Shown in pieces: positions 1 to 64,000 of a DNA stretch of 64,000 bases. The stretch's first letter is position 1. Each line of letters starts with the position of its first letter. Origin of the DNA: a virus (Duplodnaviria > Heunggongvirae > Uroviricota > Caudoviricetes); the IMG/VR virus record IMGVR_UViG_2939121850_000001. One strand, given 5' to 3'. Below the pieces are notes generated by a model. It was not told the DNA's origin. It ran no database searches and worked only from the letters and a program-made list of their open reading frames with translations. The position numbers and the translations under genes were made by a program.

Positions 1-861
1 ATGAATCAATCCTTTATCTCCGATATTCTTTACGCAGACATTGAAAGTAAGGCAAAAGAACTAACAGTTAATTCAAACAACACTGTGCAGCCTGTAGCGT
101 TGATGCGCTTGGGGGTATTCGTGCCGAAGCCATCAAAGAGCAAAGGAGAAAGTAAAGAGATTGATGCCACCAAAGCGTTTTCCCAGCTGGAGATAGCTAA
201 AGCCGAGGGTTACGATGATATTAAAATCACCGGTCCTCGACTCGATATGGATACTGATTTCAAAACGTGGATCGGTGTCATCTACGCGTTCAGCAAATAC
301 GGCTTGTCCTCAAACACCATCCAGTTATCGTTTCAGGAATTCGCTAAAGCCTGTGGTTTCCCCTCAAAACGTCTGGATGCGAAACTGCGTTTAACCATTC
401 ATGAATCACTTGGACGCTTGCGTAACAAGGGTATCGCTTTTAAGCGCGGAAAAGATGCTAAAGGCGGCTATCAGACTGGTCTGCTGAAGGTCGGGCGTTT
501 TGATGCTGACCTTGATCTGATAGAGCTGGAGGCTGATTCGAAGCTGTGGGAGCTGTTCCAGCTTGATTATCGCGTTCTGTTGCAACACCACGCCTTGCGT
601 GCCCTTCCGAAGAAAGAAGCTGCACAAGCCATTTACACTTTCATCGAAAGCCTTCCGCAGAACCCGTTGCCGCTATCGTTCGCGCGAATCCGTGAGCGCC
701 TGGCTTTGCAGTCAGCTGTTGGCGAGCAAAACCGTATCATTAAGAAAGCGATAGAACAGCTTAAAACAATCGGCTATCTCGACTGTTCAATTGAGAAGAA
801 AGGCCGGGAAAGTTTTGTAATCGTCCATTCTCGCAATCCAAAGCTGAAACTCCCCGAATAA
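1..861 (+). CDS. repA: Plasmid replication initiator RepA (P1 type)
   Basis: 286-aa ORF whose sequence I recognise as P1 RepA; immediately followed by the iteron array. Confidence 0.9.
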   Translation: MNQSFISDILYADIESKAKELTVNSNNTVQPVALMRLGVFVPKPSKSKGESKEIDATKAFSQLEIAKAEGYDDIKITGPRLDMDTDFKTWIGVIYAFSKYGLSSNTIQLSFQEFAKACGFPSKRLDAKLRLTIHESLGRLRNKGIAFKRGKDAKGGYQTGLLKVGRFDADLDLIELEADSKLWELFQLDYRVLLQHHALRALPKKEAAQAIYTFIESLPQNPLPLSFARIRERLALQSAVGEQNRIIKKAIEQLKTIGYLDCSIEKKGRESFVIVHSRNPKLKLPE

Positions 862-862
862 G

Positions 863-1146
863 TGTGTGCTGGAGGGCAGCTGCATTCAAAAAATGTGTGC
901 TGCCGGGAAGGCTTGTCCAATTTCCCGTTTTTGATGTGCGCTGGAGGGGGACGCCCCGCAGTTTGCTCAGACTTTCCCTCCAGCACACATCTGTCCATCC
1001 GTTTTTCCCTCCAGTGCACATGTAATTCTCTGTCTTTCCCTCCAGCACACATATTTGATACCAGCGATCCCTCCACAGCACATAATTCAATGCGACTTCC
1101 CTCTATCGCACATCTTAGACTTTTATTATCCCTCCAGCACACATCG
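863..1146. repeat. incA: incA copy-control iteron array, nine ~19-bp RepA-binding iterons (3 direct, 6 inverted)
   Basis: Repeats of GATGTGTGCTGGAGGG-like units read directly: TGTGTGCTGGAGGG, TGTGTGCTGCCGGG, GATGTGCGCTGGAGGGGG, then six CCCTCCAGCACACAT-like copies on the other strand. Confidence 0.8.
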
Positions 1147-1418
1147 AAGCTGCCGGGCAAGCCGTTCTCACCAGTTGATAGAGAGTGAAGCCTGGCTACC
1201 CGTTGAAGCAGGAAATCACCAAAATGATTCAGGCTACAGCCTGAACATAGAAGAAATCCGCGTCCTTTATGCGTGGAGGATGCCAAAGCATGTTGTGACA
1301 CACTTGGCAAAGGAGTAAACATGCAGAGAATGCTATGTACAAGCATCTACGCATACATTATTATTTTATGCAGCATTTTTAATTAAATTCAAAAATACAG
1401 CATAAAGGATGACTTTCG

Positions 1419-2615
1419 ATGAGTGATTCCAGCCAGCTTCACAAGGTTGCTCAAAGAGCAAACAGAATGCTCAATGTTCTGACTGAACAAGTACAGTTGC
1501 AAAAGGATGAGCTACACGCGAACGAGTTTTACCAGGTCTATGCGAAAGCGGCACTGGCAAAATTGCCTCTACTGACTCGAGCGAACGTTGACTATGCCGT
1601 AAGTGAAATGGAAGAAAAGGGTTATGTTTTCGATAAACGCCCTGCTGGCTCTTCAATGAAATATGCGATGTCAATTCAGAACATCATTGACATATATGAA
1701 CATCGCGGAGTGCCAAAATACCGGGATCGCTACAGCGAAGCGTATGTGATTTTCATCTCCAATCTTAAAGGCGGTGTGTCAAAAACTGTATCGACGGTTT
1801 CTCTGGCGCATGCAATGCGTGCTCACCCTCATCTTCTGATGGAAGATTTAAGGATTCTGGTTATTGACCTTGATCCGCAATCTTCAGCAACGATGTTTTT
1901 AAGCCATAAACACTCTATTGGTATCGTAAACGCAACATCTGCACAGGCTATGTTGCAGAATGTAAGCCGTGAAGAGCTGTTAGAGGAGTTTATTGTTCCT
2001 TCTGTTGTACCTGGGGTTGACGTTATGCCTGCGTCGATTGACGATGCCTTTATTGCATCCGATTGGAGAGAGCTGTGCAATGAGCATCTACCGGGTCAGA
2101 ACATCCATGCAGTCCTGAAAGAAAATGTGATTGATAAGCTGAAGAGCGATTATGACTTTATCCTCGTTGATAGTGGTCCTCACCTTGACGCCTTCCTGAA
2201 AAATGCTTTGGCCTCGGCCAATATACTGTTTACACCTCTGCCGCCTGCAACGGTTGATTTCCACTCATCGCTTAAATACGTTGCCCGCCTTCCTGAGTTG
2301 GTGAAACTCATTTCGGATGAAGGCTGCGAGTGCCAGCTTGCGACTAACATTGGTTTTATGTCCAAGTTGAGTAACAAGGCAGACCATAAGTATTGCCATA
2401 GCCTGGCTAAAGAAGTGTTCGGTGGGGATATGCTTGATGTCGTCCTCCCTCGCCTTGACGGTTTTGAACGCTGCGGCGAGTCTTTTGACACTGTTATTTC
2501 AGCTAACCCTGCAACGTATGTTGGTAGTGCTGATGCATTGAAGAACGCGCGAATTGCCGCGGAAGATTTTGCTAAAGCAGTTTTTGACCGTATTGAATTT
2601 ATCAGATCTAACTGA
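1419..2615 (+). CDS. parA: Partition ATPase ParA
   Basis: 398-aa ORF, deviant Walker A KGGVSKT; recognised as P1 ParA; upstream AT-rich imperfect palindrome consistent with parOP. Confidence 0.9.
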   Translation: MSDSSQLHKVAQRANRMLNVLTEQVQLQKDELHANEFYQVYAKAALAKLPLLTRANVDYAVSEMEEKGYVFDKRPAGSSMKYAMSIQNIIDIYEHRGVPKYRDRYSEAYVIFISNLKGGVSKTVSTVSLAHAMRAHPHLLMEDLRILVIDLDPQSSATMFLSHKHSIGIVNATSAQAMLQNVSREELLEEFIVPSVVPGVDVMPASIDDAFIASDWRELCNEHLPGQNIHAVLKENVIDKLKSDYDFILVDSGPHLDAFLKNALASANILFTPLPPATVDFHSSLKYVARLPELVKLISDEGCECQLATNIGFMSKLSNKADHKYCHSLAKEVFGGDMLDVVLPRLDGFERCGESFDTVISANPATYVGSADALKNARIAAEDFAKAVFDRIEFIRSN

Positions 2616-2631
2616 GGAGTAAGAAACCCCC

Positions 2632-3633
2632 ATGTCAAAGAAAAACAGACCAACAATTGGGCGAACCCTTAATCCTTCAATATTAAGCGGATTTGATAGT
2701 TCTTCAGCCTCTGGCGATCGAGTCGAGCAGGTATTCAAGTTATCAACTGGTCGCCAGGCCACATTTATTGAAGAGGTAATACCTCCGAACCAGGTAGAAA
2801 GCGATACCTTTGTTGATCAGCATAACAACGGGCGTGACCAGGCATCTCTTACGCCAAAATCATTAAAAAGTATCCGAAGCACTATTAAGCATCAGCAATT
2901 TTACCCTGCAATAGGTGTTAGACGGGCTACAGGGAAAATTGAAATTTTGGATGGTTCCCGGCGTCGAGCTTCTGCCATCTTAGAGAACGTAGGGTTGCGG
3001 GTTTTAGTCACGGACCAGGAGATCAGCGTTCAGGAAGCGCAAAATTTAGCGAAAGACGTTCAGACAGCATTGCAGCACAGCATTCGAGAAATAGGTCTGC
3101 GTTTGATGCGAATGAAAAATGATGGGATGAGTCAGAAGGATATTGCAGCCAAAGAAGGGCTGTCTCAGGCGAAGGTCACGCGTGCTCTCCAGGCAGCGAG
3201 TGCTCCGGAAGAATTAGTCGCCCTTTTCCCTGTGCAGTCGGAATTAACCTTTTCGGACTACAAAACGCTTTGTGCTGTTGGCGACGAAATGGGGAACAAG
3301 AATTTAGAGTTTGATCAGCTTATTCAAAACATATCCCCGGAAATAAACGACATCTTATCCATTGAAGAAATGGCCGAAGATGAAGTTAAAAATAAAATCC
3401 TGCGCTTGATAACAAAGGAAGCCTCACTACTCACGGATAAAGGTTCTAAAGATAAGTCCGTAGTTACTGAATTATGGAAATTTGAGGACAAGGATCGCTT
3501 TGCAAGGAAGCGCGTGAAAGGCCGTGCATTTTCTTATGAGTTTAATCGACTTTCAAAAGAGCTACAGGAAGAACTCGACAGGATGATTGGGCATATCCTT
3601 AGAAAGAGCCTCGATAAAAAGCCGAAGCCTTAA
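2632..3633 (+). CDS. parB: Partition protein ParB
   Basis: 333-aa ORF 16 bp after parA; recognised as P1 ParB. Confidence 0.9.
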   Translation: MSKKNRPTIGRTLNPSILSGFDSSSASGDRVEQVFKLSTGRQATFIEEVIPPNQVESDTFVDQHNNGRDQASLTPKSLKSIRSTIKHQQFYPAIGVRRATGKIEILDGSRRRASAILENVGLRVLVTDQEISVQEAQNLAKDVQTALQHSIREIGLRLMRMKNDGMSQKDIAAKEGLSQAKVTRALQAASAPEELVALFPVQSELTFSDYKTLCAVGDEMGNKNLEFDQLIQNISPEINDILSIEEMAEDEVKNKILRLITKEASLLTDKGSKDKSVVTELWKFEDKDRFARKRVKGRAFSYEFNRLSKELQEELDRMIGHILRKSLDKKPKP

Positions 3634-3637
3634 ACTT

Positions 3638-3720
3638 TCGCCATTCAAATTTCACTATTAACCTACTGTTTTTAAAGTAAATCCATCTAAAATTTCAAGG
3701 TGAAATCGCCACGATTTCAC
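3638..3720. other. parS: parS centromere: box B TCGCCA and box A ATTTCAC motifs flanking an AT-rich IHF-like core
   Basis: TCGCCA at 3638 and 3706; ATTTCAC at 3649 and 3714 with inverted GTGAAAT at 3700; directly downstream of parB. Confidence 0.75.
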
Positions 3721-3788
3721 CTTGGATTTTACCTTCCTCCCCTACTCCCGAAAAAAATAAAAAAATTGCTTGTCACGAGAAAGTCAAC

Positions 3789-3807
3789 AAGTGACTTTCA
3801 ATAAAAT
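3789..3807 (+). promoter_or_regulatory. Late (Lpa-type) promoter element: 9-bp palindrome AAGTGACTT, 4-bp spacer, -10 TAAAAT
   Basis: Same architecture recurs upstream of other late operons (14640, 23248, 28770, 37335, 41055 minus). Confidence 0.5.
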
Positions 3808-3837
3808 CTCTTCCGAAAAGGGATTCACACAAGTGCC

Positions 3838-5565
3838 TTGTGTTTAAGGAAGAGTAAATTGAGTAACTTACGCGAATACCAGAATCGTATTGCAGATATC
3901 GCAAAACGCTCTAAAGCTGTGCTTGGCTGGGCAAGCACTGCGCAGTTCGGTACTGATAACCAATTCATTAAAGATGATGCCGCGCGTGCCGCATCTATCC
4001 TTGAAGCTGCACGTAAAGACCCGGTTTTTGCGGGTATCTCTGATAATGCCACCGCTCAAATCGCTACAGCGTGGGCAAGTGCACTGGCTGACTACGCCGC
4101 AGCACATAAATCTATGCCGCGTCCGGAAATTCTGGCCTCCTGCCACCAGACGCTGGAAAACTGCCTGATTGAGTCCACCCGCAATAGCATGGATGCCACT
4201 AATAAAGCGATGCTGGAATCCGTCGCAGCAGAGATGATGAGCGTTTCTGACGGTGTTATGCGTCTGCCTTTATTCCTCGCGATGATCCTGCCTGTTCAGT
4301 TGGGGGCAGCTACCGCTGATGCGTGTACCTTCATTCCGGTTACGCGTGACCAGTCCGACATCTATGAAGTCTTTAACGTGGCAGGTTCCTCTTTTGGTTC
4401 TTATGCTGCTGGTGATGTTCTGGACATGCAATCCGTCGGTGTGTACAGCCAGTTACGTCGCCGCTATGTGCTGGTGGCAAGCTCCGATGGCACTAGCAAA
4501 ACCGCAACCTTCAAGATGGAAGCCTTCGAAGGCCAGAATGTACCAATCCGAAAAGGTCGCACTAACATCTACGTTAACCGTATTAAGTCTGTTGTTGATA
4601 ACGGTTCCGGCAGCCTACTTCACTCGTTTACTAATGCTGCTGGTGAGCAAATCACTGTTACCTGCTCTCTGAACTACAACATTGGTCAGATTGCCCTGTC
4701 GTTCTCCAAAGCGCCGGATAAAGGCACTGAGATCGCAATTGAGACGGAAATCAATATTGAAGCCGCTCCTGAGCTGATCCCGCTGATCAACCACGAAATG
4801 AAGAAATACACCCTGTTCCCAAGTCAGTTCGTTATCGCGGCTGAGCACACGGTACAGGCGGCGTATGAAGCACAGCGTGAATTTGGTCTGGACCTGGGTT
4901 CCCTACAGTTCCGCACCCTGAAGGAATACCTGTCTCATGAACAGGATATGCTGCGTCTTCGCATCATGATCTGGCGCACTCTTGCGACCGACACCTTTGA
5001 CATCGCTCTGCCGGTTAACCAGTCCTTTGATGTATGGGCAACCATCATTCGTGGCAAATTCCAGACTGTATATCGCGACATTATTGAGCGCGTTAAATCT
5101 TCTGGTGCGATGGGGATGTTTGCTGGTGCTGATGCAGCATCTTTCTTCAAACAGTTGCCGAAGGATTTCTTCCAGCCAGCCGAAGACTATATCCAGACTC
5201 CGTATGTTCACTACATCGGTACCCTGTTCGGTAACGTGAAAGTGTACGAAGTACCTGCTGGTATTTGTAAGAACTTAACGACAGAGAACATTCAGTTCAG
5301 CTCGATGGATGTGCTGTGCTACGTCCGTGATGAAAATCCGGGTAAAGCAGGCTTCGTGACTGGTGATGCTGTCCCGGCTATCCCGTTCCAGCATCCGACC
5401 ACTCCGGCGCTGGTCAACCGTACCACACTGTGGGGTTCGGCTATCAACGATATGCACCCACGCAACGGCGCTGATTACTTCACTCGTGTAACGCTGACAA
5501 TGGCCAAAAAAGGCGGGCTTAACTTTATAAGCGGCGACACGATTGATGCCGGTGACTCTGAGTAA
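3838..5565 (+). CDS. Putative major head protein precursor (P1 gene 23 position); start uncertain (track start is TTG)
   Basis: 575-aa ORF next to parS behind a late promoter; Ala-rich helical N-terminal ~170 aa resembles a scaffold/delta domain; synteny only. Confidence 0.5.
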   Translation: MCLRKSKLSNLREYQNRIADIAKRSKAVLGWASTAQFGTDNQFIKDDAARAASILEAARKDPVFAGISDNATAQIATAWASALADYAAAHKSMPRPEILASCHQTLENCLIESTRNSMDATNKAMLESVAAEMMSVSDGVMRLPLFLAMILPVQLGAATADACTFIPVTRDQSDIYEVFNVAGSSFGSYAAGDVLDMQSVGVYSQLRRRYVLVASSDGTSKTATFKMEAFEGQNVPIRKGRTNIYVNRIKSVVDNGSGSLLHSFTNAAGEQITVTCSLNYNIGQIALSFSKAPDKGTEIAIETEINIEAAPELIPLINHEMKKYTLFPSQFVIAAEHTVQAAYEAQREFGLDLGSLQFRTLKEYLSHEQDMLRLRIMIWRTLATDTFDIALPVNQSFDVWATIIRGKFQTVYRDIIERVKSSGAMGMFAGADAASFFKQLPKDFFQPAEDYIQTPYVHYIGTLFGNVKVYEVPAGICKNLTTENIQFSSMDVLCYVRDENPGKAGFVTGDAVPAIPFQHPTTPALVNRTTLWGSAINDMHPRNGADYFTRVTLTMAKKGGLNFISGDTIDAGDSE

Positions 5566-5592
5566 TCACGGGAAGTTATCCGTTTAACATAG

Positions 5593-5610
5593 CGCCCCCG
5601 TGCGGGGCGC
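5593..5610 (+). other. GC-rich intercistronic hairpin GCGCCCC-cgtg-GGGGCGC
   Basis: Perfect 7-bp stem between the 575-aa and 529-aa genes, 16 nt before the next start. Confidence 0.5.
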
Positions 5611-5625
5611 ATAACAGGGAAAGTT

Positions 5626-7215
5626 ATGTCTCAATATTCAATTCAACAGTCATTAGGTAATGCATCCGGCGTCGCGGTTAGCCCGATCAATGCCGATGCG
5701 ACGTTATCTACCGGTGTTGCATTAAATAGCAGCTTATGGGCTGGTATTGGCGTATTTGCGCGTGGCAAGCCGTTTACTGTTCTTGCGGTTACTGAGTCCA
5801 ATTACGAAGATGTTCTCGGCGAACCGCTGAAGCCGTCTTCCGGCTCACAGTTTGAACCAATTCGCCATGTGTACGAAGCTATTCAGCAAACGTCTGGTTA
5901 TGTTGTCCGTGCTGTTCCGGATGATGCGAAGTTCCCGATTATTATGTTCGATGAATCAGGCGAACCGGCTAACAGTGCGTTGCCATACGGTTCTGAAATT
6001 GAACTTGATAGCGGCGAAGCCTTTGCTATCTACGTTGATGATGGTGATCCGTGTATTTCACCTACCCGTGAGTTAACCATCGAAACGGCAACAGCGGACA
6101 GCGCGGGTAATGAACGCTTCCTCTTAAAACTGACCCAGACGACTTCGCTCGGTGTGGTAACGACCCTGGAGACACACACTGTGTCTTTGGCGGAAGAAGC
6201 GAAAGATGACATGGGCCGCTTGTGTTATCTGCCTACGGCTCTGGAAGCCCGTTCTAAATATCTGCGTGCGGTTGTTAATGAAGAGCTGATTTCTACAGCG
6301 AAAGTAACAAATAAAAAATCGGTGGCATTCACTGGCGGTACCAATGGCGATCAGTCGAAAATCTCAACCGCTGCTTACCTGCGTGCGGTTAAAGTGCTGA
6401 ATAATGCGCCGTACATGTACACCGCTGTTCTTGGCCTGGGCTGCTATGACAATGCGGCTATCACCGCATTAGGTAAAATCTGTGCAGATCGCCTGATTGA
6501 TGGCTTCTTTGATGTCAAACCGACATTAAGGTACGCAGAAGCACTAACAGCTGTTGAGGGTACCGGTTTACTTGGTACCGATTATGTAAGCTGTTCTGTC
6601 TATCACTACCCGTTCTCCTGCAAAGACAAATGGACCCAATCCCGTGTGGTCTTCGGTCTGTCTGGCGCGGCGTATGCGGCGAAAGCTCGTGGCGTCAAGA
6701 AAAACTCTGATGTCGGCGGTTGGCATTACTCACCGGCTGGTGAAGAACGTGCCGTCATTGCTCGTGCGTCAATTCAACCGCTGTATCCGGAAGATACCCC
6801 GGACGAAGAAGCAATGGTCAAGGGCCGTCTCAATAAAGTATCTGTTGGCACCTCTGGCCAGATGATCATCGACGATGCTTTAACTTGCTGCACGCAGGAT
6901 AACTATCTGCACTTCCAGCACGTCCCATCCCTGATGAATGCAATCAGTCGTTTCTTTGTCCAGTTAGCCCGACAGATGAAGCATAGCCCGGACGGTATTA
7001 CTGCGGCTGGCCTGACTAAAGGGATGACCAAACTTTTAGATCGCTTTGTCGCCTCCGGCGCTCTGGTGGCTCCTCGTGATCCCGATGCTGACGGTACAGA
7101 ACCGTATGTGCTGAAAGTTACGCAGGCGGAATTCGATAAATGGGAAGTAGTCTGGGCCTGCTGCCCGACTGGCGTAGCCCGTCGTATCCAGGGCGTACCG
7201 CTGCTTATTAAGTAA
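5626..7215 (+). CDS. Putative contractile tail sheath protein (P1 gene 22 position)
   Basis: 529-aa ORF with SD AGGGA; position between head gene and tube-like genes. Confidence 0.45.
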   Translation: MSQYSIQQSLGNASGVAVSPINADATLSTGVALNSSLWAGIGVFARGKPFTVLAVTESNYEDVLGEPLKPSSGSQFEPIRHVYEAIQQTSGYVVRAVPDDAKFPIIMFDESGEPANSALPYGSEIELDSGEAFAIYVDDGDPCISPTRELTIETATADSAGNERFLLKLTQTTSLGVVTTLETHTVSLAEEAKDDMGRLCYLPTALEARSKYLRAVVNEELISTAKVTNKKSVAFTGGTNGDQSKISTAAYLRAVKVLNNAPYMYTAVLGLGCYDNAAITALGKICADRLIDGFFDVKPTLRYAEALTAVEGTGLLGTDYVSCSVYHYPFSCKDKWTQSRVVFGLSGAAYAAKARGVKKNSDVGGWHYSPAGEERAVIARASIQPLYPEDTPDEEAMVKGRLNKVSVGTSGQMIIDDALTCCTQDNYLHFQHVPSLMNAISRFFVQLARQMKHSPDGITAAGLTKGMTKLLDRFVASGALVAPRDPDADGTEPYVLKVTQAEFDKWEVVWACCPTGVARRIQGVPLLIK

Positions 7216-7224
7216 GGGAATACA

Positions 7225-8040
7225 ATGAGCAAAAACTTTTTTCAATCCGGGGCATTTTTGGGGAATGGACTGTCCCGTTTCGCTTTGAACTCTGATCCTG
7301 TGCAGCTGATGGAGTCTGCCCGAGCAAGCGCCGAACCGCCAACAGATCCGGTTATTAATAATAATCCGGAACCGGCGGCACAGACTAACGATAACGTTCC
7401 ATCTGCCCCGGCTCCAGAGCAAATCCTGGAAGGGAAAGACGGTAAAGAATGGACCGTCGAACAGGCGCACCAGATGATTCTGGAAGCTGCAAATCGAAGT
7501 GCTATGCAGAATGCGTTGAGTGATGCGGCCGACGCCGTTTTCTCCTGGGCTGATAGCGGTGATCTGACTTTCGACTCCCTTGATGGTTTCGTTCAGGCTA
7601 TCGCTGGTATCTCTGATGACGACGACTCCGAAGTTACAGAAGAACAGGACGATGCCTATAACGAAGCATGGGCAAATGTTGCTGACTTCCTCGCAGCATG
7701 CGGTGTAGATGATGACCTGATCGAAGCACTGGCTGACGATGAAGACGACGACGCAGCTGCTGATGTTGGTGCCTCTATCGCTGGTTTAGATAGCGACGAC
7801 CGCGACGAACTGGAAGCGGCGTTTGTTGTTGCTGGCACTTCTGATGAAATGCTGATTGAAGCATTTAAGAAGGTTGTTCGTAACGGTGAGATCAAACTCA
7901 TCCGTAAACGCCTGCGTAAAAAACGTCTGACTGCGGCTCAAAAATCGGCGCTGAAAAAAGCGCGTCGAAAAGCCCAGACCGGCGCGGCAAAACTTGCCCG
8001 CAAAAAGTCAATGAAACTGCGCCGTAAGCGCCTTGGCTAA
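7225..8040 (+). CDS. Highly acidic protein with strongly basic C-terminal tail, function unknown
   Basis: 271-aa ORF; long D/E runs then KLIRKRLRKKRL...KLRRKRLG. Confidence 0.5.
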   Translation: MSKNFFQSGAFLGNGLSRFALNSDPVQLMESARASAEPPTDPVINNNPEPAAQTNDNVPSAPAPEQILEGKDGKEWTVEQAHQMILEAANRSAMQNALSDAADAVFSWADSGDLTFDSLDGFVQAIAGISDDDDSEVTEEQDDAYNEAWANVADFLAACGVDDDLIEALADDEDDDAAADVGASIAGLDSDDRDELEAAFVVAGTSDEMLIEAFKKVVRNGEIKLIRKRLRKKRLTAAQKSALKKARRKAQTGAAKLARKKSMKLRRKRLG

Positions 8041-8075
8041 AGGAGGAGGCCGGAGAACTCCGGCCTTTAACTTGA

Positions 8076-8657
8076 ATGGCACCTATACCTTATGGGGTTT
8101 ACAGCCAGGCTGACGGTGTATCGCCATTTCTGAAAGTTACTTTAACGAACTCTCAGTACCAGGTTACCGGATATATCAGCCAGGGGGCAGCAATGAACAT
8201 GGCCCAGAATTGGGAAGCGCCGTTTACCGGTATGTCCATGGGGTCTGTTGCTGGTGCTTTCAGTGGTTTTGCGCAGGTTGGTACTGAAACAACGTCGGTG
8301 GCCCGTTGGAACAGCTTAATGGTTTGGGAGGGGGGAACACCGCCGACTTTCACGCTGCCAGTAACTTTCATCGCTTTGTTTGACCCATTCACTGAGGTTT
8401 CAGGAGCTATCGCCGCATTGTCAGCGATGATTAGCCCGGAACTTAAAGATGCCAGCATTGGTGGTCGAATCCCGGAGCGTGTGACGCTAAACATTGGTCG
8501 CCGGATCAACATCATTGATGTCGCTATCCAGGACATAAGTTTCGATCTCGATGCGCCCAGGGACAGCAATGGGCATTTCCTGAAAAACACCGTCAACCTC
8601 CAGTTGACCGGTTCTTCGATATATAACAGCTCCGATATTGTTCGGGCGTTCCAGTAA
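8076..8657 (+). CDS. Putative tail tube protein
   Basis: 193-aa (~21 kDa) ORF after sheath-like gene; assignment by synteny and size. Confidence 0.45.
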   Translation: MAPIPYGVYSQADGVSPFLKVTLTNSQYQVTGYISQGAAMNMAQNWEAPFTGMSMGSVAGAFSGFAQVGTETTSVARWNSLMVWEGGTPPTFTLPVTFIALFDPFTEVSGAIAALSAMISPELKDASIGGRIPERVTLNIGRRINIIDVAIQDISFDLDAPRDSNGHFLKNTVNLQLTGSSIYNSSDIVRAFQ

Positions 8658-8668
8658 AAGGATTTTAT

Positions 8669-9178
8669 ATGGGGCACAATAACACTAAGGGAAACCGTAA
8701 ATTTATTAAGGGCCGCTATACTGCCAACGCGGCCAAAGGCGAACGACTGGTATCTTCTGAATTCCAGCTCACTTTTGCAGGCCATGAAGATATCAGCGTA
8801 CTGGTTCGCACGTCGCAAATTCCTGAAATGACCCGCGAGGATGTGGAGGACTATGGTCCGAATGGTGTGAAGTTCAACCAGCACGGTCCAATTCGAAACT
8901 CTGGGGAAATCCAGGTCCAGTGCGTGGAGACTATCGAAGGCGATATTCTTCAGTTCATTAAAGATCGCATTGCGGCGAAGGACTATGTTGATATCACGAT
9001 GGCTGCGACCCCTGAATCCAAATCTTCCGGGGTTAACGCTGTGACAAAAGCTGCTACAACAATTGAAATGTTGGACTGCAAAATCTACAGTGATGCAATC
9101 GACTTTAGTACCGAAGATGTGACTGCCGCTGTGCGCCCGTCACTTCGTATCGTCTACAACTGGATTGAGTGGGATTAA
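8669..9178 (+). CDS. Putative tail tube or tail structural protein
   Basis: 169-aa ORF, last gene of operon before a strong terminator. Confidence 0.45.
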   Translation: MGHNNTKGNRKFIKGRYTANAAKGERLVSSEFQLTFAGHEDISVLVRTSQIPEMTREDVEDYGPNGVKFNQHGPIRNSGEIQVQCVETIEGDILQFIKDRIAAKDYVDITMAATPESKSSGVNAVTKAATTIEMLDCKIYSDAIDFSTEDVTAAVRPSLRIVYNWIEWD

Positions 9179-9197
9179 GAGTCATCCCTTGTATTTT

Positions 9198-9223
9198 AAA
9201 GCTCCTTCGGGAGCTTTTTTATT
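9198..9223 (+). terminator. Rho-independent terminator of the tail tube operon
   Basis: AAAGCTCC-ttcg-GGAGCTTT stem followed by TTTTTATTT. Confidence 0.7.
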
Positions 9224-9293
9224 TGGAGAGGAAAGGGTGCATTGAGGATACCTGACACACGAAGAGTGGCGGGATCTCTCCCCGCCAGGTCTC

Positions 9294-9449
9294 TTACCTT
9301 TCAGATTCGTAGGCTGTGAAGACAGTGACCTCCGTCTGGCCGGTTCGGATTCGTACCTCGCAGAGGTCTTTCCTCGTTACCAGTGCCGTCACAATGACGG
9401 TTAAACAGATGACGATCAGAGCGATTAATATCGCTTTTTGCTGCTTCAT
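9294..9449 (-). CDS. hok: Hok/Gef-family type I toxin (51 aa)
   Basis: Hand translation of minus strand: MKQQKAILIALIVICLTVIVTALVTRKDLCEVRIRTGQTEVTVFTAYESER, near-identical in pattern to E. coli Gef/HokC; SD AAGGAG upstream. Below ORF-track size cutoff. Confidence 0.8.
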   Translation of the reverse strand: MKQQKAILIALIVICLTVIVTALVTRKDLCEVRIRTGQTEVTVFTAYESER

Positions 9450-9507
9450 AGCCTGCTTCTCCTTGACCTTTTGGTCGGTAAGAGGCTAATCTACGTATGC
9501 TAAGCAT
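9301..9507 (-). CDS. mok-like overlapping reading frame
   Basis: 68-aa ORF in another frame starting 58 nt upstream of hok and overlapping it, as in hok/mok/sok loci. Confidence 0.45.
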   Translation of the reverse strand: MLSIRRLASYRPKGQGEAGYEAAKSDINRSDRHLFNRHCDGTGNEERPLRGTNPNRPDGGHCLHSLRI

Positions 9508-9560
9508 AGATATTGCCTCAGATTAATGTTAAGCGTCTTGCAGGACGCGTAATGTTATCT
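9470..9560 (+). ncRNA. Inferred Sok-like antisense RNA region (boundaries not determined)
   Basis: Expected opposite the mok start/hok leader; TTGACC -35-like at 9463. Inference only. Confidence 0.25.
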
Positions 9561-9630
9561 GGGGCTTTCTTCTATCTGCTTTTCGGGTAATGCCTGAAGC
9601 AGATAGCCTCAAGCACCCGCAGCGATTGTA

Positions 9631-9876
9631 TCAATGTCTGGCTTTTTTTCTATAGAAATCACCTGGAAGGGTGAATATCCACATCAGAAGAAATGTTGCA
9701 GCAAACATGATCCCTAATGGCCAGACCGCGCCAAAGAAAATCCATACTAAGATCTCCTCTGCTTGTTCTTTGCGGTCGATATCGACAAGCATTTTTCGGC
9801 TGATCATGTATACACAGAAGCCAATACAAACATATCCTGCAAAAGCGATCGCTAACTGTAAAAAATCAGATTGCAT
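9631..9876 (-). CDS. Small two-TM membrane protein downstream of repL
   Basis: 81-aa ORF from internal ATG with SD GAGG; hydrophobic segments LAIAFAGYVCIGFCVYMI and ILVWIFFGAVWPLGIMFAATFLLMWIF. Confidence 0.4.
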   Translation of the reverse strand: MQSDFLQLAIAFAGYVCIGFCVYMISRKMLVDIDRKEQAEEILVWIFFGAVWPLGIMFAATFLLMWIFTLPGDFYRKKARH

Positions 9877-9926
9877 CTCCGACCTCAAACTGAAAACGCC
9901 AGGTAACTCCAGATTAGAGCAATCTA

Positions 9927-10772
9927 TCACCCTCTGAATCCTGCCGGTATACCCCATTGTTCGTTATCTTTATTTTTGGCTAAAACCGCATTAAGAGCTT
10001 CGTTTACCGTCATGCAATGCGGCAGATTATCGAAGTTTGATACCCCGCCAATATCAGGAGAACGCTTGTTCTTCAGGTAAGCATATTTCCGCGCTGCCGC
10101 CTCTACCTTCTGCTTGAACTCATGTTTTTGAGCGCGTTTTTTGGATAACCGCAGATTGTCAGCCTTTGCTTTTGCCTCAGCGATCCATGAAGTCAATTTT
10201 TTGAGTCTGCTCGTTCCGGCACCGCCGGAAACTGATCTTTTTGTTTTTTTAACTTGTGACTTCTTATTCTTTATTGCCACGTCATCCTGACAGGGGGAGG
10301 GGGTATCATTTTGACATGGGGGTGTGGATAAAAAATTAAATAAAGCCAATGTCTTAGCGAGAACAGCTTTAACCTTGGTTGCCGCTGAAGAGATCTTTAA
10401 TTTGCTTTCAATCAGCGCATTTTTGGCTTGTTGTGCGAAGGCCAAAAAGGATGGTGTAAACCGGTACAGGTTAGCGCGACGTTCACGGTGATCGCCGATA
10501 ACAATCTCTACAGACAGAATTCCTTTGTTTACAGCTTCACGGAATGCACGAACGACGGTTGATTGGCTATAACCAGTTTCTGCCGCGATCAGGCGGTGAG
10601 GCTTGTGAATGAAGTATTCACTGGTTGTTGCCGCGAGATTTGCACATTGCGACAGGATATGCCCGGCGCTACGGGATAGACCGGAGTGTGTTACAAAGCA
10701 GGCCAATTCATAGCCAGAAAAAGTAAAATCGCTCATCGTTATACAGCTCAGGAAAGTGACTTTAGCCAGCAT
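9927..10772 (-). CDS. repL: Lytic replication initiator RepL
   Basis: 281-aa ORF downstream of kilA; size and sequence match my recollection of P1 RepL. Confidence 0.8.
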   Translation of the reverse strand: MLAKVTFLSCITMSDFTFSGYELACFVTHSGLSRSAGHILSQCANLAATTSEYFIHKPHRLIAAETGYSQSTVVRAFREAVNKGILSVEIVIGDHRERRANLYRFTPSFLAFAQQAKNALIESKLKISSAATKVKAVLAKTLALFNFLSTPPCQNDTPSPCQDDVAIKNKKSQVKKTKRSVSGGAGTSRLKKLTSWIAEAKAKADNLRLSKKRAQKHEFKQKVEAAARKYAYLKNKRSPDIGGVSNFDNLPHCMTVNEALNAVLAKNKDNEQWGIPAGFRG

Positions 10773-10801
10773 TACAATGCTGGTGGTTCTTACTACGTCT
10801 G

Positions 10802-11602
10802 TTAGCGCGTCGCCGCGACAGGCACCAGCACACCAGCATCAAGCAATCGCTTCATAAGCCACTGCTGACCTTTGCCGGTTATACGAGTCGTGAAAGAAAT
10901 CCTGCTTCCATTGCTTGTATCGATCACGGTTTCTTTAAGGGTGAAATACCCACGGGATATGTATTCTTGTTTGGGGACGTTCCTGCGTTCACCGGTTGCG
11001 ATCAGAATTCCGTTATCACGCAACCAGGTGAAGAGATAGTTTTGGCCCAGGCCGAGCACTTTGGCACAGTTGCCGATTAGAACCCCGCTGGCGGTAGCAA
11101 CGCGTTCGGCGAATTCGACTTTAGGTGCATCCATAAGCATTTTTTGCTCCAGCCGTTGCTTTTGCTCTGCCAGGTCGGCAGCCAAACGGAGAGCTTCAGG
11201 GAGACTCTGCGGAATAGCAGGTTGTAATCTTCCAGCTCGATAGTCGATAAATGTCTGGTTTACCTTCAGCCGAAACGCGGGAGAAATCCAGCCTGCGTAC
11301 TCCACAGCGAGCAATTCATGGGCAAAAGTGCCGCCGCCACGGCCTTCGAACGAAACTATGCAATTCTGCATAGTTTCTTTTTCAAGCTCTTCGATGAGCT
11401 GTTTTGCTGACAGCGTTCTTAGCCATTGAGCTGGCGCTTTATGGGCACCGAGTCCGCTCGCTCTGTGTAGAGCATTAAGGTTGTAACGGCCAGCGCGGTC
11501 GGTCGTAATTTCAACACCACAAATAACGGGCAGAGTGGTTGAAGGATCGACATTTTGATGAAGGTTTGATATATTCATATCCGCATTGAATGTTTGTTGC
11601 AT
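10802..11602 (-). CDS. kilA: KilA (KilA-N domain plus Ant-like C-terminal domain)
   Basis: 266-aa ORF; C-terminal half paralogous to Ant (LPEALRLAA-LAEQKQ...GKGQQWL). Confidence 0.8.
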   Translation of the reverse strand: MQQTFNADMNISNLHQNVDPSTTLPVICGVEITTDRAGRYNLNALHRASGLGAHKAPAQWLRTLSAKQLIEELEKETMQNCIVSFEGRGGGTFAHELLAVEYAGWISPAFRLKVNQTFIDYRAGRLQPAIPQSLPEALRLAADLAEQKQRLEQKMLMDAPKVEFAERVATASGVLIGNCAKVLGLGQNYLFTWLRDNGILIATGERRNVPKQEYISRGYFTLKETVIDTSNGSRISFTTRITGKGQQWLMKRLLDAGVLVPVAATR

Positions 11603-11672
11603 TTTTTCTCCAAATTTGCATCAACCTTCAATCACCAGCTCGAAATGGTGATTCTTTGCACTTAGAAAGCGA

Positions 11673-11689
11673 AATTTATTAGAGCAAAT
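11673..11689. promoter_or_regulatory. C1 operator (Op53-like) upstream of kilA-repL
   Basis: AAATTTATTAGAGCAAA matches the reverse complement of C1 consensus ATTGCTCTAATAAATTT. Confidence 0.6.
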
Positions 11690-11725
11690 TTTTCTGACTC
11701 GATCCAGATCTGGTTGGACGATCTG

Positions 11726-11758
11726 CTCAGAAACCTGCCAGTTTGCTGGCAGGTTTTT
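11726..11758. terminator. Hairpin plus T-run between ant and kilA
   Basis: CCTGCCAG-tttg-CTGGCAGG followed by TTTTTTTCTTTT on the plus strand. Confidence 0.45.
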
Positions 11759-11766
11759 TTCTTTTG

Positions 11767-12810
11767 TTAACCTATTGCTACTGGTTTTAACAAACCAGCA
11801 TCAAGTAGCTTGCGAGTTAACCACTGCTGGCCTTTACCCGTTAATTGGGGCGTCAGCCGTATCTGGTAGCCATTTTCATCATCCAGCACCACTTCTTTCA
11901 CCGTGAAATACCCGGCGTTGATGTACTGTTGGCGCGGTACGTTTTTGCGCGCACCAAAAGCCATGAGAATGCCGTTCTGGCGCAACCATGAGAAAAGGGC
12001 GTTTTGCTTAAGTCCAACGACCTTTGCAAAGTTCCCGATCAGGATTCCATTAGCCACTGATACCCGGTCGGCAAAATCGACTTTAGGGGCTGCGGCCACC
12101 AGCTGTTGTTCCAGCTGCAATTTCTGTTCTGCCAACTCGGCAGCCAGGCGTAGGGCTTCTGGTAATGTTTGGGGGATCGATGGGGTAGGGGAGTTTGCCT
12201 GCTGCAATTCTTCCAGTTTGTCGATCAGCGAACGGCGGACCGCTTTCGATTCGCGCGCGGCGACTCGCAGGGCTTGTTTGTAGGTCATGGTTATGACAAC
12301 CATAGGCGTACCGCCACCTGGCGGCACGGTTGCACTTTTTGTGTAACCGTCCTCACCTTCTAATTCGTCGAGTATTTTTTCGATGAATTTGTTGTTCCGA
12401 ACCTCTGGTTCCCCACATAACTTACGCGCTTCATTGACCATCTTTAACAGTGTCAGGCTGTCGATTGTGTCTCCGGTGGTGGGGATGACATTCACTGCTG
12501 GTGATGGCGTAGCTGAAGCAACAGGTGCTGGTTTTTCAACATTCAAATTATTACCGGTCATTCTGCGCGCCTCCTTTCTCATTTCTGCTGCCACTGTTGC
12601 GTAACGTAGACGTCCTTGTTCAATCAAATAATCCCTGATCTCGGCTATCAGTAGCCTGTTGATCACAGCCTTATCTGTTCGGGTATAAAAACGTCTGGTT
12701 ATCATGAAATAGTTGGCAATTGCGCCGGGGATCTCCCGTGTCGGCATACAGGTAGTATGCAAGGCGATCGCTTCGGCTATTTCATTACGGGTGATGAGAG
12801 GTGTTTTCAT
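11767..12810 (-). CDS. ant: Antirepressor Ant (immI)
   Basis: 347-aa ORF overlapping the icd stop; Ant C-terminal domain. Confidence 0.8.
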   Translation of the reverse strand: MKTPLITRNEIAEAIALHTTCMPTREIPGAIANYFMITRRFYTRTDKAVINRLLIAEIRDYLIEQGRLRYATVAAEMRKEARRMTGNNLNVEKPAPVASATPSPAVNVIPTTGDTIDSLTLLKMVNEARKLCGEPEVRNNKFIEKILDELEGEDGYTKSATVPPGGGTPMVVITMTYKQALRVAARESKAVRRSLIDKLEELQQANSPTPSIPQTLPEALRLAAELAEQKLQLEQQLVAAAPKVDFADRVSVANGILIGNFAKVVGLKQNALFSWLRQNGILMAFGARKNVPRQQYINAGYFTVKEVVLDDENGYQIRLTPQLTGKGQQWLTRKLLDAGLLKPVAIG

Positions 12811-13028
12811 AAACCCCCCTGAACGTCGGCAGAGAAGGGGAGGCTCCAGTAACTAAGTGAATTGCGCGAGTTAGTTGAAAAACGGGCTGTAAAAATGCAG
12901 GGGCCATCAGGCAATTGAGAGCGTGCTTCGTCTTCTGTTGCTGCGATAACGAAGTGATAGTGGTGTTTTTTACAGGAATAGAAACGCCAGATGAATTCTG
13001 GGCGTGCGCAAGGATTGGCATTAACCAT
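12807..13028 (-). CDS. icd: Icd (interference with cell division), 73 aa
   Basis: ATG at 13028 gives MVNANPCARPEFIWRFYSC...GGL; stop overlaps ant start; conserved against the second copy. Confidence 0.75.
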   Translation of the reverse strand: MVNANPCARPEFIWRFYSCKKHHYHFVIAATEDEARSQLPDGPCIFTARFSTNSRNSLSYWSLPFSADVQGGL

Positions 13029-13077
13029 AGTTACGGCCTCATTCGTAGGTTTAACAACCTGCGCCCCGCTGCTAAAC

Positions 13078-13155
13078 GGGTGGCAGGACGTGACGGGGTT
13101 AGCAGACTGGCACGAATGAAACCAGCAGGCCGAAGCCTCCCCATCACGCCCCACC
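13078..13155 (-). ncRNA. c4: c4 antisense repressor RNA of immI (~78 nt)
   Basis: Minus-strand 5' GGUGGGGCGUGAUGGGGAGGCUUCGGCC...CCACCC 3' with terminal complementarity and UUCG tetraloop hairpin; between Op51 and icd. Confidence 0.55.
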
Positions 13156-13342
13156 ATAATTCGGGCGTAACGTGGTTTTACGGACACAAAAATACCGCAA
13201 TATCGGATATCTGCGGTTGTCCGCATTCGTATTCAGGCTGCTAAACCCGGTCGCAGAATTTGCTACGACGGCGGAACTATAAGCCTGAACGATTAAAAGG
13301 TCAATATGATGCGAAAAGATAGCATTCGCGACTTAAAAATAC

Positions 13343-13359
13343 AAATTTATTAGAGCATT
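13343..13359. promoter_or_regulatory. C1 operator (Op51-like) at the immI promoter
   Basis: AAATTTATTAGAGCATT. Confidence 0.6.
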
Positions 13360-13455
13360 AATTGTATAACAAATACACAAATGGATCTAATAACCTCTTT
13401 TTTTTAAAGGCGAAAATATGTACCCTAAATGGGTTATAAGGCAGGTGAGGTTATA

Positions 13456-14103
13456 ATGAGAAAACTATTACTACCGTTATTATTTATGGCTGGGACTGTT
13501 AATGCAGCATCAAGCGTAAAGGAGATTTGTACCGATTATACGAAATACCTTGGGCACGTTTACGGCTTTGCTGTCAGTCAAGATGAATCCATGCGCAAGA
13601 AGTTACTGTCAGATATGAAACGCCTTAAACTTTCTGAAGCGATGGTGCAGCAAGAACTGTATAAAGTCGCAACCAACGAAAATGCTAAATATCAATATTC
13701 TCGCCTGTTAAATCCCGACGCAAACGAGATCAATCGAAGCTCTTTCGATTATATGGTAAAGGCATGCGAAACCGCTCCTGATTTTGCTATTCCTAGCTGG
13801 GGTGTGCTGGTGGCGAGCAATGCCGTTAATAAAGAAGACGTTGGAAGAAATGGCATTGATTCAATCAGAAACTCCCCGGGAATGCGCCATCAAAACGTTC
13901 AGGGTACGCTTGAAGAACGGGCCAGGGGGCCGGGTACAAACTCCCCAATGGGAAACCTCTCCCCGGAGGAATTGCAAGAGTATAACCAACGGATGGAGCA
14001 GTATGAGAAAGCTGCACGCGAAAAAATGGAACAACAAAAAAACGGATCTCTTAATACTTTCCAGCAAGGTTTAAAAGCGCTTAATTTACCCTATGAATGG
14101 TGA
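13456..14103 (+). CDS. Sim-like periplasmic protein (putative superinfection exclusion) with signal peptide
   Basis: 215-aa ORF from ATG 13456 (MRKLLLPLLFMAGTVNAASS); ~40% GC; internal motif RNSPGMRHQNVQGTLEERARGPGT also found in Sit. Confidence 0.5.
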   Translation: MRKLLLPLLFMAGTVNAASSVKEICTDYTKYLGHVYGFAVSQDESMRKKLLSDMKRLKLSEAMVQQELYKVATNENAKYQYSRLLNPDANEINRSSFDYMVKACETAPDFAIPSWGVLVASNAVNKEDVGRNGIDSIRNSPGMRHQNVQGTLEERARGPGTNSPMGNLSPEELQEYNQRMEQYEKAAREKMEQQKNGSLNTFQQGLKALNLPYEW

Positions 14104-14154
14104 ATATATGGTGGTTAACTAATTAAAATATTAATATCCAAAGGAGATAAATTA

Positions 14155-14631
14155 ATGCGCATCAAACGATTTTTACTAGTTCTTGCTTTGCTTACTCCGT
14201 TTTCATCAATGGCAAATGTAAGCAAATGGTCAACCGGCGAGACTCATGGTGTTCGTTCTTATGCTGTTTCCAGCAAAGATAATTATACGCTTACATTTGA
14301 GTGCGATGTTGGATTTAATAATACGGATCCCAATCAAGTAGGAACACGACTACTCACTCTCATGAAAACAGAACCTGGCGGTGAGTCATTTGATGCTAAA
14401 AAAGAACAAATAACGCTGAAAGTTGGTGATGATGAATATCCTATCAGTTCTATCGGTTCCTCTGTGGGTGATAGTTACTGGTATGGTTTTTGGTCAGATA
14501 CCCCTGATATGGAAGTTAAAACATTCGATGCATACGTAGACGGAAAAAAAATCGCAACATTTACGCTACGTAAGGCCGCAGAGCTTTTCAACGCGGCACC
14601 TGAAGATGGCTGCCTGAAGCGCGCAAAATGA
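14155..14631 (+). CDS. Secreted/periplasmic protein of unknown function
   Basis: 158-aa ORF with N-terminal signal peptide MRIKRFLLVLALLTPFSSMA; ~38% GC. Confidence 0.5.
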   Translation: MRIKRFLLVLALLTPFSSMANVSKWSTGETHGVRSYAVSSKDNYTLTFECDVGFNNTDPNQVGTRLLTLMKTEPGGESFDAKKEQITLKVGDDEYPISSIGSSVGDSYWYGFWSDTPDMEVKTFDAYVDGKKIATFTLRKAAELFNAAPEDGCLKRAK

Positions 14632-14639
14632 CCTGTCAC

Positions 14640-14658
14640 AAATGACTACTCGTAGAAT
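14640..14658 (+). promoter_or_regulatory. Late promoter-like element AAATGACTA-N4-TAGAAT
   Basis: Degenerate copy of AAGTNACTT-N4-TAnnnT upstream of the 14690 gene. Confidence 0.4.
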
Positions 14659-14665
14659 CGGTTAA

Positions 14666-15256
<591 letters not shown>

Positions 15257-15266
15257 GGGAGCTGAT

Positions 15267-15878
15267 ATGGGGCTTAATGTTGCTTCAGTAAAGTCTTATG
15301 TATCTTCGGCATTAACGACGACATTATTTGGCTCCGGCGTTGGTGAGCGGGAAGTTGGTAAGCTGACGTCAATCATCATGAACAAAATGTTGTTCGCGCA
15401 AGGATGGCAGTTCTCTGTCGAAGTTGATGGACTGGAGGGGGCAGACTTCTTTGCCAAAGACATTACCTACCACGATTACAGCATCGAATATGAAACGATT
15501 AAAATCGGCGGAGGGAATATCCTTCAACCAACGGAGCGTTCGCCTGGGCAGATAACAATGATGGTCAGGGATACCGTTGATGGCCTCGTTTTGGACTGGT
15601 TTAAGACGGCAAAAAGTCGGGTGATTAATCCAGACGGTACCGGGAATATACCGTCTAAATATTTGCTCAATGTGCGTATTTATCGGTTGCTGTCTTCCGG
15701 CTTAACCAAACTGGAAAATGAGATGACTGTATTCCCTGTCACTACCGGCGATGTCACCTATGCGCGGGATCAGGTTACGGAATTTAAGTCATTCCCAATG
15801 ACCTTCGCATTGCACAGCACGTTTAACCAATCCTCAAGTTCTTTGGCTTCCCTTCTGGGCTTTAGTTTTTCTCTTTGA
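15267..15878 (+). CDS. Putative tail structural protein
   Basis: 203-aa ORF with SD. Confidence 0.45.
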   Translation: MGLNVASVKSYVSSALTTTLFGSGVGEREVGKLTSIIMNKMLFAQGWQFSVEVDGLEGADFFAKDITYHDYSIEYETIKIGGGNILQPTERSPGQITMMVRDTVDGLVLDWFKTAKSRVINPDGTGNIPSKYLLNVRIYRLLSSGLTKLENEMTVFPVTTGDVTYARDQVTEFKSFPMTFALHSTFNQSSSSLASLLGFSFSL

Positions 15879-15892
15879 ATTAAGGAGCAAGG

Positions 15893-16774
15893 ATGCTTTT
15901 ACCCCTTTTCCCGCTACCATCGCGGCCAACTGAATTGATCCAGTTCCGTCAGCCAAATATTGCTGATGCGATGCGTTTCAACTCGATAACACCGGAGGAA
16001 CAAGAACAACAGACAACGGCGTATTTAAAAGCCTTGCTGGCTGAACCCGCGAAATATGATCCCCTGACATGGACGGCGCAGGACCGGATTACCGCGTTAT
16101 GGTGGATATTTACTGGCTCCCGTGAAACACCGGTCGAGACATTCACCTACACCTGTAAACATTGCGGTAAAGAGCATTATTACGATTGCGATATGAATGC
16201 TCTGGCTGAAGATATCCAGGTCCTGGAAGTGGAACCGTTCATTGACGATATTGAGGTGTCTGTAGAGGGCGTGCCTTATCAATGGCGTATCGTGCCGCTT
16301 GATGGTTGGGCAATGGAAATGCTGGAGATGCGCCGTGCAGCATTGCCACCTGAAGACGACGCGGAATTCAAAGAAGCGATCGTTGATTTGCGTTTTTGGG
16401 AATTCGCTTATCAGTGTGAACTTTATAACGATGTTAGCGGTACTCGTGAAGAGCAGGCTGAGCGTCGTTATGAAACGATCAAACGGATGGCCATTGATAC
16501 TGAATTTATGAAGCTGGCGGCACACATCCGGCTGGCTCATGAAAAGCTCGAACATGGTTTACCGTGCTACATCGATAAAGGCGAAATGCGTCTTCGTCTC
16601 CCGCCGCACAAATGCCCAAACCAGGATACAAAGGAGTCCACAGAGGGTGCGTATACCCGTCTGTGGGTGCCCTTTCGGGCTACCGACTTCATTCCACAGG
16701 TGGGGATTGAAAAGCTATCAGACCTTAGTGTCCAACCTGGTTTTGTATGGGGGTATACCGATTCAGGACGCTGA
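15893..16774 (+). CDS. Putative tail assembly protein with Cys cluster
   Basis: 293-aa ORF just upstream of the tape measure gene; CKHCGKEHYYDCD motif. Confidence 0.45.
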   Translation: MLLPLFPLPSRPTELIQFRQPNIADAMRFNSITPEEQEQQTTAYLKALLAEPAKYDPLTWTAQDRITALWWIFTGSRETPVETFTYTCKHCGKEHYYDCDMNALAEDIQVLEVEPFIDDIEVSVEGVPYQWRIVPLDGWAMEMLEMRRAALPPEDDAEFKEAIVDLRFWEFAYQCELYNDVSGTREEQAERRYETIKRMAIDTEFMKLAAHIRLAHEKLEHGLPCYIDKGEMRLRLPPHKCPNQDTKESTEGAYTRLWVPFRATDFIPQVGIEKLSDLSVQPGFVWGYTDSGR

Positions 16775-16855
16775 AAGGCTCACTGAATCCTATGCGTTTT
16801 TCCTGTTGGAGAAACTGGAAGAAAAACTTAAACCGAAACGGTAGGCGATAAGATC

Positions 16856-19800
16856 ATGGAAAGAAAAAACGCCAATATTGACGATGTTATAAGGACAGTT
16901 GAAACCGCCAGCGCGAAAGAGCTGGAAGAGCTTGCAGGTATTCGGGAAGCTGTTGAAGATTTGAAAGGGGAACGAGTTGCAACTGTTGATCCTGTCTCTC
17001 GCAGTGTGTCGGCATTAAATCGCACAATCGAAAATTCACGTCCTGACTTTGTGACCAATGTGCCATCAGTGGACTCTATTGTTGACGCAATGAAACGGCT
17101 TAATTTAGGGGACGTTTCTCGTATACGGGAGGACAAAGTCACTAACCGTGAACAGCAGGCTGCACCAACAGCGCACAATCCCCCAAATAGACGAAGAGAG
17201 GCAATAACAGAGGATGTTAAAGCACAGCGGTTAGAAACGGTCAAACTCGCTCGTGATTTGAAAGGGGAACGCGTTGCAACGGTTGACCCAGTATCTCGCA
17301 GTGTGTCGGCATTAAATCGAACAATCGAAAATTCCCGGCCAGACTTTGTGGCCAATGCGCCATCAGTAGACCCTATTGTTGACGCAATGAAACGGCTTAA
17401 TTTAGGGGACGTTTCTCGTGTAGTTCAGGAGGGCATTGCTCAACAGGAACAGCAGGCCAAATCAACTACACCAAAGGGTAAAAAAAGACGCAGGAAGGCT
17501 ATATCAGAGGATATAAAGGCACAACGGACCGAAGCAGCCGAACACGCTCGCGAAATGTTCGATCAAAAAGGCGGTGCGCAAAAAAGCCAAAACCAACGCG
17601 ATGCGCGTGGTCGTTTTATTGGAAAGTCAGGGAGTAAGGCCGCAGCGGAAGATGCCCGTGCTGAACGTGCTGAAAAGGCCAGGCGCAAAGAGGATGATGA
17701 GCGTCTAAATGCTGAATCAGGTTTATTAAAAAAACTGTCAAAAGTAGCTGAAGGCATAGGTAACCCTTCAGAGACTCGTGCCGTCGATGCGTTAGGTTAT
17801 GCCGTTGCTGGTCCATTGTGGGCAGCAGGGAAGGAGCTTGGCGGGATATCAAAAGAAGTTGGTGGATCGCTTAATGGTGCCAGAAAGTCTATTGCCGATG
17901 TGATTCGTGGCAATGACGATAACAGCCGTAGAAAAGGTTTTTTTAGGCGTAAATCGCAAAATAGTGCCGATGTCGTTCAGGTTAACACCCAAAAACGGAC
18001 GGTTCAGGAACTTCAGGAGCAGACCAGCGAAATTAAAGAGGGCAATGACAAGATTCTCAGCGCCCTTGATCAGATAGCCAAAAACACCGGGAAAAAGAAG
18101 GGCGGCTTGCTGTCCAAACTATTTAGCCTGTTAGGGAAGGGGGCCGGTGGCGTCGCGTCGTTGTTAATGGGGCGTGGCATGCTGAAAAAAGCTGGAGCAC
18201 TCGCTTTTGGCGCTCTGGGGGCAAAGAAACTTTTAGGAATGCTACGCGGTGGTGGCAAGAAGACTATCGCCCATGAAGGTGGAGATTTGGCTGCCCGGGC
18301 AGCAGGTAAATTTGGATTAAAGGCAGTTGGTAAAGGGGCGTTACGCGCAATTCCCTTAGTCGGCACAGTGGCTGGAGGTATTTATGATGCGGTAACCGGT
18401 TGGAATGATACAGAAGCGCAACGTCGAGCGTTTGGGCTTAAATCAGGACAAGATCCATCATTCCAGCAAAAAGCCGCTTATACGTTAGCCAATGTTCTTG
18501 ATATGGGGGGACTGGTATCTGGTATTAGCAGCGCCATTGGTGAGGTTCTCAAATCACTTGGATTTGAGGATATCGGCAATATGTTGCAATCATTTTCGAC
18601 GGAAAGTATTGCCCAGGCCATTGATAGTGGGATTACCAACTTAGAAACATATATTTCTAACCTTGGCGACACCATTTCTACCAAGTTCGAAGATTACACA
18701 GCAAAGATTGGTGATGCTGTTTCAGCATGGTTTAGCGATACATCTAATAAGCTGCTTGAAAAGCTGGATGCCATCAAAGACTTCTTTACTGTTGATAACC
18801 TGAAACAGGTTTTCAGTGATGCAATTGATAGTGCAATTGATTTCATTAAGAACCCAGGGAAACACATTAAAGAGGCGGCTGGTAATATTTGGGATGGGGT
18901 TAAAAATTTACCTGGTAAAGCATTAGATGCAGCGGTTGATGCCGTTAAAAATACCCCTGCGGCAATGATTGTATCAAAAATACCCAATCCGATCGGCGAG
19001 GCTAATGCGAAAGAAATCACTCCAGAGTTAAAAGCTCCGGTTAATAGCGAGGCTAATGCGAAAGAAATCGCTCCAGAGTTAAAAGCTCCGGTTAATAGCC
19101 ACCAGGAGACATCTGATTCTAAAACTGAATCCGATGCCAAACAGACTAATATTGTTACCCGCGTGATAAATGCGGCACTGGACACGGCGAAAGATAGCAA
19201 TGAAACAGTTAAAGAAACTGCGAATCAGATTATCAATGCAAATGCCGTAGAAACGGGCAATAGCGCGTTGCAGAAAATTGATAAAGCTATTGGTCAAAAT
19301 AGCTCGTCATCATCGTCGCTTAATACCACTGGCACCAGGAATGACATTCAGAAAGCTGCGGATACCTACAACAATGGCCGCTTGGATGTAAAAGTCGGAA
19401 GTCTTGGATCTGAAGGTAAGGCAAATCTCGATAAGTTGGCTCCGTATTTTGCTGAACTAGAGAATAAATATGGTCTTCCAGAAGGCACTCTTTACGCGAT
19501 TGCTGCAACTGAATCTGGTGGTAATCCGTATGCAAAATCCCAAACCGGTGCTCTGGGAATGTTTCAGTTCACGGGGATTGCTCGTGAAGAGACTGGCTTA
19601 GCTGAAGGTGAATCGTTTGATCCTGTGAAATCGGCAGAAGCTGCGGCTCTTCTCATGAGCAAGTATCTGAAGCAAGCCAATGGAGACTTAAACGAGGCCA
19701 TCACTGCATATAACGCTGGGTTTGGCACTATCAATAAGTGGAAAAAAGGCACAGGTGACTTATCGAAAGAAAACCGTGAGTACGCGATCAAGGTCAATAC

Positions 19801-20596
19801 TCATCGTGCTCGCTATTTAGGTGGTGAAATCTATACACCTGGAGCAGGAGCACAGGGTGGGGCGCAATATGGAGTGAGGGGACCACTGCCTGATAACGCT
19901 GTTATCGATCAGTCTACTGGCCTGGCGTTTACCCCTGGTGATAGCCCGTTTGAGAAAGGCGGTCTGGTAGACAAAATCGGCAATGCTGTTGGCGTTAACG
20001 ATCTGGTCAACAAATTCATGAATGGCCGGGGTATGCGTCGGGAAGTCGTTCAGGGAACGCTCGAAGAACGTGCACGAGGGAAGGGGACCGCAACAGCAGC
20101 TGGCAATGTGTATGTTGATATTCCGATGCCAGTTGAAGAGGCGCGTCCGGTGGCCAGCAACTCAAGTTACTTTGACCAACTCGGCGCACAAATGGGGATT
20201 GATGGACTATTCGATAAACTCCGCAACTCGCCGGGGATGCGGAAAAATAATGTGCCTGAACCAGCCTCCACGTCCAAGGTGACGACTGCTGCCAACGATT
20301 TGCAGCAACCAACCGGTCGTATGCAGATAGACGGGCAGGTTATTAGTGACCTTGGCGGTTCCGGTGCCAAGCCGACAATGCAGTTGGCTGATAATACCGT
20401 TTCACTTGATGGTGAAACGAAGCGGCTGTTTGCGCAGATGACCTCATTGCTTGCCAGGATTGAAGAGCACACCAAAGACTCGGCGAAAGGCCAGGGAACT
20501 GTCGTAAAGGTCAGCACGCCTCAGCCGGGCGTTATGCGCACGGTACCACTGTCAATTGATGATCCGTTGATGAATGACTACGCGAGAGTTGATTGA
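16856..20596 (+). CDS. sit: Tape measure / injection transglycosylase Sit with soluble lytic transglycosylase domain
   Basis: 1246-aa ORF; SLT signature GALGMFQFTGIAREETG...ITAYNAGFG; Gly/Lys-rich segment; internal tandem repeats. Confidence 0.8.
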   Translation: MERKNANIDDVIRTVETASAKELEELAGIREAVEDLKGERVATVDPVSRSVSALNRTIENSRPDFVTNVPSVDSIVDAMKRLNLGDVSRIREDKVTNREQQAAPTAHNPPNRRREAITEDVKAQRLETVKLARDLKGERVATVDPVSRSVSALNRTIENSRPDFVANAPSVDPIVDAMKRLNLGDVSRVVQEGIAQQEQQAKSTTPKGKKRRRKAISEDIKAQRTEAAEHAREMFDQKGGAQKSQNQRDARGRFIGKSGSKAAAEDARAERAEKARRKEDDERLNAESGLLKKLSKVAEGIGNPSETRAVDALGYAVAGPLWAAGKELGGISKEVGGSLNGARKSIADVIRGNDDNSRRKGFFRRKSQNSADVVQVNTQKRTVQELQEQTSEIKEGNDKILSALDQIAKNTGKKKGGLLSKLFSLLGKGAGGVASLLMGRGMLKKAGALAFGALGAKKLLGMLRGGGKKTIAHEGGDLAARAAGKFGLKAVGKGALRAIPLVGTVAGGIYDAVTGWNDTEAQRRAFGLKSGQDPSFQQKAAYTLANVLDMGGLVSGISSAIGEVLKSLGFEDIGNMLQSFSTESIAQAIDSGITNLETYISNLGDTISTKFEDYTAKIGDAVSAWFSDTSNKLLEKLDAIKDFFTVDNLKQVFSDAIDSAIDFIKNPGKHIKEAAGNIWDGVKNLPGKALDAAVDAVKNTPAAMIVSKIPNPIGEANAKEITPELKAPVNSEANAKEIAPELKAPVNSHQETSDSKTESDAKQTNIVTRVINAALDTAKDSNETVKETANQIINANAVETGNSALQKIDKAIGQNSSSSSSLNTTGTRNDIQKAADTYNNGRLDVKVGSLGSEGKANLDKLAPYFAELENKYGLPEGTLYAIAATESGGNPYAKSQTGALGMFQFTGIAREETGLAEGESFDPVKSAEAAALLMSKYLKQANGDLNEAITAYNAGFGTINKWKKGTGDLSKENREYAIKVNTHRARYLGGEIYTPGAGAQGGAQYGVRGPLPDNAVIDQSTGLAFTPGDSPFEKGGLVDKIGNAVGVNDLVNKFMNGRGMRREVVQGTLEERARGKGTATAAGNVYVDIPMPVEEARPVASNSSYFDQLGAQMGIDGLFDKLRNSPGMRKNNVPEPASTSKVTTAANDLQQPTGRMQIDGQVISDLGGSGAKPTMQLADNTVSLDGETKRLFAQMTSLLARIEEHTKDSAKGQGTVVKVSTPQPGVMRTVPLSIDDPLMNDYARVD
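16958..17419 (+). repeat. Two ~165-bp near-identical in-frame direct repeats inside sit
   Basis: Units at 16958-17122 and 17256-17419 encoding ERVATVDPVSRSVSALNRTIENSRPDFV...AMKRLNLGDVSR twice. Confidence 0.7.
18998..19099 (+). repeat. Perfect-tandem 51-bp x2 repeat inside sit
   Basis: GAGGCTAATGCGAAAGAAATC(A/G)CTCCAGAGTTAAAAGCTCCGGTTAATAGC twice, one mismatch. Confidence 0.8.
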
Positions 20597-20952
20597 TGGC
20601 CAACAATAACGAAATTGATCCTTTGCTGACGCTGGAGTTATCCGGCGTAAAAACGTATGAGTCCCAGGAGGAGGCCTGGGGCGCTCGTTTATATGAGTGG
20701 CTAAACACTTATCAGGGTGAGGTATACGGAGATCCGTCATGGGGCAATGTTTTACCGCAGTTTAAACACGAACCGACCAACTTGTCGCATGTTCAAATTG
20801 CGGTTGAGGCAATGCTGTTGCAAAAACTGACGGTAGATTTACCTGACATACCGATTTCTGGCTTGTCAGTAGCCGAGGGAGATGCTTTTGATAAGTTGAA
20901 AATATCCATTCGTATCAGGGATATAACTATCACACAGGACGTGGTGCTATGA
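20593..20952 (+). CDS. Putative baseplate protein (gp25/GpW-like size class)
   Basis: 119-aa ORF overlapping sit stop. Confidence 0.45.
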   Translation: MMANNNEIDPLLTLELSGVKTYESQEEAWGARLYEWLNTYQGEVYGDPSWGNVLPQFKHEPTNLSHVQIAVEAMLLQKLTVDLPDIPISGLSVAEGDAFDKLKISIRIRDITITQDVVL

Positions 20953-22382
20953 GTAAAACAACACCGACTAAAGACAGTATTCGTGCAGAGTTTGAAGAGC
21001 TTGTCGAGAAAGATTCATTCTGGTCGAAGTTTGTCGGCTCTCAATTTGTCTCGATGCTGACATTGTTTATTACCCAGATTGTCTACAGGTGCTTTCAGTA
21101 TGCCGATGCGGCGCTGGCTGAAGGCTTTATATCGACCGCGACGCGGCGTTCCTCTATCCTGGCAGCGGCAGAAACGAATAGTTACGTTGGTACCAAGCCA
21201 ACACCGTCATCGGGGATGATTGAGATCACCGCCACAAGTGAAGATGCCCCAGCGGTAATCCCCAAAAACATGCCTTTAATATCTGACGACCAGTACCCTT
21301 ACATGACTATGGATGTATGCAGGTTGGTTGACGGCACCGGTACGGTAGAAGTGGCACAGTTGGAAATCCAGGAGGTGACATATACCGTTACGGCAGCCAA
21401 AGAATTTCTGGAAGTCGTGTTATCAAAGGCTCTTACTGCTGTCTGCTATAAGCTGGAAGTATTCGTGACGACCGATGGTAAGACCACGCAGTGGTCTTCC
21501 AGCACTATGTTCCGGTTAGCCGGTAGTAAAAGCCAGGTCTACGTTGAGTTTTATAAACCATCCGAGCAGTTGGGGGTTCGATTCGGCGATGGGCTAATTG
21601 GGCAAATACCGCCAGAAGGTTCGACAATTACGCTTAAGGTATGGTGCACCAACGGCGATATAACCCTGGTTGCTGGCCAAAACCTGACGCCTGTCGATTC
21701 TGCGGCTAATTTAGCTAATTTGATTTCAGTTAAGACAACGACACCTATAACCGCAGGTACCGATGCTGAAACAACGGAGATCACACGTAACCGTGCACAA
21801 TATTACCTTGCCTATGATGATCAGGTCGTATGGGGCGGGGACTATACGTATTTTCTGGTTCGTAACATCCCGGGGCTGTCCTGGGTAAAGGCATGGGGCG
21901 AAGGCCAGCAAGAGAAATTAGATGGTGCTTATAATGTTCAGAATATCAATAAGATATTTATTTCAGGATGGCATCCAAATAAAAGCCAGTCAGAGCTTGA
22001 AGAAATGATCCTGACTGCCTTTAAGAAGGTACCGAATGAACTGAACAAGAAATTCTCTTATAAAGAGGTCAGAAAACTACCATTTAAGATAACCATCACC
22101 GGGCGGATATCGGCAAGCCTGACTATTGAGAACGTGACTGATGAGTTGAAGTCGGCACTGGAAACAAAATTTGGGCGCGACTCAAATTTCTTTGATCCGA
22201 ACGGTGTCGGCAAGTACATCCTGATCAAGAAAAAAGACGTTTGGGCATTTATCGAAACGCTGGGTTATTTCCGCGACTTTTATCTGGAATTTGTCGAGTG
22301 GAATGAGTCCAACGGCTTTTACGATTTCGTTTATCTGGATACAGAAAACTCCACCTTTAATATTTCGTATGAGGAGGAGTGA
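20949..22382 (+). CDS. Putative baseplate protein (J-like)
   Basis: 477-aa ORF overlapping neighbours by 4 bp. Confidence 0.45.
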   Translation: MSKTTPTKDSIRAEFEELVEKDSFWSKFVGSQFVSMLTLFITQIVYRCFQYADAALAEGFISTATRRSSILAAAETNSYVGTKPTPSSGMIEITATSEDAPAVIPKNMPLISDDQYPYMTMDVCRLVDGTGTVEVAQLEIQEVTYTVTAAKEFLEVVLSKALTAVCYKLEVFVTTDGKTTQWSSSTMFRLAGSKSQVYVEFYKPSEQLGVRFGDGLIGQIPPEGSTITLKVWCTNGDITLVAGQNLTPVDSAANLANLISVKTTTPITAGTDAETTEITRNRAQYYLAYDDQVVWGGDYTYFLVRNIPGLSWVKAWGEGQQEKLDGAYNVQNINKIFISGWHPNKSQSELEEMILTAFKKVPNELNKKFSYKEVRKLPFKITITGRISASLTIENVTDELKSALETKFGRDSNFFDPNGVGKYILIKKKDVWAFIETLGYFRDFYLEFVEWNESNGFYDFVYLDTENSTFNISYEEE

Positions 22383-23218
22383 TGCAACGTTCCTGGTTTA
22401 ATAATCGGCTTACATCAGCTAAGCAAAAGTCATTGCTCTATAAATCATTGGCTGATTTGGTTCAGTCAATGATGGACACCTTTGTTGACCCATGGTTGGA
22501 GCGAATTACCAACCGGAAGTCTATTTTTTCCATGAGCAAGGAGGATCTGGAGACCAGGACAAATGAACTTGGCCAGTTCTTTACTATCAGAACCTCAAAC
22601 TCATCTTCCGTTCCGATGTTGTTACAACAGCGGCTTGATGAGATTCACTTTAAGGGGACTGAACGCCCTATAAACCAGACAATTTACCGCGAATTTAATG
22701 GTATTTCTGTTTTATGGGATCCGATATATGCACCGGTGGACCTTGAACGTCATCCCTATGGCACAGTTCTAATACCAGAAAGCACACTGGAAACTACCGG
22801 CGGCACATTCGGTGAGATGTTTCTGACTTCCAGAGGGATGATCAGTATTCCCATAAACGACCTGGCCCGGACAATGGGTATTACTGGCACGATAGATCAG
22901 TCCGCAATTACAGAAGAAATTCTCAGAAAGTTTAATCAGTTCGTAAAGCCTCTACTGCCACTGCATATAGTGTTTGATGGGCTTACGCTCTATTTGTCGG
23001 TTGTTGTGAATGAACAGGCCGACATGATCACTTTGAACGAGATTTCTGATACCGAAAAAGCGTACTGCTGGTTTGAAACTTCGGATACAACTTCCCTTAC
23101 TGGAGTTACGTCGATTAGCGCCCCGATCACCGCAACGCCTGGTGGCACTATTGTGAAAGCGACACCTACGTTTGATCGCACACGCGCAGATGATTTGTTG
23201 CTGGATAGCGACGCCTGA
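22379..23218 (+). CDS. Putative baseplate/tail protein
   Basis: 279-aa ORF; followed by hairpin TCACCCCG-N9-CGGGGTGA. Confidence 0.45.
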   Translation: MMQRSWFNNRLTSAKQKSLLYKSLADLVQSMMDTFVDPWLERITNRKSIFSMSKEDLETRTNELGQFFTIRTSNSSSVPMLLQQRLDEIHFKGTERPINQTIYREFNGISVLWDPIYAPVDLERHPYGTVLIPESTLETTGGTFGEMFLTSRGMISIPINDLARTMGITGTIDQSAITEEILRKFNQFVKPLLPLHIVFDGLTLYLSVVVNEQADMITLNEISDTEKAYCWFETSDTTSLTGVTSISAPITATPGGTIVKATPTFDRTRADDLLLDSDA

Positions 23219-23247
23219 CAATCACCCCGTCCGCAGGGCGGGGTGAC

Positions 23248-23266
23248 AAGTTACTTCTCTTACAAT
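23248..23266 (+). promoter_or_regulatory. Late promoter element AAGTTACTT-N4-TACAAT
   Basis: Perfect 9-bp palindrome 4 bp from a -10-like hexamer, upstream of the tail fiber operon. Confidence 0.45.
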
Positions 23267-23296
23267 GAGGCTTCACAACATTGATTAGGGAAAATC

Positions 23297-23731
23297 ATGT
23301 CTGACGTCTCAACAAACCTCTATAAGAGTCAGTTGTTGGACTATTACTATCAGCGGCGCGCTGAATCGTCCATTAACAAAGGCTCTCGATTTTTAATCAG
23401 CAAGGCCGTTTTCGGTACCAGTTCACTGGTTACTAAGAAAGGAGATGGCACTTATGAGATTGGAGAACTGCCAAAGGCTTTCGAGCTGGCAGAACTGACC
23501 AGTAAATTTTGCACCATCAACCTCGTCCCAACCTACTCAGGCGGGATAATTACTGTCCGAATGGACCTTGATCAAAGCCAGTTGCAGAAAGGGAAAAACT
23601 ACCCATTCAACACTCTGGTTGTTCTGGATAACGAGAACAAGCCAATCGCCATTATTTGTGTCCAGGAAGACTCGCTGTATGTGGGCAAAACATATACCGC
23701 AGTTATGGCCATAAACACGACTACAGCATAA
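23297..23731 (+). CDS. Putative tail fiber-associated structural protein
   Basis: 144-aa ORF immediately before the tail fiber gene. Confidence 0.45.
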   Translation: MSDVSTNLYKSQLLDYYYQRRAESSINKGSRFLISKAVFGTSSLVTKKGDGTYEIGELPKAFELAELTSKFCTINLVPTYSGGIITVRMDLDQSQLQKGKNYPFNTLVVLDNENKPIAIICVQEDSLYVGKTYTAVMAINTTTA

Positions 23732-23742
23732 GGATATGCTTG

Positions 23743-26700
23743 ATGAATGACGTTACAGTTGTCACATCGGTTACTTACCCATCACCCGAGTCGTTGGCTC
23801 TGGTGGCTGATGTGCAATACCACGAACCATATCTGTCAGCCGCGCTAAACCGAAAATTCAGGGGAATTGTTGACCCTGGATTTTATGCCGGTTTTTTTCC
23901 TAAGCCTGGCGGTGGGATGAACCTGTTAATCACCTCAGTGGATGGTGATAAAACCGCTGGCGCGGCGTCAGTGAATATTGGTGAATTCTACCAGGTAACT
24001 ATTCAGCAGCGTAAGGATATTTCTCTTGCACTTAGCGCAGGTAAGAAATATGCAATTGTGCTGAAGGGAAGATACCTCCTTGGAGAAGATTCTTATCAGG
24101 TTAATACCGCGTCACATATTCATGCGGCTGAATTTGTTGCCAGAACCTATACCGATTCATATCAGTTAGGAGATGGGGAACTGCTTGTTTGTACGGTGAA
24201 TATCCCTGCTGGCGTATCTGCTATTACTAAGGAAATGATAGATGTATCCGACCGCATCGATCTCGCGATAGGCATTGAAATTTCCGACTCTGTAACCAGT
24301 ACCAGAAGTGATGTCGCTGCAAGTTCGCTGGCGGTTAAAAAAGCCTACGATCTGGCTAAAAGCAAGTATACGGCGCAGGATGCAAGCACAACACAAAAGG
24401 GATTAGTTCAGCTCAGTAGCGCAACTAACAGCGACAGCGAAACAATGGCGGCTACCCCTAAAGCCGTTAAGTCTGTAAAAGAGCTGGCTGATACCAAAGC
24501 GCCAATAGAAAGCCCGAGTCTGACAGGAACGCCAACCGCGCCGACGGCAGCGCAAGGTACAAACAGCACGCAGATCGCAAATACAGCCTTTGTTAAGGCA
24601 GCTATAACGGCACTTATCAACGGTGCACCTGGCACACTGGATACGCTTAAAGAAATAGCGGCTGCGATCAATAACGACCCGAATTTTAGCACAACTATCA
24701 ACAATGCTCTGGCTCTTAAAGCTCCTTTAGCAAGTCCTGCATTAACGGGAATACCTACTGCGCCTACCGCTGCACAGGGTACGAATAACACGCAGATTGC
24801 TACGACCGCTTATGTAAGAGCTGCTATCTCTGCATTGGTCGGCTCATCACCTGAAGCTCTTGATACCCTGAATGAGCTTGCAGCAGCACTGGGCAATGAC
24901 CCGAACTTTGCGACAACAATGACAAATGCGCTGGCAGGCAAACAGCCTCTGGATGCAACTTTAACCGCGCTCGCTGCCCTTGCGACTGGTGCAAACAAAC
25001 TGCCTTATTTCACTGGTAAGGATACGGTAGCGCAGACTGATTTAACGTCAGTCGGTCGCGATATTCTGGCTAAAACAAGCACACTGGCCGTTATCCAATA
25101 CCTTGGTTTAAGAGAACTCGGTACCAGCGGTGAAAAGATCCCCCTGTTGAGTACGGCTAACACATGGAGTGCACGCCAGACTTTCAACGGCGGGATCACC
25201 GGGGCACTGACAGGGAACGCCGACACCGCGACGAAATTGAAAACAGCACGCACGATTGGCGGTGTGGCATTTGATGGCTCGGCCAATATCAACCTTCCAG
25301 GTGTAAATACAACAGGTAACCAGAACACCACCGGGAATGCTGCTACCGCGACAAAACTTGCGACGGCAAGAAACATCAACGGTGTTAAATTTGATGGTTC
25401 AGGGGACGTTAATATCAATACGTTGGTATCACGCGGGCGCGTAACGGCGTTAAGTGGCTCTACTCAGGGTACTGCTGGCATTCAAATGTACGAGGCGTAC
25501 AACAATAGCTACCCGACCACGTATGGCAACGTATTGCACATGAAAGGTGCGAGTGCTGCTGGTGAGGGCGAGTTGCTTATTGGCTGGAGTGGTACGAGCG
25601 GTGCACATGCGCCGGTTTTCATTCGCTCCCGAAGAGATAACACTGATGCGGCATGGTCAGCGTGGGCGCAGGTATATACATCAAGGGACTCCATTCCTGG
25701 TGTGAATGCCACTGGCAATCAGAATACAACTGGCAATGCAGCAACCGCTACAAAACTACAGACGGCAAGAACTATCGGCGGAGTTAGCTTTGATGGTACT
25801 GCGAATATTAATTTACCTGGTGTTAATACGACTGGTAATCAGAATACAACGGGCAACGCTGCAACCGCTACAAAACTACAGACAGCGCGTACAATCAACG
25901 GTGTTAAGTTTGATGGTTCTGCGGACATAACGCTGACTCCTGCGAACCTTGACGTATACAGCAAAAGCGAAATAGACAATAAAAAAGGGATGAGAAAATA
26001 CACTTTTTCAGCGCCTGCAAATGCAGTAAGCGGTAAGTGGTATCCTGTAGTCTTTCGCCGAACTGGTGGTGGCACAGATGAATTAGCCTCACGAGTGGTT
26101 ATCACCACTCATTCCTCAGCTGGCGGATACGCCATGAATAATTGTGAATTTAATGGGTTTGTTATGCCTGGCGGTTGGTCTGAACGCGGTTCATATGCGG
26201 CTGGTTTTTTCGCAATATATTCTACTGCTGAGCGAGCTATACACTCGATTATCGCAAGCGTGAAAGATGATGATTTGTGTAGTGTATTTTACGTTGAGAC
26301 AAGAGCATTCCCTATCCAGATTTTTGCTGAGGAAGGATTAAATGTGATTGTTCCAACGGCTGATTATGCAGTTGGTCAAACCACTTATAAGTGGGGGGCA
26401 ACTGATCCTTTATCAGAAAGTACGAATGCAAAGATAATTTTGGACTTTAAAAATGGACGAGGTTATTACTGTTCACATCCATTTATTTCAAGTCTTTCAG
26501 GAAATGCTGCTACAGCCACGAAATTGCAGACTGCAAGGACTATCGGCGGCGTGGCCTTCGATGGATCTGCGAACATAAATTTGCCTGGTGTAAATACGGC
26601 AGGTAATCAGAATACAACGGGCAACGCGGCTACAGCTACGAAGTTGCAAACTGCTAGAAAAATAAGCGGCGTGTCTTTTGATGGTTCTGCTGATATAACA

Positions 26701-27780
26701 CTAACAGCTGAAAATGTATCTGCTTTTGCTCTACGCGCTACTGGAACTTATGCCGATACTAGTGGTGCGGTCCCGTGGAATGCCGAATCAGGTGCGTATA
26801 ATGTTACACGCTCCGGGGATTCTTATATCGTTGCAAATTTTTATACAGGCGTAGGTAGTTGTCGGACTCTCCAAATCCGAGCGCACCATAAAAATGGTGG
26901 ATTGTATTACCGTTCATCACGTGATGGCTATGGGTTCGAAGAGGGCTGGGCTCAGATATATACTAAAAAAGACAGCATCCCTGGTGTGAATACAACTGGT
27001 AATCAGAACACTACTGGCAATGCTGCAACTGCAACAAAACTGCAAACAGCACGCACAATAGGCGGCGTGTCATTCGATGGCTCCGCCAATATTAATCTTC
27101 CAGGTGTAAACACTACGGGTAATCAGAACACCACTGGTAATGCTGCAACTGCCACAAAACTACAGACTGCACGGAATATCAACGGCGTTCCGTTTGACGG
27201 CACGAAGGATATTACGCTTACGCCTAAAGATCTGGATGCCTACAGCAAAAGCGAAGTACAGAGCGCACTGGCGGGCAAACAACCGCTGGACAATACGCTG
27301 ACTAATTTGAGTGGAAAGGATGTTGCTGGTCTTCTCGCATACCTTCAATTGGGAGAAGCGGCAAAACGGGATGTCGGAGCCGGTAATAATCAACTCCCGG
27401 ACATGTCCGCATTTGGTATGTCGCGAAACGGACAAACTGCCTGGGATATTCTCCCAAATGGTATGATTCGACAGGTTGGCACTGTGACACTGACACCAGT
27501 TGGTAACTTCAACGCGCAGGTGCTTGGTGGGGTGACGTACTACACCCATTACTACAGGGTTAATTTCCCCAGACAATTCCCAAATGCACAAATAGCAACG
27601 CTGGCAACACTAGCGAGTTACAGCTTTTCGACCCAGTCATCAATGGCTGGGAAATCACTGGCAACGCATCGCGATACTGATTCTGGCACTGACGTATCAA
27701 GAACGCGATTCACTGTGTCGTATACGACACCCAATCTCGGCGAAATTCCGACTTTGCATTTTGAAGCAATAGGATACTAA
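23743..27780 (+). CDS. Tail fiber protein (very long, modular)
   Basis: 1345-aa ORF from ATG 23743; repeated collar-like units GNAATATKLQTAR-I-GV-FDGSANINLPGVNTTGNQNTTGNAATATKLQTAR and two paralogous knob-like domains. Confidence 0.8.
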   Translation: MNDVTVVTSVTYPSPESLALVADVQYHEPYLSAALNRKFRGIVDPGFYAGFFPKPGGGMNLLITSVDGDKTAGAASVNIGEFYQVTIQQRKDISLALSAGKKYAIVLKGRYLLGEDSYQVNTASHIHAAEFVARTYTDSYQLGDGELLVCTVNIPAGVSAITKEMIDVSDRIDLAIGIEISDSVTSTRSDVAASSLAVKKAYDLAKSKYTAQDASTTQKGLVQLSSATNSDSETMAATPKAVKSVKELADTKAPIESPSLTGTPTAPTAAQGTNSTQIANTAFVKAAITALINGAPGTLDTLKEIAAAINNDPNFSTTINNALALKAPLASPALTGIPTAPTAAQGTNNTQIATTAYVRAAISALVGSSPEALDTLNELAAALGNDPNFATTMTNALAGKQPLDATLTALAALATGANKLPYFTGKDTVAQTDLTSVGRDILAKTSTLAVIQYLGLRELGTSGEKIPLLSTANTWSARQTFNGGITGALTGNADTATKLKTARTIGGVAFDGSANINLPGVNTTGNQNTTGNAATATKLATARNINGVKFDGSGDVNINTLVSRGRVTALSGSTQGTAGIQMYEAYNNSYPTTYGNVLHMKGASAAGEGELLIGWSGTSGAHAPVFIRSRRDNTDAAWSAWAQVYTSRDSIPGVNATGNQNTTGNAATATKLQTARTIGGVSFDGTANINLPGVNTTGNQNTTGNAATATKLQTARTINGVKFDGSADITLTPANLDVYSKSEIDNKKGMRKYTFSAPANAVSGKWYPVVFRRTGGGTDELASRVVITTHSSAGGYAMNNCEFNGFVMPGGWSERGSYAAGFFAIYSTAERAIHSIIASVKDDDLCSVFYVETRAFPIQIFAEEGLNVIVPTADYAVGQTTYKWGATDPLSESTNAKIILDFKNGRGYYCSHPFISSLSGNAATATKLQTARTIGGVAFDGSANINLPGVNTAGNQNTTGNAATATKLQTARKISGVSFDGSADITLTAENVSAFALRATGTYADTSGAVPWNAESGAYNVTRSGDSYIVANFYTGVGSCRTLQIRAHHKNGGLYYRSSRDGYGFEEGWAQIYTKKDSIPGVNTTGNQNTTGNAATATKLQTARTIGGVSFDGSANINLPGVNTTGNQNTTGNAATATKLQTARNINGVPFDGTKDITLTPKDLDAYSKSEVQSALAGKQPLDNTLTNLSGKDVAGLLAYLQLGEAAKRDVGAGNNQLPDMSAFGMSRNGQTAWDILPNGMIRQVGTVTLTPVGNFNAQVLGGVTYYTHYYRVNFPRQFPNAQIATLATLASYSFSTQSSMAGKSLATHRDTDSGTDVSRTRFTVSYTTPNLGEIPTLHFEAIGY
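25200..27225 (+). repeat. Four in-frame copies of a ~230-bp tail fiber module
   Basis: Copies near 25200, 25690, 26500, 26975; protein near-identical, DNA differing mainly at synonymous sites; AT-rich unique domain at ~25980-26500 interrupts the series. Confidence 0.7.
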
Positions 27781-27782
27781 AT

Positions 27783-28016
27783 ATGGAGAATATGTATTTC
27801 AGCCCAACGACCGTTGGTTTTTATGTTTCTGAACAAGAGCGACCTGATGATGCGGTTGAAGTCTCGCCAGAGGTGGAGGCATTTTTGAGGGAGTGTGTTA
27901 TCTGGGGAGCGGATACATTTAACGTAGAGCGAGATGCAGCAACGGTGACATATCCAACAGAACTGCTTGAATATGTCACCACCTACAACGCCCCCGTTAA
28001 ATATCCTGCGGATTGA
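27783..28016 (+). CDS. Small tail fiber-associated protein (possible truncated assembly chaperone)
   Basis: 77-aa ORF 3 bp after tail fiber stop; 3' end overlaps convergent tfa remnant. Confidence 0.4.
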
Positions 28017-28327
28017 CAGGCCATACGGGTTTTGCTGTATCAACGCGCATCAGCAGGATCCGGCATTTCTTCGATTCAGAAAGCGCGGCGGTTTCCTCAT
28101 CCGTCGCGATACCGGCATCAACCGCATCCTATCGCCAGGCGATTTCAGAGTCCGCTTGAGCCTTTAAGCTTAATTTCCTGGCTTCTGCAATAGCCATTAG
28201 CTCTTCTTTCGTTGGAGGAGGAACATCCCCCCATGCGGGTTGTCCATTCTCTCCGCAAATACGTATTTTTCCTTCCGGTGGCGTCTGAGTAAAGCAGTGT
28301 TTTGGTCATTTGTTGATACGCGTACAT
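27997..28327 (-). pseudogene. Decayed tail fiber assembly (tfa-like) gene in inverted orientation
   Basis: Hand translation gives ...GENGQPAWGDVPPPTKEELMAIAEARKLSLKAQADSEIAWR-(TAG)[43 protein letters not shown]; a frameshift separates it from its ATG at 28327. Confidence 0.5.
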
Positions 28328-28467
28328 AGCCTATTAGCATATTTTCTGCTCACTATCGTTATTTATAGCAAGCTGCGGATTTTAATTAACAAAAACCAGT
28401 ATGTGTGGAAATCACAAAGTACATACCGTTTCCCAATGATATTTAATTCACTATTAAGGAAATAGTT

Positions 28468-28749
28468 ATGTGTGATTTCACAATAATGCTCCTCTCCATC
28501 CTTGGCGGGGTGCATTCGTTTCTGAATGGGGTTCGTGAAAAACGTTACGAAGCGTCATGCAGGCAATTGATGGCCGAGTGTATTGCTGCCGTACTTGCAG
28601 GCTTTATAGGCATGTATTTCGCGGAATATAAGGGTATGGATGAAAGTCTTCAGAATTGCGTGACTATTATTTGCAGCATCAATAACAGGCTCATTCTTGA
28701 AAAGTTACAAAGGATTATCGATTCGCACCTCAATAGAAATGCCTCTTAA
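28468..28749 (+). CDS. Small membrane protein (possible holin/antiholin-like)
   Basis: 93-aa ORF, one clear TM segment CIAAVLAGFIGMYFA; AT-rich; upstream of lydA. Confidence 0.4.
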   Translation: MCDFTIMLLSILGGVHSFLNGVREKRYEASCRQLMAECIAAVLAGFIGMYFAEYKGMDESLQNCVTIICSINNRLILEKLQRIIDSHLNRNAS

Positions 28750-28769
28750 GCAACAAATGACCGGTTGAG

Positions 28770-28788
28770 AAGTTACTTTGCATACCAT
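28770..28788 (+). promoter_or_regulatory. Late promoter element AAGTTACTT-N4-TACCAT
   Basis: Perfect palindrome 28 nt upstream of the lydA GTG start. Confidence 0.45.
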
Positions 28789-28816
28789 TACCTCCTGACA
28801 ACGTAGGAGGGAACTT

Positions 28817-29146
28817 GTGCTTGACACACAGGAATTAGCTCCAGTTGCTATTGCGCTCCTGCTTTCAGTAATTGGTGGGATAGGCACGTTCCTGATGGAT
28901 GTCCGAGACGGTCGCCAGTCTGGCAATTTGTTGGGATTGGTTACGGAGATCTTTGTTGCAGTGACAGCTGGCGCGGTGGCGTACCTATTGGGGCAACACG
29001 AGGGCTGGGAGTTATCAATTACGTACTTAATGGTAACGATAGCCAGCAATAACGGTCATGAGGTGATTTCAGGGATGAAACGAGTGAATATCGATAGCAT
29101 TCTGAATGTTCTTACAAGTTTGGTGAAAAAGGGAGGCGGGAAATGA
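28817..29146 (+). CDS. lydA: Holin LydA
   Basis: 109-aa ORF, GTG start with SD AGGAGGG, three hydrophobic segments; first gene of the operon containing darA. Confidence 0.7.
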   Translation: MLDTQELAPVAIALLLSVIGGIGTFLMDVRDGRQSGNLLGLVTEIFVAVTAGAVAYLLGQHEGWELSITYLMVTIASNNGHEVISGMKRVNIDSILNVLTSLVKKGGGK

Positions 29147-29586
29147 TTGGCTGGGGTGTATGCGTTCTTGCGTTAGCCTTAGCCGATCGCTATTTGCTAA
29201 AACGCAAGGACATCACGCATTTAGAACTTGGTGATGTGGAAATTAAACCGGGTTTCATCCGGGTGCCGTTCAAATACCGGTCTAAATTCCCGTTTTTGCG
29301 CGGCGCAACGGTCAGATATTGGATCCGCGATGTTCAGAAGCCGACGACAGTGATTGAAGGCGAACAACGTTGTCTGACGTCGGCTGAACAGGGCGAAAAC
29401 AGTGAATGGTTGTACATACCCACTGAATATATGGGTAAAGGAGAGCGACTGTGGCATTTCAACGTCATGGTTACGCATGGCGACTCGTTCATTAACCCGT
29501 TGTATCGGATTTTCCCTGTTACTCAGCAAATCCGCAGAAGTTACGTAATAAATCTCGCACAGGATGTGTCAGATGACGAAAAATAA
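29143..29586 (+). CDS. lydB: LydB (antiholin-like lysis regulator)
   Basis: 147-aa ORF overlapping lydA stop. Confidence 0.6.
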   Translation: MIGWGVCVLALALADRYLLKRKDITHLELGDVEIKPGFIRVPFKYRSKFPFLRGATVRYWIRDVQKPTTVIEGEQRCLTSAEQGENSEWLYIPTEYMGKGERLWHFNVMVTHGDSFINPLYRIFPVTQQIRRSYVINLAQDVSDDEK

Positions 29587-30175
29587 GTATGCAACGGTCG
29601 ATTTTGACCAGGTTAATGAAAAGGGGCTGAAATCCCTTATCGCGGCGATCAATAAAACCGGGGTTACGGTAATTGAGGTTGACTCCAGCAACCGCGCAAC
29701 AACGAAAGATGGCGTTAAAGTTAAAACCGCAAAGCTGGTTCTTAACGACGGACAAATTCTTGCCATACAGGTAAACGATACTGGCGATATATCGTCTGTG
29801 AAACTGAATGGAAAAGCTATTCCTAACGCTCAGTCGCCGGATATCAAGACGCTTGGTACCGTCATGGGACAGGCGGCTCGCAAAAACTCCGCAAAATTCC
29901 AGAAATCACTGATCGCCAAAGCGAAGCGTGTTGCCAATCCGGTAGACAAGAAACCGGCAGTTAAATCCAACTTTCAGCGCCTGCAAGAAGCAAAACAGCG
30001 GAATGCTCAGGTGGTTGCCGCTTATAAATCAGCTCAGAACTCGGTGTCTTTCAATCAACAGCAGATCACTGATTTGCGGGCGAAGCTGGATAAGGAGACA
30101 GGCCGACTCAATAACGAAAAGGCCCGAAATGGCGAACTCAAACGCCGTCTTAAGCAACTGAAAGCAGGAAATTAA
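29564..30175 (+). CDS. Hdf-like protein (DarA-fragment homolog)
   Basis: 203-aa ORF; shares AARKNSAKFQKSLIAKAK segment with the next protein (KNSAKFQRAQKKKKA). Confidence 0.55.
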   Translation: MCQMTKNKYATVDFDQVNEKGLKSLIAAINKTGVTVIEVDSSNRATTKDGVKVKTAKLVLNDGQILAIQVNDTGDISSVKLNGKAIPNAQSPDIKTLGTVMGQAARKNSAKFQKSLIAKAKRVANPVDKKPAVKSNFQRLQEAKQRNAQVVAAYKSAQNSVSFNQQQITDLRAKLDKETGRLNNEKARNGELKRRLKQLKAGN

Positions 30176-30176
30176 C

Positions 30177-32096
30177 ATGGAACAGTTCAATATCAATAAA
30201 GGGGTGACGCTCAAGCCTGGGCTTGACGTGCTTCCCCCGCCAGTGACTGATGATGAATATCGCGCATTAATGGCCGGTGAGGACCGCTATCTGATGACGG
30301 AATCCAACACCCTGGAGGAAATCGAGGCTACGTTCTTCTATGACACGCCGATCCACTGGTGTGCTACGGATTTACTGGAGGCGATTAGTTCTACTCGTTT
30401 GCAGTTACACCGGACCATGCAGGCATTTGTCCGGGCATTGAACCAGAAGCTGAATGGTACCGGAATCTCTGCGGGGAGTGATAAAACGGGGGATGTGGCC
30501 CAGAGCGGCGCGCGCGCGATCGGCGGCGCTGAAATTGGCCGGGCACGTAACGTTAACGGGCTGCCGGTCTTGCCAGCCATTATTCCGCTCAGTGATGGTC
30601 AGACTATCAGCATTCTGTTTCATAGCCCGACAGCGGAAAACCGGATCACCAATAGCGATACGCTGGTTGCTTTCCAGTTCTTACTGAATAAAAAAGACGT
30701 TACTCACACCGTTGCTCCGATGAGTGGACGTGATATGACGCTGGCGCAGGTCACCATGAAACTTGCCAACCTTGCAGAGAAAAACTCGGCAAAATTCCAG
30801 CGTGCGCAGAAGAAGAAAAAAGCCCTTGTTGATGAAATAACCCAACTACAGGCTGACAGTGACCAGAAAGAGGATGCCATGAGCGACCTCGCGGATCAGG
30901 TGGCAGCGGTAGAAGGGCAGAAGGCAGATCTGGAGCAGAAAATTAACGCTGTTGCATCGGAAGCGGATTCTCTTTATGAAGAGAATGAGCGTTTGCAGAC
31001 GGAGATTGATCAGCTCAATCGCACTGGTGGGCGCGATACCATTGCTCCAGCGGGGATGACTGGTGGGCACTCTCGCGCGCTGACGGATCGCCTTGCCAGT
31101 ATCAAAAATCGTATGCATATGGACGGGGAAGCGACGCTCAGTAATGGTGCATCAATGAAGCAATTCATTGGGGATGGTGAAGGGTATATCCAGTTAACCG
31201 ATCCGGATGGCAGCGTATACATGATCAAGGCTAAATCCATACAGGGTGTGGACATGGCAGATGCGATCGGCAAGCTGTTTAAAGCCTATAAAGCGGGTAA
31301 TGTATCGGAATATCTGGTCCAACCAGAAGAACATAAACCGGAAAACGTCGAACCTGAACCAGCGGAGGATACCGGTAGCTCTTCGCCTGAACCAGAAGTC
31401 TCTGTAGGTGCATATCGATATGCCCTGCAAATGCGTCCGGCGGCCCCTGGCGCAATACCTGAAGGTAACAAAGCGATTCTGCCGCGCCCTGATGAAGGTG
31501 ACCCGTATTATGAATATGCACGCTACGGCATTGCTACTTACGATACCCCGCTTTCTGATCAGCAAATGAGTGAGTACGATCTGAAGTTATTGCCTCGCGA
31601 GGATTCTTTCGACTTCCTGGCGAAGACACTTACTAATGGTCCGTTTGGCAAATATGCACAAAAAGCTCTGGAGCTGGCCACCAGCTCACCAGACGAGTTC
31701 CGCGTAATGCTGAAAACTCAGTTTCAAAAAACTTTCCCCAATATTGCGTTTCCTGGGGGCGCTGGCACCGAGAAAATGGTGCAGAGCATGATCAATGCAT
31801 TGCAGGCCGAAGTCGGTGAGATTACTCAGCCAGAACCGGCCCCGGCACAGCCTGATGAAACGGTTAGCGAAGCAGATGCAGAGGCTAATAAAGCCATTGA
31901 ATATCTCAATAACGTAATGGATATGCAAAGAACTGACATGGCGGAGATCCGTAACGCCCGGGGCAATGTCCGGGAAGCGATTGCAGCCCTTCAGGCTGCC
32001 GGACGTTTTGAGGAAAACGAAGAGCTGGTTAACGGAGCAGCTCGCCACCTGGCTGATCTGTTGGTAGCAATCCAGAAAGCGGGGGTAGCGGCATGA
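30177..32096 (+). CDS. darA: Virion antirestriction protein DarA
   Basis: 639-aa ORF in the lydA-lydB operon. Confidence 0.7.
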   Translation: MEQFNINKGVTLKPGLDVLPPPVTDDEYRALMAGEDRYLMTESNTLEEIEATFFYDTPIHWCATDLLEAISSTRLQLHRTMQAFVRALNQKLNGTGISAGSDKTGDVAQSGARAIGGAEIGRARNVNGLPVLPAIIPLSDGQTISILFHSPTAENRITNSDTLVAFQFLLNKKDVTHTVAPMSGRDMTLAQVTMKLANLAEKNSAKFQRAQKKKKALVDEITQLQADSDQKEDAMSDLADQVAAVEGQKADLEQKINAVASEADSLYEENERLQTEIDQLNRTGGRDTIAPAGMTGGHSRALTDRLASIKNRMHMDGEATLSNGASMKQFIGDGEGYIQLTDPDGSVYMIKAKSIQGVDMADAIGKLFKAYKAGNVSEYLVQPEEHKPENVEPEPAEDTGSSSPEPEVSVGAYRYALQMRPAAPGAIPEGNKAILPRPDEGDPYYEYARYGIATYDTPLSDQQMSEYDLKLLPREDSFDFLAKTLTNGPFGKYAQKALELATSSPDEFRVMLKTQFQKTFPNIAFPGGAGTEKMVQSMINALQAEVGEITQPEPAPAQPDETVSEADAEANKAIEYLNNVMDMQRTDMAEIRNARGNVREAIAALQAAGRFEENEELVNGAARHLADLLVAIQKAGVAA

Positions 32097-32458
32097 CACT
32101 ATCAGCTATTGAGTTAATGGATCTCAGCGATAAGTTGGATGTTCTGATGTCTAAAGCGGCGACCGCGAGTGGCATGGAGTTGCTGGATATCAGCGATGAA
32201 ATTGACCAGATCATGCAACAGATGGGGTACGGCGCGTCCGGCGGTGGTAGTGGCGAGGAAAAACAACCTTCGGAACATGATGGTGTGCCAAAACTGGTTG
32301 CTGATTTCCTGGCTGATAAATTCGCCGATCAGAGCACCGATGCATTTATCGGTACCTTGCAGGACTTGAGTCAATATGTTGGCACATACATCGACCTGGA
32401 CCAGGTTAAACAGCACACGGCGGCATGGATAGCCGCCAACATTAAAGAGGCAGCATAA
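32093..32458 (+). CDS. DdrA-like small acidic protein
   Basis: 121-aa ORF overlapping darA stop. Confidence 0.5.
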   Translation: MTLSAIELMDLSDKLDVLMSKAATASGMELLDISDEIDQIMQQMGYGASGGGSGEEKQPSEHDGVPKLVADFLADKFADQSTDAFIGTLQDLSQYVGTYIDLDQVKQHTAAWIAANIKEAA

Positions 32459-32470
32459 GGCGTAACAGGG

Positions 32471-35458
32471 ATGAGCTTAAGCGATCAGGTGGTAATGGCC
32501 ACCAGCATAGAAACGCTGATCGAGCTGCTAAAGAACCTGCCCGATTATGGGCGGGTTTCGTATGTGGTGACAGCGAAGGGAGACGAGGTAAAAACAGCGT
32601 TTGATATCGTCGATGCCTCAGCTCTTTTGGTATCCAATACTCTGGATGGGAAAATTAATCCTGACTATCCCCAGGAACTTCAGCCGCGCGACCGGACCCG
32701 CGCATCCAGCCTTCTTCAGGTTAACCAGATATCCAAAGATTTGCGGCCTGCTCAGCTTACTGATTCCGGTTTATCCAGCCATGGCGCGCCGATAATTGGT
32801 GAGGACAATGCCGTTGAGTCAGGTAATGGACGGACCATGGGGATCATCAAAGCCTATCAGGACGGTAATGCGGATCGGTATCGGGAGTACCTGATTGAAC
32901 ATGCGACCGAATTCGGCATACGGCCTGAAAAGGTTGAATCAATGACGGCTCCGGTACTGGTGCGCCGCCGGTTAACGAAGGTTGACCGTGTTCAGTTTGC
33001 CAAGGACTCAAATATTTCTGATCTCCAGGAAATGGCAGCCAGTGAAAAGGCTTTTGTTGATGCCGACAGCATAACACCGGCGATGATGGCGTTGTTTAAC
33101 CCGTCAGAAAGCGGAGATCTGCTTAGCCGCAGTAATGACGCGTTTATTCGCGGATTCATGACGCAAGTTGGTGCCACACAGGCGGCTGGCCTTGTAACTG
33201 AAGATGGGCGACCAACACGGCAACTTGTTGACCGTATACAAAACGCGATCTTTGCCAAGGCATATAAGGATGCGCGCCTGGTAAGGATGGTTGCAGAAGA
33301 ACCTGATCCGGATATGCGTAATGTTCTGACGGCGCTTAATGCGGCAGCCAATGATTTTGTCCAGATGCAGGCTTTATCAGGAGAAGCGCACAAGCAGGCT
33401 GTGACAACTATTGTTGATGGCATTGAGACAGCGGATAGCCTCGATAAAAAGGCGCTGGCGGCATTGAAAGATGCGGTAGACCTGGTAAGGCAATCGAAGG
33501 AGTCAGGCCAGCATATTACCGATGTTATTGCTCAGGGGGATATGTTCAGCGAAACGGCCCCGGAAGTGAAAGCACTCGCGTTGTTCATCGTCGCGAATAA
33601 CCGTAGCGCGAAGCGTATGGCCACCGCCTTTAAGTTGATGGCGCAACGTATCAATGATGAGTTACAGCACCAGGGCCAGGCGCTCGGGGATATGTTTGGC
33701 GGCGGCGATGTGTCGTTACAGGATATCCTTCGCCAGGTGTCTCAGGAACTGGAATACGAAGGCATGCAAGGGATATCCGGCGGTCTTTTCGAGTCCGTTT
33801 CCGGCGGTAGTTACAACGGTGTTGCTCCGTATACCAGTTTGCTATTACATCGGGCATCCGGCATCAAAGACATTATTCATCTGATCAGGCTGCTTTCCCG
33901 CACAGATCCCCAGGATGAACAGCTTGTACAAGTGCTTGCGCATTTTGTTCGAATGCCTGTTGCCGACGTGAAAAAATGGTGCCGATTATTCGGTATCAGC
34001 AATTCGTTACTTCGCGGCTTGTTAAATCACGCATCCTCCCTTGGGCGCGATGGCTTTGACGAGATAGCGCAGGCGATAAAAAACGGAGATATGCCACCAG
34101 CTATTGACTGGTTTTCCATTCGCCCAACCAGGGTGAAAGCATTCCTTAGCGCGGCGCATTTGGCATCACCATTGGCAGAAATGGTTCAGAGGTTGTCGCT
34201 CATATTCACAGACCATACCGCGTTGGGTGATCTGACTCTGGACGAGATGAAAGAAGCCTCCATTCAGTGGGCCGATCAACAAAATGAGGTTAACTCAGAC
34301 TTCTTGCCAGCATTCAGGAAGGCCGTTAGTAAAGCGGATGATGCCCGTGGAATTCTGAAGGCATTTAAGGCATTGCAAAGTCGTGTTAATAAACATGTCG
34401 GTGATATCGATGGGGTAACGGCGGAAGGCCGGGATATCCTTCAAGAGCACGGCATAACGCCAGAGTTTATTGATGAGATCAGGACTGATATGCAGCGTGA
34501 GGTCGTATCGTCCCTGCAAATCGTAGCCAGAGCGTTGGCGGATGCTAATCCGAAGAGTGCGGCCATTGTTAACCGGGTTATTGGTGATATTGAAGCATCG
34601 GAGGGCATGGGGGCGCTGAAACTCTTCCTTTCGCGAGCGTTTAATCCTAACGGCAATATTCTCCCTGGCATTATTGGTGAGGCTAAAAAGTATGTCAGTG
34701 AAGAAGAACTTGAGCAGCTTGACCAACTACTTAAGCGATTCTCATATAACCCGCAGACACGCTGGCAAATGAATCAGCGAAGTATGGGTTCGGTCCACGA
34801 GAAAGTGTTATCTGCCATGAACAGTGCGATCGCCAACTCATCCGTATCTGAAGAAAAAGCTCTTGAGTGGGCCGACTCTTTTATCACGGAAGAAGTGGAA
34901 GAAGCCCGCGCTGGACAGAATGGTGGGATAAACCTGCGCAAGGAACTTGCTGATATTTATCGCCTGACTGGCGGGAAAATATCGACCTTATCAAAGGTGG
35001 TTCACCACCAGGGAAGGGCATATGCAAATCTAAATGGTGTTGTTGCTGTCAATTTGAACGATGAAAATGCAAGTGCACTGTGGCACGAGCTGGGTCATCA
35101 TCTTGAGTACAGTAACCCCGGTTTGTTAGAGAAAGCCCGGTCATTCCTGAAGGCCAATGTTGAAGGGGGTAAGCCATCTTTCGTCAATATCGGTGGGCGT
35201 GGCAAGCCTGAATGGTGCTTCAGATCTCGATTGAGTAATATTTATATGGCGAAGGTATACCCGCCAGTCTCAGTGAGTAACTCCGGGAAAATTCGGCAGA
35301 AATCACCGACTATTTCCAAAACGTCAGCAACGGAAGTATTCTCTATGGCTCTTCAGTTGTATCATGACAAAGAGGCCGCTGCCGCATCACTGATGAATGG
35401 TGACGGATTGCTGGAACTGTTATTAGGTGTGGCAAAGGAGCTAAATAATGCAGATTAA
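32471..35458 (+). CDS. DdrB-like large Dar-associated protein
   Basis: 995-aa ORF downstream of darA/ddrA. Confidence 0.55.
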   Translation: MSLSDQVVMATSIETLIELLKNLPDYGRVSYVVTAKGDEVKTAFDIVDASALLVSNTLDGKINPDYPQELQPRDRTRASSLLQVNQISKDLRPAQLTDSGLSSHGAPIIGEDNAVESGNGRTMGIIKAYQDGNADRYREYLIEHATEFGIRPEKVESMTAPVLVRRRLTKVDRVQFAKDSNISDLQEMAASEKAFVDADSITPAMMALFNPSESGDLLSRSNDAFIRGFMTQVGATQAAGLVTEDGRPTRQLVDRIQNAIFAKAYKDARLVRMVAEEPDPDMRNVLTALNAAANDFVQMQALSGEAHKQAVTTIVDGIETADSLDKKALAALKDAVDLVRQSKESGQHITDVIAQGDMFSETAPEVKALALFIVANNRSAKRMATAFKLMAQRINDELQHQGQALGDMFGGGDVSLQDILRQVSQELEYEGMQGISGGLFESVSGGSYNGVAPYTSLLLHRASGIKDIIHLIRLLSRTDPQDEQLVQVLAHFVRMPVADVKKWCRLFGISNSLLRGLLNHASSLGRDGFDEIAQAIKNGDMPPAIDWFSIRPTRVKAFLSAAHLASPLAEMVQRLSLIFTDHTALGDLTLDEMKEASIQWADQQNEVNSDFLPAFRKAVSKADDARGILKAFKALQSRVNKHVGDIDGVTAEGRDILQEHGITPEFIDEIRTDMQREVVSSLQIVARALADANPKSAAIVNRVIGDIEASEGMGALKLFLSRAFNPNGNILPGIIGEAKKYVSEEELEQLDQLLKRFSYNPQTRWQMNQRSMGSVHEKVLSAMNSAIANSSVSEEKALEWADSFITEEVEEARAGQNGGINLRKELADIYRLTGGKISTLSKVVHHQGRAYANLNGVVAVNLNDENASALWHELGHHLEYSNPGLLEKARSFLKANVEGGKPSFVNIGGRGKPEWCFRSRLSNIYMAKVYPPVSVSNSGKIRQKSPTISKTSATEVFSMALQLYHDKEAAAASLMNGDGLLELLLGVAKELNNAD

Positions 35459-35756
35459 AATCGCAGCGCCATTAGGCGGAGATGCCATTATCGAATTTGA
35501 TGATAATGAAGAAGTTTCCGGGCGTTTAAGCATTATCTCCGGTGACATTACCGAGGACATGATCGCTGAAGCCATAGCTGGAGCAAATCCCAATAGCTAT
35601 ATGGGATTCGTTAACACCCTTGATGCTCCCGCAAGTGATGTTCTCCGAACGCTGCATCTTTACGCTGGCTGGTTTGTTGATTGGCCAGCAGTAGATGGTG
35701 GCGATGAGGACGACGACGATGATTTTGGTGATCATGTAGACCAGATCGTATATTGA
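35448..35756 (+). CDS. Small acidic protein at operon end
   Basis: 102-aa ORF overlapping previous stop; poly-Asp tail. Confidence 0.4.
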   Translation: MQIKIAAPLGGDAIIEFDDNEEVSGRLSIISGDITEDMIAEAIAGANPNSYMGFVNTLDAPASDVLRTLHLYAGWFVDWPAVDGGDEDDDDDFGDHVDQIVY

Positions 35757-35757
35757 A

Positions 35758-35789
35758 GAAATCCCGCCAATCGGCGGGATTTTTTTTTA
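35758..35789. terminator. Strong bidirectional rho-independent terminator
   Basis: AAATCCCGCC-aatc-GGCGGGATTT followed by TTTTTTTT. Confidence 0.75.
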
Positions 35790-36581
35790 ATCGCTTTCCA
35801 CTTCTTCCGTAGTGTTTTCTTGCAGTTCTGTTAATGCAGCACGACACAGGCTCCGGGCATTGGCTATAGCCACACTTTTGACTTCATCCGTCATCGTGCA
35901 GGTAATGTACTGATCGAGTTCTTCAGCGCGGATGATGCTTTTGCCAATCAGAAACTGTATTTGCCAGAGCAGATCAGCATCCATAATCAGAATTTCTGCC
36001 GGGCCTTCAGGACCAGCCGGGAAGGAAACATAAGACTGTTTGCCCAGGCCGATAACTCGACAACTTGCTTCAAGAATTGCGCGATTGAGGTCTGACTTTG
36101 TAACTGATACAGGTTGATTTTCACCTGCGATTACGCCGTTGACATGGATGTGGAATGGCATGTAGCTTGAAATTCGCTCTACTTTCCATACGCCAGCAAG
36201 CGATCCTTCATGCAGCACAATGGGGGTAACCGCGAGTTTCATCTCACCATATAACTGCTGGCAGATAGCTGGATTGCTGAATACATCCAAAGGTTCACAC
36301 TCAAACAGCGGCGCAATCTGTATGAGGTCCATCATGGTCATACCAGGGGTACGAGCAGTAATGAATCTGCGCATGCCAGTATCCATTGTGCGCCAGATAG
36401 CTACACCATGCTTTTTGCTCACTTCTTCAGTAAAGCCAAGGTGGCACATGATGGTTTTTTCGATAGCCAGATCAGAGATAGAAACCTTTTCGCCAGGTAC
36501 ACCATCATTATTGATGGTCACTTCGACACTCTGGCCATTACGCAGGCGGTATTGAATTGTTTTAGTATTTTGTGCTGTCAT
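35787..36581 (-). CDS. Hypothetical protein (264 aa)
   Basis: Track ORF trimmed to first ATG (36581); occupies the position between ddrB and ssb where I recall IS1 in P1. Confidence 0.5.
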   Translation of the reverse strand: MTAQNTKTIQYRLRNGQSVEVTINNDGVPGEKVSISDLAIEKTIMCHLGFTEEVSKKHGVAIWRTMDTGMRRFITARTPGMTMMDLIQIAPLFECEPLDVFSNPAICQQLYGEMKLAVTPIVLHEGSLAGVWKVERISSYMPFHIHVNGVIAGENQPVSVTKSDLNRAILEASCRVIGLGKQSYVSFPAGPEGPAEILIMDADLLWQIQFLIGKSIIRAEELDQYITCTMTDEVKSVAIANARSLCRAALTELQENTTEEVESD

Positions 36582-36783
36582 AGTCTTTTCTCTGCTTAAA
36601 AACTGATGTATTGCGCCTTCAGGTGGGTCAGGAATGTTTTCCCACCAGCGAAAGCAATATCTCGGGGTGTTCTTTTCGTGAAAAGCGCGTGCCATTGCCA
36701 ACTTTGGCGTTTTTTTGCGAGTTCGTGCTTTTGTCGGCGTCTTGACCACCGCTTTTCTTTCAGTCGTTTTTTACTCATAAACT

Positions 36784-37272
36784 CTAAAACGGAATATCGT
36801 CGTCAAAGTCCATTGGAGGTTCGTTATTGGCGTTGCTCTGAGGTTTACCGCCACCACTGTATTGCTGGTGGTTTTGAGGTTGGTTTGATTGCCCCCAGCC
36901 ATTTGAGGACTGTGAATCGTCACGGCGAGCGCCGATCATTTGCATGGTGCCGCCCTGGCTGACGATAATTTCCGTCGTGTAACGTTCTACACCGACGTCA
37001 TCTGTCCACTTACGGGTTTTAAGTTTCCCTTCGATGTAGACCTGAGAACCTTTTCGTAAATACTCACTCGCAATTTCAGCAAGTTTTCCGAACAAAACGA
37101 CTTTATGCCATTCTGTCTGCTCTTTCTGTTGGCCCGTTTGCTTGTCGCGCCATGATTCATTCGTTGCGATGCTGAGTCTTCCGACAGCGCCGCCATTTGG
37201 TATATACCTGATCTCCGGGTCTTGCCCCAGGGTACCAATCAGGATGACTTTGTTTACACCGCGTTGTGCCAC
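36784..37272 (-). CDS. ssb: Single-stranded DNA-binding protein
   Basis: 162-aa ORF; OB-fold N-terminus [23 protein letters not shown]..., Gly/Gln-rich linker, acidic C-terminal tip DFDDDIPF. Confidence 0.9.
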
Positions 37273-37293
37273 TTATCTTACCTAATAAAATAA

Positions 37294-37310
37294 AATGATT
37301 AGAGCAATAA
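37294..37310. promoter_or_regulatory. C1 operator-like site upstream of ssb
   Basis: AATGATTAGAGCAATAA. Confidence 0.5.
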
Positions 37311-37334
37311 TGTATATCTTTGAAACGTAGCTAA

Positions 37335-37353
37335 CAAGTGATTTGCATTATCC
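37335..37353 (+). promoter_or_regulatory. Late promoter element AAGTGATTT-N4-TATCCT upstream of lyz
   Basis: One mismatch to the 9-bp palindrome. Confidence 0.45.
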
Positions 37354-37441
37354 TGTGCCTTCTAAAGGGATCGAGTCAGTCGGTATTGACTGTGAATGGG
37401 TATTTGTCCTGGAGCGTAAAAAATTCGCTTATGAGGTCTTT

Positions 37442-37999
37442 ATGAAGGGAAAAACAGCCGCAGGAGGCGGTGCAATTTGCGCTATCGCGGTGATGATTAC
37501 CATCGTGATGGGTAATGGCAATGTGCGAACCAACCAGGCGGGGCTTGAGCTTATCGGAAACGCGGAAGGTTGCCTACGTGATCCATACATGTGCCCGGCG
37601 GGTGTATGGACTGACGGGATTGGTAATACACATGGGGTAACGCCAGGCGTGCGAAAAACCGACCAGCAAATCGCCGCTGATTGGGAAAAGAATATCCTGA
37701 TCGCTGAACGCTGTATTAATCAGCACTTCCGGGGCAAAGACATGCCCGATAATGCCTTCAGCGCAATGACAAGCGCGGCATTCAATATGGGATGCAATAG
37801 TTTACGGACCTACTACAGCAAAGCGCGAGGCATGCGAGTCGAAACGTCCATCCACAAGTGGGCGCAGAAAGGGGAATGGGTGAATATGTGTAACCATCTC
37901 CCTGATTTTGTGAACAGTAACGGCGTCCCCCTGCCCGGGTTAAAGATTCGCCGTGAAAAAGAACGCCAGCTTTGCCTGACGGGGCCGGTCAATGAATAA
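37442..37999 (+). CDS. lyz: Endolysin Lyz with N-terminal signal-anchor-release domain
   Basis: 185-aa ORF MKGKTAAGGGAICAIAVMITIVMG... recognised as P1 Lyz. Confidence 0.9.
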   Translation: MKGKTAAGGGAICAIAVMITIVMGNGNVRTNQAGLELIGNAEGCLRDPYMCPAGVWTDGIGNTHGVTPGVRKTDQQIAADWEKNILIAERCINQHFRGKDMPDNAFSAMTSAAFNMGCNSLRTYYSKARGMRVETSIHKWAQKGEWVNMCNHLPDFVNSNGVPLPGLKIRREKERQLCLTGPVNE

Positions 38000-38246
38000 A
38001 CTCCGGCAGCTCCGCCGACTTTCGACAATGAAGTTATCGCTGGCGGCGATAGTTTTCGACTCGATTTTCATGGCGGTATATGTGCTCAATGAGACGTGGC
38101 CACTGGAACCGCTATTGTATGCTGGGCTTCGGCTGTGCCTGACATTTTTGAGCATGGCTGCAAGATTGATGCAGCAGAAAGAAACCGCTTCAGATTGTCC
38201 ACGCCGCGCGGTGCGCAAATATATGGCACGCAGACGAAGGCGATAA
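37992..38246 (+). CDS. Small membrane protein translationally coupled to lyz
   Basis: 84-aa ORF; ATGA overlap with lyz stop; two hydrophobic segments; basic C-terminus. Confidence 0.4.
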   Translation: MNKLRQLRRLSTMKLSLAAIVFDSIFMAVYVLNETWPLEPLLYAGLRLCLTFLSMAARLMQQKETASDCPRRAVRKYMARRRRR

Positions 38247-38257
38247 TAGTTAACGAG

Positions 38258-38286
38258 AACCCCGGCAGCCGCCGGGGTTATTTTTG
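38258..38286. terminator. Bidirectional rho-independent terminator between lysis genes and pro
   Basis: AACCCCGGC-agcc-GCCGGGGTT followed by ATTTTTGG. Confidence 0.7.
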
Positions 38287-38290
38287 GTGG

Positions 38291-41021
<2,731 letters not shown>

Positions 41022-41054
41022 TTAATTAGAATAATTCACATCGTGTTTGAACGG

Positions 41055-41073
41055 AATTTAACACTAGTCACTT
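41055..41073 (-). promoter_or_regulatory. Late promoter element (minus strand) AAGTGACTA-N4-TAAATT for prt-pro
   Basis: In the 75-bp divergent gap between prt and darB. Confidence 0.4.
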
Positions 41074-41087
41074 GTTAAGGATTACCA

Positions 41088-41707
41088 ATGAACAAGCTAT
41101 CTATGGGGGTGTTTCGCTGTTCAAGTGTCAGCGAAATATTGAAATACATTAGGGCAATAACATCTCACCGAGCGCCGATTAAATATGGCGTGGAAAAGGT
41201 GGAAGGCAAAAGCTATGACCGACTGCGCCGGGAGGCGAATCAGAAGGCGATAGATTTGCTTAATTCGCTGGTGGACGGCGCGACACTGACAGATGAACAG
41301 CGCCAGATCCTGGCTGGGTACACCGGTGAAGGCGGCATTGGCGGGTCCGTCTCCGAATATTACACACCAAAGCCGATCGCTGAAGGTGTCTGGGAGATCA
41401 TGAAGCTCTACGGCGCGGACGTAGGTAACACTCTGGAACCATCGGCGGGAACCGGCGTTTTTAATGAGACAAAACCGGTTGGTACGGTGATGACCGCGAC
41501 TGAGATCAGCAGTGTTTCCGGTCGTATAAACCAGTTGTTACACCCGGAAGACAGCGTACAGATTTCCCCGTTCGAACAGCTGGCTGTAAGCACGCCTAAC
41601 GATTCATTCGACCATGTTGTGGGTAACGTTCCGTTCGGCGGTCGTGATAACACACGCAACATCGATAAGCCTTACGCAGAAGAAACGGACATGGGTTCTT
41701 ACTTCAT
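41088..41707 (+). pseudogene. darB: darB 5' fragment (methyltransferase-like N-terminus), cut by IS insertion
   Basis: Track ORF 41088-41717 reads into the IS inverted repeat and stops at TAG 41715; contains EPSAGTGVF and NVPF motifs. Confidence 0.75.
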
Positions 41708-44700
41708 GGGGTTCTAGGGATTTTCCGTCCAAAAACGACAAAGTGCTCTGGAGGCCGCGCCGTCCGTGGCCTCCAGAGGGGTATTACTTTTCGCTGACGG
41801 GTAAATATCCCTCGATTGAGCGCATAAGCTCCTCCAGATCTGGCAATTTTTCGCTCAATTCGAAGTGGTAAGTCCCCTTGAGGTTAATGTTGTGCCAGGC
41901 CACAGGGGATGCCTGTTTGACGATATCTATTCTCTTGGTATCTCCTTGGTATTCGAAGCTGGTCAACAGCTGGCTGAGTATCCTGGAGTTGAAGTAAACG
42001 ATGGCATTGGTGACCAGGCGAGCGCACTCATTCCATAGCTGGATTTCTTCGTCTGAACTGCCCCGGAACTGATCCCCATTGACGCTGCTCACGGCCCGAC
42101 GCAGTTGGTGATAGGCCTCTCCCCGGTTCAGCGCGCGCTGAACATAGTTTCTTAAACTGGCATCATCGATGTAGCACAGTAGATAATTCGCTTTCACCAG
42201 GCGATTGTATTCCGTCAGGGCTTCCAGCAGCGGGTGATTGCGCTTGTACTCCGAGAGCTTTCTCACCAAGGTGGCTTGCGTTGTTTTCCGCTGCTTAAGT
42301 GATACTGCAATCCGTTGGATGGTATCCCAGTGCTGCGCAATACGATGGGTATTGATTGGCTTTTTTAAGCACAGCTGAATTCGGTGTTCTTTGTCTTCCT
42401 TGACATCAAACATGTCATTGATCACTTTGCCAACCTGGGCATAGCGTGGGGCAAACTGGTATCCGAACAGATCCAGTAACGCGAAGTTCACATGGTTCAC
42501 CCCATGGGTATCGGTTGAGAGCACATCCGGAATGATGTCTGACGTATTGCTCATCAACAAATCAAAGATGTAGTGCGATTCATGTTCGTTGGCGCCGATC
42601 ACTCTGGCGTTGATCGCAGCGTGATTGGCGATCAAGGTCATGGCAGAAACACCTTTTTGAGTGCCAAAGTACTTCGACGAATAACGGGTTTTGAAGGTCT
42701 CGCGCCGGGCTTCGAACTTTTGACCATCGGCACTGGCGTGGATCACATCTTCCTGGATGTTGTAGTACCGGAAGATGGGTAGCTTGGCTGTCGCGTTATT
42801 GATGTTGTCGTTAGCAGCATTCAATGTTTCCAGGCGAAGATAGTTCGCCTGGATAGTGCTGAGCTGATCATAGGTACGATCAGAGATCTGTGCCATGCCG
42901 TAAATGCCTTGATTGGTTGCATTGCCGACCAGAATTGCCAACAGGTCATATTCATGGGAACGGCTTCTGGATTGGGAACCCAGCACATGAGCGAAGCAGT
43001 CAATGAAACCGGTGTCACGATCAACCATGCGCAGTACATCCGCAATCCCCGTTGTGGGAATTTGCTGGAAGAAGGGATTGTTGACCAGATGATGTTTGCT
43101 GGCCGAAGGCAGGCGCCAGAAGCGTTTACCCTGCGGATTACGCAAGATGATATTCCGGTTGTCTTCCTGTTCAAGATATTCGCCGACTTCGTACAAACGG
43201 GTATCCAATTCCATGGCCATCTGTTTGATCAGCTTTTCAGGCTCCTCCGCTAATTTTGTAAAATGGCTCTGTTGAAGCAGCGTATATTTGTTTTTTCGCC
43301 AATGTTCCCCGTCGATCAGGTCGGCGTCGAGTGCCCGGTATTTAGTGATATCAGGCAGCGTCAGCTGGCCATTCAGGCGATCAGGAATCTGTTGATAGAG
43401 GAACCACTCATAACGATCGATCAGGATATTCCCTTCACCATCCAGCAGGAATTCACGTGATTTTTTGGAAAGGAGTCTGGTGTCGGCAGTTTGCAACTGA
43501 GCGTCCTGGCCGTTGAGTTCGTTTTGTGTTTTCGCCAAGGCGGCCGCTAAGTGCTGGGTGCCGTCGCAGCCTTCGAAGCGCAGACATAGGAACAACTCTC
43601 GCAGCAAACCTTTCCGCAGACTTTCTTTCTCGTCGCAGTACTGCCACATGGCTTCATCGACCGATCGTCGCTGCTCGTTCAGGAAGAGACATACAGATTC
43701 CAGATCCCTTTTGGTCAGCAGGCTCAGTGCTTGCTGTCTTACTGTTGCAAACGGTAGTTGCAGATCAATGCTGTCATCAATGAACAGGTGCAGTACTTCA
43801 GCTGCCTTGCTGACATTTTTAGCTGCTTTTTGCCAATCCTTAAACACCGCTTCCTGCGCATAATCCTTTGCCTTCTGTTTGGTCTGTCTGACATGATGCA
43901 CAAAGCCATCGGCAATACGTTCCAGCGCTTGCTGCCATCGCGTTTGAAGATAGCACAATAAATACAGCCATTGGCTGCCTACGGTTTGACGTTTCAGTTT
44001 GGCACCGTAGTAGTCGACTTTCTCTGCCAGGTGTTGCAGATTTTTCTGCGACAGTGATAGCGTGCTCAACAGCAGATCCACTTCCGGCATCCAATGCTGG
44101 ATATGGCGATAGACAATCAGTTCTTTCTCCAACTCGGTTCCGGTGAAGTTACGAGCCGATTGTCGCAACTGTCGGAACGGCAGTGGACCTGTGCCGTTCA
44201 CGAGCTCCGCCAGTGCTTGCTTAAGACCGCGTGACATTGCACGCTCAAGGTGCGCGGCCATGTGTTCCTGTTCGTCTCCCACCACCTGACTGATGATCTT
44301 TTGCAGCGTGCTGTAGGCAGGGATTGCGATCTTCTGCCCCGAACAATATTCATTGGCCGCATCGAAGAGGTGCCTAGGCGCTGTCCAGGCTCTGGCTTGC
44401 TGGGATAAGTAATCTCTCAACGCCGCTCCATGGTCTTTGACATTCCAGCGCTGGTAGTTGCAGAGCTGGAAAACACGTTGGTAAATCCGTTCGTTCTCTT
44501 TTGGCGTGAGATTAAAGGGTCTACAGCCTGGGCCTGGTAGAACGGTTTGATAAACGTATTTGAGGTCCTGCTTGATCTGATGAAAGCCGGGATTCAGCAC
44601 CACCGGCTTGGCTTTGAAATAGCCCAGCAGTACCACCAGCATGTAACGCTGGCCCCGATGACGGAGGCTTTTAGCGATCGCCAGTTCCTTATCGTTCAGC

Positions 44701-44942
44701 GAGAAAAAGAAGCGTTGGTCGGCGGAGGTGAAAGCGGGGGGTCCATATAACTCATCTTGTTCTGCCTCGGACAAGATTTGGACACGTTCTTCGAATGCCA
44801 TGGATTTAGCCCAAAAAGACTAAATCTTACTCAAACAGAGCCCAAATAGGGATCTCGAAAAAAGTAATACCCCTCTGGAGGCCACAGACGGCGGGGCCTC
44901 CAGAGCACTTTGTCGTTTTTGGACGGAAAATCCCTAGAACCC
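41708..44942. mobile_element. Tn3-family insertion sequence (transposase only, ~3.2 kb) with ~88-bp terminal inverted repeats
   Basis: Both ends begin GGGGTTCTAGGGATTTTCCGTCCAAAAACGACAAAGTGCTCTGGAGGCC; 5-bp direct repeat TTCAT at 41703-41707 and 44943-44947. Confidence 0.8.
41784..44801 (-). CDS. tnpA: Tn3-family transposase TnpA
   Basis: Intact 1005-aa ORF filling the element; N-terminus MAFEERVQILSEAEQDELYG... typical of Tn3-family transposases. Confidence 0.85.
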   Translation of the reverse strand: MAFEERVQILSEAEQDELYGPPAFTSADQRFFFSLNDKELAIAKSLRHRGQRYMLVVLLGYFKAKPVVLNPGFHQIKQDLKYVYQTVLPGPGCRPFNLTPKENERIYQRVFQLCNYQRWNVKDHGAALRDYLSQQARAWTAPRHLFDAANEYCSGQKIAIPAYSTLQKIISQVVGDEQEHMAAHLERAMSRGLKQALAELVNGTGPLPFRQLRQSARNFTGTELEKELIVYRHIQHWMPEVDLLLSTLSLSQKNLQHLAEKVDYYGAKLKRQTVGSQWLYLLCYLQTRWQQALERIADGFVHHVRQTKQKAKDYAQEAVFKDWQKAAKNVSKAAEVLHLFIDDSIDLQLPFATVRQQALSLLTKRDLESVCLFLNEQRRSVDEAMWQYCDEKESLRKGLLRELFLCLRFEGCDGTQHLAAALAKTQNELNGQDAQLQTADTRLLSKKSREFLLDGEGNILIDRYEWFLYQQIPDRLNGQLTLPDITKYRALDADLIDGEHWRKNKYTLLQQSHFTKLAEEPEKLIKQMAMELDTRLYEVGEYLEQEDNRNIILRNPQGKRFWRLPSASKHHLVNNPFFQQIPTTGIADVLRMVDRDTGFIDCFAHVLGSQSRSRSHEYDLLAILVGNATNQGIYGMAQISDRTYDQLSTIQANYLRLETLNAANDNINNATAKLPIFRYYNIQEDVIHASADGQKFEARRETFKTRYSSKYFGTQKGVSAMTLIANHAAINARVIGANEHESHYIFDLLMSNTSDIIPDVLSTDTHGVNHVNFALLDLFGYQFAPRYAQVGKVINDMFDVKEDKEHRIQLCLKKPINTHRIAQHWDTIQRIAVSLKQRKTTQATLVRKLSEYKRNHPLLEALTEYNRLVKANYLLCYIDDASLRNYVQRALNRGEAYHQLRRAVSSVNGDQFRGSSDEEIQLWNECARLVTNAIVYFNSRILSQLLTSFEYQGDTKRIDIVKQASPVAWHNINLKGTYHFELSEKLPDLEELMRSIEGYLPVSEK

Positions 44943-44946
44943 CTTC

Positions 44947-47900
44947 ATGCTCCGCATGCTGGACAAAATAAAGACAGGCGGATTCATGTGCGTGATTGTG
45001 CCGCCGTCCATTGTTTCAGGTTCAAACATGAAGCGGTTACGCCTGCGCCTATCACGGAAAGCTGAATTTCTTGGTGCCCACCGCCTGCCTACCGGTACTT
45101 TTGACGCAAACGGGACCAGTACGGTCGTAGATGTGGTGCTGATGCGCAAACATCCGGCAGAGATGGCTGAGAAAATCCCCCTGGTGGATGAAAGCACTCT
45201 TGAATCGGCAAATGTGCTTTGGCCAACGTTTATTTCTGGCAAGTGGTTTGAAAAGGATGGCCGCCGGTTTGTTCATGGCACCCAGGAAAAGGGCTTCCAG
45301 GGGCGTATTGAGGTTCGTGCCGACGGTCAGATTGATAACCAGGCTCTTAAAGCGAAGCTGATTCATCGTTTCGAAAGCCGTATCGACTGGTCTTTGCTCG
45401 ATATGGCTGAACCGTCACCGACCGCAGACGTTGTTGGTGAAGGGGAAATGCGCCTGATTAATGGCGTATGGCAAAAATATGCTGGTGGTCGCTGGATTGA
45501 AGCTGATGCCGGGAAGGAACTTAAGATCGATGCTGCCAGTTATGGCGCGGATAGCTGGGAGGCTCTTCAGCGTAACCTGACTACAACAGAAGGCCGTCTC
45601 GGCATGACATTTACCCAGATGGCAAATGTCCGCGATAAGTACACCACATCAATCAGCGACGATATGGTGCAGCTGGTGGACTGGATTAACAGCCAGCCTG
45701 AAAAATACCGTGAACGCTTGTATCGCGGGGCGATGATTGGCCGGATGTTAATTGAATATCAGGACATGAAGGCCGCCGGGCATAGTGCTGAACAAATCGA
45801 ACAGCAGCGCCTTTCTCTGGTATCCCGTTTGCAGGCAGAGATTGACCGTTTTGGTAACCCCGGTCGCGGTCCGATAGCGAAATTATCGGGGAGCGGTGCG
45901 CGCGCCTGGTTTGCTTTCCGTGGTGCAATTAAGCTGGATGGCACTATTTCTGACGAGCTGACAGGAAAGCTGGTTACGCATGATTCCAGCGCAAGTTATG
46001 ACTCCACCAGCTATCAGGACACCCTGCGTTATCTCTACAGTGATCTCACTCGCGATCCAATCCAGCTCGATGATTTCCGCCTTGCGTTTACCGGCGAACT
46101 GCCAGCCAGTGATGAAGAGTTGCTTAATTTATTGGCCAGCACCCCTGGTATTGCGGTTTCACCGTATGGCGGGATTGTTCCGTTCGCCCGCGCCACCAGC
46201 GGCGACATTAACGAGATAGTGGCTCCAAAACAGGAATTCCTCGCCACGCTCCCCGACGGTCCAGTAAAGAACAACGTCCTTAATCAGCTGGCAGCGATCG
46301 AAGAGAAGCGCATCAAGACGCCAGCAGAGAATATCCGGTTTAAGCTCAATAGCCGTTGGTTCGACCGTTCCGTCATTCTGGAATTTTTGCAGGAAAACGG
46401 CTATCCGGATCTGCGCTATGTGCAGTCAGTGCAGCTTGAAGGCGACGAAATGGTTTCTGACACCTATCACGGTGGTGATGGTCTGTTCGTCGGGCACCGA
46501 TACGGTGTCGTCCAGCGCAAGGATAAAGAAACAGGCGAGATCCGCTACGAGTGGGACCGTAAATCAGGTGAAAACGCGACCGGGTTCCCGGCACAGCTGG
46601 AAAAGTATCTCAATGGTGCGCGTATCGGTGGCAAAGATAGCGCGACGGCGAACGGCTACCGCGAGCAGATGGCACTGCTTGAGGACCAGTTCAATAAGTG
46701 GATCAAGACGCACGATCGCTACGATGAGCTGGTTGCCAAATACAACGATGTTTTCAATAGCAATATCCCGTATGAACACTCTGGCGATCCGCTTGGGTTG
46801 AAGGGATTAAGCGGTAAGCGACAGCCATTTGATTACCAGAATAGCGAGGTGCGCCGACTGTCCGAAGATGGGCGCGGCATCCTGGGCTTCGGTACCGGGC
46901 TGGGTAAAACCACGACCGCGCTGGCGCTTGAGGCGTTCAACTATGAGAACGGTCGTTCCACCCGTACTGCGTATGTAGTGCCTAAATCAGTGCTGGAAAA
47001 CTGGTATTACGAAGCAAAAGAGTTTCTGAGTGAAGAGGCATTCAGTAACTACCTGTTCGTCGGTCTTGATGTGCTGATGGATGGCGATCAGATTCGCCAG
47101 GTGCCGGTGCTCGATGAGAACGGTAAACCTGTCGTTGGTGCAGATGGCACTCCCGTTATGCGCGATGCCCTTAAGCTGGCAGATGAAGCCACTATCACGG
47201 CGCGGATGAACGCGATCCCGCACTCAAACTACCGTGCAGTCGTGTTTACCAAAGAACAATACGCCCGCATTCCGCTACGTGATGACACCGTAGATGAGCA
47301 TGCACAAGACATGCTTTATGACTTCGTTGCTGCCGGGCGTGTGGCCAGCGCAATGGACTCCGATTCCCATCGCAAAGAGGCGGCGCGTCGCCGGGTATTG
47401 TCGGAGTATTCAGATACCGGTACCGAAAAAGCAGAGAAGTATCCGTACTTTGAGGATATGGGCTTCGACAGCGTGATTGCTGACGAAGGCCACAACTACC
47501 GCAATAGCTATAAAAATGGTCGCGAAGCGTCACAGCTGGCCTATCTGCCCACCAGCGCGGTGGCGCAATCGGCGCGAGATATGGCAATCAAAAACGCGTA
47601 CCTGATGAAAAAGAATGGTGGGCGTGGACCGGTTCTCCTGACTGCAACGCCAGTCGTTAACACCCCGATCGATGCATACAACATGCTTTCTCATGTTCTG
47701 CCGAAGGAATACTGGCAGAAGATGGGGATCTACGGTCCTGATGACTTCGTTAAATTCTTCGGCAAGACCAGGCTGGAAACGGTACAGAAAATCAGCGGTG
47801 AAGTTGAAGAAAAAATGGCGCTGGTGGGCTTTGAAAACCTTGATGCGCTGCGCGGCATATTCCATCGCTGGACAACGCTTAAAACGGCGGAAGACGTTAA

Positions 47901-50900
47901 GGATACCGTGGAGATCCCGGAACTGGACGAACACCAGCAGGATGCACCACTTACTGAAGAACAACTGGCGGCGTATGAAGAATTGCGTCAACAGGCGGAA
48001 GCGGCAGCAAAAGCCAACAATGGCGTAACGACCTCGGTTAATGAAGACGGCGTGATTGAGCACGAGAAAGCCCGTCCGATCTTCTCAATAATCAGGGATA
48101 TGGACCGCGTATGTACTGACATGGACCTGTACTATCGCCGGATCACCTATCGTTTCCTGCCGGAGTACGCCGATGCGGTGCAGCAGCTGGCGGACAGTTT
48201 GCCTAAACAAGCCACCAGCGAAGACGACGACAGTGATGATTCAATCACGCAGCAATCGCAATACTCCCTGATAGATAAGGGCGAGTTTATTCAGTTGCAG
48301 GTTCCGGAAGCGTTCGAGCAGGAAGTGAATAAGCGCCTGGCCAAGTTTGGCATTGACGAACAGACCGTAACTCACCCCGTTACGCCCAAATACGTGAAGC
48401 TGATTGCCACGCTGAAGGAGTTTTTCCCGGAAGGGAAGCAAATCATCTTCACCGACGAAAAAACGCAGCACCAGAAGCTCAAGCGCATTATCTGCAATGC
48501 TCTTAACCTTGAACCTTCAAAGGTGGGGATCCTGAATGCTCAGACGGTTGCCGAGGCAGGTAAAACCGGTAAGAAACTGAAAGCGGTTAAACCGCCGAAA
48601 GAGTTACCGGATGAACCAACAGATGCACAGATAGCGAAATACAACGAGCAAATGGCTCTGTATGACGCCTATATCGCGCAGCAGAATGAAATGTCGTTGG
48701 GCGGTCTGGAAAAGATTGCAGCCGACTTCCAGGAGGGCCGGACTCCGATCATCATCTGCAACAAAAAGGCAGAGGTGGGTATCAACCTGCATCGAGGAAC
48801 GACTGACATCCATCATCTGACGTTGCCATGGACACCAGCCAGTATCGCACAGCGTAACGGTCGCGGTGCCCGAGTTGGCTCCAACCGTGCAAGCGTTCGC
48901 GTTCACTACTACTGCGGCAAGGGTTCTTTCGATGAATACCGACTGAAGACGCTGAAGCGTAAAGCAGGCTGGATCTCCGATATCCTCCGTTCAGATAAGT
49001 CAGAAATGGAGAACGCCGACGCCAACGATATGATCGAAATGCAGATGTATACCGCTAAGGATGATGGCGAACGTCTGGCAATGATGCAGGTTCAAATGGA
49101 TAAGGCGAAAGCCGCGCAACGCGCTCGCCAGAAAGAACAGGCTACTATCGACCTTCAGAACTACATCAAGGCGCAGCACGCAGCTGGCGAGGATGTGGAG
49201 GTACTTACCGCTGAATTAGAGCGAAGCAAAGCGGAACTTGAAAAGACCACCGCCGAGGTAGCTAAATTCAAACAGGCGGTAATGGCCAAAGCAGCTGATA
49301 ACGCAGACTGGAAAGCCCGCTGGGGTAGCGTCCATCACACAGACCGTACGTTGTTAGCACAGTATCGCGCGTCGTTGAAAAGCGCCATTCAGCGCAAGGC
49401 TAATATCTCTCAAGCCATCTCCCGCTATGAGAAATTATTGAACCGTACTCAGAAGGCCGCGACGGATATCAAACGCCTGCGCCCGCTGGTGGAGGATGCA
49501 ATAAATAAAGGCATTCTGGATGTTGATCCTGACCTGGTTAACCATGCGAGTGAGTTCCTTGTTATCGGCGATCGCTCATGGCGTGTAGGCCAATACTACG
49601 ATTGTGCCGGTGATATCGTTCGCATTAAGTCGCTGGACTTCGACAGCCAGCGCGCAGACGTGGAGATTATCTTTACCTTCAAAGGTACCAAATCGGGTAA
49701 CTGGGATGTGAAGACGCTGGATAAACAGGTTGATGTAACTCCCGATGAAGATGCTGTTATGCAGAAAATCAGTGGTGGCGTCTCCATCGCCGGGATTAAC
49801 GACATCATTTCCTGTGACGATTTCTACCGTTTCCAGCAGCGCGGCATGATCAAAATCACTGACTCATACGGCGTTCAGACTACAGAGTCAGGCTATAGCA
49901 TCGATTTTGTTGGTACCTATACGGACCCACTGAAGCATGCGGTTTACCCGGATCGCCGTGACGGCGCGCTGAAGTCGTCAATTGCAAAATGGGTGCTTGG
50001 TATGATGTCGGAAGGGAATAACCGCCAGATCCGTTCGGCAGAAACATTCCTGGTTGAACTGTTTGGCTCCAATTATGGCGATGTAATCGCGTCATACGGA
50101 GATACGCTATCCCCTGAAGCAATTCAGGAGAAAATAGCGGATGCGATCGCCAGAATGCCGGAAAAAACAAGCCAGGGGGCTACTCGTAACGGGGATTCTG
50201 AACTTGAAGTCACCAATGCCATTTTCGGTACCAATGAGTTCCGGGCGTCAGATTATGAGATCACCACAGCACAGTTTGGCACCATTGGCATTTACAGCAA
50301 TAAAGACGAGATCAAACAGTCAATGGACGCTGCAAGCGCGCGCATTGCAGCAGAACGCAAAGCCAATCTGAATCATGCAGTTTCCGCGCTGACTCAATCG
50401 TGGGTAACAGCAATCAGGGAGGCCGCCACCACAGGAAAAATCACACCGGCAATTGCGGATGTCGTAAACGACGGCTCTAAATTTATGGATGCCTATAAAA
50501 TGGATGCGGTGCAGTTGCCATCAGCCTATGGTCAACTCAGCTATCGCATGACCTACAACCTGGTATCAATGTTTTCCGACCTTGCCATCCTTGGGCTGGT
50601 GGATCTTAACGAGGTTACGCCGGAATTGCTCAGCATGCGCAAGAATCATGTGGAGATATTGCAGAGAATTAACACGGTTCTTGCCGGGCGCACCGATGAA
50701 GAGAAACAGGCCGACGCTGATCGGATAAACCTGGCCCTTGGCAACATCACGGAGGAAGAGATTGCCGCCAGAAACGAGAAACAAGAAGAGTTATCATCAA
50801 TACAGGGTGATGCCACCAGCATAGCTCAGTCTCTTGGTCTGAATTATCGCGTATCCACCGCCGACCTGAAGATGATGTACGCACCAAAATTCGCCGCTGG

Positions 50901-51096
50901 CGAGGTATTTGGGCTTCAGGAAGCCTCAGGCATGAAAGGCGTTCTTTTCCGTGCGAAAGACGCAATCAAGGCGAAATTCGGCGCTCGCTGGCTGCCAGCG
51001 AAGGCGAAGAACAGCGATTTCCCGGGTAACTGGTGGATTATCGAGACAAAACACAACGTGGCGGACGTTCTGGCCGTCATCCAACAATACGCATAA
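44947..51096 (+). pseudogene. darB: darB 3' portion (helicase region), intact 2049-codon ORF separated from its 5' end
   Basis: Superfamily-2 helicase motifs GFGTGLGKTTTALALEA, VIADEGHNYRN, LLTATPVVNTP; deleting the IS and one TTCAT copy joins ...GSYFM to LRMLDK... giving about 2255 aa. Confidence 0.75.
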
Positions 51097-51129
51097 CAGG
51101 AGCGCCCGGTTCGCCGGGCGTCGCATAAT

Positions 51130-51570
51130 ATGGCCACACTATCTGATACAATAAAACCGAATAAAACATATCTTGAGGCGGTACTCCGTACAGCGTTGTT
51201 AGGAAAGACAGAAGACGAATACGTTGATTTCTTCCTGTCAGGGCTACGCGGGCGATTACTGAAAAATCCCCGCCTGTACCGCAGCTATGGCCCATACTGG
51301 CCGGAAATTAAAAAATTATTACTGGAGCGCGGTTATGGTAATTTCGGTCGTCTCGTTGACCGTGACGTTCGCAAAATTTACCGTTATGACCGCCCGGCGC
51401 TGACGCTCATAGCTGCGACGCTCTACAGCCAGGAGCGTTTTGATAATGGTCAGATATACTCAGCCTGGCATTTACTGCCAGTGCCTGAAGAGGTTGACGA
51501 CCAGGACTATGAGTTTGAGTCTTACGATTTGGAAGTTGAAGCCTTGGCACAGGCTGGAGAGAAAACTTGA
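51130..51570 (+). CDS. Ulx-like protein (synteny only)
   Basis: 146-aa ORF directly downstream of darB. Confidence 0.45.
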   Translation: MATLSDTIKPNKTYLEAVLRTALLGKTEDEYVDFFLSGLRGRLLKNPRLYRSYGPYWPEIKKLLLERGYGNFGRLVDRDVRKIYRYDRPALTLIAATLYSQERFDNGQIYSAWHLLPVPEEVDDQDYEFESYDLEVEALAQAGEKT

Positions 51571-51815
51571 AGAAGCGATACTACACAGTAAAGCATGGGA
51601 CGCTACGAGCATTGCAAGAGTTTGCTGATAAGCATAACGTTGAGGTGCGCAGGGAGGGGGGAAGTAAAGCTCTGCGCATGTACCGTCCGGACGGGAAATG
51701 GCGTACGGTCGTCGATTTCAAAACTAACAGCGTTCCCCAGGGCGTCCGCGACCGGGCATTCGAAGAATGGGAGCAGATCATCATAGATAACGCATTGCTC
51801 CTGAATGCTGATTAA
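51567..51815 (+). CDS. Lxc/Bof-like small protein (synteny and size)
   Basis: 82-aa ORF overlapping previous stop. Confidence 0.45.
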   Translation: MKKRYYTVKHGTLRALQEFADKHNVEVRREGGSKALRMYRPDGKWRTVVDFKTNSVPQGVRDRAFEEWEQIIIDNALLLNAD

Positions 51816-51816
51816 T

Positions 51817-51850
51817 TTATCGGGCAGTTTTATCTGCCCGATAAATTTTT
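51817..51850. terminator. Bidirectional terminator hairpin between lxc-like gene and SIR2-like gene
   Basis: TTATCGGGCAG-tttta-TCTGCCCGATAA followed by ATTTTT. Confidence 0.6.
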
Positions 51851-51861
51851 ATCGACCACAA

Positions 51862-53169
51862 TTACACTATATTCTTAACTATAAGGTTGGCGTCCTTCAA
51901 GGTGCCTAATGTTTCAATGTGGTTTTTTATCATTAATCTATTTGAGGCAATTATTGCAGGCCATCGTGTTTCCCAAGCTCTGTAAGCATACCAAGAAACT
52001 CCCCAATTCCTTTCTTTACTCATATGACCCATCGAGTATTCAACTGCGTCTAAATATGTTTTTTCATACTTAGTATTGCTAACCTCTATGATGCTTCCAA
52101 AATATATAAGCCATTTTGCCAACTGTTCATATTGCTCCCACGCTCCGTTATTCCTTGTTAACTTTCTCTTTTTTTCTATTATCCTTTCGAAAAGAGAAAC
52201 GACTTTATCATCATTCCAATCTAAACCTTCCGATATAATTGATGATATAATTTGATAAAATGAATCCTCTAATTTAAGATATTCATTTTTATAAGTATAA
52301 GCCCCCGAAACAACTTTTCTGATATTTTCGCGCGCTCTTTCAATGATGTCTTTAATGAGAGACATCTTATAACTTAATCGACTAAAGAAACAATCTATTT
52401 CTGTATTGTCAATTACCCTTATACCAAAGCAATAGAAGTAATAATCCTTCATATCTTGACTTACTTTGTTGCGAGATATCAAAAAGATATTAGAGCACAG
52501 GGCATTATTTTTCGAAAATTTTTTATAGTCATTTATAATTGCTTTAAGATTTGTGTCGCTTAAAGAATACCCTAATATCGCAACTGTATTTTCATGCAGC
52601 ATCGTACTAAGTTTTCGTGAAAAATAAGTATCGGAATTTATAAATCTGAAGTAATCATCTGAAGTGACAATCATATTTTTTGGCGAATCAATAGAACCAT
52701 GAATATGATATATTTTCACCTTGGATGGATACTTTGGAATTGGCAGACCGGGCGTGATAGACTGTACACTTTCATCTCCAACCAAGCATTCAGCCAACTT
52801 GTCATAATTTGTTGTAATGACACGGAATGAGTTTTTTTGGAAAAAATCTTTTATATTTGATATGTCTTCTCCAAGTTGAATTGGAGATATGATGTCAACA
52901 ATTTCATCATAAATCGACTTACCCTCAATATTGAGCTTCAAAGATAGTATTTGTGCGGCTTCTTCAAGACTCAGTGCTGGTGGTTTATCATCAGGGAATA
53001 ACGTGTCTTCCAACTTTTTGGCATTGTGAACTTTGCTGCAAACTTTTTTTAATAGTTCCTTCCACGTTGGAGCTTCACCGTTCGAGACTGCCTTTGAAAA
53101 GCCAGTCCCGGTAAATAGACAAAGCCTGCTTGTAGCGGTAGCGTATGCTAACTCAACATATTCGCTCAT
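51862..53169 (-). CDS. SIR2-like (sirtuin-fold, putative NAD-consuming) defence candidate with uncharacterised C-terminal domain
   Basis: 435-aa ORF, ~one-third GC; motifs GTGFS (aa 21-25), TTNYD (119-123), HIHG (155-158), VTSDDY (168-173), GYSLSD (200-205); own SD GGAG. Confidence 0.7.
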   Translation of the reverse strand: MSEYVELAYATATSRLCLFTGTGFSKAVSNGEAPTWKELLKKVCSKVHNAKKLEDTLFPDDKPPALSLEEAAQILSLKLNIEGKSIYDEIVDIISPIQLGEDISNIKDFFQKNSFRVITTNYDKLAECLVGDESVQSITPGLPIPKYPSKVKIYHIHGSIDSPKNMIVTSDDYFRFINSDTYFSRKLSTMLHENTVAILGYSLSDTNLKAIINDYKKFSKNNALCSNIFLISRNKVSQDMKDYYFYCFGIRVIDNTEIDCFFSRLSYKMSLIKDIIERARENIRKVVSGAYTYKNEYLKLEDSFYQIISSIISEGLDWNDDKVVSLFERIIEKKRKLTRNNGAWEQYEQLAKWLIYFGSIIEVSNTKYEKTYLDAVEYSMGHMSKERNWGVSWYAYRAWETRWPAIIASNRLMIKNHIETLGTLKDANLIVKNIV

Positions 53170-53225
53170 TACTTACTCCATTTACTTATAGTTCTATGGA
53201 GAAGTATACCCTAATGCATTGACGT

Positions 53226-53867
53226 TTATAGATAATTTCCTTTTCCAGTTAACTCCCCTTTAGGCACCCGTTTTTGTGCCAGTGTTTGGGTTCCGCGAAT
53301 TATGTTAATCAGAGGGCTTAGTAACGATGATTCCTGGCGGGCATCAACTTCTCCTGCCATTGCCCTAATGTAGTCGGCGCTTGCAACGTTGTTATATTCC
53401 GTTGCGAAGCAGCATAACAACGTCAGAACGTGCTCTGTCGTTATTTCGCTCCAGTTGATGTTGAAAAATTCATCGCCTTTTTTGTCATGTTCGGAATCGA
53501 AGATGCTTTGGTGAAGGATGTATTTGCCGGATTCCTTGCGCGGTAACTTGATCGCTTTCTGGCGTTCCAATTCCTTGTAAATCTGCATCGCTTCAATCAG
53601 TACCGGTCTGCCGTTCATGAAGGGATCACGCAACCTTACACGCTGGCCAACTCGACCGGTAATAAAGCTGTTTTCCTCTTCCACCAGCACGATAAAACCC
53701 TTTTCCTCTTTTTCTCGCAATTCGCGCAGCAGCTGGAGTTCCATATCGCGGCGGCGTTCAGGGTAGCTGGTCCGCTCAGCCATTATCAGCTCATTGTTGA
53801 TCCATGCGGCAGTCATTGACGCCGGTTTGCCGACGCTCATCGAAACAACGCATATTTTCTTATCCAT
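53226..53867 (-). CDS. Mat-like protein (synteny only)
   Basis: 213-aa ORF from ATG 53867 with SD AGGGG; backbone-like GC. Confidence 0.4.
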   Translation of the reverse strand: MDKKICVVSMSVGKPASMTAAWINNELIMAERTSYPERRRDMELQLLRELREKEEKGFIVLVEEENSFITGRVGQRVRLRDPFMNGRPVLIEAMQIYKELERQKAIKLPRKESGKYILHQSIFDSEHDKKGDEFFNINWSEITTEHVLTLLCCFATEYNNVASADYIRAMAGEVDARQESSLLSPLINIIRGTQTLAQKRVPKGELTGKGNYL

Positions 53868-53996
53868 AGCGCCCCTACAAAAAAGAAAAGCCACCAGCGG
53901 CGGCTTAGCAATACAACTGAAGGTAGCGCCCGGTACTCAGACTGTGCCGTCCATGGAATATTTGAAAAGGGATCCATCCGTACCGGGCGTGTGATG

Positions 53997-54015
53997 ATTC
54001 TGACTGAAGTCACTT
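53997..54015 (-). promoter_or_regulatory. Possible late promoter element AAGTGACTT-N4-CAGAAT (weak -10)
   Basis: Perfect 9-bp palindrome upstream of the mat-like gene. Confidence 0.3.
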
Positions 54016-54055
54016 GTCAGTTGTCAATCATTTATCATTAAAAATAATATATTTA

Positions 54056-54616
54056 TTAGTGCATGATGTTTGCCATCTCATAGGCGTCAGCCAGTAACTC
54101 CATCTCTGACTTGTTCAGCAGGGTGAATTCTTTCTTGCCTCCAACCACACCATCGGCATGAACAGGGACCAGCCAGGGGTATTTTGCTCTTACTTCAGCC
54201 GGTGCTGCATGCTGGTGGTGCCATCTACAAAGTGGCAATTGCTTTTTATGACAACCCGGCGCGGTACGACCGGAGATATGGTGCAGAGACACCTCTTCAG
54301 ATATTACTCCATGCATGTAGCAGGCAATGCAGGGGAGAGTGCCAAGAGCATTGGCGATGGTCCGTTCCTCCGCCGTCGGTGTTCGCCCCTTCAAGCCACG
54401 AGATTTTATTTTTACCGCACTTTTCCGCGTTTTGCTGGCTGGTGGGCGCTCTTTCTGTTTAGCGATACGGCGGTCGATAGAATCCCGCATTTTCTGATAT
54501 TGCGATTCTCGCCAGGCGGGGTCAGCCAACTTTTCCCGTTGCCGAGCGATCGCTCGTTCTCTGGCTGCCTTCTGCCACTCGCGGCGCTGTTCAAGTTTTT
54601 GTTCGATTGTTTTCAT
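54056..54616 (-). CDS. ref: Ref (HNH-type recombination enhancement endonuclease)
   Basis: 186-aa ORF from MKTIEQKLEQ...; Cys/His-rich region CIACYMH...HHISG...CRWHHQHAA. Confidence 0.7.
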   Translation of the reverse strand: MKTIEQKLEQRREWQKAARERAIARQREKLADPAWRESQYQKMRDSIDRRIAKQKERPPASKTRKSAVKIKSRGLKGRTPTAEERTIANALGTLPCIACYMHGVISEEVSLHHISGRTAPGCHKKQLPLCRWHHQHAAPAEVRAKYPWLVPVHADGVVGGKKEFTLLNKSEMELLADAYEMANIMH

Positions 54617-54715
54617 ATGGCAAAAAAAAGGCGGCCTAATGGCCGCCAATGATGTCAAGGAGTGAAGTAATGGCAACGTCTTCGTAGTTGACAAAAACTG
54701 CGGCTAAATTATAGC

Positions 54716-54732
54716 AATCAATTAGAGCAATG
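54716..54732. promoter_or_regulatory. C1 operator upstream of ref
   Basis: AATCAATTAGAGCAATG. Confidence 0.5.
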
Positions 54733-54865
54733 GTAGATATTTTGTTTCTCGCGAATCACATTTTTTCACTTCAGTACCTGTGTGCTATACTCCTTCTTGA
54801 TTGATTGATTGGATGCGGAATACAAACCCGCTCTTTTGTGCAGCCTGGCTCCTTGCCAGGCTTTT

Positions 54866-55177
54866 TTATTTCATCATGGAAGCTGTTAACGCTTTGGATC
54901 TTGCTGAACTGATTGAAAGGGCATTGTTTACCTTACCCAGGAGTTCGCCAAATTCCACCATCACTCTAGTAAGCCCGCGCCGCGCTTCCTCCTCCGTTGC
55001 ATTCATCACAAAATGTTCAGCACTCCGCATGCTTTTAACGGGGAACGCAACAGATATCGAGTCGATATCAGGCATCCTATCGCTCAACTTTACGGTGACA
55101 ATGACAGATGGCGACAGAATATTAGTGCTTACAGACAGCACTACATATTTTCCGTCGATGTTGAAATCCTTTCTCAT
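54866..55177 (-). CDS. Hypothetical small protein between cre and ref
   Basis: 103-aa ORF with operator-like site immediately upstream. Confidence 0.35.
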   Translation of the reverse strand: MRKDFNIDGKYVVLSVSTNILSPSVIVTVKLSDRMPDIDSISVAFPVKSMRSAEHFVMNATEEEARRGLTRVMVEFGELLGKVNNALSISSARSKALTASMMK

Positions 55178-55193
55178 ACGCCACCATAAATAT

Positions 55194-55210
55194 CAAAGAA
55201 TTAGAGCAAT
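55194..55210. promoter_or_regulatory. C1 operator-like site
   Basis: CAAAGAATTAGAGCAAT. Confidence 0.5.
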
Positions 55211-55227
55211 CATTTACGTGTTAATGG

Positions 55228-56259
55228 CTAATTGCCATCTTCCAGCAGGCGCACCATTGCCCCTGTTTCACTATCCAGGTTACGGATATAGTTCATGACA
55301 ATATTTACGTTGGTCCAGCCACCAGCTTGCATGATCTCCGGTATTGAAACTCCGGCACGGGCCATATCTCGCGCGGCTCCGACACGGGCACTGTGTCCAG
55401 ACCAGGCCAGGTACCTCTGTCCAGAGTCATCCTTAGCCCCGTAAATCAATCGGTGAGTTGCTTCAAAAATCCCTTCTAGGGCGCGAGTTGATAGCTGGCT
55501 GGTGGGTGATGGCGAGGCAACACCATTTTTTCTGACCCGGCAAAACAGGTAGTTATTCGGATCATCAGCCACACCAGAGACAGAAATCCATCGCTCGACC
55601 AGTTTAGTTACCCCCAGGCTAAGTGCCTTCTCTACACCTGCGGTGCTAACCAGCGTTTTCGTTCTGCCAATATGGATTAACATTCTCCCACCGTCAGTAC
55701 GTGAGATATCTTTAACCCTGATCCTGGCAATTTCGGCTATACGTAACAGGGTGTTATAAGCAATCCCCAGAAATGCCAGATTACGTATATCCTGGCAGCG
55801 ATCGCTATTTTCCATGAGTGAACGAACCTGGTCGAAATCAGTGCGTTCGAACGCTAGTGCCTGTTTTGCACGTTCACCGGCATCAACGTTTTCTTTTCGG
55901 ATCCGCCGCATAACCAGTGAAACAGCATTGCTATCACTTGGTCGCTGCAGCCCGGACCGACGATGAAGCATGTTTAGCTGGCCCAAATGTTGCTGGATAG
56001 TTTTTACTGCCAGACCGCGCGCCTGAAGATATAGAAGATAATCGCGAACATCTTCAGGTTCTGCGGGAAACCATTTCCGGTTATTCAACTTGCACCATGC
56101 CGCCCACGACCGGCAAACGGACAGAAGCATTTTCCAGGTATGCTCAGAAAACGCCTGGCGATCCCTGAACATGTCCATCAGGTTCTTGCGAACCTCATCA
56201 CTCGTTGCATCGACCGGCAATGCAGGCAAATTTTGGTGTACGGTCAGTAAATTGGACAT
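55228..56259 (-). CDS. cre: Cre tyrosine recombinase
   Basis: 343-aa ORF MSNLLTVHQNLPALPVDATSDEVRKNLMDMFRDRQAFSEHTWK... recognised as Cre; loxP ~420 bp upstream. Confidence 0.95.
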   Translation of the reverse strand: MSNLLTVHQNLPALPVDATSDEVRKNLMDMFRDRQAFSEHTWKMLLSVCRSWAAWCKLNNRKWFPAEPEDVRDYLLYLQARGLAVKTIQQHLGQLNMLHRRSGLQRPSDSNAVSLVMRRIRKENVDAGERAKQALAFERTDFDQVRSLMENSDRCQDIRNLAFLGIAYNTLLRIAEIARIRVKDISRTDGGRMLIHIGRTKTLVSTAGVEKALSLGVTKLVERWISVSGVADDPNNYLFCRVRKNGVASPSPTSQLSTRALEGIFEATHRLIYGAKDDSGQRYLAWSGHSARVGAARDMARAGVSIPEIMQAGGWTNVNIVMNYIRNLDSETGAMVRLLEDGN

Positions 56260-56266
56260 TTGACAC

Positions 56267-56488
56267 TCAGATAATGGTTTTAAGTAAAGTGTACAGGATC
56301 GGCTCTGCCTTTACCTGTTTATGGTTCTCGTCATAGAAACGCCAACGACCGCGACTGCGTTCTATTTTTTCTTCACCGCGCGATAATGACAGTTGACAAC
56401 TATCACGATCAAACCCTTTTGCCCGCCAGTAACCACGATTTTTCTCAAGCTCAAGATGAGTGGACACTTTAGCAGCTGAATATCCCAT
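56267..56488 (-). CDS. Cra-like small protein upstream of cre
   Basis: 73-aa ORF between loxP and cre. Confidence 0.55.
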   Translation of the reverse strand: MGYSAAKVSTHLELEKNRGYWRAKGFDRDSCQLSLSRGEEKIERSRGRWRFYDENHKQVKAEPILYTLLKTII

Positions 56489-56677
56489 TTTTCACCTCTG
56501 ATTGATTGGTGGTGCTAAGTGCGCTACGCGAAATCTGGAGCACTAACACTGCCAACATTTCGCAGATTTTACGTAGCGCAACCTTGATCAAATGATCAAG
56601 TGATCACTATTTGACCTGATAAGGTATTGAACTGTATGGATTTACAGGTAAATTAATCATGTTCAATAACCCTTAAG

Positions 56678-56711
56678 ATAACTTCGTATAATGTATGCTA
56701 TACGAAGTTAT
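56678..56711. other. loxP: loxP recombination site
   Basis: Exact ATAACTTCGTATA-ATGTATGC-TATACGAAGTTAT. Confidence 0.95.
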
Positions 56712-56756
56712 TAGGTCTGAAGAGGAGTTTACGTCCAGCTGCGCATAAAAATCAAT

Positions 56757-56854
56757 AATTATTAGAGCAATAAATTTTGAGAGAAAAATCCCACTCCACC
56801 AGCCAAAAACTGGATTGTTTTTCATAGTTGTTTGACAATTGCTCTAATAAATTA
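56757..56854. promoter_or_regulatory. Pair of oppositely oriented C1 operators (Op99-like) with -35 TTGACA, upstream of coi-c1
   Basis: ATTATTAGAGCAATAAA at 56757 and ATTGCTCTAATAAATTA at 56838; TTGACA at 56832. Confidence 0.6.
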
Positions 56855-57092
56855 TAGTTTTGCCGCCGTTACGTAATACGACTTTGGATTCACTATTTAA
56901 TGTGTCTTCAGCGTTGTAGAGCGGCTCAGAAGGAAATGAGCAAACAGGGAAACCTTATACAACGGCATTACAGCTATGCATTGCTCATCTTACACACAGC
57001 GCAATGTTGTTAGATTACCCCAGCATGGATCATGGGTGAAACAGTAGGTCAGAGCTTCAGGCTCTGTGTTGTCAATACAGTGAGGCATAATT

Positions 57093-57302
57093 ATGGCTTT
57101 CATTCAACCAACCATCGACGACGTTAGACATTGCTCTAACGCTTTATCTGTAGACCCTGCCGAAACCGACGCTGCCCGCGCCATTGCTGAACACTACTCA
57201 AAGATATCCAATCAGGAGTACCGCATCACCCAAGACGACCTGGATGACCTCACTGACACAATCGAATATCTCATGGCAACTAACCAGTTAGACTCACAAT
57301 AA
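57093..57302 (+). CDS. coi: Coi (C1 inactivator)
   Basis: 69-aa ORF immediately upstream of c1. Confidence 0.75.
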   Translation: MAFIQPTIDDVRHCSNALSVDPAETDAARAIAEHYSKISNQEYRITQDDLDDLTDTIEYLMATNQLDSQ

Positions 57303-57412
57303 ATGCACTAATAAATCTATTATTTTTGTTTGATCCCTCTATAATATAGGTCAGTAATGACCGGTTTTCTCAGCCGGGCGTTATTGACCATGTCAATTCT
57401 GGAGGAGGATCA

Positions 57413-58264
57413 ATGATAAATTATGTCTACGGCGAACAACTGTACCAGGAGTTCGTCAGCTTCAGGGATCTCTTTCTAAAAAAAGCTGTTGCACGCGCCC
57501 AACACGTTGATACAGCCAGCGACGGTCGTCCTGTACGCCCGGTTGTCGTTCTACCGTTCAAAGAAACTGACAGCATTCAGGCTGAAATTGATAAATGGAC
57601 TTTAATGGCGCGGGAACTGGAACAGTACCCAGACCTCAATATCCCAAAGACTATTTTATATCCAGTGCCTAACATCCTTCGCGGTGTGCGCAAGGTTACA
57701 ACTTATCAGACAGAAGCTGTGAACAGCGTCAACATGACCGCTGGCCGCATTATTCATCTGATTGATAAGGACATTCGCATCCAAAAAAGCGCGGGGATCA
57801 ATGAGCACAGTGCGAAATACATAGAGAACCTGGAAGCAACAAAAGAGCTAATGAGGCAGTACCCGGAGGATGAAAAATTCCGTATGCGTGTACACGGCTT
57901 TAGCGAAACAATGCTGCGCGTCCACTACATCTCCAGTAGCCCTAACTACAATGATGGTAAATCAGTTAGTTACCATGTACCGCTGTGTGGCGTGTTTATC
58001 TGCGATGAAACTCTCCGTGATGGAATCATCATCAACGGTGAATTCGAAAAAGCAAAATTTAGCCTTTATGACTCCATAGAACCGATCATCTGCGACCGCT
58101 GGCCACAAGCAAAAATATATCGCCTGGCAGATATTGAAAATGTAAAAAAACAAATTGCCATCACTCGCGAAGAGAAAAAGGTTAAGTCAGCCGCATCAGT
58201 TACGCGCAGCCGTAAAACCAAGAAGGGGCAGCCAGTAAACGACAACCCCGAAAGCGCGCAATAA
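57413..58264 (+). CDS. c1: C1 repressor
   Basis: 283-aa ORF; size, position and sequence match my recollection of P1 C1. Confidence 0.9.
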   Translation: MINYVYGEQLYQEFVSFRDLFLKKAVARAQHVDTASDGRPVRPVVVLPFKETDSIQAEIDKWTLMARELEQYPDLNIPKTILYPVPNILRGVRKVTTYQTEAVNSVNMTAGRIIHLIDKDIRIQKSAGINEHSAKYIENLEATKELMRQYPEDEKFRMRVHGFSETMLRVHYISSSPNYNDGKSVSYHVPLCGVFICDETLRDGIIINGEFEKAKFSLYDSIEPIICDRWPQAKIYRLADIENVKKQIAITREEKKVKSAASVTRSRKTKKGQPVNDNPESAQ

Positions 58265-58267
58265 ATT

Positions 58268-58289
58268 ATGCCCGGCATCAACCGGGCAT
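58268..58289. terminator. Hairpin between convergent c1 and ant-2
   Basis: ATGCCCGG-catcaa-CCGGGCAT; no clear T-run. Confidence 0.4.
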
Positions 58290-58296
58290 TCTTCCA

Positions 58297-59330
58297 TTAT
58301 TCAGCCGCCACCGGTTTTAACAAGCCAGCATCGAGCAGTTTACGCGTCAACCACTGTTGGCCTTTCCCCGTTAATTGGGGCGTCAGCCGTATCTGGTAGC
58401 CCTCTTCATCATCCAGCACCACTTCTTTCACTGTGAAATATCCGGCGTTTATGTACTGCTGGAACGGTACATTTTTACGGCCGCCGGACGCTATCAGAAT
58501 GCCGTTCTCCCGTAACCAGGCAAACAGCGCATTTTGTTTAAGTCCAACGACCTTTGCAAAATTCCCAATCAGGATCCCCTTAGCCACTGATACCCGGTCG
58601 GCAAAATCGACTTTGGGGGCTGCGGCCACCAGCTGCTGATTTAGCTGATGGGCTTTCTGTTCCAGAAGTTGCTTTTGTTCGGCCAGTTCGGCAGCCAGGC
58701 GGAGGGCTTCTGGGAGTGTCTGGGGGATTGCGATCGGTTGCTGTTCTTTTTGTCGGAAGTAGCTGTCTTCCAGTTTTTCAAAGAATGCCCACGCTTCATT
58801 TGTGTCCACGATCTTAGACATGCGTGCCGCTCCGCGCTCGGCCCAGAGAATTACCTGACTTGTATATTTGCTAACCAAGTGACTAATAGTCACTAGCCTT
58901 TTAAATTCCTTTAATTTTGAACCAGTTAAGAGATAGTAATGCTTACCTTCTTCAAAGCGATCGGGGTTGCGAGACAGATTTTTACGAATATTCGCTTCAT
59001 CGGTCCCATACCCCTTAGCAAGAGTCTCAGTTGTCACTACACGCACTCCCAGCCATTCCAGAACGGGAATTTCATCAGGCTGATTTTGAGCAACCACCAG
59101 CTCTGATTCCTGAACTGAAGGTGCATGAGTTTTTTCTGATTTAACGTTAGTTGCTTTCATTCTGTGTGCCTCCTTGCGTGTTTCGGCTGCGACGGTTGCG
59201 TAATTCAGATGACCCTGTTCGAGCAGGTATTCGCGGATATCAGACAACAGGATACGGTGAACCGCGTTCTTGTCCTTTCTCCGGTAAAGTTGTTTGGTGA
59301 TCATGAAGTAGTTGGCAATAACGCCTGGTA
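58297..59330 (-). pseudogene. Second antirepressor (ant-like) gene, 3' part, separated from its start by IS10
   Basis: C-terminus near-identical to Ant at 11767-12810; reading frame continues up to the IS10 junction. Confidence 0.75.
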
Positions 59331-60659
59331 CTGAGAGATCCCCTCATAATTTCCCCAAAACGTAACCATGTGTGAATAGATTTTGAGTAAGCAGGGTTGC
59401 AGCCACGAGTGAGTCTTCCCTTGTTATTGTGTAGCCAGAATGCCGCAAAACTTCCATGCCTAAGCGAACTGTTGAGAGTACGTTTCGATTTCTGACTGTG
59501 TTAGCCTGGAAGTGCTTGTCCCAACCTTGTTTCTGAGCATGAACGCCCGCAAGCCAACATGTTAGTTGAAGCATCAGGGCGATTAGCAGCATGATATCAA
59601 AACGCTCTGAGCTGCTCGTTCGGCTATGGCGTAGGCCTAGTCCGTAGGCAGGACTTTTCAAGTCTCGGAAGGTTTCTTCAATCTGCATTCGCTTCGAATA
59701 GATATTAACAAGTTGTTTGGGTGTTCGAATTTCAACAGGTAAGTTAGTTGCTAGAATCCATGGCTCCTTTGCCGACGCTGAGTAGATTTTAGGTGACGGG
59801 TGGTGACAATGAGTCCGTGTCGAGCGCTGATTTTTTCGGCCTTTAGAGCGAGATTTATACAATAGAATTTGGCATGAGATTGGATTGCTTTTAGTCAGCC
59901 TCTTATAGCCTAAAGTCTTTGAGTGACTAGATGACATATCATGTAAGTTGCTGATAGGTTTCCAGTTTTCCGCTCCTAGGTCTGCATATTGTACTTTTCC
60001 TCTTACTCGACTTAACCAGTACCAACCCAGCTTCTCAACGGATTTATACCATGGCACTTTAAAGCCAGCATCACTGACAATGAGCGGTGTGGTGTTACTC
60101 GGTAGAATGCTCGCAAGGTCGGCTAGAAATTGGTCATGAGCTTTCTTTGAACATTGCTCTGAAAGCGGGAACGCTTTCTCATAAAGAGTAACAGAACGAC
60201 CGTGTAGTGCGACTGAAGCTCGCAATACCATAAGCCGTTTTTGCTCACGGATATCAGACCAGTCAACAAGTACAATGGGCATCGTATTGCCCGAACAGAT
60301 AAAGCTAGCATGCCAACGGTATACAGCGAGTCGCTCTTTGTGGAGGTGACGATTACCTAACAATCGGTCGATTCGTTTGATGTTATGTTTTGTTCTCGCT
60401 TTGGTTGGCAGGTTACGGCCAAGTTCGGTAAGAGTGAGAGTTTTACAGTCAAGTAAGGCGTGGCAAGCCAACGTTAAGCTGTTGAGTCGTTTTAAGTGTA
60501 ATTCGGGGCAGAATTGGTAAAGAGAGTCGTGTAAAATATCGAGTTCGCACATTTTGTTGTCTGATTATTGATTTTTGGCGAAACCATTTGATCATATGAC
60601 AAGATGTGTATCTACCTTAACTTAATGATTTTGATAAAAATCATTAGGGGATTCATCAG
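59331..60659. mobile_element. IS10 (1329 bp) with 9-bp target site duplication CGCCTGGTA
   Basis: Ends CTGAGAGATCCCCTCATAATTTCCCC and CTGATGAATCCCCTAATGATTTT (reverse complement); direct repeats at 59322-59330 and 60660-60668. Confidence 0.95.
59344..60552 (-). CDS. IS10 transposase
   Basis: 402-aa ORF MCELDILHDSLYQFCPELHLKRLNSLTLACHALLDCKTLTLTELGRNLPTKARTKHNIKRIDRLLGNRHL... recognised as IS10 transposase. Confidence 0.95.
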   Translation of the reverse strand: MCELDILHDSLYQFCPELHLKRLNSLTLACHALLDCKTLTLTELGRNLPTKARTKHNIKRIDRLLGNRHLHKERLAVYRWHASFICSGNTMPIVLVDWSDIREQKRLMVLRASVALHGRSVTLYEKAFPLSEQCSKKAHDQFLADLASILPSNTTPLIVSDAGFKVPWYKSVEKLGWYWLSRVRGKVQYADLGAENWKPISNLHDMSSSHSKTLGYKRLTKSNPISCQILLYKSRSKGRKNQRSTRTHCHHPSPKIYSASAKEPWILATNLPVEIRTPKQLVNIYSKRMQIEETFRDLKSPAYGLGLRHSRTSSSERFDIMLLIALMLQLTCWLAGVHAQKQGWDKHFQANTVRNRNVLSTVRLGMEVLRHSGYTITREDSLVAATLLTQNLFTHGYVLGKL

Positions 60660-60747
60660 CGCCTGGTATATCCCTGGTACTGATACAGGCAGTGTGCTGT
60701 TCAATTGCCTCGATCATCTCTTCACGGGTGACTAATGACGTTCTCAT
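60660..60747 (-). pseudogene. ant-like gene 5' fragment (first ~29 codons)
   Basis: ATG at 60747 with SD; encodes MRTSLVTREEMIEAIEQHTACISTRDIPG, paralogous to Ant N-terminus. Confidence 0.7.
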
Positions 60748-60965
60748 AGTCCCTCCTGAGCAGAAGCGTTAACAGGGAGGCACCAGTAACTGAGAGAATT
60801 GCGTGAATCAGTGGAAAAACGGGCAGAGAAAATACATGGGGCGTCAGGAAGCTGAGAGCGGGCCTCATCTTCTGTTGGTGCAATAACGAAGTGATAGTGA
60901 CGTTTTTGGCAGGAGTAAAAGCGCCAGATAAATTCAGGATGAGTTGGGGTAGGGATAGTAGCCAT
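60744..60965 (-). CDS. Second Icd-like protein (73 aa)
   Basis: MATIPTPTHPEFIWRFYSCQKRHYHFVIAPTEDEARSQLPD...; SD AAGGAGG; stop overlaps ant-like start. Confidence 0.6.
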   Translation of the reverse strand: MATIPTPTHPEFIWRFYSCQKRHYHFVIAPTEDEARSQLPDAPCIFSARFSTDSRNSLSYWCLPVNASAQEGL

Positions 60966-61025
60966 ATTGGCAGCCTCCTTAGACGTTGGTATGTAACCAC
61001 CGCAGAAGAGACCAATCTTGCTGGC

Positions 61026-61101
61026 GGTGGACTGTACGGAGTTGGCCTTACTGGCGTCCAAGGTAACCAGCCTACCCGAAGGTAGCCCCATACAGCCCAC
61101 C
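61026..61101 (-). ncRNA. Second c4-like antisense RNA (~76 nt), sequence-divergent from copy 1
   Basis: 5' GGUGGGCUGUAUGGGGCUACCUUCGGGUAGGCUGG...UACAGUCCACC 3'; same architecture as 13078-13155. Confidence 0.45.
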
Positions 61102-61283
61102 ATTGTAGAGGTGTGCGTGTACGCCGATACAAAAAAAGACGCGAGCGGCGTCTGTATCGCCTTAGACTTAAGCGGGAGGCCAATCCCGGCACCCGTTTTA
61201 ATGAGGTGCCTGATAAGCATAAACCGAAAATGCCACAAGGCGCAAGAGGTCAGGTTCAATGTAACATCGGTAGCTAAAAAACA

Positions 61284-61300
61284 CAATTTATTAGAGCAAA
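61284..61300. promoter_or_regulatory. C1 operator at the promoter of the second immI-like module
   Basis: CAATTTATTAGAGCAAA. Confidence 0.55.
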
Positions 61301-61303
61301 TAT

Positions 61304-62788
61304 TCATTCATTAAGCCATGCCAGAGCTTCATCAACCTGCGCTTCGTCTTCGACGCTAAGCCCTTCATCCTGGGGAACATAATCCGCCAGCATAGCGAAA
61401 CAATATGTATCCCAATGGTCTGGTGAGTGCAGGTTGAGTTTTTTCTTCATATCCTCCTTACTCATCACCTTCCATTGACCTGCGGAGTTAATCCCTACAG
61501 GGATTTTCGACGCTTCCTCAATAGTTTCATTACCCTTATCCAGTCTCATACGACCAGATTTTACGGCCTCTGCGGCTTGAACATTGGCATAAGCACGTTT
61601 ATCAAAGTACAGGCTCTTATCTTCACGGCTATGCATCTTTTTACCCCAGCGTATACGCTGTACGGTAATACCATAATACTCGTACATCAGATCCGCCGTT
61701 GCTTTACCCAGGCCATCGCCGTCTATCGCTATGGTGATATTGGGGAATCGCTCAGGATTACATTCTGCGAAAATTTTGGCGGCAAGCTGCGTTTCTGTAA
61801 CGTCTGTGTATTCCAGCATTCGATAGTTGATTACACGGCGTTTATTTCGCTGGCCGGACACCATCATGATATTGATAACGGACTTATCCCGTCCCGTACC
61901 ACCAGCAACGTCCACACATGCAAGCCAGCCCCATCCTTTTGCAATCTTGACTTTCCGCCGCGTTGCACGTTCAACCTCATCACGTCCAAGAAGGAAGCCA
62001 TCCTGTGATTTAGGGAATAGGCCGCGTACCTTAATCATGTACATAGGGTTATCACGCCCGCCGTACTCCGCCAGCTTCATTTTGATAAATGCTGGCGTTA
62101 CCAACGGTGATTCCTCACTGTTAAGCGTGATCGCCGTATAAACGCCATCAGGGTTACCAGGACGCTTGGCCAGTTTATGGTGTGTATCGTAGAAATAGCC
62201 GCTTGGGCGTGTAGGCTGTGACAGCAATAAGATGCGGTTATCCTGTCCGGTAAGAGCACCGGTGATGATACCGAAAGCTCTATCACTGACACCGGAGGCT
62301 TCATCGATAATATACAGAAGATGATCTGCGTGTTCACCGGCGAGAGCTTCTTCACTTCCCAGACGAAAGCCCTTCGGTACTACAGTCCATACACCTTTAC
62401 CAGTAACCTCATAGAAAGCGGTTTCTGTCAGAACAAAATAATCAGCAAGCCATGGGAAACGGCTGGTGGCAGTAGCCCAGTTTATCTTGATGTACTTGAA
62501 TATACCGGTCATTACCTGCTGAATTTTGTTCGCAACGATAATGGCACGGGCACCTGGATACATGATTATGAACAACATGATCATGATAGAAGTCATGTCT
62601 GATTTCCCGGTACCGTGACCAGACGAAACAGATGTCTTGCTACCCTGTTCCTGCACAGACTCAATAATCAGATCCTGCTGCCAGGTAGGTGTTTTGCCGA
62701 ACAAAACATCAGCGGCAGCAATCCAGTCATAACGATATAGCGCCACCAGCTCGCGCCAACGTGGATCCGTTACGCAACTTCTGGCCAT
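61304..62788 (-). CDS. pacB: Terminase large subunit PacB
   Basis: 494-aa ORF; Walker A SGHGTGKS and Walker B-like [11 protein letters not shown]. Confidence 0.8.
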
Positions 62789-63981
62789 TAATCATCATCC
62801 CCGTATAGCTTGCGGGTAACTTCTTCGTCTTCCTCCTCGTCTTCGTCCAGGTCTTGTTCCAGCCATGGGTCGTTTGATACACCTTCAGTATCAACATCTC
62901 CATAACCGCCTGTATCAACAATATCGGCGATTTCTTCCCTACGCTGCTCAATCCACAATGCGGCATCGGCGCGGCGGTTGGCGGCCCGTTCTCGCGCAAC
63001 TTTGTCCAGATCTTCAAGAGAAGGGCCACCGACGGCTGTTTGCCTTTCCTCATCATCGGTATTGGTCTTAGGAGCACGCAGATCGGCTTTGATTTGCTCC
63101 AGCATCAGGGGCGGAACTTTCCCGCCATGCGCCTCGATGAATTCAGCTGCTTCCAGCACTGACCAGTTATTTTCACGCTTTCGTTCGTATGCCAGTTTAA
63201 CAATGCCAGCTTGCCCCATAGACAAAGCGTGCTTTTCCGCCTCCCGGCTTTCTTTTCGATAGTTATTCCGGATGCTGTAAATGGTGTTGATCAGGCTGCT
63301 TATCTGCGCGGAACAGCTGTTTAGCATGCTCGCGATACGGTATTCAGGCGGAGTTCCTTCATCATCGTCTTTTTGCTGATCGCGCATTTCCTGAACCAAG
63401 CGAATACACGTATCCCTGGCGTTCTCCAGCATAAGGAGATGAGAGAGAGACTTTTCCAGAAGAGTGGTTTCCAGAACATCAGCCCCGGACCGACGCAACA
63501 TAGCGCGCGCGGCCTTCCGCGCTTCAACGTTATCTATCAGGTAATCGCCAGCTTCGAATTCAAAGCGTTCACCATCATCATCCAGGGTGTCGCGTTCCAG
63601 GCGATCACGTAAGGTCCGGTGGGCGCGGGTGATCACGTCATGATCATCAGAACGATCATTTATGCGCTTATTCTGGCGCTTCGCGTTCTCGACTGCGGCA
63701 CTGACAACAGCATTAACTCTTTGTTTTTCAGCCATTTCAGCCACAACGTGATCACCTGCACGTTGATCATTAGCGTGATCAATGATCATGCTTTTTAGTG
63801 GTTTTCTGACAGGCTTATTTGGCTTACGGCTGTCCGCTGTTCCGGTGTCTTCTTTGAATGCACGGAGATAACGACGTGCGGTGTTTGGGTTGAGATTAAA
63901 CTCGGCGGCATATTGTGCGATGGTGTAACCACCATCTCGCGCCAGGCGAGCAAAATTCTTCTTGTGATCGTCCCAGGTCAC
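62788..63981 (-). CDS. pacA: Terminase small subunit PacA (pac site within coding region)
   Basis: 397-aa ORF overlapping pacB start by 1 nt; contains TGATCA hexamer clusters. Confidence 0.75.
63600..63790. other. pac: pac packaging site: two clusters of Dam-methylatable TGATCA/G hexamers
   Basis: GATCAC, TGATCAC, TGATCAT, CGATCAT at 63603-63657 and TGATCAC, TGATCAT, TGATCAA, TGATCAT at 63742-63782. Confidence 0.65.
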
Positions 63982-64000
63982 TTATGCTTCCTTTCGTATA

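Follow-up and report, generated by a model that had tools for sequence, protein, structure and literature searches.

The window, as we call the whole 64,000-nt stretch of DNA analysed here, belongs to a P1-like phage-plasmid (Punavirus), and the DNA on both sides of the insertion described below is ~96-98% identical to P1, P7, SJ46, RCS47, JL22, and many Escherichia coli plasmids. Between pacB and c1, it carries a module whose elements follow one another on the same strand in the order isrK-like RNA, C4 RNA, icd-like gene, and ant-like gene, the last of which is split in two by a copy of IS10 (Table 1). In relatives, the icd-like gene is annotated as "host cell division inhibitor Icd-like protein".

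Table 1. Features of the insertion site, of the surrounding module, and of the second insertion sequence in the window (positions refer to the window)
Feature	Position	Strand	Details
IS3000 in darB	41708..44943	-	Tn3 family, 3236 bp; TTCAT at 41703-41707 and 44944-44948
3′ fragment of ant-like gene	58297..59330	-	ORF6N (aa 117-200) and KilAC/ANT (aa 258-359)
Ant2-like internal in-frame ORF	58297..59160	-	Intact; 287 aa from M84
Left target-site duplication CGCCTGGTA	59322..59330	.	9 bp, read from sequence
IS10 (assigned to the IS10-Left allele)	59331..60659	-	1329 bp; outside end 60659, inside end 59331
Inside-end terminal inverted repeat	59331..59353	.	Dam site GATC at 59337-59340
Transposase gene	59344..60552	-	402 aa; DDE triad D97/D161/E292
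Reported outward promoters pIII and OUTIIp	59430..59660	-	IS10 nt 1000-1230 (PMC11481808); faces ant remnant; promoters putative here
RNA-OUT antisense RNA	60545..60614	+	Rfam RF00240; outward, towards outside end
GATC overlapping pIN region	60590-60593		Within IS10
Outside-end terminal inverted repeat	60637..60659	.	
Right target-site duplication CGCCTGGTA	60660..60668	.	9 bp, read from sequence
5′ fragment of ant-like gene	60660..60747	-	nt 1-88; 29 codons plus 1 nt
icd-like gene	60744..60965	-	Intact; 73 aa; stop overlaps ant start (ATGA)
C4 antisense RNA, second immunity module	61020..61107	-	Intact; Rfam RF01695, 75.9 bits vs gathering score 45
isrK-like RNA	61132..61209	-	Rfam RF01394, 60.8 bits vs gathering score 50; terminator-like hairpin 61153-61137

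When IS10 is removed from the sequence, a minus-strand ORF of 370 codons is restored whose product matches the Pfam domains ANT (3.3e-31) and ORF6N (8.6e-17) and is 56% identical, N-terminal region included, to the Ant1 protein of the window's own immI locus (11767-12810). The annotation of JL22 calls the restored gene roi and that of RCS47 calls it ant; in NZ_LR890336.1, it is listed as a KilAC antirepressor gene. Judged by these matches, the interrupted gene is an Ant1-like antirepressor gene, and one that we class as accessory rather than as part of the P1 core. With its C4 match of 75.9 bits, an icd-like gene that overlaps the ATG of ant, and an antirepressor of this domain content and resemblance to immI Ant1, the module has the predicted makeup of a P1 immI-type C4/icd/ant unit. 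Its C4 region shares ~71% column identity with the primary immI C4 region (13076-13161), which suggests that the second module has an immunity specificity of its own. An extra ant gene between pacB and c1 has been noted for pTZ20_1P and RCS47, and P1 itself is without a second antirepressor at this position (Venturini et al. 2019, PMC6906374).

The inserted element has the length of 1329 bp and the imperfect ~23-bp terminal inverted repeats that mark membership in IS10 of the IS4 family: the inside end reads CTGAGAGATCCCCTCATAATTTC (from 59331) and the outside end, as the reverse complement from 60659, CTGATGAATCCCCTAATGATTTT, with matches at 17 of 23 positions. The transposase gene is the sole long ORF inside the element, its product matches Pfam DDE_Tnp_1 (1.5e-24), and the DDE residues, numbered D97, D161, and E292 in the IS10 transposase, are all in place. 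RNA-OUT is represented at full length (model positions 1-70 of 70), with 97.3 bits where the gathering score is 41. There are only two GATC sites in the element, at IS10 nt 67 and nt 1320, corresponding to the Dam positions at pIN and at the inside end. The initial annotation had called a complete 1329-bp IS10 with an intact 402-aa transposase, and the exact length, both terminal repeats, the DDE triad, and RNA-OUT all bear this out.

Two copies of CGCCTGGTA directly abut the ends of the element, so that the perfect 9-bp duplication claimed at the outset is indeed there, in the size that IS10 generates. The chance of a matching 9-mer at a fixed position is ~4^-9 = 4e-6; elsewhere in the 64 kb, CGCCTGGTA occurs once, at 33275. 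As to the choice of target, IS10 prefers NGCTNAGCN, with the hot-spot consensus GCTNAGC, although this is a preference rather than a requirement and non-preferred sites are also known to be used. The site occupied here, C-GCC-T-GGT-A, agrees with the consensus at three of its six specified positions and thus departs from it. Of the defining features of IS10 open to a test by sequence, target-site preference is the sole exception; all others are present.

The uninterrupted state of the locus can be read from relatives. Window positions 59003-59330 and 60660-63998 map to positions 26114-25787 and 25795-22457 of NZ_LR890336.1, where they overlap by exactly 9 bp. Once the IS and one repeat copy are taken out, the restored 100-nt junction is identical to NZ_LR890336.1 at 100 of 100 positions, with a single CGCCTGGTA; JL22 and RCS47 each differ from it by one SNP, located inside the 9-mer. 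In PLSDB, 323 plasmids run without interruption across a 600-nt version of the restored junction. Taken together, a duplication around one IS and flanks that are collinear with uninterrupted relatives exclude a composite-transposon boundary at 59322-60668, and the earlier proposal of simple transposition by a single IS10, rather than a composite Tn10, holds on the same two grounds. Within the 64-kb window, the Tn10 interior from R100 (jemABC, tetR/A/C/D) gave no blastn match, there was no other 20-mer of IS10, and no pair of inverted IS10 copies encloses jemABC-tetR-tetA-tetC-tetD. The second IS10 and the tet/jem DNA, which had been sought as signs of a composite element, are thus missing from the window, and their absence points to a simple solo insertion.

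The partner of a composite transposon, be it Tn10 or another IS10-bounded unit, might lie outside the window and leave the present copy as one arm: roughly 35 kb of the replicon extend beyond the window, and many plasmids with the identical allele carry the whole of Tn10. At such a boundary, however, one would expect foreign DNA on one of the two sides and no matching repeats around a single arm, whereas here one copy stands between the two 9-bp repeats, the sequences on either side of it run on as contiguous P1-like DNA in relatives, and neither tet/jem DNA nor any other IS10 fragment is found in the 64 kb. We regard this explanation as barely credible.

Alternatively, the insertion could be an artefact, if IS10 hopped in while the DNA was grown in a laboratory strain with Tn10, or if the assembly put an IS copy in the wrong place. 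IS10 is a known contaminant of clones from Tn10-carrying laboratory strains. Copies of it in cloning strains have been described (PMC11148124), and the junction had no counterpart in the collections searched: the exact left junction had no place covering at least 80% of the query in PLSDB or in complete E. coli genomes, and both junctions, searched as exact patterns, returned 0 matches in GTDB representative genomes. Yet misassembly would not yield a perfect 9-bp duplication at the exact IS ends, the plasmid has a further, private insertion, of IS3000, that is typical of clinical Enterobacterales, and wild E. coli commonly carry this IS10 allele (a match in 1902 of 5426 genomes), all of which makes an artefact very improbable. 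In sum, the 9-bp duplication being exact and the flanks collinear, we reject a composite Tn10, a misassembly, and an arrival by homologous recombination alike.

Comparison with other plasmids also informed us about the origin of the allele. Copies that match the element at 100% over all 1329 nt are present in R100, pCP301, pHCM1, and many other plasmids; many plasmids with a 100%-identical IS10 have it in two places, representing a whole Tn10. In R100, the Tn10 copy next to gltS/jemA is the one with 100% identity, and the copy next to tetD stands at 98.87%, with 15 mismatches. To assign these copies to IS10L or IS10R, we relied on the R100 annotation, in which PGAP labels both as "ISVsa5 family", together with the published Tn10 gene order IS10L-jemABC-tetR-tetA-tetC-tetD-IS10R (PMC5571418, PMC9412624). 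Identity to the gltS/jemA-side copy, combined with this order, identifies the window copy as the IS10-Left allele and not IS10-Right, an assignment made by sequence comparison.

IS10-Left is classically regarded as weak or inactive (PMC11148124, PMC5571418), for which reason another IS10 copy in the host could have been the source of the transposase. A de novo IS10L insertion is nonetheless on record (PMC11481808). Of 5426 complete E. coli genomes, 1902 contain IS10-like sequence, and 100%-identical IS10-Left copies reside in E. coli chromosomes, single-copy records included; this suggests that the allele is mobile in nature. As a side observation, some E. coli genomes have up to 45 IS10-like places. 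For annotators, the practical message is not to presume IS10-Right when a solo IS10 copy is met, given that the "defective" IS10-Left is found here as a clean solo insertion.

With a probability of roughly 0.93, we hold that a single IS10-Left copy moved alone, by cut-and-paste, into a P1-like phage-plasmid, and that the accessory antirepressor was lost or strongly reduced as a result. According to the established IS10/Tn10 mechanism, the transposase would have bound both terminal repeats and excised the element, which would then have been joined to a target cleaved with a stagger of 9 bp; the CGCCTGGTA duplication would have resulted when this stagger was repaired. The insertion is an ordinary, well-understood event of a kind already known.

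As for its consequences, the insertion lies after nt 88 of the ant-like coding sequence, cutting the start codon, the Shine-Dalgarno sequence (GGAGGG, 4 nt upstream of the ATG), and 29 codons off the rest of the gene. The native start now opens a 41-aa ORF (60622-60747) of 29 native and 12 IS-encoded residues, and the remaining 341 codons are separated both from the promoter of the module and from the coupling to icd. Because start, Shine-Dalgarno sequence, promoter, and icd coupling are all lost, a full-length antirepressor cannot be made; the 370-aa Ant1-like product is destroyed.

Whether this amounts to the knockout of a phage function, as initially annotated, depends on what is meant. A phage gene is interrupted, and for its full-length protein the term is accurate. 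As a statement of complete loss it goes too far, since the C4 RNA, the icd-like gene, and an Ant2-like ORF with its AAGGAGG survive, and the gene that was hit encodes an accessory second antirepressor, not a core phage function. Complete loss of antirepressor function is likely rather than certain, because the intact Ant2-like ORF with its strong Shine-Dalgarno sequence remains beyond the inside end. P1 makes Ant2 from an internal start. In the restored protein, M84 aligns with the RRM-site methionine of the primary Ant1, which we take to be the position where P1 starts Ant2; both Pfam domains are downstream of M84, and the AAGGAGG (59175-59169) is located 8 nt before the ATG at 59160. The net effect would be that the extra antirepressor is lost or strongly reduced while the C4 RNA and Icd of the module are kept, an outcome that would either make no difference to the plasmid-prophage state or stabilise it mildly. 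Predictions of prophage inducibility should consequently not count the insertion as a loss of the main P1 immunity circuit.

A different outcome could arise if the remnant were transcribed from within the element. Outward read-through from pIII and OUTIIp, which lie within IS10 nt 1000-1230, has been reported for an IS10L insertion (PMC11481808). If these promoters acted in the same way here, they would transcribe the ant remnant, and translation of the Ant2-like ORF from M84 would provide a low level of a constitutive, truncated antirepressor free of C4/icd control. The transposase gene and the remnant run in the same direction, which turns the inside end towards the remnant; the insertion left intact the Ant2-like ORF with its Shine-Dalgarno sequence, and both Pfam domains are downstream of it; and IS10 nt 904-1248 are identical to IS10R. 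A simple scan for consensus sigma-70 promoters, however, found no promoter-like site to match pIII or OUTIIp on the minus strand of the stretch scanned, and both promoters are described as weak. Moreover, a constitutive antirepressor would be expected from P1 biology to destabilise lysogeny, yet the element seems to be a maintained plasmid. We consider such rewiring unlikely.

Slightly more doubtful still is the combined scenario in which C4 and Icd are kept and immunity is retained, Ant1 is abolished, the Ant2-like ORF is placed under weak constitutive pIII/OUTIIp, and IS10-Left moves autonomously. If correct, this would alter how the phage-plasmid responds to superinfection or induction, and it would provide an example from nature of IS10-Left, held to be defective, moving on its own. 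At the other end of the element, pOUT points out of IS10, antisense to the icd-like gene; any effect on this gene is speculative.

The loss or strong reduction of the accessory antirepressor that we favour is not the only gene disruption in the window. As the initial annotation had indicated, a second, unrelated IS interrupts another phage gene: IS3000, flanked by a 5-bp duplication (TTCAT), sits in the antirestriction gene darB, where it separates an N-terminal ORF of 209 aa from the remaining 2049 aa. The element encodes a 1005-aa TnpA (DDE_Tnp_Tn3, 1e-129), and its terminal repeats match at 49 of the 50 positions compared. A search of PLSDB found neither the darB::IS3000 junction nor a sister lineage with IS3000 but without IS10. 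Conversely, NZ_LR890336.1 has an IS200/IS605-type TnpB (insQ) element, at the point corresponding to window position 32454/32455, that is absent from the window, which shows that closely related P1-like plasmids do not all have the same IS content. IS traffic in P1-like phage-plasmids is already well described (PMC6906374). The IS10 insertion is one more IS-mediated gene disruption in such an element, with little importance beyond annotation.

Three regions of the window (25284-28756, 13674-14628, and 1-1316) showed no megablast match to the closest plasmid. The first is mostly inside a 1374-aa ORF (23656-27780), and positions 1-861 encode a Rep3-type replication initiator; the ORF at 13429-14103 has a weak match to PTP-like phytase. 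Their appearance is that of variable cargo or host-range regions rather than of IS elements. In addition, a sok antitoxin RNA of the hok/sok type was recognised on the minus strand at 9444-9618 (114 bits vs Rfam).

Set against known systems, the inserted element is closest to IS10-Left of Tn10 in R100/NR1 (NC_002134.1, 36132-37460), with which it shares all 1329 nt and hence terminal repeats, 402-aa transposase, RNA-OUT, and Dam sites. The R100 copy is an arm of Tn10, whereas that of the window is solo, has its own 9-bp duplication, and resides in a P1-like plasmid. IS10-Right, the reference active copy, has the same organisation and DDE triad but differs by the 15 substitutions counted above. 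Six of these fall in the first 107 nt (IS10 nt 24, 25, 27, 47, 83, and 107), of which nt 83 belongs to the stretch matched by Rfam RNA-OUT (IS10 nt 46-115) and nt 107 immediately precedes the ATG; at the protein level, there are four amino-acid changes (V266I, L381S, A389T, and A398V). The nearest parallel for the insertion is pSvP1, a P1/P7-like plasmid from porcine ETEC, in which IS10 likewise interrupts a gene of a P1-like plasmid and is flanked by a 9-bp direct repeat (Venturini et al. 2019, PMC6906374). There, the target is nmpC and the repeat is TGCTCTGCA, marking an independent event.

The module itself follows the P1 immI operon (c4-icd-ant1/ant2) in having a C4 RNA, an icd-like ORF that overlaps the start of ant, and an Ant1-like gene with an in-frame Ant2-like start. 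It differs from the primary immI in what precedes C4, where an isrK-like RNA replaces the a1b1 match (c4-a1b1). RCS47 and JL22 carry an extra ant module at the same position between pacB and c1; in comparison with these two and with pTZ20_1P, the window stands out by an ant gene that is interrupted.
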